64,000 nt of DNA from Isurus oxyrinchus (taxonomy: Eukaryota): NCBI GenBank assembly GCA_026770705.1, contig JANJGN010000016.1, positions 85,808,001-85,872,000 of the forward strand. Reading direction: 5' to 3'. Positions 1 to 64,000 of the stretch are shown here, piece by piece. How positions within the stretch are numbered: position 1 is the stretch's first letter; each line of letters opens with the position of its first letter. The notes below the pieces were generated by a model. That model did no database searches and had not been told where the DNA came from. It saw only the letters and a program-made list of their open reading frames with translations. A program made the position numbers and the translations under genes.

Positions 1-3000
1 AAGAGATCATGTGTAGAAGAGATCATGTGTAAACTTGCTGATGCTAAATACTATTCAGAGATCACATGTAGAAGAGATCACGTGTAAAGTAGCTGATGCT
101 AAATACTATTCAGAGATCAGGTACAGAAGAGATCACATGTAAACATGCTGATGCTAAATACTATTCAGAAATCACGTGTAGAAGAGATCACGTGTAAATT
201 AGCTGATGCTAAATACTATTCTGAGATCACGTGTTGAAGTGATCACGTGTAAAGTAGCTGATGCTAAATACTATTCAGAAATCACGTGTAGAAGAGATCA
301 CGTGTAAATTAGCTGATGCTAAATACTATTCAGAAATCACATGTAGAAGAGATCATGTGTAAACAAGCTGATGCTAACTACTATTCAGAGATCATGTGTA
401 GAAGAGATCACGTGTAAAGTACCTGATGCTAAATACTATTCAGAGATCAGGTATAGAAGAGATCATGTAGAGAAGAGATCATGTGTAAACTTGCTGAAGC
501 TAAATACTATTCAGAGATCATGTGTAGAAGAGATCACGTGTAGAAGAGATCACATGTAAACTAGCTGATGCTAAATACTATTCATAGATCAGGTGTAGAA
601 GTGATCATGTGTAAAGTAGCTGATGCTAAATACTATTCAGAGATCATGTGTAGAAGAGATCACGTGTAAAGTAGCTGATGCTAAATACTATTCAGAGATC
701 ATGTGTAGAAGAGATCACGTGTAAAGTAGCTGATGCTAAATACTATTCAGAGATCATGTGTAGAAGAGATCACGTGTAAAGTAGCTGATGCTAAATACTA
801 TTCAGAGATCACGTGTAGAAGAGATCATGTGTAAAGTAGCTGATGCTAAATACTATTCAGAGATCACGTGTAGAAGAGATCATGTGTAAAGTAGCTGATG
901 CTAAATACTATTCAGAGATCACGTGTAGAAGAGATCATGTGTAAATTAGCTGATGCTAAATACTATTCAGAGATCACGTGTAGAAGTGATCATGTGTAAA
1001 GTAGCTGATGCTAAATACTATTCAGAGATCACGTGTAGAAGAGATCAGGTGTAAAGTAGCTGATGCTAAATACTATTCAGAGATCACGTGTAGAAGAGAT
1101 CACATGTAAACTATCTGATGCTAAATAGTATTCAGAGATCAGGTGCAGAAGAGATCACGTGTACACTATCTGATGCTAAATAGTATTCAGAGATCACGTG
1201 TAGAAGAGATCATGTGTTAAGTAGCTGATGCAAAATACTATTCAGAGATCAGGTGCAGAAGAGATCATGTGTGGAAGAGATTATGTGTAAGATAGCTGAA
1301 GCTAAATACTATTCAGAGATCTTGTGTGGAAGAGATCACGAATAAATTGGCTGAAGCTAAATACTATTCAGATATCAGGTGTAGAAGAGATCGTGTGTAA
1401 AGTAGCTGATGCTAAATACTATTCAGAGATCACATGTAGATGAGATCATGTGTAAAGTAGCTGATGCTAAATACTATTCAGAGATCACATGTACAAGAGA
1501 TCATGTGTAAATTAGCTGAGGCTAAATACTATTCAGAGATCACATGTAGAAGAGATCAGGTGTAAACAAGCTGATGCTAAATACTATTCAGAGAAGATGT
1601 GTAGAAGAGATCATGTGTAAACTAGCTGATGTTAAATTCTATTCAGAGATCACGTGTAGAAGAGATCACGTGTAAACTAGCTGATGCTGAATACTATTCA
1701 GAGATCACATGTAGAAGAGATCACATGTAAACTATCTGTGCTAAATACTATTCAGAGATCACATGTAGAAGAGATCACGTGTAAACTAGCTGATGCTAAA
1801 TACTATTCAGAGATCACGTGTAGAAGAGATCACATGCAAAATAGCTGATGCTAAATACTATTCAGAGATCACGTGTAGAAGAGATCACGTGTAAACTAGC
1901 TGATGCTGAATACTATTCAGAGATCACATGTAGAAGAGATCACATGTAAACTATCTGTGCTAAATACTATTCAGAGATCACGTGTAGAAGAGATCATGTG
2001 TAAAGTAGCTGAGGCTAAATACTATTCAGAGATCGCATGTAGAAGAGATCAGGTGTAAACAAGCTGATGCTAAATACTATTCAGAGAAGATGTGTAGAAG
2101 AGATCACGTGTAAAGTAGCTGATGCTAAATACTATTCAGTGATCACGTGTAGAAGAGATCACATGTAAACTATCTGTGCTAAATACTATTCAGAGATCAT
2201 GTGTAGAAGAGATCATGTGTAAAGTAGCTGATGCTAAATTCTGTTCAGAGATCACGTGTAGAAGAGATCATGTGTAAACTAGCTGATGCTAAATACTGTT
2301 CAGAGATCACGTGTAGAACCGATCACCTGTAAACAAGCTGATGCAAAATACTGTTCAGAGATCATGTGTGGAAGAGATCACGTGTAAACAAGCTGATGCT
2401 AAATTATATTCAGAGATCAAGTGTAGAAAAGATCACATGTAAAGTAGCTGAAGCTAAATACTATTCAGATATCACGTGTAGAATTGTTCATGTGTAAGCT
2501 ACCTGATGTTACATACTATTCCGAGATCACGTGTAGAAAGGATCACGTGTAAAGTCGCTGATGCTAAATTATATTCAGAGATCATGTGTAGAAAAGATCG
2601 CGTGTAAATAAGCTGATGCTAAATAATATTCAGTAATGACATGTAGAAGAGGTCACGTGTAAAGTAGCTGATGCTAAATACTATTCTGAGATCACGTGTG
2701 AAAGAAATCATGTGTAAAGTAGCTGATGCTAAATACTGTTCTGAGATCACGTGTAGAAGAGATCATGTGTAAAGTAGCTGATGCTAAATACTATTCAGTG
2801 ATCACGTATAGAAGAGATCACGTGTAAAGTAGCAGTTGCTAAATTCTATTCAGTGATCATGTGTAGAAGAGATCACGTGTAAAGTAGCTGGTGCTAAATA
2901 CTATTCAGAGATCATGTGTAGAAGAGATCACGTGTAAAGTAGCTGATGCTAAATACTATTCACAGATCACATGTGGAAGAGATCACGTGTAAAGTAGCTG

Positions 3001-6000
3001 ATGCTAAATTCTATTCTGAGATCACGTGTAGAAGAGATCACGTGTAAAGTAGCTGATGCTAAGTAATATTCAGAGATCACGTGTAGAAGAGATCAGGTGT
3101 AAAGTAGCTGATGCTAAATACTATTCAGAGATCACATGTAGAAGAGATCACGTGTAAACTAGCTGATGCTAAATACTATTCAGAGATCACGTGTAGAAGA
3201 GATCACATGCAAAATAGCTGATGCTAAATACTATTCAGAGATCACGTGTAGAAGAGATCACGTGTAAATTAGCTGATGATAAATATTATTCATAGATCAG
3301 GTTTTGAAGAGATCATGTATAGAAGAGATCATGTGTAAAGTAGCAGTTGCTAAATTCTATTCAGTGATCACGTGTAGAAGAGATCACGTGTAAAGTAGCT
3401 GGTGCTAAATACTATGCAGAGATCATGTGTAGAAGAGATCACGTGTAAAGTAGCTGATGCTAAATACTATTCACAGATCACACGTGGAAGAGATCATGTG
3501 TAAAGTAGCTGATGCTAAATTCTATTCTGAGATCACGTGTAGAAGAGATCACGTGTAAAGTAGCTGATGCTAAATAATATTCAGCGATCACATGTAGAAG
3601 AGATCACGTGTAAACTAGCTGATGCTAAATACTATTCAGAGATCACGTGTAGAAGAGATCAGGTGTACGGTAGCTGATGCTAAATACTATTCAGAGATCA
3701 CGTGTAGACGAGATCACATGCAAAATAGCTGATGCTAAATACTATTCAGAGATCATGTGTAGAAGAGATCACGTGTAAAGTAGCTGATGCTAAATACTAG
3801 TCAGAGATCATGTGTAGAAGAGATCACGTGCAAAGTAGCTGATGCTAAATACTATTCATAGATCACATGTAGAAGAGATCATGTGTAAAGTAGCTGATGC
3901 AAAATACTATTCGGAGATCAGGTGCAGAGGAGATCACGTGCAAAGTAGCTGACGCTAAATACTATTCAGAGATCACGTGTAGAAGTGATCATGTGTAAAG
4001 TAGCTGATGCTAAATACTATTCAGAGAAGATGTGTAGAAGAGATCACGTGTAAGGTAGCTGATGCTAAATACTATTCAGAGTTCACGTGTAGAAGAGAGC
4101 ACGTGTAAACTATCTGATGCTAAATAGTATTCAGAGATCACATGTAGAAGAGATCACGTGTAAAGTAGCTGATGCTTAATAATATTTAGAGTTCACGTGT
4201 AGAAGAGATCACGTATAAATTAGCTAATGCTAAATACTATTCAGAGATCAGGTACAGAAGAGATCACATGTAAACAAGCTGATGCTAAATACTATTCAAA
4301 AATCACGTGTAGAAGAGATCACGTGTACACTATCTGATGCTAAATATTATTCAGAAATCACGTGTAGAAGAGATCATGTGTTAAGTAGATGATGCAAAAT
4401 ACTATTCAGAGATTAGGTGCAGAAGAGATCATGTGTGGAAGAGATTATGTGTAAGATAGCTGAAGCTAAATACTATTCAGAGATCTTGTGTGGAAGAGAT
4501 CACGAGTAAATTGGCTGAAGCTAAATACTATTCAGCTATCAGGTGTAGAAGAGATCGTGTGTAAACTATATGATGCTAAATACTATTCTGAGATCACGTG
4601 TGGAAGAGATCACATGTAAGGTAGCTGATGCTAAATACTATTCCGAGATCACATGTAGAAGAGATCACGTATAAATTAGCTGATGCTAAATACTATTCAG
4701 AGATCACATGTAGAAGAGATCACGTATAAAGTAGCTGATGCGAAATACTATTCAGAGATCACATGTAGAAGAGATCACGTATAAATTAGCTAATGCTAAA
4801 TACTATTCAGAGATCAGGTACAGAAGAGATCACATGTAAACAAGCTGATGCTAAATACTATTCAAAGATCACGTGTAGAAGAGATCACATGTAAAGTAGC
4901 TGATGCTAAATACTACTCAAAGATCACGTGTAGAAGAGATCACGTGTAAATTAGCTGATGCTAAATACTATTCAGAGATCAGGTATAGAAGAGATCACGT
5001 GTAAACAAGCTGATGCTAAATACTATTCAGAGATCATGTGTAGAAGAGATCACGTGTAAAGTAGCTGATGCTAAATACTATTCAGTGATCAGGTATAGAA
5101 GAGATCATGTGTAGAAGAGATCACGTGCAAAGTAGCTGAAGCTAAATACTATTCATAGATCACGTGTAGAAGAGATCAGGTGTAAAGTAGCTGATGCAAA
5201 ATACTATTCAGAGAACACGTGTCGAAGAGATCACGTGTAAACTGTCTGATGCTAAATAGTATTCAGAGATCACATGTAGAAGAGCTCACGTGTACACTAT
5301 CTGATGCTAAATAATATTCAGAGATCACGTGTAGAAGTGATCATGTGTTAAGTAGCTGATGCAAAATACTATTCAGAGATCAGGTGCAGAAGAGATCATG
5401 TGTGGAAGAGATTATGTGTAAGATAGCTGAAGCTAAATACTATTCAGAGATCATGTGTAGAAGAGATCACGAGTAAATTGGCTGAAGCTAAATACTATTC
5501 AGATATCAGGTGTAGAAGAGATCATGTGTAAACTATATGATGCTAAATACTATTCGGAGATCACGTGCAGAAGAGATCACGTGTAGAAAGGATCATGTGT
5601 AAAGTAGCTGATGCTAAATACTATTCAGTGATAACGTGTAGAAGAGATCACGTGTAAAGTAGCTGATGCTAAATAATATTCAGCGATCACATGTAGAAGT
5701 GATCACGTGCAAAGTTGCTGATGCTAAATACTATTCAGTGATAACATGTAGAAGAGATCACATGTAAAGTAGCTGATCTTAAAATCTATTCAGTGATAAC
5801 GTGCAGAAGAGATCACGTGTAGACTAACTGATGCAAAATACTATTCAGAGATCATGTATAGAAGAGATCATGTGTAAACTAGCTGAAGCTAAATACTATT
5901 CAGAGATCACGTGTAGAAGAGATCATGTGTAAAGTAGCTGAAGCTAAATACTATTCATAGATCACGTGTAGAAGAGATCATGTGTAAACTTGCTGTTGCT

Positions 6001-9000
6001 AAACACAATTCAGAGATCACGTGTAAAGAGATCACGTGTAAACTATCTGATGCTAAATAGTATTCAGAGATCACATTTAGAAGAGATCACGTGTACACTA
6101 TCTGATGCTAAATAATATTCAGAGATCACGTGTAGAAGAGATCATGTGTTAAGTAGCTGATGCAAAATACTATTCAGAGATCAGGTGCAGAAGAGATCAT
6201 GTGTGGAAGAGATTATGTGTAAGATAGCTGAAGCTAAATACTATTCAGAGATCTTGTGTGGAAGAGATCACGAGTAAATTGGCTGAAGCTAAATACTATT
6301 CAGCTATCAGGTGTAGAAGAGATCATGTGTAAACTATATGATGCTAAATACTATTCTGAGATCACATGTAGAAGAGATCACGTGTAAAGTAGCTGATGCT
6401 AAATACTATTCTGAGATCACGTGTAGAAGAGATCATGTGTAAAGTAGCTGATGCTAAATACTATTCTGAGATCACGTGTAGAAGAGATCAGGTGTAAAGT
6501 AGCTGATGCTAAATACTATTCCGAGATCACATGTAGAAGAGATCACGTGTAACCTAGCTGATGGTAACTAATATTCAGAGATCACATGTAGAAGAGATCA
6601 CGTGTAAACTAGCTGATGCTAAACACTATTCAGCGATCACGTGTAGAAGAGATCACGTGTAAGTTAGCTGAAGCTAAATACTATTCAGAGATCACATGTA
6701 GAAGAGATCATGTGTAAACTAGCTGAAGCTAAATACTATTCAGAGATCATGTGTAGAAGAGATCACGTGCAAAGTAGCTGAAGCTAAATACTATTCATAG
6801 ATCACGTGTAGAAGAGATCAGGTGTAAAGTAGCTGATGCAAAATACTATTCAGAGAACACGTGTCGAAGAGATCTTGTGTAAAGTAGCTGATGCTAATCA
6901 CAATTCAGAGATCACGTGTAAAGAGATCACGTGTAAACTATCTGATGCTAAATAGTATTCAGAGATCACATTTAGAAGAGATCACGTGTACACTATCTGA
7001 TGCTAAATAATATTCAGAGATCACGTGTAGAAGAGATCATGTGTTAAGTAGATGATGCAAAATACTATTCAGAGATCAGGTGCAGAAGAGATCATGTGTG
7101 GAAGAGATTATGTGTAAGATAGCTGAAGCTAAATACTATTCAGAGATCTTGAGTGGAAGAGATCACGAGTAAATTGGCTGAAGCTAAATACTATTCAGCT
7201 ATCAGGTGTAGAAGAGATCGTGTGTAAACTATATGATGCTAAATACTATTCTGAGATCACGTGTAGAAGAGATCACGTGTAAAGTAGCTGATGCTAAATA
7301 CTATTCTGAGATCACGTGTAGAAGAGATCATGTGTAAAGTAGCTGATGCTAAATACTATTCTGAGATCACGTGTAGAAGAGATCATGTGTAAAGTAGCTG
7401 ATGCTAAATACTATTCAGAGATCACATGTAGAAGACATCACGTGTAACCTAGCTGATGGTAAATAATATTCAGGGATCATGTGTAGAAGAGATCACGTGT
7501 AAACTAGCTGATGGTAAATACTATTCAGAGATCACATGTAGAAGAGATCATGTGTAAAGTAGCTGATGCAAAATACTATTCGGAGATCAGGTGCAGAGGA
7601 GATCACGTGCAAAGTAGCTGACGCTAAATACTATTCAGAGATCACGTGTAGAAGTGATCATGTGTAAAGTAGCTGATGCTAAATACTATTCAGAGAAGAT
7701 GTGTAGAAGAGATCACGTGTAAGGTAGCTGATGCTAAATACTATTCAGAGTTCACGTGTAGAAGAGAGCACGTGTAAACTATCTGATGCTAAATAGTATT
7801 CAGAGATCACATGTAGAAGAGATCACGTGTAAAGTAGCTGATGCTTAATAATATTTAGAGTTCACGTGTAGAAGAGATCATGTGTAAACTTGCTGATGCT
7901 AAACACTATTCAGAGATCACATTTAGAAGAGATCACGTGTACACTATCTGATGCTAAATATTATTCAGAAATCACGTGTAGAAGAGATCATGTGTTAAGT
8001 AGATGATGCAAAATACTATTCAGAGATCAGGTGCAGAAGAGATCATGTGTGGAAGAGATTATGTGTAAGATAGCTGAAGCTAAATACTATTCAGAGATCT
8101 TGTGTGGAAGAGATCACGAGTAAATTGGCTGAAGCTAAATACTATTCAGCTATCAGGTGTAGAAGAGATCGTGTGTAAACTATATGATGCTAAATACTAT
8201 TCTGAGATCACGTGTGGAAGAGATCACATGTAAGGTAGCTGATGCTAAATACTATTCCGAGATCACATGTAGAAGAGATCACGTATAAATTAGCTGATGC
8301 TAAATACTATTCAGAGATCACATGTAGAAGAGATCACGTATAAAGTAGCTGATGCGAAATACTATTCAGAGATCACATGTAGAAGAGATCACGTATAAAT
8401 TAGCTAATGCTAAATACTATTCAGAGATCAGGTACAGAAGAGATCACATGTAAACAAGCTGATGCTAAATACTATTCAAAGATCACGTGTAGAAGAGATC
8501 ACATGTAAAGTAGCTGATGCTAAATACTACTCAAAGATCACGTGTAGAAGAGATCACGTGTAAAGTAGCTGATGCTAAATACTATTCAGAGATCACGTGT
8601 AGAAGAGATCACGTGTAAATTAGCTGATGCTAAATACTATTCAGAGATCAGGTATAGAAGAGATCACGTGTAAACAAGCTGATGCTAAATACTATTCAGA
8701 GATCATGTGTAGAAGAGATCACGTGTAAAGTAGCTGATGCTAAATACTATTCAGTGATCAGGTATAGAAGAGATCATGTGTAGAAGAGATCACGTGCAAA
8801 GTAGCTGAAGCTAAATACTATTCATAGATCACGTGTAGAAGAGATCAGGTGTAAAGTAGCTGATGCAAAATACTATTCAGAGAACACGTGTCGAAGAGAT
8901 CACGTGTAAACTGTCTGATGCTAAATAGTATTCAGAGATCACATGTAGAAGAGCTCACGTGTACACTATCTGATGCTAAATAATATTCAGAGATCACGTG

Positions 9001-11110
9001 TAGAAGTGATCATGTGTTAAGTAGCTGATGCAAAATACTATTCAGAGATCAGGTGCAGAAGAGATCATGTGTGGAAGAGATTATGTGTAAGATAGCTGAA
9101 GCTAAATACTATTCAGAGATCATGTGTAGAAGAGATCACGAGTAAATTGGCTGAAGCTAAATACTATTCAGATATCAGGTGTAGAAGAGATCATGTGTAA
9201 ACTATATGATGCTAAATACTATTCGGAGATCACGTGCAGAAGAGATCACGTGTAGAAAGGATCATGTGTAAAGTAGCTGATGCTAAATACTATTCAGTGA
9301 TAACGTGTAGAAGAGATCACGTGTAAAGTAGCTGATGCTAAATACTATTCAGTGATAACGTGTAGAAGAGATCACGTGTAAAGTAGCTGATGCTAAATAC
9401 TATTCAGTGATAACGTGTAGAAGAGATCACGTGTAAAGTAGCTGATGCTAAATACTATTCAGAGAACACGTGTAGAAGAGATCACATGTAAAGTAGCTGA
9501 TGCTAAATACTATTCAGAGATCACGTGCAGAAGAGATCACGTGTAAAGTAGCTGATGCTAAATACTATTCAGTGATAACGTGTAGAAGAGATCACGTGTA
9601 AAGTAGCTGATGCTAAATAATATTCAGCGATCACATGTAGAAGTGATCACGTGCAAAGTTGCTGATGCTAAATACTATTCAGTGATAACGTGCAGAAGAG
9701 ATCACATGTAGACTAACTGATGCAAAATACTATTCAGAGATCATGTGTAGAAGAGATCATGTGTAAAGTAACTGATGCTAAATACTATTCAGAGATCACG
9801 TGTAGAAGAGATCATGTGTAAAGTAGCTGATGCTAAATACTATTCAGAGATCACGTGTAGAAGAGATCATGTGTAAAGTAGCTGATGCTAAATACTATTC
9901 AGAGATCACGTGTAGAAGAGATCACGTGAAAACTAGCTGATGCTAAATACTATTCAGAAATCATGTATAGAAGAGATCACGTGCAAAGTAGCTGAAGCTA
10001 AATACTATTCATAGATCACGTGTAGAAGAGATCAGGTGTAAAGTCGCAGATGCTAAATACTATTCAGAGAACACGTGTCGAAGAGATCATGTTAACTAGC
10101 TGATGCTAAATGTTATTCAGAGATCAGGTGCAGAAGAGATCACGTGTAAACTAGCTGATGCAAAATACTGTTCAGAGATCACGTGTAGAACAGATCACGT
10201 GCAAACTAGCTGTTGCAAAATACTGTTCAGAGATCATGTGTGGAAGAGATCACATGTAAACTAGCTGAAGCGAAATAGTATTCGGAGATCACATGTAGAA
10301 GAGATCACTAGTAAACTAGCTGGTGCTAAATACTATTCAGCGATCAGGTGTAGAAGAGATCACGTGTAAACTATCTGATGCTAAATACTATTCAGAGATC
10401 ACATGTAGAAGACATCGCGTGTAAACTAGCTGAAGCTAAATATTATTCAGATATCATGTGTAGAATTGTTCACGTCTAAACTAGCTGATGCTACATACTA
10501 TTCCGAGATCACGTGTAGAAAGGATCATGTGTAATTTAGCTGATGCTAAATTATATTCAGAGATCATGTGTAGAAGAGATCACGTGTAAATAAGCTGATG
10601 CTAAATAATATTCAGAAATGACATGTAGAAGAGGTCATGTGTAAAGTAGCTGATGCTAAATACTATTCAGAGATCACATGTAGAAGGGATCACGTGTAAA
10701 GTAGCTGATGCTAAATTCTATTCAGAGATCACGTGTAGAAGAGATCATGTGTAAAGTAGCTGATGCTAAATACTATTCAGAGATCACGTGTAGAAGGGAT
10801 CACGTGTAAAGTAGCTGATGCTAAATACTATTCAGAGATCACATGTAGAAGAGATCACGTGTAAACAAGATGATGCTAAATACTATGCAGAGATCATGTG
10901 TAGAAGAGATCACGTGTAAAGTAGCTGATGCTAAACACTATTCAGAGATCACGTGTAGAAGAGATCATGTGTAAAGTAGCTGATGCTAAATTCTATTCAG
11001 AGATCACGTTTAGAAGGGATCACGTGTAAAGTAGCTGATGCTAAATTCTATTCAGAGATCACATGTAGAAGAGATCACGTGTATAGTTGCTGATGCTGAA
11101 TACTATTCAG
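1..11110 (+). repeat. 55-bp satellite array (~200 copies; runs off the window's left edge), consensus GTAGAAGAGATCACGTGTAAAGTAGCTGATGCTAAATACTATTCAGAGATCACGT
   Basis: Period 55 read directly (e.g. CACGTGTAAA at 661 and 716). Internal GAGATCACGTGTA sub-repeat and higher-order blocks. Confidence 0.98.
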
Positions 11111-12082
11111 TCTCAGATGTGAGTTTGTGCTTCTGGCAGGTCAAGCTGGATGAACGCTGCTCCTGTCTCTGTACCTTGAACACACCATACGGGTCAAACA
11201 GGTTTCTATGCTGACCTTTTGGTATTAATTCAGCTCCGGAGGTTTTCCACAGAGCAGTGAAGGGGCTGTTTGAAGGGTTAGAGGGCAGTGAAACCTATAT
11301 TGACGATGTGCTGGTCTGGGGAGACTCACGAGAAGAGTACGACCACAGACTGACGCAGGTACTGGCCAGAGCTGGAGAAAGGAGCCTCAAGTTGAAGAAG
11401 GAAAAGTACAAAATAGGTCGTCATGAAATCAAGTCCTTGGGACATGTGCCAACAAGTGAGGGACTGAAACCGGACCCGAGTAAAATCGAAGCAGTTGTGA
11501 ACATGCCACTCCCAGGATGTAAGAAAGACTTGGAGAGGTATTAGGGAATGGTGAGCTATCCTGGGAAATTCATTTCAAACATATCAGACCTGACAGCACC
11601 TCTCAGAGAACTTCCACAAAATGATGTGGAATTGCACTGGGAACAAAGTCACCAGGAAGCTTTGACCTGTCTGGACAGAACACTGACCCATGCACCAGGG
11701 TTAAAGTGTTACGATGTCAGTCACCCGGTCAAGATCTCAGTGGACGCTTCAAAGACTGGCCTGGGAAATGTCCTCTTGCAAAATGAGGCTCCAGTGGCAT
11801 CGGCTTCAAAGGCAACAAGTGAAACACAGCAGCGGGGTGTCCAAATAGAGAAAGAAATGTTAGCAATTGTGTTTGACCTAGAATGTTTCCATCAGTCTGG
11901 CAAAGACATGGAGGCAGAGTCTGATCATAAGCCTTTGGAAGCTCCACTTAAAAACCCTTAAACTGTGCACCACCAAGAATCCAAAGATTATTAATGTGTC
12001 TGCAGAAGTACCAGGCCAGAGTTAAATAGAAACCAGACATGGAAATGTACATCGCAGACTCTCTGTCACGTGCATACCCAGA
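11065..12082 (+). mobile_element. Decayed Ty3/Gypsy pol fragment (reverse transcriptase + RNase H)
   Basis: One frame reads VEEITCIVADAEYYSVSDVSLCFWQVKLDE...NTPYG...PFGINSAPEVF...YIDDVLVWG...LGHV...KPDPSKIEAV...VDASKTGLGNVLLQ...QIEKEMLAIVF...SDHKPLE, then MYIADSLSRA after a frameshift. In-frame stops present. Confidence 0.95.
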
Positions 12083-12329
12083 GACACGCACTCACGCAGA
12101 GATACACATACATACACCCCCACCCAGACACACGCACACATACCAGAGACTCTCATACGCACAGATAAACGCACACAAACACACACCTCTCCACTTTCTA
12201 TACTCCTTGAGGGCTTCTGCTGTTTTCAGCCCTCTGTATCTGCCATAAGCTTCCTTTTTTTCCTTATCCAATCCTCTATATCCATGTCCTGGGGACAGTG
12301 CTCTGGGCTGTCACCTCCTGGGTGATCTC

Positions 12330-12620
12330 CCTCCATATTGACTGCATGAGCTGCCTCTGTAACCTCCTTCCCCACTCCCTGTGGGTGAGGGACATCCCTT
12401 CTCCTCTGGACCTCCTCCACCAGGGCCTCCAGAGTCACATCTGAGAAGCTGTGGACCCTCTCACTGGGTCACTGAGACATCCTGTAACTCTCACTTCCCT
12501 CCCAGTCAGCACACTCCACACCTTCAGCGGAAGTGGGTTAGTGCCGGTTACATATCCATCTCCAGAAACATCGCTTCCAATCAGTGTTTGAGTGTTAAAG
12601 GTGCAGGTGTCCCTTTTAGC
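12330..12620 (-). mobile_element. Probable Harbinger transposon Myb/SANT-like ORF remnant
   Basis: Minus strand reads SERVHSFSDVTLEALVEEVQRRRDVPHP...EAAHAVN, resembling the Harbinger Myb-like N-terminus (RFSDxxLEALVEEVxxRRxVL). Recalled similarity only. Confidence 0.45.
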
Positions 12621-12689
12621 AGCCAGAGGGAGGTTTATATCATGGACATTGAGGACAAACTCTGACCTCAGGAAAGGGGCAGTTTCGGA

Positions 12690-14948
12690 GGGAGGGCGGA
12701 GCTGGCAGTATTGGAGAGAGCAGGGAGCTGGCAGTATTAGGGGAAGCAGGGAGGTGGCAGTATTGGAGAGAGCAGGGAGGTTGGCAGTGTTGGAGGGATC
12801 AAGGAGCTGGCAGTATTGGAGGGAGCAGGCAGTATTGGAGAGAGCAAGCAGCTGGCAGTATTGGAAGGAGGAGAGAGCGGGCAGTAATGGAGGGAGCAGG
12901 GAACTGGCATTATTGGAGGTAGCAGGGAGCTGGCAGTGTTGGAGGGAGCAGGGAACTGGCATTATTGGAGGTAGCAGGGAGATGGCAGTGTTGGAGGGAG
13001 CTGGGGGGTGGCGATACTGGAGGGAGCAGGGAGGTGGTAGTTTGGAGGGAGCAGGTAGCTGGCAGTATTGGCGGAAGCTGGGAGCTGGCAGTATTCGAGA
13101 GAGCAGGGAGATGGCAGTATTGGAGGGTACTGAATGCTGACAGTATTGGAAAGAGCGGGGAGCATGCATTATTGGAGGCCACAGGGAGCTGGTAGTGTTT
13201 GAGGGAACAGGGAGCTGGCATTATTGGAGAGAGCAGGGACCTGGCAGTATTGGAAAGAGCAGGGAGATGGCAGTATTGGAAGGAGCGGGGTGCTGGTATT
13301 CTTGGAGAGAGTAGCGATCTGGCAGTATTGGAGTGCGAAGGGAGCTAGAATTGTCAGAGAGAGTAGCGATGTGGCAGTATTAGAGGGAGCGGGCAGTTGG
13401 CAGTATTGAAGGTGCAGGGAGCTGGCATTATTGGAGAGTGCTGGGAGCTGACTGCATTGGAGGGAACAGATAGACAGGTGTATTGATGGGTGCATGGATC
13501 TGGCAGTGTATGAGGGAGCAGGGAGCTGGCAATATTAGAGAGAGCAGGGAGCTGGCATTATTGGTGAGAGCAGGGAGCTGGCAGTATTAGAGAGAGCATG
13601 GAGCTGGCAGTATTGGTGACAGCAGGGAGATGGTAGTATTGGAGAGAACTGTGTCCTGGCATTATTGGAGATAGCAGGGGGCTGACAGCATTGGAGGGAG
13701 CAGGAACTTGCTTTATTGTTGTATCTAAGGAACTGGCAGTATTGGAGGGACTATATAGTTGGCGGAATTGGAGGTAGCAGCGAGCTGGCAGTATTGGAGG
13801 TAGCAGGGAGCTGGCAGTATTGGAGGGAGCAGTGAGCTAGCAATATTGGAGGGAGCAGGGAGCTGGCAGTATTGGAGGGAGCAGGGAGCTGGCAGTATTG
13901 GAGGGAGGAGGGAGCTGGCATTATTGGAGGGAACAGGGAGCTGGCAGGATTATATTGAGATAGGAGCTGGCAGTATTGGAGAGAGCTGGGAGGTGGCCCT
14001 TTTGGAGGTAGTGGGGAACTGGCATTATTGGAGGGTCAGGGAGCTGGCAGTATTGGAGAGAGTAGGAAGCTGGCATTATTGGAGGGAGCAGTGAGCTAGC
14101 AATATTGGAGGGAGCAGGGAGCTGGCATTATTGGAGGGAACAGGGAGCTGGCAGGATTATATTGAGATAGGAGCTGGCAGTATTGGAGAGAGCTGGGAGG
14201 TGGCCCTATTGGAGGTAGTGGGGAACTGGCATTATTGGAGGGGCACGGAACTGGCATTATTGGAGGGTCAGGGAGCTGTCAGTATTGGAGAGAGTAGGAA
14301 GCTGGTATTATTGGAGGGGCACGGAACTGGCATTATTGGAGGGTCAGGGAGCTGGCAGTATTGGAGGGAGTAGGAAACTGGCATTATTGGAGGAGCACGG
14401 AACTGGCATTATTGGAGGGGCAGCGAGCTGGCAGTATTGGAGTAAGCAGGGAAGTGTCAGTATTGGAATGGCTAGAGAGTCGGCAGTATTAGAGGGAGCA
14501 GTAAGGAGGCAGTTGTGGAGGGAGCAGGGAGCTGACGGTATTGGGGAGAGCAGGGAGCTGTCATTATTGGAGACTGCATTGGGTTGGTAGTGCTGGAGGG
14601 AACAGGGAGTTGGCATTATTGGAGGGTAAAGGGAGCTGGTAGTTTTGGAAAAGGGAGTTGGCATTATTGGAGGGTGAAAGGAGCTGGTAGTTTTGGAGGG
14701 AACAGGGAGTTGGCATTATTGGAGGGTGCAGGGAGCTGGTAGTTTTGGAGGGAACAGGGAGTTGGCATTATTGGAGGGTGCAGGGAGCTGGTAGTTTTGG
14801 AGGGAACAGGGAGTTGGCATTATTGGAGGGTGCAGGGAGCTGGTAGTTTTGGAGGGAACAGGGAGTTGGCATTATTGGAGGGTGCAGGGAGCTGGTAGAG
14901 TTGGATAGAGTAGCGATGTGGCAGTGTTGGAGGGAGCAGGGAGCAGTA
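12690..14948 (+). repeat. 26-bp G-rich minisatellite GGCAGTATTGGAGGGAGCAGGGAGCT, with a 52-bp dimer at ~14590-14890
   Basis: Direct reading. It explains the many WQYWRE / LQYCQL ORFs. Confidence 0.95.
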
Positions 14949-15231
14949 TTTTTGTGTTCAGCACCTAACAATATTGTGAGATGATGCCCCTCTGAATTAA
15001 AGCTGCCGAGTTTCACTCTTGAACCACTCGTTCTGAATTTCCTTTGTTTCCCTCCCATAACATTGGGCTCCAGGAGGGGCTCAGTATTTACATGAGCTCT
15101 CCAGGGAGTGAGTTGTTCTTAAATATTGTACAATTAAAAACAGACGGGATTGACTAAACAATAAGTAATTTGTTTTGCATTTTTTTCCATCCAAATAAAC
15201 AGTAATAAAAGCTGTGAATTTACACTCATGC

Positions 15232-16318
15232 TTTGGTGATGATAAATTTGGTGACTGTTGGACTGCAGCTATAAGAATAATCCCATGCTATAAGATCACC
15301 TGATCTCTCTAAACCAGTGTGCTAGCAGCATGGGAACCTGTACAGAGAGAGTACTTCTGTCGTCGTGCTGTTGGATGCTCACAGGTATTTGCTGCTGCTC
15401 TGTCCCGTAAGCAAAGTCAAATGTTTCCACGAAGGAAAGTTGCCTGAAGATCAACTCTATAACAAACTGGCGATGAGGATAAATCAGAATTGGTTCTGTA
15501 CCTCACCCAGCGATTGTGAATCTCTATGTTTGTTTGAAATAACAGCAGGTATATGCATTCAAAATGCCAGTTTTTCAGAATCGATCCCTTTGAGCCAGCC
15601 ACTGATGATTGGTCACAATATTTATAATGTCTTGAGTTCTTCTTTCAAGCAAACAAAATCACAGAGGAAGAGAAGAGGAGAGCGATCCTCCTGAGTACTT
15701 GTCGGAGAAAAAACCTGCAATTTACCACTGTAATAGGAGAAATAAAACAATAGGACATTGTTCCACTGATAGTCATTACCGAACCACTGGTTCCTGTTGA
15801 ATTTGTTCAACCTAGGGCAGACATGGCCAATGTCTCTGTCGGAGTGGGAGACACTGAACTGCATGTGTCTAATGAGGTACCTGATATTAATGCGGTTCCA
15901 GAGGACGTGGTTCCTGCAAAAGAATTTGAAGGCGTGGAGCTGTGATGTTCCACACGGATCAGGAAACCACCTGAAAGGCTGAACTTGTAATTTCATGACC
16001 TGTGTAAATATTGTAATGTCATGAGATAAATGTCCTTGTAAATACAAAATGTACAGAAAAGTTAATGGGGGAGGAATGTCGTGGTTATAGTTTTGGGAAA
16101 TGTTGGACTGTAGCTTTAAGAATAACCGTGTACTGTAAGATCACATGAAGTGTGTAAACCAATGTGTGAGCAGTGCAGGCAACCTCCACACAGAGAGAGA
16201 GAGAGAGTACTTCTGTAGTAATGGAGCTTGATGCAGATGTGTAGTTGCTGCTGTCCTCTTGTAAATAAAGTCAAATGTTTCCACCAAGAAAAGTTGCCTG
16301 ATGATCAACTCTATAACA
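15232..16318 (+). mobile_element. Internally deleted Ty3/Gypsy element: LTR-PBS-gag start//pol end-PPT-LTR
   Basis: LTR ~15232-15464 and LTR 16077-16318 align and both end TCAACTCTATAACA. PBS TGGCGATGAGGAT 15468-15480; PPT GGGGGAGGAA 16067-16076. Gag-like IDPFEPATDDWSQYL*CLEFFFQANKITEEEKRRAILLS; pol tail STRIRKPPERLNL*. Flanks CATGC/CATAC. Confidence 0.9.
15468..15480 (+). other. Primer-binding site, probably for tRNA-Ser(GCU)
   Basis: TGGCGATGAGGAT begins 3 nt after the LTR end. It matches the complement of the tRNA-Ser(GCU) 3' end (TGGCGACGAGGAT) except for one CpG>TpG change. Confidence 0.7.
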
Positions 16319-16329
16319 CATACTATCTC

Positions 16330-16960
16330 TTGTTTATCAGTGACAGTGAGTTCCACGTTCTAACCACTCTCTAAGTGACAATATTTCTCCTGAATTCCCA
16401 ATTAGATTTTTAGTGTTTATCTTTTATTCACACCTGGTAGTTTAGGTCCCACCCACAATTGGAAGCATCTTCTGTACATCACCCTATCAAATCCCTTCAT
16501 CACCTTAAAGACATCAGTCAGCTCCCCTCCCAGTCATTTCATTCCCAGAGAAGAGGACCCCAGACTGATGACTCTATCCTCATTGTGTCACTCACTTTTC
16601 TACCTTCTCCAGTGTCTCTGTATCTTTTTCTTAATATGGAGACCAGAAACAGTGCGTCAAGTGTGGTCTAACCAAGATTCTATACCAGTTTCACATAAAC
16701 CCTCTGTGTTTCAATTCTATCCCTTTAGAAATAGACCCGAGTGCTTGATATGATTCTTTTGTGACTTGACTAACCTGTCTCACAGCTCTTAGGGATTTAT
16801 GTGTCTGTACTCTCAGATCCCTCTGTTTCTCAAACACATTTAGAGACTTATTTTCAAGGAGTTGGTCTCCTCCCTAATCTTCCGAGCCAAACGTAAAGCT
16901 TCTGTCTTCTCAATGTTGAAATTTATTCCCCAATTCAGTGCCCATTCTGCAAGTTTATTA
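16330..16960 (-). mobile_element. CR1-type LINE ORF2 3' fragment
   Basis: Complement of a typical CR1 3' region (GAGTTCCACGTTCTAACCACTCTC; GAGACCAGAAACAGTGCG...GTGTGGTCTAACCAAG). Confidence 0.7.
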
Positions 16961-17029
16961 ATGTCTTCCTGTGTTTGTCTCCCAGACTCCCTCACTTTAC
17001 TGTACCTCATTTCCCATCCCAGGATACAA

Positions 17030-18072
17030 ATTGCCTAAATTATGAGGAATTTTAACAAAGTAAATTGGGAGAAACTGTTTCCAGTGACTGGAGAGGTCAC
17101 AGATTGAATGTCAATAACATTGTCCTGATCTGGAACTCACTGTCTGGAAGGGCGTTGGAAGCTGATTCAAGAATAACTCGCAAAAGGCAATTGGAGAAAA
17201 ATTCAAAGGGAGAAATTACAGGCCAATGGGGAAAGAGCAGGGCAGTGGATCTAATTGGATCACTCTTTCAAAGAGCTAGAACAGACATGAGGGGCTGAAT
17301 GGCCTCCTTCAGTGCTGTGTGATTCTCTGATTGTGTGGGAAAAGCTGATGAACGGTAGGACCCTGGTAGCACCGAGGATCAGAGGGACCTTGGTGTGCAT
17401 GTCCACTTAAGGTAGCGGGACAGGTAGATAAGGTGGGTAAGAAGACATGTGGGATACTTGCCTTTATTAGCCGAGGCATAGAATATAAGTGCAGGGAGGT
17501 TATGCTGGAACTGTATAAAACATTGGTTAGGCCACAGCTAGAGTATTGCGTGCAGTTCTGGAACCTGCATTATAGGAAGGATGTGATCGCACTAGAGAGA
17601 GTGCAGAGGAGATTTACCAGGATGTTTCCTGGGCTGGAGAGTTTTAGTTATGAGGAGAGATTGGATTGACTGGGGTTATTTTCCCTGGTGCAGAGGAGAT
17701 TGAGTGGGGACATGATTGAGGTGTATAACATTATGAGGGGCATAGATGGCTAGACAGGAAGGAACTTTACCCTTGGTGGAGGGATCAATAACAAGGGGCC
17801 ATAAATTTCAGGTAAGGGGCAGGAGGTTTAGAGGGGATGTGAGGAAGAATTTTTTCACCCAGAAGGTGGTGGGAATGTGGAACTCACTGCCTGTTAGAGG
17901 CAGAAACCCTCATAACATTTAAGAAGTATTTGAATGTACACTTGCGATGCCATGACAGACAAGGCTATGGGCCGAATGCTGGAAAATGGGATTAGAATAG
18001 TTAGCAACTTGTTTGACTGGCGCAGACTCGATGGGCCAAAGGGCCTTTTTCTGTGCTGTAAACCTCTATGAT
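17030..18072 (+). mobile_element. Two tandem CR1 LINE 3' ends
   Basis: LAFISRGIEYK...LYKTLVRPQLEYCVQFW...LERVQRRFTRM, plus CR1 3' UTR hairpin motifs (GGGCTGAATGGCCT; GGGCCAAAGGGCC). Confidence 0.9.
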
Positions 18073-18084
18073 TCTAAACATTGC

Positions 18085-18752
18085 AAGAGGCTGCCCCTCA
18101 GATCAGGCCCCGACCCCAGGACCCGCCCCCACACCACCCCAGGTTCCGCCCCCCTGTCCACAGGCCCCGCCCCCTCTGGCCACTCCCCTCGGGCCCCCAG
18201 GCCTTGCCCCCCCCCAAGACCCACCCCAAACTCCGATCCTTCCCCCCCAAGGCCCTGCGCTGTGCATCCAAGCACTGCCCTTCCTGCCCCAGGCCCTGAA
18301 CCCTCTGGCCCCTCCCCTTTGCCCCGGCCTACGCTCCCAGGCCCCACCCCCTCTGGCCCCTCCCCTCTGCATCCCAGCCCTGCCCCTCTGGTTCCTTCCC
18401 CTCTGGCCACTCCCCTCTGGCCCCAGCCCCACCCCCTCTAGCACAAGCCCCGCCCCACGGCCCCACCCCCTCCAGCTACACAAACTCGCAATCACGCCTT
18501 GGGGGGTGGACGATCCAGCCCGGGGGGGGGTGGGGGGGGTGCAGGGGGGTGGGCGGGTGGGATGATTCCGGTGGGCTGGCCTTATTCTGATAGCAGATGT
18601 GTTACAATGAGGCTCCCAACGTCCGATGGTGGGAGACGCAGCCCGCCACTGACCAGCTGAGCGGACGACCGCAAATTGGTTTCAAGGTGTGGTGAAGCCT
18701 ATTTCTGGCCTTCTCGCCATATTGTTCACTCACGGCACAGAAAATTCCACCC
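18085..18752. mobile_element. C-rich low-complexity tract followed by a probable Harbinger-type non-autonomous element end
   Basis: GCCCC-rich degenerate repeats and a CpG-rich body ending AAAATTCCACCC (TIR-like GGGTGGAATTTT). No partner TIR found. Confidence 0.4.
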
Positions 18753-19744
18753 ACAGTCAGGGCTACTGACAATAAAAAGCTGGTTGGGAAAGTAAGCTGT
18801 GAGGAGGATACAAAGAGACTGCAAAGGGATATAAACAGGTTCGGATATTCGAGAGAGAGAGAGAGAGAGAGAGGAGAGTATGGGAGACACCCTCAGGGTT
18901 TAAACTGAAACGTGACAGAGCAGCTGCTGAGAGAGGCGACTGGAACAGGAGAAAAAAATCACAAAGAGACGATCACCGCACAAGGAGAAGCGGCAGGGGT
19001 AAGTTTACCCAGAAACAGTTCAGTGAATCCTCCTATCAGCTAAACCCGACCAAGTAATGACTTTAAAATCTATAAAACAAGATTATACGTTCAGTGAATA
19101 CGATGACCACAAATTTTGCCTCCATAACCCCGGGAATTTCGACACGACAGGAACCCGATGGAAACAAAATGGCGGCTGCAGGTTTCTTCCCACTTCCAGT
19201 CTGGGCCACAGTGGACACCATCGTGGTGAAGGGGCATTAACACGCGTGTTACAGGCGTGTTCCGGAAGGATACAGAGTCAGCAGATGGTGAGCTCAGTCA
19301 GATTGTAAAGCAGATTTGGTACAGGTTCAGCAGTGTGAGGGATCCAGAGACCAGTGAGATTTAAAGGGACCAACAACAACCTGCAGCTGAGTTCCTGCTG
19401 ACTTTCTCCTGGTTCTGATTGAGTTTGTGGAAGGACTGGGTGTTTGGAGGAGTTGCTTCAAGTTGGTGAAGATACAGGAAGAGATGCTGCATGTGGGGAA
19501 GACATTGTTTTTAGCTGCAAGTTCTCAGGGTACACCACATGTTCCCAGTCCATTGTACCGAGGAGGGTGAGACGGGAGCTCAGCAGGAGGCCGAATCCAC
19601 ACAGAATCTTCCAGTAGCAATATTCACCAACATCTAAGGCAGGAGCAGTGCATTTAGGGGCTGTGATTCACGAATGAGGTGCTCACAAAACTCTGGTCCT
19701 TCGAGGAACCGGAACTGGAGCTTCAGATCAGTGTGAGGACGGCG

Positions 19745-21506
19745 GTGGTGTACCTGAGTACACAGACTGGATTGTGAAGTGTGATGTACCTGAGTACACA
19801 GACTGGATTGTGAAATGTGATGTACCTGAGTACACAGACTGGATTGTGAACTGTGGTGTACCTGAGTACACAGACTGGACTGTGAAGTGTGATGTACCTG
19901 AGTACACAGACTGGAGTGTGAAGTGTGATGTACCTGAGTACACAGACTGGATTGTGAAGTGTGGTGTACCTGACTACACTGACTGGATTGTGAAGTGTGG
20001 TGTACCTGAGTACACAGACTGGATTGTGAAGTGTGATGTACCTGAGTACACAGACTGGATTGTGAAGTGTGGTGTACATGAGTACACAGACTGGATTGTG
20101 AAGTGTGATGTACCTGAGTACACAGACTGGATTGTGAAGTGTGATGTACCTGAGTACACAGACTGGATTGTGAAGTGTGGTGTACCTGAGTACACAGACT
20201 GAATTGTGAAATGTGATGTACCTGAGTATACAGACTGGATTGTGAAGTGTGATGTAACTGAGTAGACAGAATTGATTGTGAACTGTGATGTACCTGAGTA
20301 CACAGACTGGATTTTGAAATGTGATGTACCTGAGTACACAGACTGGATTGTGAAATGTGATGTACCTGAGTACACAGACTGGATTGTGAATTGTGATGTA
20401 GCTGAATACACAGACTGGATTGTGAAGTGTGATGTACCTGAGTACACACACTGGATTGTGAAGTGTGGTGTACCTGAGTACACAGACTGGATTGTGAAGT
20501 GTGATGTACCTGAGTACACAGACTGGATTGTGAAGTGTGATGTACCTGAGTACACAGACTGGATTGTGAAGTGTGATGTACCTGAATACACAGACTGGAT
20601 TGTGAAGCGTGATGTACCTGAGTACACACACTGGATTGTGAAGTGTGATGTACCTGAGTACACAGACTGGATTGCAAAGTGTGATGTACCTGAGTACACA
20701 GACTGAATTGTGAAGTGTGATGTATCTGAATACACCGACTGGACTGTGAACTGTGACGTATTTGAGTACACAGACTGGATTGTGAAGTGTGATGTACCTG
20801 AGTGAGCAAACTGCATTGTGAAGTGTGACGTGCCTGAGTACGCAGTCTGGATTGTGAAGTGTGATGTAGCTGAGTACACAGACTGGATTGTGAAGTGTGA
20901 TCAACCTGAGTAAATAGACTGGAGTGTGAAGTATGATGTACCTGTGTACACAGACTGGATTGTGAAATATGTTGCACATGGGTACACAGACTGGATTGTG
21001 AAGTGTGATGTACCTGAGTACACAGACTGGATTGTGAAATATGATGTACCTGAGTACACAGACTGGATTGTGAAGTGTGATGTACTGAATAGACAGACTG
21101 GATTGTGAAGTGTGATGTACCTGTGTACACAGACTGGAATGTGATGTGTGATGTACCTGAGTACACAGATTGGATTGTGAAGTGTGATGTACCTGAGTAC
21201 ACAGACAGGATTGTGAATTGTGACGTACCTGTGTACACAGACTGGATTGTGAAGTGTGATGTACCTGAGTACACAGACTGGATTGTGAAGTGTGATTTAC
21301 CTGAGTACACAGACTGGATTGTGAAGTGTGATGTACCTGAGTACACAGACTGGATTGTGAAGTGTGATGTACCTGAGTACACAGACTGGATTGTGAAGTG
21401 TGATTTACCTGAGTACACAGACTGGATTGTGAAGTGTGATGTACCTGAGTACACAGACTGGATTGTGAAGTGTGATGTACCTGAGTACATAGACTGGATT
21501 GTGAAG
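19745..21506 (+). repeat. 36-bp minisatellite GTGTGATGTACCTGAGTACACAGACTGGATTGTGAA (~49 copies)
   Basis: Direct reading; 12-aa periodic ORFs in several frames. Confidence 0.98.
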
Positions 21507-22169
21507 TAAATCTTCACCAATAAGTAACCTATAAAAATATAAAAATGACATTTTGCTGAACATCATATTCCACAACTTTTATTGTTGCATTTTTTAGATC
21601 TTTATACATTGGCACAATTATCTGATCTGCATATATTACTGTATATAGACAATATATATTTGTAATATATTATTGTAATAAATAATGTAACATGAAATGA
21701 TATATATTATTTATTACTCAGGCTTCTCTATATATTACTCAGCAGGATATATCATCACTAACATTTTAACTATGTAGTGACTCAGCTCTGATAACCATAT
21801 TAATAAAGTTTTAGTTGTATCTTTCATTCTCTCTGTGTTTACTGACACAATTCTCTGGTTTGTGGGTTACCCTATGTACAAACCATCTGTGATGTCCTTG
21901 GAGTAATGGCTCAAACTGACTTCATCAAACTGACATTCCAAATAGGCCGACATTGTTCATAATGGGATTAACTGTAATTGTGTCAGATCTGAGCATCAGC
22001 AGCTAAACTAGAGAGAGGGATGGAGGATAGATAGAGAGAAGGATGGAGGTTAATTAGAGGGAGGGGAGGACGTCAAATAGAGAAGGGATTGAGGTCAGAG
22101 AGAGAGAGGGATAGAGGTCAGATAGAGATAGGGATGGAGGTCAGTTAGAGAGACGGATGGAGATCAGAG

Positions 22170-22828
22170 ATCTGTGTATCTGAGAGGAAGCTCAGACACT
22201 CATAAGGAGGGTTTGAGATCAGGGAGGTGTGTATCTGAGAGGAAGGTTGGACACTCAGAGGGAGGAATGGAGATCAGGGAGGTGTGTATCTGAGAGGAAG
22301 TTCGGACACTCAGAGGGAGGGATGGAGATCAGGGAGGTGTGTATCTGAGAGGAAGGTCGGACACTCAGAGGGAGGGATGGAGATCAGGGAGGTGTGTAAC
22401 TGAGAGGAAGGTCGGACACTCAGAGGGAGGGATGGAGATCAGGGAGGTGTGTAACTGAGAGGAAGATCGGACACTCAGAGGGAGGGATGGAGATCAGGGA
22501 GGTGTGTATCTGAGAGGAAGGTCGGACACTCAGAGGGAGGGATGGAGATCAGGGAGGTGTGTAACTGAGAGGAAGGTCGGACACTCAGAGGGAGGGATGG
22601 AGATCAGGGAGGTGTGTATCTGAGAGGAAGGTCGGACACTCAGAGGGAGGGATGGAGATCAGGGAGGTGTGTAACTGAGAGGAAGGTCGGACACTCACAT
22701 GGAGGGATGGAGATCAGGGAGGTGTGTATCTGAGAGGAAGGTCGGACACTCAGAGGGAAGGATGGAGATCAGGGAGGTGTGTATCTGAGGGGAAGCTCGG
22801 ACACTCAGAGGGAGGGATGGAGATCAGG
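22170..22828 (+). repeat. 55-bp minisatellite GGAGATCAGGGAGGTGTGTATCTGAGAGGAAGGTCGGACACTCAGAGGGAGGGAT (~12 copies)
   Basis: GGAGATC at 22324 and 22379. Unrelated in sequence to the 1-11110 satellite. Confidence 0.95.
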
Positions 22829-23274
22829 TGGAACGAGGTTACTGTCCATTCTCACCACCTGTGCTGCAGTTTGGTGCAGACTAACCTGTTGCTCTGTGGA
22901 TCCCTGGTTAATGCAGTCCCCTTGCTCCCTGCCTTGCAGCCTCTCTCAATCCACACCACCACTTCTTCCCTGTAGGGAATGGGATTGAGCCAGAAACCCA
23001 GAGGGGATGAGTTCAAATCCCAGGATGGGAGTTAGTGAAATGGAATTGGATAAATCTGATCATTTGTTTTCTGGCTGCAGAAATTGTCCATAAAACCTGC
23101 TGGATTGATAGAAAACACAAGGGACTCAGTGAGGGAAGATGCCAGTCTCACCCTGTCACTGTCTACCCTGTCAATCTGTACACAGTAATCCAGGTGTGGT
23201 CTCACCGAGGTCCGATAGAATTTTAATAAGACTTCTTCACTCAGGCAGGTACAGGAGCTGACACAGAGTCTCCC

Positions 23275-23760
23275 NNNNNNNNNNNNNNNNNNNNNNNNNN
23301 NNNNNNNNNNNNNNNNNNNNNNNNNNNNNNNNNNNNNNNNNNNNNNNNNNNNNNNNNNNNNNNNNNNNNNNNNNNNNNNNNNNNNNNNNNNNNNNNNNNN
23401 NNNNNNNNNNNNNNNNCTCTCACTCTCTCTCTCCCACTCTCTCTCTCACTCTCTCACTCTCTCTGTCACAAACACTCTATGACGCTGTCCCTCTATACCT
23501 NNNNNNNNNNNNNNNNNNNNNNNNNNNNNNNNNNNNNNNNNNNNNNNNNNNNNNNNNNNNNNNNNNNNNNNNNNNNNNNNNNNNNNNNNNNNNNNNNNNN
23601 NNNNNNNNNNNNNNNNNNNNNNNNNNNNNNNNCTATACCTAACTCTCCATCTCACCCTCTCTCTCTCTATCTCTCTGCCTCTCTCTCCATCTCCCTGTCT
23701 CTCTCTCACTCTCTCACTCTCTCCCCCTCTCTCTCTCTCACTCTCTCTCAATCTCTATCC
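23275..23760. repeat. (CT)n-rich tract with N runs at 23275-23416 and 23501-23632
   Basis: Direct reading. Confidence 0.9.
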
Positions 23761-24399
23761 TGCCTTGTCCCTCTGTAGATGTTCTCTGGGTGTGAGTGTT
23801 GAATATAAGGGGGTGTTTGTCAGTATATTTTCGATGCTCTATGGTTTCTGAGCATGGTGGGAGGGGATCAGGGCTCTGTTCTTTGACGTGACGCAGTGAT
23901 ATCTGTCCCAGTGTCTCAGACTGTGATGCTGTTGTTTTCTGTGACTGACGCTATGATATTGATTGTAATCTCACTCAGTGTGACACGAGGTTACATGTCT
24001 TGATCAGTGGTGAGGGAGGAGCAGACTGAACAAGGAGCTGCAATCATCAGTCACTGCCGAAATCCTTCACACAGCCCGCACACTCCGCAAACTTCTTCAC
24101 TAAATATTCTTTCAGCTCCTTAATGAGAGGCCTGGAGCTGAAAAGGGAAAAAGAGAAAGACATCTTTTCGAGAGGCTCATGGACACAATGTACACTGTAC
24201 ATTACCCACTAATGACACTCTGTCTACATTTAACTCATTGTTTAAGCTCCAGCCCACCTCCTGTTCCCATCCATATGTTTCAGTCAAGGAGCCTGATAAG
24301 CCTATAGCACAGGAGGAGGCCATTCAGCCCCTTGTGTCTGTGCTAGCTGTGCACTCGGATCATTCAGAACTAACCTCTCAGTTTAATGCCTGTAATGGG

Positions 24400-25320
24400 G
24401 AAGTGACTGGAACCTGTTATTAGAGACAGAATGAATGATAAATATGAACTGATCAGAGAGAGTCAGCATGGATTTAAAAAGGATCAGACATCTTTAACTA
24501 ACCTGGTTACATTTTTGAAGTGGTCACTAAGCTGGTAGATTAGAGAGAATCTATGGATTGTTATTGATATGGATTTCCAGGAGACATTAGGGAAGATTCC
24601 CCATGAGAGACTGAATAAAAATGGAAGCATCTGGAATTTGAGGAAACCTGTTGCCATGGATGAGGAACTGGTTAGGAGGCAGGAGACAGAGAGTGGGGAT
24701 AATGTGTATGTGCTCCAATGAGCAAGATGTGAATAGTGATGTCCCCAGGGATCTGTGCTGGAGCCTCAGCTTTCCACAATATTTATCAGTTGTGGGCACC
24801 GCACCTCAGGAAGGATATATTGACCATGGAGAGGGCACAGCTCAGATTCACCTAAATGATCCCGGGGTTAAAAGGGTTAAGTTGTCAGGACAGATTGTAT
24901 AAACTCAGCTTGGATTGTCTTGAACTGAGATCTAATTGAGGTGTTTAAGATGAATAAATTCTTAATCTGATTAGTGTAGACGGAGAGAAACCATGTCCTC
25001 TGGTGGGGGAGTCGAGAACGAGGGGGCAGAATCTTCAAATTCGAGCTCGGCCGTTCAGGGGTGATGTCAGGAAGCAATTCTTCACTGGAAGGGGAGTGGA
25101 AATCTGGAACTCTCTCCCCCTGAGAAAAAATGCTGTTAGGGCTGGGAGAGGGCGGTCACATGAAAATGTTAAACCTGAGCTTGTTAGGTTTTCCTTACAC
25201 AAGGGGATTGAGGGTTATGGGGCAAGCTGGAGAAATGGAGTTAAGATACAGATCAGCCATGATCTAATTGAATGGTGGGACAGGCTCGAGGGGCTGAATG
25301 GCCTCCTCCTGTTCCTATAT
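24400..25320 (+). mobile_element. Degenerate CR1 LINE RT and 3' fragments
   Basis: SQHGF...YMDF-like segment, GESRTRG..FRGDVRK.FFT...IWNSLP, and 3' UTR GGGCTGAATGGCCTCCTCCTGTTCCTAT. Confidence 0.8.
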
Positions 25321-25999
25321 TCCTAATCCCACTCCCCTGCTCTCTCCCCATCGTCCTGTATTCTCCACAGATTCACCTGTTTATTAACTGCAGTTTGAAC
25401 TACAACCCACACTTTCATTCCCCACAGGCTGCTGAATGGTTAGTGAATTCTCTGTTTGGATTTCCCATTTCTACTCTCTGTAGTTTGTCCAATCCTAACG
25501 CTGTTAATCATTTTAATTCAAGGCTTTATCAATCTGCACTTCCACTTTCAGGGAATGATGGAATTGGAGCCAAGCTCTCTCTGCTTCTACACATCCTTCA
25601 CCATCTTTTCACTACTTCTCCCCCTCAAACCCATCATCTCAAACTCCTCTGCATTGAATTGTGTCAGTCACCTATCTGTCCCTTCCCTCATCCGTCTCTA
25701 CTCTCCCCAAGTCTTTGACTCTTCTCCTCCCTGTTTGTTAAACCTCTCCTTCTGTGTAGTCAGCACATTCCAGTTATCGGGGCAAGTGGCTGATCTTTGT
25801 GATGTGGAGGATTTGGGGGGTCAGATCGGGGTGAAAGATGAGGCCAAGGTTGTGAAGAGTCTGGTTCAGCAGCAGACAGTGCTCAGGGAGAGGGATGGAG
25901 TTTGTATCGGGAGCTGAAGACGATGGCTTTGATCTTCCCAATGTGTTTCCCAGTGAGCCTGCCTCCTCAGTCCTGACTGCTCTTAGCTGCTGTTCTTTT

Positions 26000-26150
26000 C
26001 ACTGATTGGACAGTTATTATTACAGATTCAGACCACAGCAGAAACCCCCAGTGTAAAAAATAACTGCAAAGATTGTCCGATCGCAAGACTGAAACTTAAC
26101 CAAGAGAGGAAGTGAAAGAAGGAGCTCAGAGCAGCTGGATGTTTGTTACT
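26000..26150. promoter_or_regulatory. Candidate B-cell enhancer (Ets-IRF composite + E-box + RUNX)
   Basis: GGAAGTGAAA 26108-26117, CAGCTG 26132-26137, ACCACA 26032-26037, in a non-repeat island. Motif evidence only. Confidence 0.35.
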
Positions 26151-26579
26151 GACACGGGAGAAAACTGTGAACCGTGTCCACTACCTAGAATCTTACAGCA
26201 CAGAAGGAGGCCATTCAGCCCATCCTGTCTGTGAGTTACCCAGTGAGACCCACTCCCCCTCTCTGTCCCCATAGTGGAGCAGGTCAATAAGGTGAGGGGT
26301 ATCAGGTCAGTGAGTTCATGGGTAACAGGTCAGTGAGGCCAGGCAGGTCAGTGATGTCAGTGCTAGTGCTGGAACAACACTTGGTGTGGGACAGTGTATG
26401 GAACTCTGCACTTTGGGCAATTTGGGGGTTATGGAGTGTGGATGAAAGAAGCCAGGAGAGGACATTAGAATAATGGAGTCAGGAGGCAAGACAAGCAGGG
26501 AAAAGGGTTTTTTGTGGTCTAGGGGCTGATGAAGTGTAGAGACGGACAATATTGTGGGGATGGAAATGAGATGCCCACA

Positions 26580-29360
26580 TAAAATCATAGAAAGTTTCTG
26601 GCACAGAAAGAGACCACTCGGCCCATCATGTCTGTGCCACTGAAATACGAGCCGTCTGGCCGAATCCCACTTTCCAGCATTTGGTCTGTAGTCCTCCAGG
26701 TTAAGGCTCTTGAGGTTCATATCCAGACACCTTTTAAATGGTTTGAGTGTTCCTGCCTCTGTGACCCTTTCAGGCCGTGATTTCCAGAGCTTCATCTCCC
26801 ATCAATCTTTCTCCCAGTCACTATGAATTTAACTAATGATTTATACAGTTCCAGAATAAGCCCCATGCTCTTATATTTCAACAACCTTGTTTAAATCCAT
26901 GTAGACCACAGTGACTACTCTACCCTCATCAATCCTCCTTGTTGCTTCCTCAAAAAATTCAACAGATTATTCAGGCATGACCTTCCCTCATCAAATCCAT
27001 GCTGATGTCCTTGGTTAATCACTGCCTTTCTAAGTGCCAGTTTATCCTGTCTGCAGAATTTATTCCAATTATTTGCCTACGACTGAGCTCAGGCTGTTTA
27101 CAGACTTGATTTTCCAGACAGGTTTCTCATAAGAAAGAGTGAACTTTATTTGCAGGGCTTCAGCAGCCGTTACACTTTTCCATCACATCCACAACTAAAC
27201 ACAAAAAATTACCACCTCCCCACCCCCTGCCCCACTAAGGTTCCCCGCGCTTAGACTGATTCATTCACACTGTCACATGATACTACACAGCACAATAAGT
27301 CTTAAAGCTACAGTCACTACATTCCCTAAGACTACAGTCACTATGGACTGACTGGTCTGTAATTATTCGGTCTATCCCTCGCGCCCTTTTTAAACAAAGG
27401 TGCAACATTATCAGACCTCCAATCCTCCGGCCCCTCACCTGTATCCTGTGAGGATTGGAAAATGAGTATCAGACCCTCCGCAATTTCCTCCCTGGTTTCT
27501 GTTAACAGCCTGGGACACATTTCACCCGGCCCTGATGGTTTATCCACACTCAAGGATGCGAATCCCCCTCATACTTCCTCTCTCCCTATGGCCATGACAT
27601 CCAATATTTCACACTCCTCCTCCATAACGACAATGTCTACACTGTTCTCTTTCTTTTGTGAAGACAAAGTATTCATTCAGAACCATATCCACATCCTCCC
27701 CCTCCTCACATAGGTTACCTTTTTGGTCTTTTATCAACCCAACTCTTCCCTTAGTTATCCTCTTACTCTGAATGTGTTGAGAAAGCATCTCTGAGTTCTC
27801 CTTGATTCTGCTGCCAATATTCTTTTGTGCTCTCTCTTTTCTTTCCTAATTTCCTTTTTGATTTCACTCCTACTCTTTCTACACTCTCAGCTTTCTGCAG
27901 TATTGAACTCCTGGTGTCAGACATAACCTTTCCTTTTCTGTCATTTCTTACCCTGTAAGCTCCTTGAAATCCAAGGGGCTCTAGATTTGGCCATCCCCCC
28001 ATTTTCTTTGTGTGAACATGTTTACTCTGAGCCCCTCGAATCTCCCCTTTGATTCCCTCCCACTGCTCCGGCACTGATTCACCTTCAAGTAACTGTTTCC
28101 TGTCCACTTTTGCTAAATCACTCCTCAGCTGTAAAATTGACCTTGCCCCCATTTAGAAATTTAACTCTTGGTTTTATCTTTGTCCTTTTCCATATTTATG
28201 TTAAAACTATCTGAATTATGATCACTATCATCAAAATGCTCCCACACTCTCATTCCTTCCACTTGCCCAGCTTCATTGCCTGAAACTGAGTCCAGAACTG
28301 TACCCTGTCCTGATGGACTTGCTCCATACTGGCTGAAAAAAGCTCTCCTGAATTCACATTAAGAATTCGGGTGCCTCCATTCCTTTCACACTAAAACTAT
28401 CCCAGTTAATACTGGGATTGATTAAATCTCCTAATATTACTGCCCAATTGTTTTTGCACTTCTCAGAGATTTGCCTACATATTTGCTCTTCTATCTGCCT
28501 CTGACTGTTTGGGGGTATATAGTTCACTCCCAGTTCTGTGTCTACCCCTTTTTGTTCCTAAGCTCAATCCACATGGCCTCAAACGATGATCCTTCTAACA
28601 TATCTTTGCTCCTTGCGGCTGCACTTGCCAAAATTGTCACCCCGCCTCGGTTTTTATCCCCCCCCTCTATCTCACCTAACAACCCTGTAACCAGGAATGT
28701 TGAGCTGCTATTCCTGTCCCTCTTTTAGTCATGTTTCTGTAATCGCTATAATATCACACTGCTATCTGTGCCCTCAGCTCCTCTGTATGTCGTATGTAGC
28801 AAGTCCAACTCTCTTTATTATTTTCTATCTTTTGTTTCCTCTGTCTTCCAGACTCACTCTGATTTTCTGCCCTCCATTACAGCTCTGATGTTGCCCCATC
28901 TGAGTCGACCCTCAGGTTCCCATCCCCCTGCCAAACGAGTTTAAACCCCCCCGACAGCACGAGCAAACCTCCCCCAAGGATATTGGACCCAGGCCCATTG
29001 AGGTGCAAACCATCCGGCTTGTACAGGTCCCACCTCCTGTAGAACCAGTCCCAATGTCCCAGGAAACTGAACCCCTCCCTCCTACACTGTCTCTCCAGCC
29101 ACGTACTCATCAGCTCCAGCCTCCTTTCTCTATGCTCACTAGCTCATGGCACTGGCACTAACCGGGAGATTACTCCCTCTGAACTCTTGCGTTTTAATGA
29201 CTCACTTAGCTCTGTGAAATTTGCTTTCAGTGCCTCATCCCTCTTTTGAACAATGTCATTGGAAACAATGTGAACCACAAACTCTGGCAATTCACCCTCT
29301 CCCATTAAGAATGTCCAGCAGCCGTGATGGAGACGATGTGGTGTTTGAAACTCAGCCACT
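26580..29360 (-). mobile_element. Long decayed CR1 LINE (ORF1 esterase, endonuclease, RT, 3' UTR) with internal deletions
   Basis: GFSFLGHWDWF..WDLYKPDGLHLN (SGNH esterase ORF1), KPSGPGEMCPRLL...EDWRSDNVAPLFKKG.RD.PNNYRPVS, and 3' UTR at ~26580. Confidence 0.9.
27095..27343 (-). mobile_element. Solo LTR related to the Gypsy LTRs at 15232/16077, inserted in the CR1
   Basis: Minus strand shares GACTGTAGCTTTAAGA and AAATAAAGT and ends TCAAGTCTGTAAACA (cf. TCAACTCTATAACA). It splits the CR1 motif NYRPVS/LSSVVGK. Confidence 0.7.
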
Positions 29361-29377
29361 GGAGGTCCAGCAGTCCG

Positions 29378-29640
29378 GAGGCCCATGTTTACTGGTCCCT
29401 ATTGGAGGATACTTTGGGAAGGAGGCCCATGTTTACTGGTCCCTATTGGAGGGTCCAGTGGGAAGGAGGCCCATGTTTACTGGTCTCTATTGGAGGGCCC
29501 AATGGGAAGGAGGCCCATGTTTACTGGTCTCTATTGGAGGCTCCAGTGGGAAGGAGGCCCATGTTTACTGGTCTCTATTGGAGGGTCCAGTGGGAAGGAG
29601 GCCCATGTTTACTGGTCCCTACTGGAGGGTCCAGTGGGAC
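29378..29640 (+). repeat. 44-bp minisatellite GGAGGCCCATGTTTACTGGTCTCTATTGGAGGGTCCAGTGGGAA (~6 copies)
   Basis: Direct reading. Confidence 0.9.
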
Positions 29641-30229
29641 ATGGACACCATGGTCGATGTGGAGGACAGTTCCTTTCTGTTGTAAATGTGTGATCGTCCA
29701 CCCCTCATCCCAGTAAAACACACTGACCCGGAGCCTGACCATGGTAGGGAGGGAGAGGGGGAGGGATTCGAACATGGTTCTGAATGGACAGGATGGCTCA
29801 GTGGGTCAGACTCTGCCCTGTCCCTCCAGCTCACACTGATGGGGTGAGGGTCTCCTCTCTCTGCTGGGCCTTCATGAAATGAGGTTTGTGTCCAAACCAG
29901 TCCCCAGTGAGAATTGGCCAACAGCACAGAACTGCCCTTAATTTGACAATAATCTGTCAGTCTGACTGAGAGAGGCCAAAGCATGGTCAGTGTGGGGATT
30001 GGGGCCTTACTCCAGGAGAAGACATGCTTCTGGGGTCAAGGGTTCACATCCATTGGTGGGGCAGAGCAGAGGGAGTTTTACCCTTCATTTCACTGCGTTC
30101 CCCCTGGGAGACTGTGGGAAAGAGAGAGCGAGGTGGAGACTGTGAGACTGAGCGAGAGAGAGAGGGAACATTTAACTGCTGCACCAGGACTCAAAGTGTT
30201 CCAACCTCCAGTAATAACGCCTGTTATAG

Positions 30230-32700
30230 AGTCAGTTAGAGAATTCCAGAACGATGGAGGGTGGGAGAGAGAGATGGGGAGGCAGAGAGAGATGGAAAAG
30301 GTGGTGAGGGNNNNNNNNNNNNNNNNNNNNNNNNNNNNNNNNNNNNNNNNNNNNNNNNNNNNNNNNNNNNNNNNNNNNNNNNNNNNNNNNNNNNNNNNNN
30401 NNNNNNNNNNNNNNNNNNNNNNNNNNNNNNNNNNNNNNNNNNNNNNNNNNNNNNNNNNNNNNNNNNNNNNNNNNNNAGAGAGAGAAAACGATACAAGACC
30501 GTGAAAAAGCAGAGAGGGAGAACAACAGAAATACAGAGATAGAGTTGGGGTTTTGGGAGANNNNNNNNNNNNNNNNNNNNNNNNNNNNNNNNNNNNNNNN
30601 NNNNNNNNNNNNNNNNNNNNNNNNNNNNNNNNNNNNNNNNNNNNNNNNNNNNNNNNNNNNNNNNNNNNNNNNNNNNNNNNNNNNNNNNNNNNAGATCAAA
30701 CAAGGAGAGGGAAACAAGAAGAACAAGACAAGGAGACAGGCAGAGAGAGAGGGGGAGAGAGAGACAGAGAGTGACGGACAGAGACAGACAGAGGTAGGGA
30801 GTGAGAGACAGAGAGTGACGGACAGAGACAGACAGAGGTAGGGAGAGAGAGACAGAGAGTGACGGACAGAGACAGACAGAGGTAGGGAGAGAGAGACAGA
30901 GAGTGACGGACAGAGACAGACAGAGGTAGGGAGAGAGAGACAGAGAGTGACGGACAGAGACAGACAGAGGTAGGGAGAGAGAGACAGAGAGTGACGGACA
31001 GAGACAGACAGAGGTAGGGAGAGAGAGACAGAGAGTGACGGACAGAGACAGACAGAGGTAGGGAGAGAGAGACAGAGAGTGACGGACAGAGACAGACAGA
31101 GGTAGGGAGAGAGAGACAGAGAGTGACGGACAGAGACAGACAGAGGTAGGGAGAGAGAGACAGAGAGTGACGGACAGAGACAGACAGAGGTAGGGAGAGA
31201 GAGACAGAGAGTGACGGACAGAGACAGACAGAGGTAGGGAGAGAGAGACAGAGAGTGACGGACAGAGACAGACAGAGGTAGGGAGAGAGAGACAGAGAGT
31301 GACGGGCAGAGACAGACAGAGGTAGGGAGAGAGACAGAGAGTGACGGACAGAGACAGACAGAGGTAGGGAGTGAGAGACAGAGAGTGACGGGCAGAGACA
31401 GACAGAGGTAGGGAGAGAGAGACAGAGAGTGACGGACAGAGACAGACAGAGGTAGGGAGAGAGAGACAGAGAGTGACGGACAGAGACAGACAGAGGTAGG
31501 GAGAGAGAGACAGAGAGTGACGGACAGAGACAGACAGAGGTAGGGAGTGAGAGACAGAGAGTGACGGACAGAGACAGACAGAGGTAGGGAGAGAGAGACA
31601 GAGAGTGACGGGCAGAGACAGACAGAGGTAGGGAGTGAGAGACAGAGAGTGACGGACAGAGACAGACAGAGGTAGGGAGTGAGAGACAGAGTGACGGACA
31701 GAGACAGACAGAGGTAGGGAGCGAGAGACAGAGAGTGACGGACAGAGACAGACAGAGGTACGGAGTGAGAGACATAGAGTGACGGACAGAGACAGACAGA
31801 GGTAGGGAATGAGAGACAGACAGTGATGAACAGAGACTAAGAGAAGCAGGGAGAGACAGAGAGTGGTGGACAGAGAATGAGAGAGATAGAGACAGAGACT
31901 GACTGGCAAAGACAGAGAAAGAGAGAGTCAGAGAGGGAGAGACCAGAGAGTGATGGACAGAGAGAGACAGAGATGGCAGAGAGTGATGGACAGAGACAGG
32001 AAGACACAGAGAGAGACATAGAGTGCTGGACAAAGGCAGGGAGATGCAGGGAGAGACAGAGAGTGACGGATAAAGACAGAGGGAGACAGGGAGAGAGAGA
32101 GTGATGGACAGAGACTGGGAGACACAGAGATAGAGANNNNNNNNNNNNNNNNNNNNNNNNNNNNNNNNNNNNNNNNNNNNNNNNNNNNNNNNNNNNNNNN
32201 NNNNNNNNNNNNNNNNNNNNNNNNNNNNNNNNNNNNNNNNNNNNNNNNNNNNNNNNNNNNNNNNNNNNNNNNNNNNNNNNNNNNNNNNNNNNNNNNNNNN
32301 NNNNNNNNNNNNNNNNNNNNNNNNNNNNNNNNNNNNNNNNNNNNNNNNNNNNNNNNNNNNNNNNNNNNNNNNNNNNNNNNNNNNNNNNNNNNNNNNNNNN
32401 NNNNNNNNNNNNNNNNNNNNNNNNNNNNNNNNNNNNNNNNNNNNNNNNNNNNNNNNNNNNNNNNNNNNNNNNNNNNNNNNCAGAGACAGAGAGAGGTAGA
32501 GAGACAGAGAGAGTGACGGACAGAGACAGAGAGAGGTAGAGAGAGAGACAGAAAGTGACGGACAGGTAATGAGAGAGGGAGAGAGAGAAAAGTAAAGAGA
32601 GAAAGAGAAAGATGGACAAAGACAGAGAGAGAGAGAGAGGGGGGGAGACTGTGAAACAGAGACAAATAGAGAGAGAAAGATGGAGAGGAAGTGAGAGGTG
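30230..32700 (+). repeat. Purine-rich (GA) tract including a 44-bp array (~30770-31830) and N runs at 30311-30476, 30561-30692 and 32137-32480
   Basis: Unit GACGGACAGAGACAGACAGAGGTAGGGAGAGAGAGACAGAGAGT; period 44 (30861, 30905). Confidence 0.95.
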
Positions 32701-32781
32701 CTGACGTGGTTCTCTCTGGGTGATACCATTTACATACTGAGGAACAGCCAGTGAGACTCTGACAGGCTGCAGCTGTATAAA
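32684..32781 (+). promoter_or_regulatory. V-kappa promoter
   Basis: PU.1-type AGAGGAAGTG 32684-32693; TGACGTGG 32702-32709; variant octamer ATTTACAT 32728-32735; E-box CAGCTG 32770-32775; TATAAA 32776-32781, ~60 bp upstream of the ATG. Confidence 0.75.
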
Positions 32782-32841
32782 GCTGAGCCCAGTGAAGGGA
32801 GAGTTTATCAGTGACCAGGCACAGGGACAGGAGCAGACACC

Positions 32842-32890
32842 ATGATTTCAGCCATCCAGCTGATCTGGCCTCTGGCATTCTGCATCGCAG
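32842..32890 (+). CDS. IGKV: Ig light-chain leader exon MISAIQLIWPLAFCIA(G)
   Basis: ACCATGA start, hydrophobic signal peptide, phase-1 donor CAG/GTACAA at 32891. Splices in frame to the V exon. Confidence 0.95.
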
Positions 32891-33076
32891 GTACAAATCT
32901 CTCTCCTTCCACTGTGAATATTTTCCTGCTCTCCATTTCCAGCCAATTCGACTGACTTGTGATTGAAGGGAAAATGCTGAAAGCAGAGGAACTGTCACTG
33001 TCTCTAACAATATCTCATTTTACAGGCTCTTTGTGTGACTGTTCTTACTTCACTCTGTTTCTCTATTACCCCTCAG

Positions 33077-33371
33077 GTATCAGTGGGGACATCACCATGA
33101 AACAGCCTCCCCTGGTGTCAGTGAGCCTGGGCCAGACCGCCACCATCACCTGTACGGCCAGTCAGTCTGTTAGCAGCTATGTTGCTTGGTACCAGCAGCG
33201 AGAAGGACAGAAACCGACTCTCCTGATCTATGATGCAACAACTCGATTCACAGGAACATCCGAGCGATTCACCGGCAGTGGATCTGGCACTCAATTCACC
33301 CTGACAATCAGCAATGTACAGAATGAGGATGTCGCTGATTATTACTGTCAGCAGTGGCAAAGCTCCCCCTA
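33077..33371 (+). CDS. IGKV: Ig kappa-type (cartilaginous fish type III/NS4-like) V segment, unrearranged
   Basis: Acceptor CCCCTCAG at 33076. [26 protein letters not shown]...WYQQ...LLIY...[16 protein letters not shown]...[14 protein letters not shown]; both Cys and the Trp intact. Confidence 0.98.
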
Positions 33372-33399
33372 CACAGTGATACAGAGCCTGACAAAAACC
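33372..33399 (+). other. 12-bp-spacer recombination signal sequence (V)
   Basis: CACAGTG-atacagagcctg-ACAAAAACC, perfect consensus. V-12/J-23 is the kappa-type arrangement. Confidence 0.99.
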
Positions 33400-33404
33400 T
33401 CAAT

Positions 33405-34147
33405 ACACACAGCACCACCTCCTGTACTGACACATCCCACAGTTATATATAATATATAATAATGGATACACAGTCCCACCTCCTGTACTGATACATCCCA
33501 CAGTTATATAGAATATATAATAAAGGACACACAGTCCCACCTCCTGTACTGACACATCCCACAGTTATATAGAATATATAATAATGGACACACAGTCCCA
33601 CCTCCTGTACTGACACATCCCACAGTTATATAGAATATATAATAATGGACACACAGTCCCACCTCCTATACTGACACATCCCACAGTTATATAGAATATA
33701 TAATAATGGACACACAGCACCATCTCCTGTACTGACACATCCCACAGTTATATAGAATATATAATAATGGACACACAGTCCCACCTCCTATACTGACACA
33801 TCCCACAGTTATATAGAATATATAATAATGGATACACAGTCCCACCTCCTATACTGACACATCCCACAGTTATATAGAATATATAATAATGGACACACAG
33901 TCCCACCTCCTGTACTGACACATCCCAAAGTTATATAGAATATATAATAATGGACACAAAGTCCCACCTCATGTACTGAAACATCCCAGTTATATAGAAT
34001 ATATAATAATGGACACACAGCACCATCTCCTGTACTGACACATCCCACAGTTATATAGAATATATAATAATGGACACACAGTCCCACCTCCTGTACTGAC
34101 ACATCCCACAGTTATATATAATATATAATAAAGGACACACAGCACCT
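33405..34147 (+). repeat. 61-bp minisatellite (~12 copies) in the V-J interval
   Basis: CACACAGTCCCACCTCCTGTACTGACACATCCCACAGTTATATAGAATATATAATAATGGA. Confidence 0.97.
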
Positions 34148-34156
34148 TTAACACAG

Positions 34157-34912
34157 TTAAAGGTGAGTGTGAGTGAGAGACAGAGAGAGGGTGAGAGTGA
34201 GTTAAAGGTGAGTGTGAGTGAGAGACAGAGAGAGGGTGAGAGTGAGTTAAAGGTGAGTGTGAGTGAGAGACAGAGAGAGGGTGAGAGTGAGTTGAAGGTG
34301 AGTGTGAGTGAGAGACAGAGAGAGGGTGAGAGTGAGTTAAAGGTGAGTGTGAGTGAGAGACAGAGAGAGGGTGAGAGTGAGTTAAAGGTGAGTGTGAGTG
34401 AGAGACAGAGAGAGGGTGAGAGTGAGTTAAAGGTGAGTGTGAGTGAGAGACAGAGGGTGAGAGTGAGTTAAAGGTGAGTGTGAGTGAGAGACAGAGAGAG
34501 GGTGAGAGTGAGTTAAAGGTGAGTGTGAGTGAGAGACAGAGAAAGGGTGAGAGTGAGTTAAAGGTGAGTGTGAGTGAGAGACAGAGAGTGAGAGTGAGTT
34601 AAAGGTGAGTGTGAGTGAGAGACAGAGAGAGGGTGAGAGTGAGTTAAAGGTGAGTGTGAGTGAGAGACAGAGAGAGGGTGAGAGTGAGTTAAAGGTGAGT
34701 GTGAGTGAGAGACAGAGAGAGGGTGAGAGTGAGTTAAAGGTGAGTGTGAGTGAGAGACAGAGAGAGGGTGAGAGTGAGTTAAAGGTGAGTGTGAGTGAGA
34801 GACAGAGAGAGGGTGAGAGTGAGTTAAAGGTGAGTGTGAGTGAGAGACAGAGAGAGGGTGAGAGTGAGTTAAAGGTGAGTGTGAGTGAGAGACAGAGAGA
34901 GGGTGAGAGTGA
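34157..34912 (+). repeat. 45-bp minisatellite (~17 copies) in the V-J interval
   Basis: GTTAAAGGTGAGTGTGAGTGAGAGACAGAGAGAGGGTGAGAGTGA. Confidence 0.97.
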
Positions 34913-34933
34913 CTGAGTGAAGCAGAGAGCTGA

Positions 34934-34972
34934 GGTTTTTGTACAGCCCCTGCACTGGAAGCTCTCAGTGTG
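34934..34972 (-). other. 23-bp-spacer recombination signal sequence (J)
   Basis: GGTTTTTGT (34934-34942), 23-bp spacer, CAGTGTG (34966-34972 = CACACTG; one mismatch, essential CAC kept). Confidence 0.97.
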
Positions 34973-35007
34973 GGTTACGTTCGGTAAAGGAACCAAACTC
35001 AGACTGA
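34973..35007 (+). CDS. IGKJ: Ig kappa-type J segment VTFGKGTKLRL
   Basis: FGxG motif and phase-1 donor A/GTAAGT at 35008. Confidence 0.98.
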
Positions 35008-35718
35008 GTAAGTAAACCCCAATCCTCTCTTATTAACCTTTTCAATACTGAAACTTTCTCAAACACTAATGCTGAATAGTTGAAGGTGTTAGTGAGGAAT
35101 TGCAGTGAATGAAATGGTTCAGCGAACAACACTGTGTATAACAGGGTGCCCAGCTGTATTTCTTTCATTACATTCCCTCCTTTAAGCAGCAAGATAGAAA
35201 TAACCAACTTTTACCCACCGTCTAGAGGAGATCTGGACGTTTGCAGACTGTGCTGACATTGCTGCACCATGGACTGAAATCACTCACTAGACTCCTGTCA
35301 GTCTCAGTGTGACAGACACGGGCAGAGTTTGATATGAGCTCCGGCTCCCTCTCACAGTCTCTGATATAACTGATCACAGCACCAGCACAGTGAGACACCA
35401 AGGTCCCACCTCCCCCAGCTTGATCTCTGCTCTCTCCACTCTCTGGTTATCTCTTGGCAAATTTCTGATGACAAACAGGTAGAGCAGGGCCCACAATCCA
35501 GTGGCTTCAGTGTTCCAGGGTATTGGGGAGACTCTCCGTTTCCCCCGAATGTTTAAATGTCACCCTCTAGACTCCAGACCTCCCGGAATCTGCTCTCCAT
35601 CTCTCTCCTGAAGACACTGCCTCTGACTGGGGAACAGCTCCACCCTCCCCAAGTGGGCTCATTCCTCCAAGTGTGAGGCAGGAGGGTGAACGTGACAGGC
35701 TATTGGACCGTGAGGTGT

Positions 35719-36114
35719 GGGCCGTGCCTCAATGGGTAGCACTCTTCCCTCAGAATCACAATGTTGTGGGTTCAAATCCCACTCCAGAGACTTGAGCACA
35801 TAATCCAGGCTGAGACTCCAGTGCGGTATTGAGGGAGGGCAGCACTGTCAGAGGAGCCGTCTTTCAGATGAGACAAACTGAGGTCTGCCCTCTCAGGGGG
35901 ATGTCAAATATCCCACGCGCTGTGAGAAGAAGAGCAGGAAAGTTCCCCCGGATTTCCTGGACAATATTTATCCCTCAATCTGCATCACTACACATCTGAT
36001 TATCTGGTCATTGTGAATCCGCTATCTGGGATCTTGCTGTGCACAGTTGGCTGTGGAACAATCTGGGACATCCTGAGTTGGTTATAGGTGCCATTGAAAT
36101 GCAAGCCTTTCTTT
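35719..36114 (+). mobile_element. tRNA-derived Deu-domain SINE (SacSINE1/LmeSINE1-like)
   Basis: tRNA-like head with B box GGTTCAAATCC, Deu core GTCTTTCAGATGAGAC...GAAGAAGAGCAGG...AATATTTATCCCTCAA, L2-like tail AATGCAAG. Confidence 0.8.
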
Positions 36115-36264
36115 GAAGTTGGAGATTCCTGATGCTGACCCTGTGAGGTGCCATTGACCTCGCACTGACCCTGTCTGACCCCCAGACTCTGAGACTAATT
36201 GAAGCCTCACCCATAACGTCACCCCAGTGCTGGCCGGCAAGGTTTGAAATGAAATCTAGAACCT

Positions 36265-38020
36265 TCAACACCCAAAGCTTTTTTCCCAATACATTAAGAG
36301 TAAGAGGATAACTAAGGGATGAGTAGGGCCCATAAAAGACCAAAAAGGTAACCTATGTGAGGAGGGGGAGGATGTGGGTATGGTTCTGAATGAATACTTT
36401 GCGTCTGTCTTCACAAAAGAAAGGGAACAATTAGACATTGTTGTTATGGAGGAGGAGTGTGAAATATTGGATGTGATAAACATAGGGAGAGAGGAAGTAT
36501 GAGGGCGATTAGCATCCTTGAGAGTGAAATGTGCCCCAGGCTGTTATCAGAAACCAGGGAGGAAATTGCGAAGGGTCTGACCCTTATTTTCCAATCCTCA
36601 CTAGATACAGGTGAGGTGCCGGAGGACTGGAGGTCTGATAATGTTGCACTTTGTTTAAGCCAAATAATTACAGGCCAGTCATTGTGTCCTCATTGGTGGC
36701 AAATAATTGGAATCAATTCTGATGGGCAGGATAAACTGTCACTTAGAAAGGCACAGATTAATCCAGGACAGTCAGCATGGATTTGATAAGGGAAGGTCAT
36801 GTCTGACTAATTTGTTGATCTTTTTTGAGTAAGTAACAAGGAGGATTGATGAGGGTAGTGTAGTTGATGTTATCTACATGGATTTTAGCAAGGTTTTTGA
36901 GAAGGTTCCACATGGCAGACTGGTTAATAAAATAAAAGCCAATGGGGTCCAGGGGAATGGGGCCTGTTGGATACAAAATTAGCTCAGTGGCTGGGAACAA
37001 AGGGTAATTATTGATGGTGTTTTTGTGACTGGAAGGCTGTTTCCAGTGTGTTTCTGCAGGGCTCAGGCCTAGGTCCCCTGCTTTTTATGTGTATATTAAC
37101 GATTTGGACATAAATGTAGGGGATTGATCAAGGAGTTTACAGGCGACACAAAAATTGGCTGCATGGTAGATAACAAGGAGGATTGTTGTAGGCTGCAGGA
37201 AGATATCAATGGACTGGTCAGGTGGACAGAAAAGTGGCAAATGGAATTCTCCCCAGAGAAGTGTGAGGTGATGCATCTGAGGAGGTCAAACAAAGCAAAG
37301 GAATAATCAATAAATGGGAAGATAATGAGAGGTGTAGAGGAAGTGAGGGACCTTGGGGTGAATGTCCAGACTCCTGAAGGTAGCAGAACAGGTCGATAAG
37401 GTGGTTAAGAAGGAACATGGAATCCTTTCAATCATTAGCCGAGGTATAGAGCAAGGAGGTTATGCTGGAACTGTATAAATCATTAGTTAGGCAACAATTT
37501 GTGTACAGTGCACAGTTGTGGTCACCTCATTACAGGAAGGATGTGATTGCATTAGAGCGGGTACAGAGGAGATTTAACCAGGATGTGGCCAGGACAGGAA
37601 AATTGCAGCTATGAGGAGAGATTGGATTGGCTGGGGTTGTTCTCCTTGGAACAGAGGAGGCTGAGGGGAGATTTGATTGAGATGTACAAAATTATGAGAG
37701 TCTTGGATAGAGTGGATGGGATGGGCCTATTTACTTTAGCAGAGAGGTCAGTGACGAGGGGGCATAGATTTAAAATGATTGGGAGAAAGATTAGTTGGGA
37801 GGTGAGGCTCTGGAACTCACGGCCTGAAAGGGTCACAGAGGCAGGAACCATCAACCCATTTAAAAGGTGTCTGGATATGAACCTCAAGAGCCTTAACCTG
37901 GAGGACTACAGACCAAATGCTGGAAAGTGGCATTCGGCCAGACGGCTCGTATTTCAGTGGCACAGACATGATGGGCTGAGTGGTCTCTTTCTGTGCCAGA
38001 AACTTTCTATCATTTTATTC
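36265..38020 (+). mobile_element. Decayed CR1 LINE ORF2 (RT) with 3' UTR, in the J-C intron
   Basis: EDWRSDNV, SQHGF.KGRSCLTNL, YMDFSK.FEKVPH, LFSLEQRRLRGDLIEMYKI. Confidence 0.92.
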
Positions 38021-38259
38021 TATGACACCCAATCTGAATCCTTTCTGAAGTGGGTTGATCCAAGTGTGCTCCAACATTCTGGGATAAAGTTCTCTCGATG
38101 TGTGTGTGATCTGAGGATTGTTAATGTGAACCTGTTTCCCCGGACAGGCTGATCAATAGTCAGAGCTTTCTGACAGCTTAACAGTGTCTTAGAGGGACAC
38201 TGAGTCTTTAAACGCTCTTACTATTAACCATTTCAGTGATGAATTTGTGGTAACCCTCT

Positions 38260-38610
38260 TTACAAATGTCTAAGTAACAGCCCAATATGATTTAACCAGC
38301 TTAACATCAAACATTTACCTCCTCCCGCTCAATTAATTTGAAACACAACTTGCCCCTTTCCCTGGGATCCCATGAATTTTTAATTTTCTGACTAGTCTGT
38401 CATGTGGAACCTTGTCAGAAGTCTTGCTAAAATCCAAATAGACCACATCAAACTCGCTCCCCTCATCAACCCTCCTTGTTACCTTCTTAAAAAATTCAAG
38501 CAACTTAGTCAGACACGGCCTTCCCTTAACAAGTCCATGTTGACTGTCCTTGGTCGTAACTTTCTCAAAGATGTTTAAAATTTCCCTCAGAATGTTTTCC
38601 AACAATTAAT
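38260..38610 (-). mobile_element. CR1 RT fragment
   Basis: SQHGLVKGRPCLTKLLEFFKKVT...VVYLDFSK..DKVPH. Confidence 0.85.
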
Positions 38611-38899
38611 GTTTCCTCTCTCACTATGGCCGGAATTGTCCGGCCCCATTGGTGTCAGGTGTCATGGTGAGCAGTGGGAATAATATGGTGAGACAGCCAA
38701 AAATCTGAAACTAATGGCCCTCCTGTGGCCAGAGCGGGGTTAGAGGACATCAGGATGGGCCTCCACAGTGTCCAGAAGGCATCCCAGGAATGCGTCACTG
38801 AATCGGGGGCTGCACTCTGCTTGGTTTTTGGGGCCAAGTCTTCACCGGAGCAGCCCCAGGCTGCAAGCATTGAGAAGTGTGCGCACGGCTGCAGTTTAA

Positions 38900-39870
38900 A
38901 TACAGTGTCCAGCTTCTTCAGTGTTGTTGGAGGTGCACTCATCCAGGCAAGTGGAGAGTACTCCAACACATTCCTGACTTGTGCTTTGTAGATGGTGGAC
39001 AGGCTTTGGAGAGTCAGGAGGTGAGTTACTCGTCACATGATTCCTAGCCTCTGACCTGCTCTTGTAGCCACAGTATTTATATGGCTAGTCCAGTTCAGTT
39101 TCTGCTCAATGGTAACCCCCAGGACGTTGATAGTGGGGGATTCAGTGATGGTAATGCTATTGAACATCAAGGGGCGATGGTTGGGTTCTCTCTTGTTGGA
39201 GATGGTCATTGCCTGGCACTTGTGTGGCATGTATGTTACTTGCCACTTGTCAGCCCAAGCCTGGATATTGTCCAGGTCTTGCTGCATTTGTACAGGGACT
39301 GCTACAGTATCTGAGGTGCTGAACATTGTGCAATTATCAGGGAACACACTGACTTCTGACCTTATGATGGAAGGAAGGTCATTGATGAAGCAGCTGAAGA
39401 TGGTTGGGCTGAGGACACTACCCTGAGGAACTCCTGCAGTGATGTCCTGGAGCTGAGATGACTGACCTCCAACAACCACAACCATCTTGCTTTGTGCTAG
39501 GTATGACTCTAACCCACAGAGAGTTTTCCCCCGATTCCCTTTGACTCCAGTTTTGCTCGGGTCCTTGACACCACACTCAGTCAAATGCAGCCTTGATGTC
39601 TATGACAGTCACTCTCTCCTCACCTCGGGAGTTCAGCTCCACTGTCCATGTCTGAACTGAGGCTGTAATGAGGTCAGGAGCTGAGTGGCCCTGGCAGAAC
39701 CCAAACTGGGCCTTAGTGAGCAGGCTATTGCTGAGCAAGTGCCACCTGATAGCACAGTTGATGATCCCTTACATCACTTTACTGATGATGGAGAGTAGAC
39801 TGATGGGGCGGTAATTGGACAGGTTGGATTTGTCCTGCTTTTTGTGTACAGGACATACCTGGGCAATTTT
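38900..39870 (-). mobile_element. Non-LTR retrotransposon (CR1/L2 group) RT region
   Basis: GVPQGSVLSPTIFSCFINDLP...QQDLDNIQAWADKWQV; KIAQVCPVHKKQDKSN..NYRPISLLS at the 5' end. Confidence 0.88.
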
Positions 39871-39874
39871 CCAG

Positions 39875-40360
39875 GTGTTGCTGTGTGCCACACAGCAATG
39901 TGGTTGGCTCTTTACTGCCCTCTGAAGTGGCCCAGCCACCACTCAGTTGTAAGAAACTTCTACATAGTCACATAAAAGGAATGAAACTGGATGGACCACC
40001 CGGCATCTACTTAGGCACCAGAAACTACAACGGCAATCTCAGCCCCGTTGACCCTGCAAAGTCCCCCTTACTAACAACTGGGGGCTAGTGCCAAACGTGG
40101 GAGAACTGTCTCATGGACCAGTCAAGCAACAGCTTGACAAGTCATCCTCACAGAATCATACCTTACAGATAATGACCCAGACACCACCATCACCATCCCC
40201 GGGTATGGCCTGTCCCACCAGCAGGTCAGACCCAGCACAGGTGGCAACACAGTTGCATACAGTCAGTGGGGAGTTGCTCTGGGAATCCTCAAAATCCACT
40301 CCGGACCCCATGAAGTCTCATGTCATCAGGCCAAACACGGAAGGAAACCTCCTCCTGATT
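39875..40360 (+). mobile_element. 5' part (endonuclease start) of a LINE, opposite in orientation to the adjacent RT piece
   Basis: WGLVPNVGELSH..VKQQ.D.VILTESYL.D..PDTTITIPGY (APE endonuclease N-terminus, frameshifted). Confidence 0.65.
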
Positions 40361-40770
40361 ATTTTTATCCCATCCAATATTTCACAATTCTCCATGAAAA
40401 CCTCCCACTGCTTTGACACTGATTTACCTTCATGTTGCTGTTTCCTGTCAATTTCGGCAAATCACAGCTGAGTTAAATTGGCCTTTCCCTAATTTATAAC
40501 TTTTACACTTGGTCTATCTTTATCCTTTTCCATAACTGCTCTAAATCTAACTGAATTATGATCACTATTAGCCAAATACTCTCCCATGATACACCTTCCA
40601 CCTGGCCAGATTCATTCCCTGAAATTGTCTAAAACTGCCCCTTCTCTGTTGGGTTTGTTACATTCGGGCTAAAAGAATTCGCCTGGATGGATTATAAGAA
40701 TTTGACATCATCTATACATTTACACAGATTTGATCCCAGTTAATATTCGGGAAGTTGAAATACATTATAA
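40360..40770 (-). mobile_element. CR1 endonuclease-region fragment
   Basis: Complement of the SDHNS motif (GAATTATGATCACTA), homologous to ~28210-28230. Confidence 0.65.
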
Positions 40771-40805
40771 TGACACTGATTAAACTTCCTTCTCTTCCCT
40801 TTCAG

Positions 40806-41134
40806 GCAGAGAGAAGTCACCACCCACAGTGACCCTGCTGCCCCCCTCCCCAGAGGAGGTCAAGACCAAGGGCACTGCCACCCTGGTGTGCCTTGCCAAT
40901 CACTTCTATCCCGATGAGGTGAAGGTGGAGTGGAAGAAGGACGGTGCAGCCATTTCGGATGGGGTTCAGACCAGCAACTACCTGCGAGCTTCAGACAGCA
41001 CCTACAGCGTCAGCAGCCTGCTGACCCTCTCTGGCTCTGGCTGGGAGTCCAACGCCAGCTTCTCCTGTGTCGTCACCCACGAGAGCCTCTCCTCTCCCCT
41101 CAGCAAGAGCATCAGGAGATCAGAATGTGCGTAG
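40806..41134 (+). CDS. IGKC: Ig kappa-type light-chain constant exon
   Basis: Polypyrimidine acceptor ...CCCTTTCAG at 40805, in phase with J. (S)REKSPPTVTLLPPSPEEV...ATLVCLANHFYPD...EWKKDG...YSVSSLLTLS...FSCVVTHESLSSPLSKSIRRSECA*; penultimate inter-chain Cys. Confidence 0.98.
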
Positions 41135-41309
41135 AGTGTTAGAGACAGTCCACAGAGGAGATACAACTTTAAATAGAACAGGGGTGAGCTGGGAGGGCAA
41201 AGGTCATTGTCAGCACCAAATTACAACTCTCTTCCTTCTCAGGACCGGCTCTGAGACACTTCTGAGGGTCAAGGGTTAACGCACGTTATTGGTGCAGTGT
41301 ACAGTGAGG

Positions 41310-41432
41310 TTCATTCTGTATCTAACACTGTGCTGTACCTGTGCTGGGAGTGTTTGATGGGGACAGTGTAGAGGGAGCTTTACTCTGTATCTAGCCCCCT
41401 GCAGCACCTGTCCTGGGAGTGTTTGATGGGTC
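41310..41432 (+). repeat. ~1.7 units of a 69-bp repeat in the 3' UTR
   Basis: TGTATCTA at 41317 and 41386; CCTGT.CTGGGAGTGTTTGATGGG twice. Resembles a widespread shark tandem repeat (recalled). Confidence 0.75.
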
Positions 41433-41633
41433 AGTTTAATCTCGTGATGCTAAGTTAAACCTTTCTAAGATGCTGAAGACTGTCAGCTGTACAAAAATAA
41501 TGTGACCCTCCGAAGTGTCTGCTTCAGTAAACCAGACCCCTTCCTGCTCACCCTGCAGTTACAATTTAAGGTTTAGTCACTGTTTAAAGGGACAGGATTC
41601 TCATGTTCTGGAGAAAATCTCCACAAGCGTTTT

Positions 41634-41734
41634 AATAAACCTCCATTCTCCCTGTGAATTTCTCCAGCTCCCTCTGGCTGGGCTGTTTATTCAAGTCTTT
41701 TTTCTGTAAATGTCGATGTGTAAAAGGTAATAAA
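41634..41734 (+). terminator. Polyadenylation signals
   Basis: AATAAA at 41634-41639 and 41729-41734; the second is followed by GT-rich GTCTCTGTCTGGTG. Confidence 0.7.
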
Positions 41735-41999
41735 CATTAAGAATATTCAGTCTCTGTCTGGTGAGTGCTTTGGAAATGTCCCACCTCCCCATCAGCTGAT
41801 TGGCTGCCTTTCAGCAAGTGATTGTCCTGATTGGCTGGTTGGCCTGTCAATCAATGACACATCTGCAGCAGATTTGTTTCAAAGCCAAGTATCAATCATT
41901 TTAAAATGATCAGTTTTATCCTGAATCTCTTGAATTTACAAGATTAAAAACAGAAAAGAATCTGGAAGTTGCTGGGATTAAATCATCACAAACACAATT

Positions 42000-43440
42000 C
42001 CCCAAACCATATTCACGACCTCCCCGTGACCTTCCCATCTCACGTGGTCTCGCTACTCCCATAGTTTCAATCACAGATAAGACCATTTCTGATCACTTCC
42101 TTGTATCACTCCCCACCCACATCCCCCTTCCACAGCCCAACCCTACCCCCTTCTGTATCCATCCCTGGAAAAACCTATTCCCCAATTCACTTACAACTGC
42201 ACTTTCACAATCCCAACGATCTGGTCTCTGGCCCTCCGATCACCACAACATTTCTGCAGCTACTGATTTACACAACCTCACCCTCACCTCCACCTTTCAT
42301 ATCCTAGTCCCCAATAAAACCATTCCTCTCCCTCACCCTGGCCCTTCCCCCTGCTACCACCCTCATCTCCACTCACTCAATCCAAGGGAGGCAGACTTGA
42401 AACCGGTTTATCCATCACCGCCAGATCTGGCTGGACGCTCCAAACACTCCCGGCTCCTCCTCTCATCTGCTAAAACTGTCCCTGCTCCGTTACCTCTGGT
42501 GTCCCCCAAGGATCGATCCTTGGCCCCTCCTATTTCTCACCTACGTGCTGCCCCTCGGACACATCATCTGAAAGCATAGTGTTAGTTTTCACATGTACGC
42601 TGAAGACCCCCAGCTCTACCTCACCACCACCTCTCTCAACTCCTCCACTGTTGCTAAATTATCAGACTGCTTATCCCACATCCTGTACTGAGTGAACAGG
42701 AATTCCTCCAATTAAATATTGGGAAGACTGAAGCCATTGTTTCCAGTCCCCACTCCAAACTCTGTTCTCTAACTCCTGACTCCATCCCTCTCCCCGGTAA
42801 AAGTCTGAGATTAAACCCGTCTGTTCACAACCTTGGGGTCACATCTGACCCTGAGATGAGCTTCCAACCTCATATTCGTGACATCAGTAAGACCGCCTAT
42901 TTCCACCTCCATAACATCGCTCGACTTCACCCCAGTCTCAGCTCATCAGCTGTTGAAGCCCTCACCCATGCCTTCGTTACCTCTGGATTGACTATTCCAA
43001 TACACTCCTGGCTGCTCTCCCACATTCTACCCTCCACAATCGTGGGGTCATCCAAAACTCTGCTGCCCGTGTCCTAACTCACAGCGAGTCCCGTTCCCCT
43101 GTCACCCCTGTGCTCACTGACCGACATTGTTTCCTGGTCAAGCAACATCCTGATTTCCCAATTCCCATCCTTGTTTTCAATTCCCTCCATTACCTCACCC
43201 CTCCCTATCTCTGGAATCTCCTCCAGCCCTACAACCCTCCGAGAGATCTGCACTCCTCTAATCCTGGCCTCTGGTGGATTCCTAATCAGAATCGCTCCAC
43301 CATTGGTGGCCCTGCCTTCAGCTGCCTGGGCCCCATGTCTGGAATTCCCTCCCTACACCTCTCCCCGTCTCTCCCTCACTTTCCTCCTTTAAGTCACTCC
43401 TTAAAGTCAACATCTTTGCCAAGCTTTTGGTCGTCTGATC
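42000..43440 (+). mobile_element. L2-type LINE ORF2 remnant
   Basis: SGVPQGSILGP, FHMYAEDPQLY, KTAYFHLHNIARL, HAFVTS, YNPPR.L.SS motifs. Confidence 0.85.
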
Positions 43441-43899
43441 CATTGGCCCAGAAATTCCGATCTCCGGTAGCCCGGAGGCACAGGCCAAGATGCACTGGGG
43501 AACCCCTCGGAATTCCCTACACACTGATTACAAGGGAATTATACAGGAAGTCTGAACTTCCGATGGGAAATTACCCTGTGCCTGGATCCCTCTGAAACTC
43601 TGACTTAAAGCCCGGAGACTTCCGATCATTCCAACTTACTGATTGGAAATGTTACCCGGGAAACGTTAGGAGGATTAAAACCAGTTCTAACTCCTGGGTA
43701 ACTAGACGACTAAAACCCCCAACCCCCAAATATACCCAGGACAACCCCCTCCGCTATTCACCTGGCCCGAGGAATACCCCTGGTCCCCAATGACACCCGA
43801 CTTGAGCATCAGCCCGAATGCCCCTACAGATTCCCCCCTACCTCCCCAATAGCCCCCCAAGCAGCCAAGAACCATCCAAATACAAGAACAACACCCCAG

Positions 43900-46800
43900 C
43901 CCTGACCCACCCTATCCACTCACCGCCCACCTGCCACCCTAACCACTTGCCCAATTACCTGATGCTCTACCCCCTAGCCCACCTGCCTGACACCCTATCC
44001 ACTCACCCACTTACCTGCCACCCTATCCTCTTGCCCACATACCTACCACCCTATCCCCTTACCCAGTTTCCTGACACCCTACCCCCTCACCCACTTACCT
44101 GATACTCTGCCCCCTCACCCACTTACCTGACACACTACCCCCTTGCTCACTTGCCTGCCACCCTACCCCCTCACCCAATCGACTGGCACCCAAACTCCAC
44201 AACCAAATGCCTGACGCTCTACCCCCTCACCTTAGTTCCTGACAATCTACCCCCTCGCCCACTTGCCTGACACTCTGCCTCATCACACAATTACCGGACA
44301 CTCTATCCCCTCACCCACTTGCCTGAAACCCTACCCCCTCAGACACTTCCTGACTCACGACTCCCTCAAGCACTAGCCTGCCATCCTACTCACTCAACTA
44401 CTTACCTGACACTCTACCACCTCACACACTTACCTGGCACATAACTCCCTACCCTACTTGCCTGCCACAATAACCCCTCACCCACTTGCCTGTCACCAAA
44501 ATGCCTCATCCACTTACCCTACACCCAACCTCCTCACCCACTTGCCTGCCACCTTACCCCCTCACTCACTTACCTGACAGTCCAACCCCTATCCCACTTG
44601 TCTGGCACTGTACCCCCCCTCACACACTTACCTGACACACTACCCCCTCACCCACTTACCTAACACCCTACCCCCTCACCCACTTGACACACTACCCCCT
44701 CACCCACTTGCCTGCCACACTACCCCCTCACCCTATTGCATGACACCCTACCCACTCACTCACTTACCTGCCACACTACCCCCTCACCCTATTGCATGAC
44801 ACCCTACCCCCTCAACCACTTGCCAACCACCCTACACCCTCACCCAATATCCTGACACTCCACCACCTCACCCACTTCCTTGCCACCCTACCCCAATGCC
44901 CACTTGCCTGCCATTCTAACCCCTCACCCAATTGTCTGCCACCCTACCCACTCACCCGCTTATCTGACACTCTGCTCCCTCACCCACTTACCTGACAATC
45001 TACGCCCTTACCCAATTGCCTGCCACCCTACCCCCTCACCCACTTGCCTGCCATTCTAACCCCGCACCCAATTGCCTGTCACCCTATCCCTTACGCACTT
45101 ACCTGACACTCAACACCCTCACCCACTTACCTTCCACTCAACCCCCTGGCCCACTTACCTTCCACTCAAACCCGTTACCAACTTACCTGCCACCCTAACC
45201 CCTCGCCAACTTACCTCCGCCCTATCTCCTAAACCAATTACCTGCCACTCTAACCCCTCACACACTTACCCGCCACTCTACCCCCTCACCCAATTACCTG
45301 ACATTCTATCACCTCGCCCACTTGCTTTACACTCAACCTCTTCACCCACTTGCTTGGCACAGTACCCCCTCAACTTATTGCCTGACACCCTACCCACTCA
45401 CCCACTTGCCTGCCACTCTACAACCTCACCCACTTGCATGACACTCTACCCCCTCAATTTATTGCCTGACACCCTACCCACTCACCCACTTGCCTGCCAC
45501 TCTACAACCTCACCCACTTGCATGACACTCTACCCCCTCACCCTATTGCCTGACACCCTACCCCCTCAGACACTTCCTGACACACTACACCCTCAACCAC
45601 TAGCCTGCCATCCTACTCACTCAACCACTTACCTGACACTCTACCACCTCACACACTTACCTGACACACTACTCCCTACCCGACTTGCCTGCCACGATAA
45701 CCCCTCACACACTCGCCTGCCACCAAAACCCCATCACCCACTTGCCTGCCATCTTACCCCCTCACTCACTTACCTGACACCCTAACCCCTCACCCACTTA
45801 CCTGACACACTACCGCCTCACCCACTTCGATGTCACCCTACCCCCTCACCCACTTACCTGACACACTACCGCCTCACCCACTTCGATGTCACCCTACCCC
45901 CTCACCCACTTACCTGACACACTACCCGCTCAACCACTTGACAGCCACCCTACTCCCTCACCCACTTGCTTGACATCTTACCCCCTCGCCCACTTGCCTG
46001 CCACCCTATGCTGTCACCCACATGCCTGCCACCGTATCCCCCAACCAAATTACCTGACACTCTACACCCTCACCCACTTACCTGCCACTCTACAACCTCA
46101 CCCACTTGCATGATACTCTACCCCCTCACCCTATAGCCTGACACCCTACCCACTCACTCACCTGCCTACCACACTACCCCCTCACCCTATTTCCTGACAC
46201 CTTACCCCCACAACCACATACCTGCCACACTACCCCCTCACCCTATTGCCTGACACCATACCCACTCACCCACTTGCCTGCCAATCTACCACCACACACA
46301 CTTGCCTGCCACTCTACCCCCTCTCCCAATCGACTGGCACCCTAACTCCACAACCAAATGCCTGATACTCTATCCCCTCAAATTAGTTCCTGACAATCTA
46401 CCCCCTCGCCCACTTGCCTGACACTCTACCCCCTCACACAATTACCTGACACTCTACCCCCTCACCCACTTGCCTGCCATCCTACTCACTCAACCACTTA
46501 CCTGACACTCTACCACCTCACACACTTACCTGACACATGACCCCCTACCCCACTTGCCTGCCACAATAACCCCTCAGCCACTTGCCTGCCACCAAATCCC
46601 CCTCACCCACTTACCCGACACACAACTCCCTCACCCACTTACCTGACACTCTGCCCCCTCACCCACTTACCTGCCGTCCTACCCCCTCGCCTACTTATCA
46701 AGACAATCTCCCATTCACCAACTTACCTGACAGTCTAGCCCCTCTCCTTTTGCCTGCCGCCCTACACCCTTAATCTACCCCCTCATCCACCTCACCTGAT

Positions 46801-49800
46801 ACACTGCCCCCTCGCCCAATTACCTGACACACTATGCCCTCACCCACTTGCCTGACACCCAACTCCCTCACACACTTACATGACATCCTAACCCCTCAAC
46901 CACTTGCCAGCCACCCTACACCCTCACCCACTATCCTGACATTCTACCACCTCACCCACTTCCTTGCCACCCTATCTCCCTCACCCACTTGCCTGCCATT
47001 CTAACCCCTCACCCACTTACCTGACACTCTAACCCCTCACCCACTTACCTGACACTCTACCCCCTCACCCACTTACCTCACACTCTACTCCCTCGCCCAC
47101 TTACCTGACACTCTACCCCCTCACATACTTGCCTGACACTCTACCCCCTCACCCACTTACCTGACACTCTACCCCCTCACCCACTTACCTGACACTCTAC
47201 CCCCTCACCAACTTACCTGATACTCTACTCCCTCGCCCACTTACCTGACACTCTACCCCCTCACACACTTGCCTGACACCCTACCCCCTCACCCATTTAT
47301 CTGACACCTACCCCTTCATCCACTTACCTGACACACTACCTACTAACCCACTTGCCTGCCATTCCAAACCCTCACTGAATTACCTGTCACCCTATCTCCT
47401 CACCCACTTACCTGACACTCTACACCCTCACCCACTTACCTGACACTCTACCCCCTCACCCACTCACCTGACACTCTGCCCCCTCACCCACTTGCCTGAC
47501 ACTCTATCCCATCACCCACTTACCTGACACTCTACCCCCTCACCCACTTACCTGACACTCTACCCCCTCACCCACTTACCTGACAATCTACCCCCTCACC
47601 CACTTACCTGACACTCTACCCCCTCACTCACTTACCTGACACTCTATCCCCTCACCCACTTGCCTGACACTCTACCCCCTCACCCACTTACCTGACACTC
47701 GACTCCCTCACCCACTTGCCTGACACTCTACCCCCTCACCCACTTACCTGACACTCTACCCCCTCACCCACTTACCTGACACATTACCTACTCACACCCT
47801 TGCCTGCCACACTACCCTCTTACTCACTTGCCTGCCAAGCTACGCCCTCACCCACTGGTCTGACACCCTACACACTCACCCATTTGCCTATTGCCCTACC
47901 CCTTCACACATCTACCTGCCACCCTACACTCTCACCCACTTGCCTGACACTCTACCCCCTCGTCCAGTTACCTGATACTTTACAACCTCACCCACTTACC
48001 TGACACACTGCCCCTCGCCCAAATGCCTGACACTCTACCCCTTCACCAACTTGCCTGCCACCCTACCCCACTGAACCACATTCCTGCCACCTTACACCAT
48101 CATACACTTGCCTGGCACCCTACCCCCTCACCCACTTAGTGACCCACTACCCCCTCACCCACTTGCCTGACAACCTTCCCACTTACACACTTACCTGACA
48201 CTGTACCACCTCATCACTTACCTGACACACTACCCCCTCAACCACTTTCCTGCCACAATACCCCCTCACCCTCTTGCCTGCCACCTTACCCTATCACCCA
48301 CTTACCTGCCACCCTAACCACACACCCGTTTACCTGACACTCTACCCCCCTCACCTAAATGCTTGACACTCTACCCACTGATCCACCTATCTGACAATCT
48401 ACCCCCTCACCCACTTGATGCCACTCTGACCCCTCATCCACTTACTTGCCACTCTACCCACTCACCCGCTTGCCTGCCACCCTACCCCCAGGCCAACGTA
48501 CCAGCCACCCTACCCTCTCACACACTTAACTGGCACCCTACCCGCTCACACACTTGCCAGCCACCCTACCACTTCACCCACCTACCTGACACTCAACACC
48601 CTCGCCTGCCACCCTCACCCACTTACATGACCCAGTACCCATCATATTAGTTCCTGACAATCTACCCCTTTGCCCACTTGCCTGACACCCGACCCTTTCG
48701 CCTGCCACCCTAACCCTGACCCACTTACCTGACACTCTACCTCCTCACCCACTTACCTGACACTCTACCTCCTCACCCACTTACCTGACACTCTACACCC
48801 TCACCCACTTACCTGATACTCTACACTCTCACCCCCTTGTCTGGCACCCTACCCCCTCACCCATTTGCCTGACACCCTACCCCTCACCCAACTACCTGAC
48901 ACTCTACACCCTCACCCACTAGACTGACACTCTCCCCCTCACCAACTTACCTGACACACTAACCCCTTGCCCACTTACCTGACACTCTGCCCCATCGCCC
49001 AATTGCCTGAGACCCTACCCCCTACCCACCTACCTGACAAAATACCCCCTCGCCCACTTGTCTGACACCATACCCCATCACCTTACTGCCTGACACCATA
49101 CCCCTCAAGCACTTACCTGAGACAATAGCCCAACACCCACTTGCCTGCCACTCTACCCCCTCACCCAATCGACTGACACACTACTTCATCACACATTTAC
49201 CTGCCACCCCACCCCCTCACCAACCTGCCTGTGACCCTAACACTAACCCAATTACCTGACTCTCTATCTCCCTCACTCACTTGCCTGACACCCTCGTCCC
49301 TCACCCACGTAGTGACCCACTACCCCCTCACCCACATGCCTGACAACCTACCCACTTACCCACTTACCTGATACAGTAACCCCTCACCCAATTAACTGCC
49401 ATTCTATTCCCTCACTCATTTAGCTGGCTCACTACCCCCTCACCCACTAAACTGACACTGTAAACCCTCACCCACTTACCTGCCACTATGCCCCCACACC
49501 CAATTACCTGCCACCCTACCCATGAACCCACATGCCTGCCATCCTACCCTCTCGCCCACTTACTTGCCACCCTACACCCTCACCCACTTCCCTGACAATC
49601 TAACCCCTCACCCATGTGCCTGCCACCATACTGCCTCCCTCATTTACCTGACACCCTACCCCCTCACCTAAATGCTTGTCACTCTACCCACTAACCCACC
49701 TATCTGACAATCTACCCCCTCACCCACTTGATGCCACTCTGACCCCTCATCCACTTACCTGCCACTCTACCCGCTCACCCACTTGCCTGCCACCCTACCC

Positions 49801-52800
49801 CCTGGCCAACTTACCAACCACCCTACCCTCTCACACACTTAACTGGCACCCTACCCACTCATCCACTTGTCTGCCACCCTACCCCTGGGCCAACATAACA
49901 GAGACCCAACCCTCTCATACACTTAACTGGCACCCTACCCGCTCACACACTTGCCAGCCACCCTAAAACCTCACCCACTAGCCTGACACTCAACCCCCTC
50001 ACCTGCCACCCTCACCCACTTACATGACCCAGTTCCCATCATATTAGTTCCTGACAATCTACCCCTTTGCCCACTTGCCTGACACCCTAACCCTGACCCA
50101 TTTACGTGACACTCTACCCCCTCACTAAATTACCTAACACTCTACCCCCTCACCCACTTACCTGACAATCTACCCCCTCACCGACATTCATGCCACCCTA
50201 ACACCTCGCCTACTTATGAAGACACTCTACCCCCTCACCCACTTGCCTGACACTCTACCCCCTCACCCACTTACCTGACAATCTATCCCCTCACCCACGT
50301 GCCTGATACCCTACTTCCTCACACACCTCCTTGACATCTACCCACTCACCAACTTACCTGCTACACTAACGCCTCACACAATTGCCTCATACTCTACCCA
50401 CTCACCCACTTACCTGCCACCCTAGCCCCTCGCCCAATTGCCTGACACTCTATACTTTCACCCACTTTCCTGCCACCCTACTGCCTCATCCACTTGCCTG
50501 ACATTCTTCCCCCGCACCCAATGGCCTGCCACCCTACCGCTCACCCACCTACCTTACACCCTACCCCCTCAGCCACTTACCTGACATGCTAACACCTCAC
50601 TCACTTAACTGACACTCTACCCCATCGCCAACTGATGCTGCTTCATCACAAATTTACTTTACGTCTACCCCCTCACCAACTTAACCTCCACCCAACCCTC
50701 TCATCCAGTCACATGGCACTCTACCCCCTCATCCACTTAACCACCACTCTATCCCCTTGCCCACCTGCCTGCCACACTACCCACTCACCATATTGCCTGT
50801 CACCCTACTCCTCACCAACTTGCCTGACACTCTACCCCCTCACCCACTTACCAGACACCCTACGCCCTCACCCATTTGCCTGACACTCTACCCCACTCAC
50901 CCACTTACCTGACACCACCCCTTCACCCACTTCCCTGCGATGCTACAATCCTCAGCCACTTGCCTGCCCCCTACAAACACCCACCTGATTGCCAACATAC
51001 CCACTGACCCACTTGCCTGGCACCCAATACCCTCACCCACTTATCTGATAGACCATCCCCTCACCCATTTACGTGCCATCCTACCCCCTCACCCATTTAT
51101 GTGCCATCCTACCCCCTCACCCACTTTCCTGCCATCGTACCCCCTCACCCTCTTTCCTGACACCTTATCCCCTCACACACTTGTCTGCCACAAAAACCCC
51201 CTCACCCACTTACCCGCCACTCTAACCCCTTGCACACTTGGCTGACACTCTACCCCCTTACCCCCATGCAAGCCAGACTACCTCCTCAGCCATAAGCCTG
51301 CTACCCTACTTCCTCACCCACTTGCCTGACACTCCACCCCCTCACACATTTCCCTGCTGCCCTACCCCCTCACCCCCCTCCCTGACACTCTACCCCCTCA
51401 CCCCCCTCCCTGACACTCTACCCCCTCACCCACTTACAATGAAACCCTAACCTATCACCAACTTACCTGATACTCTACCCATTCTACCATTTGCCAGAGA
51501 CTCTACCCCCTCACCCATTTACCTGACACTTCACCCCCTCACTCACTTGCCTGATGCCCAACCCCCTCACCCACCTACCTGACACTTTAGCCCCTCACCC
51601 ACTTGACTGATATTCTACCCCTTCACCCACTTACATGACACACTACCCCCCTCACCCAAGTGGCTGCCCCCCTACCCCATCAATCACTTGCCAGACAATC
51701 GTCTGTTGAAGGGTCATGAGGACTCGAAACGTCAACTCTTTTCTTCTCCGCCGATGCTGCCGGACCTGCTGAGTTTTTCCAGGTAATTCTGTTTTTGTTT
51801 TGGATTTCCAGCATCCGCAGTTTTTTTGTTTTAATCTACACACTCAACCACTTTCTTGACACTCTAACCCCTCACCCACTTGCCTGCCACCCTACCCCCT
51901 AAACCACTTGCCTGCCACCCTATCCCCTCTCCCACTTGCCTACCATGCTACGCCCTCACCCAAGTGCCTGACACCCTACCCCCTCACACACTTACCTGAT
52001 ACTTTACCCTCTCGCCCAATTGCCTGACACTCTACCCACTTACTCACTTGCCTGACACTCTAACCCCTCACCCACATTGCAGATACTCTAACCCCTCACC
52101 CACATTGCAGATACTCTAACGCCTCACCCACATTGCAGATACTCTAACGCCTCACCCACGTACCTGACACCCTACCCCCTCGCCTACTTATCGAGACACT
52201 CTACCCTCTCACACACCTACCTGACACTATACCCCCTCACCCACTTACCTGACACTATACCCCCTCACCCACTTACCTGACACTATACCCCCTCACCCAC
52301 TTACCTGACACACTATTCCCTCACCCCTTGCATGCCACACTACCCGCTCGCCGTCTTGCCTGCCATGCTACGACCTCACTCACTTGTCTGATACCCTAGA
52401 CCACTCACCCACATACCTGACACTCTACCCCCTCGCCCACTTACCTGACATATTACCCCTTCACCCACTTCCCTACCCCTCAATGACTTGCCAGCCACCC
52501 TACACCTTCACCCACTTTCTTGACACTCTAGCTCCTCACCCACTTGCCTGACACCATTCCCCATCACCCACTTTCCTGACATACTACCCCCTCACCCACT
52601 TGCCTGCCAAACTAACCCCTCACCCAATTAAATGACACACTACCCCTTCCCCCACATGCCTGCCACCCTACCCCCTCACCCACTTACCTGACACTCAACC
52701 CTCTCAACCACCCACCTGGCACTCTACCCACTCGCCCAATTGTCTGACTCTTAACAATACCCCCTCAACCACTTCCCTGACAGTCAACCCCCTCACCCAC

Positions 52801-55800
52801 TAGCATGCCACCCTACCCCCTCAGCCACTTACCTGACACTCTATCCCCTCACGCACTTACCTGATACCTTGCCCGTCACACACTTACCTGACACAGTACC
52901 CCATCAACCACTTTCCTGACACACTACCCTCTCAACCACTTGCCATCCACCCTACAACCTCACCCAATTTCCTGACACTCTACCCCCTCATCCACTTACC
53001 TGACGCACTACCACCTCACCCAATTGCCTGTCACGCTACACCATCACCAAGTTGCCTGACACTTTACCCACTCACCCATTTTCCTGCAACCTTACCCCCT
53101 CACCACCTTGCCTGTCATGTGACGGCCTCACCCACCTATCTGACACTCTACTCTACACACTCACCCACTTGCCTGCCACCCCACCCCTCACCAACCTGCC
53201 TGACAACCTATCCCTGACCCATTTACCTGACACTCTCCACACTCACCCAATTACCTGACACACTACCCACTCACCAACTTGCCTGTCACCCTCCCCTCTC
53301 ACCCACCTACCTGACACACTACCCCCTCCCCTATTTGCCTGCCATAATTCCCCCTGACCCACTTGCCTGCCACCCTACCCCCTCACCCACTTACCTGACA
53401 CTCTAACCCCTATCTCACTTGCCTTACACTGAACCCTCTCACCCACTTACCTGACACCATGCCCCTCACCCAAGTACCTGGCACCCTACCCCCTCACCCA
53501 CTTAACTGCCATTCTATTCCCTCACTCATTTAGCTGACTCACTACCCCCTCACCCACTAAACTGACACTCTAACCCCTCACCCACTAAACTGATACTCTA
53601 ACCCCTCACCCACTTACCAGATACTCTACTCTCTCTACCACTTACCTGACACTCTACTCCCTCGCAGACAAACCTGACACTCTATCCCCTCACCCACTTG
53701 ATGCCCCATTCCCTCACCCACTTACCAGATACTCTACTCTCTTTACCACTTACCTGACACTCTACCCTCTCGCCCACTCACCTGCCACCCTAACCCCTCA
53801 CCCACTTCCCTGACAATCTAACCCCTCACCCATGTGCCTGCCACCCTACACCCTCCCTCATTTACCTGACACCCTACCCCCTCACCTAAATGCATGACAC
53901 TCTACCCACTAACCCACCTATCTGACAATCTATCCCCTCACCCACTTGACTGCCACTCTGACACTTCATCCACTTACCTGCCACTCTACCCACTCACCCA
54001 CTTGCCTGCCAGTCTATCCCCTGGCCAACTTACCAACCATCCTACCCCCTCACCCACTTACCTGGCACCCTACCCCCCTCACCCACTTACCTGGCACCCT
54101 ACCCACTCACCCACTTGCCTGCCACCCTACCCCCTGGACAACTTACCAACCACCCTGCCCTCTCACATATTTACATGGCACCCTACCCCCTCACCTACTT
54201 ACCCGCCATTGTATCCCCTCGCCGACTTGCCTGTCACATTACTCCCTCACCCACTTCAGTGCCACTCTGACACCTCATCCTCTTTCCTGCCACTCTACCC
54301 ACTCACCCACCTGTCTGCCACCCTACCCCCGGGCCAACTTAACAGCCACCCTACCCTCTCACACACTTAAATGGCACCCTACCCGCTCACACACTTGCCA
54401 GCCACCCTACCACCTCACCCACTTGCCTGACACTCAACACCCTCACCTGCCACCCTCACCCACTTACATGACCCAGTATCCATCATATTAGTTCCTGACA
54501 ATTTACCCCTTTGCCCACTTGCCTGACACCCGACCCTTTCGCCTGCCACCCTAACCCTGACCCATTTACCTGACACTCTACCCCCTCACCAAATTACCTA
54601 ACACTCTACCCCCTCACCAAGTTATCTGACAATCTACCCCCTCACCCCCTTGCCAGCCACCCAATCTCCTCACCCACTTACCTGACATGCAAGCCCCTCA
54701 CCTACCTTTCTGACACCCTACCACCTCACTCATTTGCCTGACGCCTTATCCCTCACCCACTTGCCTGCCACCCTAATCTCTCACCCACTTGCCTGTCATG
54801 TTACGGCCTCACCCACATATCTCATACTCTACTCTACCCCCTCACTCACTTGCCTGCCACCCCACCCCCTCACCAACCTGCCTGCCAACCTAACCCTGAC
54901 CCATTTACCTGACACTCCACCCCCTCACCCAATTACCTGACACCCAAACCCCCATCCACTTACATGCCACTCTACTCCCTCATCCACTTAACACCACTCT
55001 ATCTCTTGCCCACTTGCCTGCCACACTACACCCTCACCATATTGCCTGTCACCCTACTCCTCAACAACTTGCCTGCCTCTCTACCACCTCACCCACTTTC
55101 CTCTCATGCTATGCCCTCACCCACTTGCCTGAAACTCTACCCCTCACCCATTTTCCTGCCACCCTACCCCCTCACCCACTTGTCTGTCATGCTACACCCT
55201 CACCTACCTATCTGACACTCTACCCCTCACCCACTTGCGTGCCAACCCACCCCCTCACCAACCTGCCTGCCAACCTAACCCTGACCCATTTACCTGACAC
55301 TCTACCCCCTCACCCAATTACCTGACATTCTATCCCCTCACCAAGCTGTCTGTCACCCTCCCCTCTCATCCACTTACCTAACCCACTAACCCCCTCATGC
55401 ACTTACCTGACACTATACCAACTCACCCACTTACCTGACACACTACCCCCTCTCCCACTTGCCTGCCCCCCGACCCACTTGCCTGCCACCCTAACTCCTC
55501 ACCCACTTACCTGAAACTCAAGCCCCTCACCCGCTTGCCTGCCACCCTAACTCCTCACCCACTTACCTGACATTCTATTCTCTATCCCATTTGCCTTACA
55601 CTGAACCCTCTCACCCACTTACCTGTCACCATGCCCCTCACCCAACTACATGACACCCTACCCCCTCACCCACTTACCTGATACTCTATCCCCTCACATA
55701 CTTACCTGACACTCTAGCCCCTCACCCATTTTCCTGTCGCCCTACCCCCGCATCCACCTATCTGACACTCTACCCACTCAACTACCCACCTGGCACTCTA

Positions 55801-58800
55801 CCCACTCGCCCAATTGCCTGACTCTTAACTGCTCAACCACTTACCTGACACTCAACCCCCTCACCCACTTGTGTGCCACCCTAACCCCTCATCCACTTAC
55901 CTGACAATCTATCCCCTCACAGACTTACCTGTTACTCTGTCCCTCACCCATTACCTGACACACTACCCAGTAAACCAATTGCCTGACTCCCTACCCTCTC
56001 AACCACTTGCCACCCACTCTATACCCTCACATAATTTCCTGACACTCTACCCCCTCATCTACTTGCCTGCCAACCTACCCCCTTACCCATTTGACTGCCA
56101 CCCTACTCCCTCACTCACTTGCCTGCTACACGAACCCCTCAAACATTTGCCAGCCATTCTAACCCCTCACCCACTTGACTGCCACCCTATCACCTCACCC
56201 ACTTACCTGTCACACTACCCCCTCACCCACTTGCCTGCCATCCTACCCTCTCACCCACTTGCCTGTCATGCTACACCTTCACAGACTTGTCTGTCATGCT
56301 ACGGCCTCACCCACCTATCTGACACTCTACTCTAACCCCTCACCCACTTGCCTGCCACCCCACCCCCTAAACAACCTGCTTGCCAACCTAACCCTCACCC
56401 ATTTACCTGACACTCTCCACACTCACCCAATTACCTGACACACTACCCACTCACCAACTTGCCTGTCACCCTCCCCTCTCACCCACCTACCTGACACTAG
56501 CCCCTCCCACACTTGCCTGCCATAATTCCCCCTGACCCACTTGCCTGCCACCCTACCCCCTCACCCACTTGCCTGCCACCCCACCCCCTAAACAACCTGC
56601 TTGCCAACCTAACCCTGACCCAATTACCTGACACACTACCCACTCACCAACTTGCCTGTCACCCTCCCCTCTCACCCACCTACCTGACACACTACCCCCT
56701 CCCCTATTTGCCTGCCATAATTCCCCCCTGACCCACTTGCCTGCCACCCTACCCCCTCACCCACTTACCTGACACTCTATCCCCTATCTCACTTGCCTTA
56801 CACTGAATCCTCTCATGCACTTACCTGACACTTTGCCCCTCACCCAAGTACCTGGCACCCTACCCCCTCACCCACTTACCTGACACTCTATCTCCTCACA
56901 TACTTGCCTGACACTCTACCCCCTCACCAATTTTCCTGTCGCCCTACCCCCTCATCCACCTACCTGACACTCTACCCCCTCAACCACCCACCTGGCACTC
57001 TACCCACTCACCCAATTGCCTGACTCTTAACCTCTCAACCACTTACCAGCCACCGTACAACCTAACACAATTTCCTGACACTCTACCCCTCTCCCACTTG
57101 CCTGCAACACTACGCCCCCCATCCACTTGCCTGACACCCAACCCCCTCACCCACTTTCCTGCCCCCTACTGCCTCATCCACTTGCCTGACAATCTACCCC
57201 ATCACCCAATGGCCTGTCACCCTACCCATCACCCACATACCTGATACTCTACCCCCTTATCCTCTTACCTGACACTCTACCACTTCAACAACTTACCTGA
57301 CACGCTAATACCTCACACACTAAACTTACACTTTACCTCCTCACCCACTTACCTGACAATCTACCCCCTCGCCCACTTGCCTAACACTCTACCTACTCAG
57401 CCACTTGCCTGCCACCCCACCCCATGGCTAACTCACCTGTCACCTTACCCACTCACACAATTTCTTGACACACTACCCATTCACCCAATTACCTGACACC
57501 TCCCCCCTCATCCACTTACCTAACTCACTACCCCCTCACCCACTTACCTAACTCACTACCCCCCTCACCCACTTACCTAACTCACTACCCGCTCACCCAA
57601 TTACCTGACACCCTCCCCACTCATCCACTTACCTAACTCACTACCCCCTCACCCACTTAACTGAAACTCTAACCCCTCCACCACTTGCCTGATACTCTAC
57701 CCCCTCCCCCTCTTGCCTGACACCCTACCCACTCAACCACTTGTCACCCACCCTACACCCTCACCCACTTTCCTGAAACTTTAACCCCTCACCCACTTGC
57801 CTGCCATCCTATCGCCTCACCCACTTACCTGACACACTAGCCCGTCACTCCCTAACCTGACACGCTACTCCTTCACACACTTCCCTGAACATTACCCCCT
57901 CACCCACTTGCCTGAAACTCTACCCCATTGCCCACTTACCTGACACTCATCCCTCCCTCCCACTTGCCTGACTCTCTACCCCCTTGCTCACTTGCCTGAC
58001 ACTCTAATCCCTCACCACTTACTTGACACTCTACCCCCTCACCCACATTCATGCCGCCCTACACCCTCGCATACTTATCGAGACACACTACCCTGTCACA
58101 CACTTTCCTGTCACCCGACCCTATCACCCACTTACCTGAATATCTACCCCCTCACCTATCTGCCTGACAATCGATCCATTCACCCACTTGCCTGCTACAC
58201 TACCCCATCACAAACTTACCTGTCAACATACCCCCTCACACACTTACCTGACACATGACCCCTTCAACCACTTGCCAGCCACCCTACAACCTAACCCAAT
58301 GTCCTGACACTCTGCCCCCTCTCCCACTTGCCTGCCACCCCACCACCTGATCCACATTCCTGCCACCCTACTGCCTCATCCACTTGCCTGACATTCTACC
58401 CCCTCACCCACTTACCTGATAATCTACCCCCTCGCCCACTTTCCTGACACACTACTTCCTCATAAATGTACTTGACATATACCCCCTCACCCACTTTCCT
58501 GATAATCTACCCCCTCATCCACTTACCTGCCACTCCGCCCCCTCACCAATTGCCTGACACTCTACCTCATCTCTCACTTGCCTGTCACCCTACTTACTCA
58601 CCAACTTGTCTGTCACTCTTCCACCTCACCCACTTGCCTGACACCCTACCCCCTCAGCAGCTTACCTGACACAGTACACCCTCACCTTCGTTCCTGACAA
58701 TCTACCCCCTCACCCACTTGCCTGACATACTACCCACCCACCCAGTTGCCTGTCCTGCTACGCCCTCACCCATTTGCTTGACACACTACCCCCTCACCCA

Positions 58801-59456
58801 CCCACCTTACATTCTACCCCCTCCCCCACCCACCTAACACTCTAACCCCTCACCCACTTACCTGACACTCTGCCCCTTCACCCACTTGCCTGACAACCTA
58901 CCCCTCACCCACTTACCTGCCAATCTACCCTCTACCCACTTGACTGCCACCCCATCCCCTCACCCATTTGCCTGCCATTCTACCCCTAGCCACTTGCCTG
59001 CCACCCTATCACCTCACCTACTTACCTGTCACACAACCCCATTACTCCCTAACCTGACACTCTACCCCCTCACCCACTTACCTGACACTCTACACCCTCA
59101 CCCACTTACCTGACACTTTACCCCCTCATCGACTTACCTGACACTTTACCCCCTCATCGACTTACCTGACACTCTAACCCCTCACCCACTTACTTGACAC
59201 TCTACCCCCTCACCCACTTACCTGCCACTCTACCCCCTCACCCACTTACCTGACACTTTACCCACTCACCCACTTACCTGACACTCTACCCCCTCACCCA
59301 CTTACTTGACACTCTACCCCCTCACAAACTTACATGACACTCTACCCCCTCACCCACCTACCTGACACTCTACCCCCTCACCCATTTACCTGACACTCTA
59401 TCCACTCACCCACTTACTTGACACTCTACACCCTCGCACACTTACTTGACACTCTA
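43900..59456 (+). repeat. ~15.5-kb C-rich 28-bp satellite CCCCCTCACCCACTTACCTGACACTCTA (diverged, with internal segmental duplications)
   Basis: Period 28 (TACCTG at 47521 and 47549). Homogeneous cores at ~47000-47780 and ~59050-59450. Confidence 0.97.
51701..51832 (+). mobile_element. Short Penelope-like 3' fragment with a variant minimal hammerhead motif, inserted in the satellite
   Basis: CTGTTGA-A-GGGTC-atgag-GACTC-GAAA-CG-TC, then GATGCTGCCGGACCTGCTGAGTTTTTCCAG. Flanked by AATC/AATC. Homologous to 59795-59890. Confidence 0.85.
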
Positions 59457-59790
59457 CAGCGCAGGTGAATATAGAAATAGGAGGTTAGTCCAGATGAACG
59501 TGTGGATGGAGAGGTGGAGCAGGAGGGAAGGTTTTAGATTTATGGGACATTGGGATGGTTTCTGGGTCGATGGGACCTGTAACAAGGTGGATGGGTTGCA
59601 CCTGAACCGAAATGGGACCAACATCCCTGCGGGAGTTTTGCTAGTGCTGTTGGGGAGGGTTTAAACTAACTTGGCAGGGGGTTGGGATCCTGAGATTAGA
59701 TTCAGCAGGGGGAGGTGCACTGCCAAATTTCGAAGAGAGAGCAAGTGAGTCACGAAGGCATAGAAATTATAGGCCAGTTAAGACACAAGG
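59457..59790 (+). mobile_element. CR1 ORF1 (SGNH esterase) fragment
   Basis: RRLVQMNVWMERWSRREGFRFMGHWDGFW...DGLHLNRNGTNI. Confidence 0.85.
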
Positions 59791-60850
59791 GACAAAAACA
59801 TAAATACCTGGAAAAACTCAGCAGGTCTGACAGCATCTGCAGAGAGGAATACAGTTAACGTTTCAAGTCCACATGACTCTTCATCAGAGCTAACGAAATA
59901 GAGAAATGAGGTGAAATATAAGCTGGTAGAGGGGATGGGGGGCACAGGTAGAGCTGGATAGGGGGCCAGTGATAGGCAGAGGCAAAGAAGAGATTGCCAA
60001 AGATGTCATAGACAAAAGGACAAAGGGGGGTTGATGTTGGTGTTATTACCTAAGGAATGTGCTAATGGGGACATTAAGAGTAGCAAGCAGGACAAGCTAG
60101 TGGCAGATGGCCCTAGTGGGGGTGGGGTGTGGGGAGGGGATGGAAATGGGCTCAAAGGTGGAGATAAAACAATAGATCGAAATAAATTTAAAAATAGGTG
60201 GGAAAAGAAAAATATAAACTTTTTTAACTTATAAATTATTGGAAAAAGGGGGATAGGAAAGCGGGTGAGGATGGAGGAGAGAGTTCATGATCTGAAATTG
60301 TTGAACTCAATATTCAGTCCGAAAGGCTGTAAAGTGCCTGGTCGGAAGACGAGGTGCTGTTCCTCCAGTTTGTGTTGGGCTTCACTGGAACATTGCAGCA
60401 GGCCAAGGATGGACATGTGGACATGAGAGCAGGGTGGTGTGTTGAAATGGCAAGCGACAGGGAGGTCTGGGTCATGTCTGCTGACAGACCGAAGGTTTTC
60501 TGCAAAGCGGTCACCCAGTCTGCGTTTGGTCTCTCCAATGTAGAGGAGACCGCATTGGGAGCAGGGAATGCAGGAGACCAAATTGAGGGAAGTGCAAGTA
60601 AAATGCTGCTTCACTTGAAAGGAATGTTTGGGCGCTTGGACAGTGAGGAGGGGGGAAGTAAAGGGGCAGGTGATGCACCTTCTGTGGTTACATGGGACGG
60701 TGCCGTGTGAGGGGATTGAGGTGTGGGGGGTGATTGAAAAGTGGACCAGGGTGTCCCAGAGGGAATGATCCCTACGGAATGCCGCCGTGGTGGGGGGGTG
60801 AAGGGAAGATGTGTTAGGTGCTGGAGTTGGTGGAAATGGCGGAGGAACGG
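59790..60850 (-). mobile_element. Penelope-like element 3' part: GIY-YIG endonuclease (stop at 60285) and 3' UTR
   Basis: C..C..C, F.VKQHFTCTS.NLV..I.CSQCGLLYIGETKRRLGDRFAE...VACHFN...LEEQHLVFR.GTLQP.GLNIEF. Confidence 0.93.
59852..59892 (-). ncRNA. Minimal type I hammerhead ribozyme motif (Penelope-associated)
   Basis: Minus strand TAGCT-CTGATGA-A-GAGTC-atgtg-GACTT-GAAA-CG-TT-AACTG: intact core, stem II, palindromic ACGT stem III, imperfect stem I. Confidence 0.7.
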
Positions 60851-61185
60851 TGATATATTTCCAAGTCAGGATGGCGAGCGACTTGTAGGGGAACTTCCAG
60901 ATGGTGATGCGCCCATCTATCTGGTGCTCATGTCCTTCTAAATGGTCATGGGTTTGGAAGGTGCTGCTCACGCAGCCTTGGTGAGTTTCTGCAGTACATC
61001 TTGTAGATGGTACACACTGCTGCTACTGTGCGTCGGTGTTGGAGGGAGTGAATGTTTGTGGAAGGGGTGCCAATCAGGCGGCTGCTTTGTCCGGGATGGA
61101 GTCCAGCTTCTTGAGTATTGTTGGAGTTCCAATCATCCAGGCAAGTGGAGAGTCTTCCATCAAACTCCTGACTCTGCCTTGTAGA
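60850..61185 (-). mobile_element. LINE 3' RT fragment, same family as 38900-39870
   Basis: GTCCAGCTTCTTGAGT...ATCCAGGCAAGTGGAGAGT...TTGTAGAT matches ~38907-38995. Confidence 0.75.
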
Positions 61186-61849
61186 TTATAAATTCACCTT
61201 TTCCATTGGTTTAGGCTGTGAATCACCTCGTGTGACCCCACCTCTGGAAGGAGAGCCATGTGGGCTAAAGACAAATATCCATCCCTTGTTTCCTGGGAGA
61301 CCAGAGTTTATATTTCACTGTGAACTTTTTAACCATTCCTTCAAACCTGGGGCTGCTGAATCCAGACTCTGAGGCAACGGAAAGTCAGAAAAGAATGAAG
61401 TGTATTTTCCCACCAGTAACTGTCTCCCTGTAACGTACCCCAACAGCCTTGACTGCCGAGTGTCTCACCAACAGAAATTCACCCTGAACCATTCAATTTA
61501 AAATGTGCTCAACAATAAAATCCATTGATGTTACAGACCAACAACAACCCTAAACATTAGGAGAATTATCAAAATTTACCATAAATAGAATTTGTAGTTG
61601 GGCATTCACTCTTCACTCGGAACACTGGAGTTGTTCCAGCTGGTGGGATCATGCTGTGCACTCTGTGCTGACTGCTGGGTAATGCCTGAAATGAGCTCGG
61701 GGAAATCTCAGGTCTCGAGGACACAGTCACAATGTTCATTTCTCTCTCCTTAACCCGGGGTTCATGATAACAGCACAAAAGTGACCCGAGTGAGGACTCA
61801 GATTACAGAGAGGAGCAGTCAGGATATCACAATGTACATGACCCTGTGT

Positions 61850-62560
61850 GTGCGTGTGACTGTGACCCAGTACTGTCTGTAGGTGTGTGTCTCTGTGTGT
61901 GGGTGTGTTACCCAGTACTGTCTGTAGGTGTGTGTCTCTGAGTGTTGGTGTGTTACCCAGTACTGTCTGTAGGTGTGTGTCTCTGAGTGTGGGTGTGACT
62001 GTTACCCAGTACTGCCTGTAGGTGTGTGTCTCTGAGTGTGGGTGTGTTACCCAGTACTGTCTGTAGGTGTGTGTCTCTGAGTGTGGGTGTGACTGTTACC
62101 CAGTACTGTCTGTAGGTGTGTGTCTCTGAGAGTGGGTGTGTTACCCAGTACTGCCTGTAGGTGTGTGTCTCTGAGTGTGGGTGTGTTACCCAATACTGTC
62201 TGTAGGTGTGTGTCTCTGTGTGTGAGTGTGTTACCCAGTACTGTCTGTAGGTGTGTGTCTCTGAGTGTGGGTGTGACTGTTACCCAGTACTGTCTGTAGG
62301 TGTGTGTCTCTGAGTGTGGGTGTGACTGTTACCCAGTACTGCCTGTAGGTGTGTGTCTCTGAGTGTGGGTGTGTTACCCAGTACTGTCTGTAGGTGTGTG
62401 TCTCTGAGTGTGGGTGTGACTGTTACCCAGTACTGCCTGTAGGTGTGTGTCTCTGAGAGTGGGTGTGTTACCCAGTACTGTCTGTAGGTGTGTGTCTCTG
62501 TGTGTGGGTGTGTTACCCAGTACTGTCTGTAGGTGTGTGTCTCTGTGTGTGGGTGTGTTA
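61850..62560 (+). repeat. 45/49-bp minisatellite GTTACCCAGTACTGTCTGTAGGTGTGTGTCTCTGAGTGTGGGTGT(GACT)
   Basis: Direct reading. Confidence 0.95.
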
Positions 62561-62790
62561 CTCCTATCATGTGCAATAGCCTTTTATGTGACACCTTATC
62601 AAATGCCTCCTGGAAATCCAAATACACGACATCTACCGGTTTCCCTTTATCAACTCTGCTTGTTACATCCTCAAAGAACTCTAGCGAATTTGTCAAACCT
62701 GATTTCCCTTCACAAAACCATGTTGTCTCTGTTTGATTGCTTTAAGCTTGTCTAAATGTCCTGCTAATTCTTCCTTAATAATGGACTCTA
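62561..62790 (-). mobile_element. CR1 RT fragment
   Basis: QHGFVKG; TNSLEFFEDVTSRVDKGKPVDVVYLDFQEAFDKVSH. Confidence 0.88.
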
Positions 62791-63339
62791 GCTCTGCCTT
62801 AACGGTCACCGGTAGGACCACCCACCCTTCCCCTACCCCCACTAAAACCCCAGCCATGAAAGAGCTTTCACAAAGGGGGTTGGATCTGAATGAGTGCTGG
62901 AAGGTGATATCAGCCTGAGTCAGGGCCCTGTCAAACTCGATCCTTTGGATTAGAGCACAGCCCGAACTTACTCTACTGGAATAACGTGGATCAGGAAGAT
63001 GTGCCAAGCCTGAACCTATCAGCTGCGAGGCCTGGAGGTCTTTGGGGCATGAGGCATATGCACTTTGGACGTAGCCCATTTACAGTTGGATCCTTCTGAG
63101 CTTTGCACTTTCCTACGAGAGGGGCAAAGGGTCATTGGAATCCAATCCAATCATGGCGTCAATCCTTCATTGGTTCTCACAGGAATGTGCACCATGGGTG
63201 AAGGTGCCTGTTCATGGTTCCACTCTCTTTACCCCCCGGCAAGTTAAACCAACTCCCTTCAACTTATTGTTAGCTTAAAGCCTCGACTAAAAGAGATTCT
63301 AAGCATTAAAGTAACATAGTCTGAGACTGGGCCTCCCCC

Positions 63340-64000
63340 CCACACCCCCGGCATCACCTAGACCCCCACCCATGGCATTATCCAGGCCCCCACCCATGGC
63401 ATCACCCAACCCAACCACTAGCAACACCCACACTCCTACCGCTGGCATTACCCACTCCCCCACTCCTGGCATCACCCAGCCCCTCATCTCCGGCATCAAC
63501 CACCCTCCCACCCCCAGCATCACCCACCCCCCTACCCCAGGCATCTCCCACGCCCACAACCCCGGCATCACCCACCTCCCCACCCCCGGCATCATCGAAC
63601 CCCGCCACACCCGGCATCACCTACCCCTCAGCCCCGGCATCACACATCACATCACCCCAGGCATCAACCACCCACCCTACCACCGGTATCACTCACCTCC
63701 CCAACCCCGGCATCATTCAGCCCCCTATCCCATGCATCACCCACCCCCTTAGCCTCAGCCTCACCTATTCCCCCATCCCCGGCATCACCCACCCCCTACA
63801 CCCCCGGCATCAGCCAAGCCCTCAACACCGGCATCACCCACAAAACCCAACCCCACTCCCGGCATCATCCACGCCCCCTACTCCGGCATCACCCTCCCCC
63901 TCACTCCCAGCATCACACACCCCACCAACCCTTGGCATCACCCACTATCTCAGGCCCCACATCACCACCCCCCCCAACCCTGGCAACACCCAACCCCACC
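63340..64000 (+). repeat. C-rich degenerate ~25-bp tandem repeat (CCCGGCATCACCCACCCCC core), runs off the window's right edge
   Basis: Direct reading. Confidence 0.9.

Follow-up and report, generated by a model that had tools for sequence, protein, structure and literature searches.

A satellite in an immunoglobulin light-chain region of Isurus oxyrinchus that very probably arose within the reverse transcriptase gene of one Ty3/Gypsy insertion

In the excerpts of the literature on which this comparison draws, satellites derived from transposable elements (TEs), coding parts included, are well documented (PMC9659126, PMC12628747, PMC6947457, PMC7004042, PMC3648361, PMC3389668), and gag or pol domains can seed them (PMC12628747); the usual sources in LTR elements are LTRs, UTRs and pre-existing internal arrays. 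Birth of a satellite from unique sequence is usually deduced from monomer similarity with the parent gone, and in a human survey a mechanism was assignable to only 6% of TE-derived repeats (PMC3389668). Described systems close to the one reported here include the Ogre-derived satellites of Lathyrus and pea (PMC7004042; PisTR-A via PMC9659126), maize CRM1TR and CRM4TR (PMC3648361), human TE-derived minisatellites (PMC3389668, PMC6947457), and rye E3900, chicken HinfI and PROsat (PMC9659126).

The present satellite has a 55-bp unit and occupies one end of a 64,000-nucleotide stretch of Isurus oxyrinchus DNA (hereafter the window). Like the Ogre satellites, it appears to grow from an array inside a Ty3/Gypsy element, at a fixed position and orientation relative to the pol domains. 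Ogre arrays, however, are already present in the 3' UTR of many copies that transpose, whereas here the parent family lacks a repeat at the site, the source appears to be reverse transcriptase (RT) coding sequence, the origin single and the spread by segmental duplication. CRM1TR and CRM4TR are likewise wholly Gypsy-derived, with neighbouring loci about a megabase apart, but they come from LTR and UTR sequence with successive deletions proposed (PMC3648361), whereas here 55 bp of pol, nested duplications and the retention of both parent flanks are indicated. As in the short-direct-repeat (Haber-Louis) model for human minisatellites, a TE segment would be duplicated in situ at short direct repeats and then expanded locally; the human cases described usually comprise 2-3 units (on average 2.3-2.4 for Alu-derived ones), with flanking repeats of 5-20 bp (PMC3389668, PMC6947457), unlike the 2-3 nt microhomologies, composite unit and up to ~1,900 units found here. 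Rye E3900 (gag), chicken HinfI (CR1 ORF2) and PROsat (L1 ORF2) also show that coding parts of retroelements seed satellites, but their origins, as given in PMC9659126, rest on monomer similarity, whereas here both junctions are kept. The excerpts examined contained no satellite derived from the RT of an LTR element with both junctions kept, and searches of the open-access literature on TE-derived satellites or on elasmobranch satellites with immunoglobulin (Ig) genes turned up no report of the present array. What is new is not TE derivation, which is already known, but a birth record of an RT-derived satellite in twelve replicates, in which the parent family, both junctions and two seeding steps are legible at base resolution. 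One founder in twelve loci of very different array length forms a natural replicate series in which one can measure how fast arrays expand and in blocks of what size, how mutation within arrays compares with that outside them, and how far loci exchange sequence; the presence of the insertion in a second species makes dating possible.

Our analysis indicates that the satellite very probably arose inside the RT gene of a single Ty3/Gypsy element, likely through two short duplications, one nested in the other, was copied together with Ig light-chain clusters, and then changed in length copy by copy. The parent sequence is written here as X-a-b-c-Y, with a, b and c of 7, 9 and 30 nt. The window array (Table 1) measures 13,551 bp (241 units) in full, at C16:85805560-85819110. 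The window contains 197 whole units, of which 177 measure 55 bp, 14 measure 71 bp and six have small deletions. The array has no regular higher-order repeat, and its duplicated kilobase-sized blocks are irregular; one of 755 bp is identical to a block from 8590, at an offset of 3,669. The most frequent translation of the 46-nt parts, VEEITCKVADAKYYS, occurs in 23 of the 191 translated in the window, and 30 of the 191 contain a stop. We rejected the array as coding sequence; it lacks a long frame, the maximum stop-free run on the + strand being 70 aa.

Table 1. Features of the window (positions in the 64,000-nucleotide stretch)
Feature	Positions	Strand	Remarks
Satellite array, b-a-b-c units (55 bp; 71-bp variants)	1..11110	+	extends 2,440 bases left of window
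Last unit of the array	11056..11110	+	b 11056-11064, a 11065-11071, b 11072-11080, c 11081-11110
Duplicated 755-bp block	4921..5675	+	illustrates recent duplication of several monomers
Decayed Ty3/Gypsy RT C-terminal part and RNase H	11111..12080	+	DNA identity to dispersed family copies
Ig light-chain V exon	33077..33399	+	12-bp-spacer RSS 33372-33399; leader ATG near 32842
23-bp-spacer RSS and J segment (FGKGT)	34934..35010	+	context
Open frame with single C1-set constant exon	40784..41134	+	context

The right junction ties the array to its parent. The a-b-c part of the last unit (46 nt, 11065-11110) is parent RT sequence, and its frame carries on through VSDVSLCFWQVKLDE to reach YIDD (11296-11307), a run that an earlier note on this DNA had described as unbroken. 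The codon at 11116-11118 is taken by us to be the first catalytic Asp of RT. That note had also called the satellite as such in frame with its parent, which is true of the last unit, itself parent sequence, but not of the array as a whole, because 55 is not a multiple of 3, nor of the stub throughout, whose frame has stops at 11212, 11542 and 11959 and changes near the RNase H end. Positions 11060-12078, last unit included, match all ten dispersed copies tested at 83.5-86.2% over ~1 kb, so the resemblance of stub and array to the family is not due to chance; the stub is assigned to the family by this DNA identity, the Pfam domains having been scanned in the ORFs of dispersed copies. The window stub ends ~220 bp earlier than most paralogues, a copy-specific deletion.

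A family search with window positions 11111-11700 yielded 576 candidates, and the 40 scored comprised 11 near-identical copies on C16 (94-100%) along with dispersed copies at 86-88%. In all 19 dispersed copies fetched, upstream pol without an array precedes the junction site, so that a short array of the Ogre type is missing from all of them, and dispersed members have the 46-nt sequence once, at the same RT position (without indel in 13 of the 19). The last 46 nt of the array are thus ordinary RT of a dispersed family, in agreement with the derivation from Gypsy RT put forward earlier, which the alignment to family members could have contradicted and did not. The parent is a dispersed Ty3/Gypsy LTR retrotransposon family with the Gypsy domain order: RVT_1, RT_RNaseH(_2) and Integrase_H2C2 follow one another in copy L036, rve lies downstream of RNase H in L045, and 8 of 14 family ORFs have a Pfam match. 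Three ORFs upstream of RT gave no Pfam match to gag or protease, and LTR and RT are separated by ~1.4 kb of conserved sequence. Direct LTRs of ~240 bp, 88.2% identical and with partly decayed TG...CA ends, stand at both ends of L039 and L045; a 5-bp target-site duplication, read by eye, is present in these two of three two-LTR copies inspected, the third (L042) matching at 3 of 5 positions. These duplications were read in dispersed copies, the 3' end of the window copy being lost. The family motifs and a Leu primer site resemble those of the Mag clade of Ty3/Gypsy, to which the family may belong. The 13-nt primer-binding site behind the 5' LTR in L039, L036 and L043 is identical to the beginning of an antisense probe for tRNA-Leu(CAA) (PMC7997516).

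The strongest evidence for an origin inside pol comes from paralogue E (C16:86.640-86.645 Mb), the least altered copy, which has the structure X-a-(b-a-b-c)n-Y. To the left of its 2.16-kb array stand a 5' LTR and element positions 250-1775, and to the right positions 1730-2969 (reference: dispersed copy L039). The two sides overlap on L039 by exactly the 46-nt a-b-c, so no pol was lost, and since upstream pol and RT flank the array in colinear order, left and right, we infer that the array arose inside pol. The X-a-b-a joint at E's left end is its only match in 4.98 Gb at ≤1 mismatch, which argues that no transposing lineage carried the seed, given a search sensitivity of ~55% per copy. The earlier note had proposed an origin in situ and had suggested looking for upstream pol at the left end of the array. 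Paralogue E bears out both points, but the window copy was not the birthplace, having inherited its array by cluster duplication, and upstream pol is absent from its own left end. There the first ~120 bp of the element's own LTR, in the same orientation, are fused to the array with a 2-nt overlap (GA) at the joint. This left end is a deletion into the LTR that removed the LTR 3' part through upstream RT; as eight copies, the window copy included, have the joint in common, it is later than the array and earlier than most of the duplications.

The 26-nt motif used for mapping spans a satellite-specific joint and has 572 + 494 matches in the 4.98-Gb genome (control, 0). All but two of the 1,066 (572 and 492) fall in 12 arrays at C16 85.8-88.2 Mb, each adjoining the same RT stub on its right side, so the joint is not that of a satellite dispersed elsewhere, an outcome that would have told against the earlier reading; the remaining two matches are absent from 200 kb in three further candidate intervals. 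The arrays total 287 kb and 5,141 units within a 2.4-Mb Ig light-chain region. Their lengths are 13.6, 2.1, 36.6, 106, 2.2, 19.1, 0.7, 0.6, 3.2, 43.0, 43.5 and 17.0 kb, a 170-fold range (0.6-106 kb), those of the largest depending on the assembly (array D has a 15-kb block at 0.08%). Seven of the 12 exceed 10 kb in head-to-tail order, with up to ~1,900 units. In every array babc is the dominant unit, with the variants bababc (71), babababc (87) and bc (39). Several copies are rearranged: D has lost the first ~90 nt of the RT stub and with them the right junction; F has an inversion 116 nt into RT followed by five reverse-orientation satellite units (C16:86811553-86811933); and in D, G and H the left flank is not element sequence, that of D and H matching inverted cluster DNA from nearby. 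At least one pair of clusters is without an array. A site at C16:88.396 Mb was considered as an empty pre-insertion site and rejected: the element is absent, but flank is missing on both sides, which suggests a deletion, and no target site could be read from it.

We propose the following course of events. A Gypsy element would have inserted between two head-to-head V-J-C clusters. The 16 bp of a-b may then have been duplicated at the 3-nt microhomology GTA, which starts both a and c, and the resulting 55 bp of b-a-b-c in turn at the 2-nt microhomology AG, which ends both a and c; the 9-nt re-use that the earlier note had seen in the monomer would thus go back to a 16-bp duplication lying within one of 55 bp. 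That the 16-bp step came before the 55-bp step is inferred from the one surviving left junction, in E. At 2-3 nt the microhomologies are short enough to be coincidental, and slippage and repair-type duplication both fit; slippage at these same two microhomologies predicts gains and losses of a-b, which accounts for the 71-, 87- and 39-bp units. Early array growth and prolonged accumulation of mutations would have followed, then the deletion joining LTR position ~120 to the array in the ancestor of eight copies, segmental duplication to 12 copies, and recent growth through duplication of kilobase multi-monomer blocks, probably by unequal exchange.

The divergence data suggest an old monomer pool and young array lengths. 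Paralogous RT stubs differ by a mean of 1.7% (0.9-2.5%; 45 pairs among 10 copies, the truncated D and F excluded) and dispersed copies by 11.8% (171 pairs), and monomers of the window array differ by 12.7% overall and by 12.4% in adjacent pairs. With CpG columns removed, the 46 nt differ by 12.2% among monomers versus 12.5% among 13 dispersed copies. Since monomers are about as divergent as the family while stubs are so similar, the monomer pool dates from about the time of the insertion and long predates the cluster copies, provided that mutation is not faster in arrays; the monomer clock is possibly fast inside arrays, and 'early' growth is to be read as approximate. Self-duplicated blocks of 0.4-15 kb at ~0-1% difference account for 28-78% of the seven large arrays and are absent from the five small ones, and the present lengths are therefore recent. 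E's left flank is 3.4-4.0% from seven other copies (copy C, with a rearranged and misaligned flank, is omitted) and its RT stub 0.9-2.0%, in alignments of 1-1.4 kb; these unequal distances suggest exchange between paralogues. Arrays were compared with one another by exact-block matching, since colinearity at monomer level is noisy from irregular units. Between arrays B (85.93 Mb, +) and I (87.57 Mb, -), a shared array block of 1,259 bp and a distal right flank each differ by 0.3% but the RT stubs by 1.5%, a pattern that we read as patchy exchange between distant copies on opposite strands.

Whether the seed itself was made on the chromosome has to be weighed against the element's own RT, which might have made the first duplication or duplications by a template slip during transposition, so that the seed arrived duplicated and only the expansion was chromosomal. 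A human survey suggests that retrotransposition may start TE-derived repeats (PMC3389668), and the seed is indeed about as old as the insertion, a monomer divergence of 12-13% being close both to that of the family and to that between the LTRs of two dispersed copies (88.2% identical). The unique X-a-b-a joint speaks against a transposing lineage with the 16-bp duplication, within the sensitivity given above, although a one-off slip is still compatible with it; RT stubs lie 7.4-8.5% from the column yardstick of the dispersed copies and monomers 7.4-8.5% from their own (10 arrays >2 kb), which fits either timing. On balance we regard a slip during transposition as unlikely. A satellite born elsewhere and then inserted into, or captured by, a Gypsy copy might be suspected from the non-element left flanks of three arrays and the two unplaced motif matches. 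The monomer, however, is made entirely of 46 nt native to the site that it occupies, the RT stub is kept in all 12 arrays, in D and H the odd left flanks correspond to inverted DNA of the neighbouring cluster region, and the colinear pol flanks of E refute outside capture unless E is misassembled; we give this explanation almost no credence.

A separate question is whether selection kept or enlarged the arrays for an action on the Ig clusters, as dense E-box fields (one CANNTG per b block) or as recombination substrates for cluster turnover. CANNTG is kept in 82-84% of b blocks, giving 28-35 per kb versus 2-6 per kb in the flanks; two divergent V genes stand ~14 and 22 kb away from the window array; rearrangement breakpoints occur at an end of, or ≤120 bp from, four of the 12 arrays; E's flank distances point to paralogue exchange; and CAGGTG motifs can target hypermutation (PMC2822603). 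Yet the outer E-box columns are not better conserved than others (5.6% vs 6.7%, permutation P 0.26, 1,746 distinct monomers), so that selection on E-boxes was rejected for want of a signal, and CAGGTG makes up only 1.5-2.3% of the sites. CpG columns have 14-32% variants versus ~6% elsewhere, a heavy decay that points to germline methylation, and CANNTG survives because this decay strikes its two free middle bases. Array length is also far from uniform, a cluster pair does without an array, and the region is full of unrelated arrays. Selection for such an action is accordingly improbable, and we hold with equal reserve the broader idea that RT codons were turned into E-box-dense arrays shaping the light-chain locus, as recombination substrates for V-J-C cluster birth and loss and through length tuning of two flanking divergent V promoters. 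E-box conservation and coding frame gave no sign of function, and the arrays most likely represent neutral DNA; the many unrelated arrays present argue that tandem expansion is favoured in this region generally.

The insertion and its array are not confined to one data set. The satellite is also present in a separate study of organism A, and about one fifth of the sampled words were found in sequencing runs of organism B from several studies; both main monomer variants are seen in the two organisms. In two of three runs of organism B examined, a contig runs across this insertion site (~95-96% identity) as far as the deletion point; the 5' LTR appears intact there, visibly so in run X5, in which the contig continues into it. 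One contig of organism B bridges the satellite-specific c-b joint (31 and 37 letters), and one crosses the X-a-b-a joint (33 and 53 letters); among the contigs listed, none spans the LTR-array deletion. Because organism B has the same insertion and array joints, insertion and array predate the species split. The listed carriers of satellite words include no RNA run; a single satellite contig at depth 2.9, from a run guessed to be RNA, was not accepted as evidence of expression.

The locus is a multi-cluster Ig light-chain locus. A mirror V-J-C cluster lies left of the window, and C16 85.78-88.48 Mb contains 25 C exons (among 150 scored) with near-identical scores, in clusters that are mostly head-to-head inverted pairs; the satellite arrays make up about a tenth of the region. 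The 12/23 RSS pattern is listed for kappa (PMC5985310, Table 1). From RSS type, cluster layout and the likeness of the leader, these are putatively shark kappa clusters.

Other repeats crowd the same interval. Between Gypsy stub and V exon lie arrays at 12678-14944 (26 bp), 19745-21507 (36), 22147-22828 (55), 29377-29639 (44) and 30753-31983 (44), and 61-bp and 45-bp arrays fill the V-J interval (33405-34912) from 6 bases after the V nonamer to 22 before the J nonamer. Downstream of the C exon is a 15.5-kb array of 28-bp units (43908-59457); a similar array, inverted, lies downstream of the mirror cluster on C16, ~27-50 kb left of the window. The window also contains, at 15560-15995, a short remnant in which a gag-start-like frame is joined to RKPPERL, which we take to be an integrase-end motif; two ORFs scanned there gave no Pfam match, and the remnant probably derives from an LTR element of a different family that has lost internal sequence. 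An RVT_1 fragment in the J-C intron (39036-39599, -) is likely a LINE piece.
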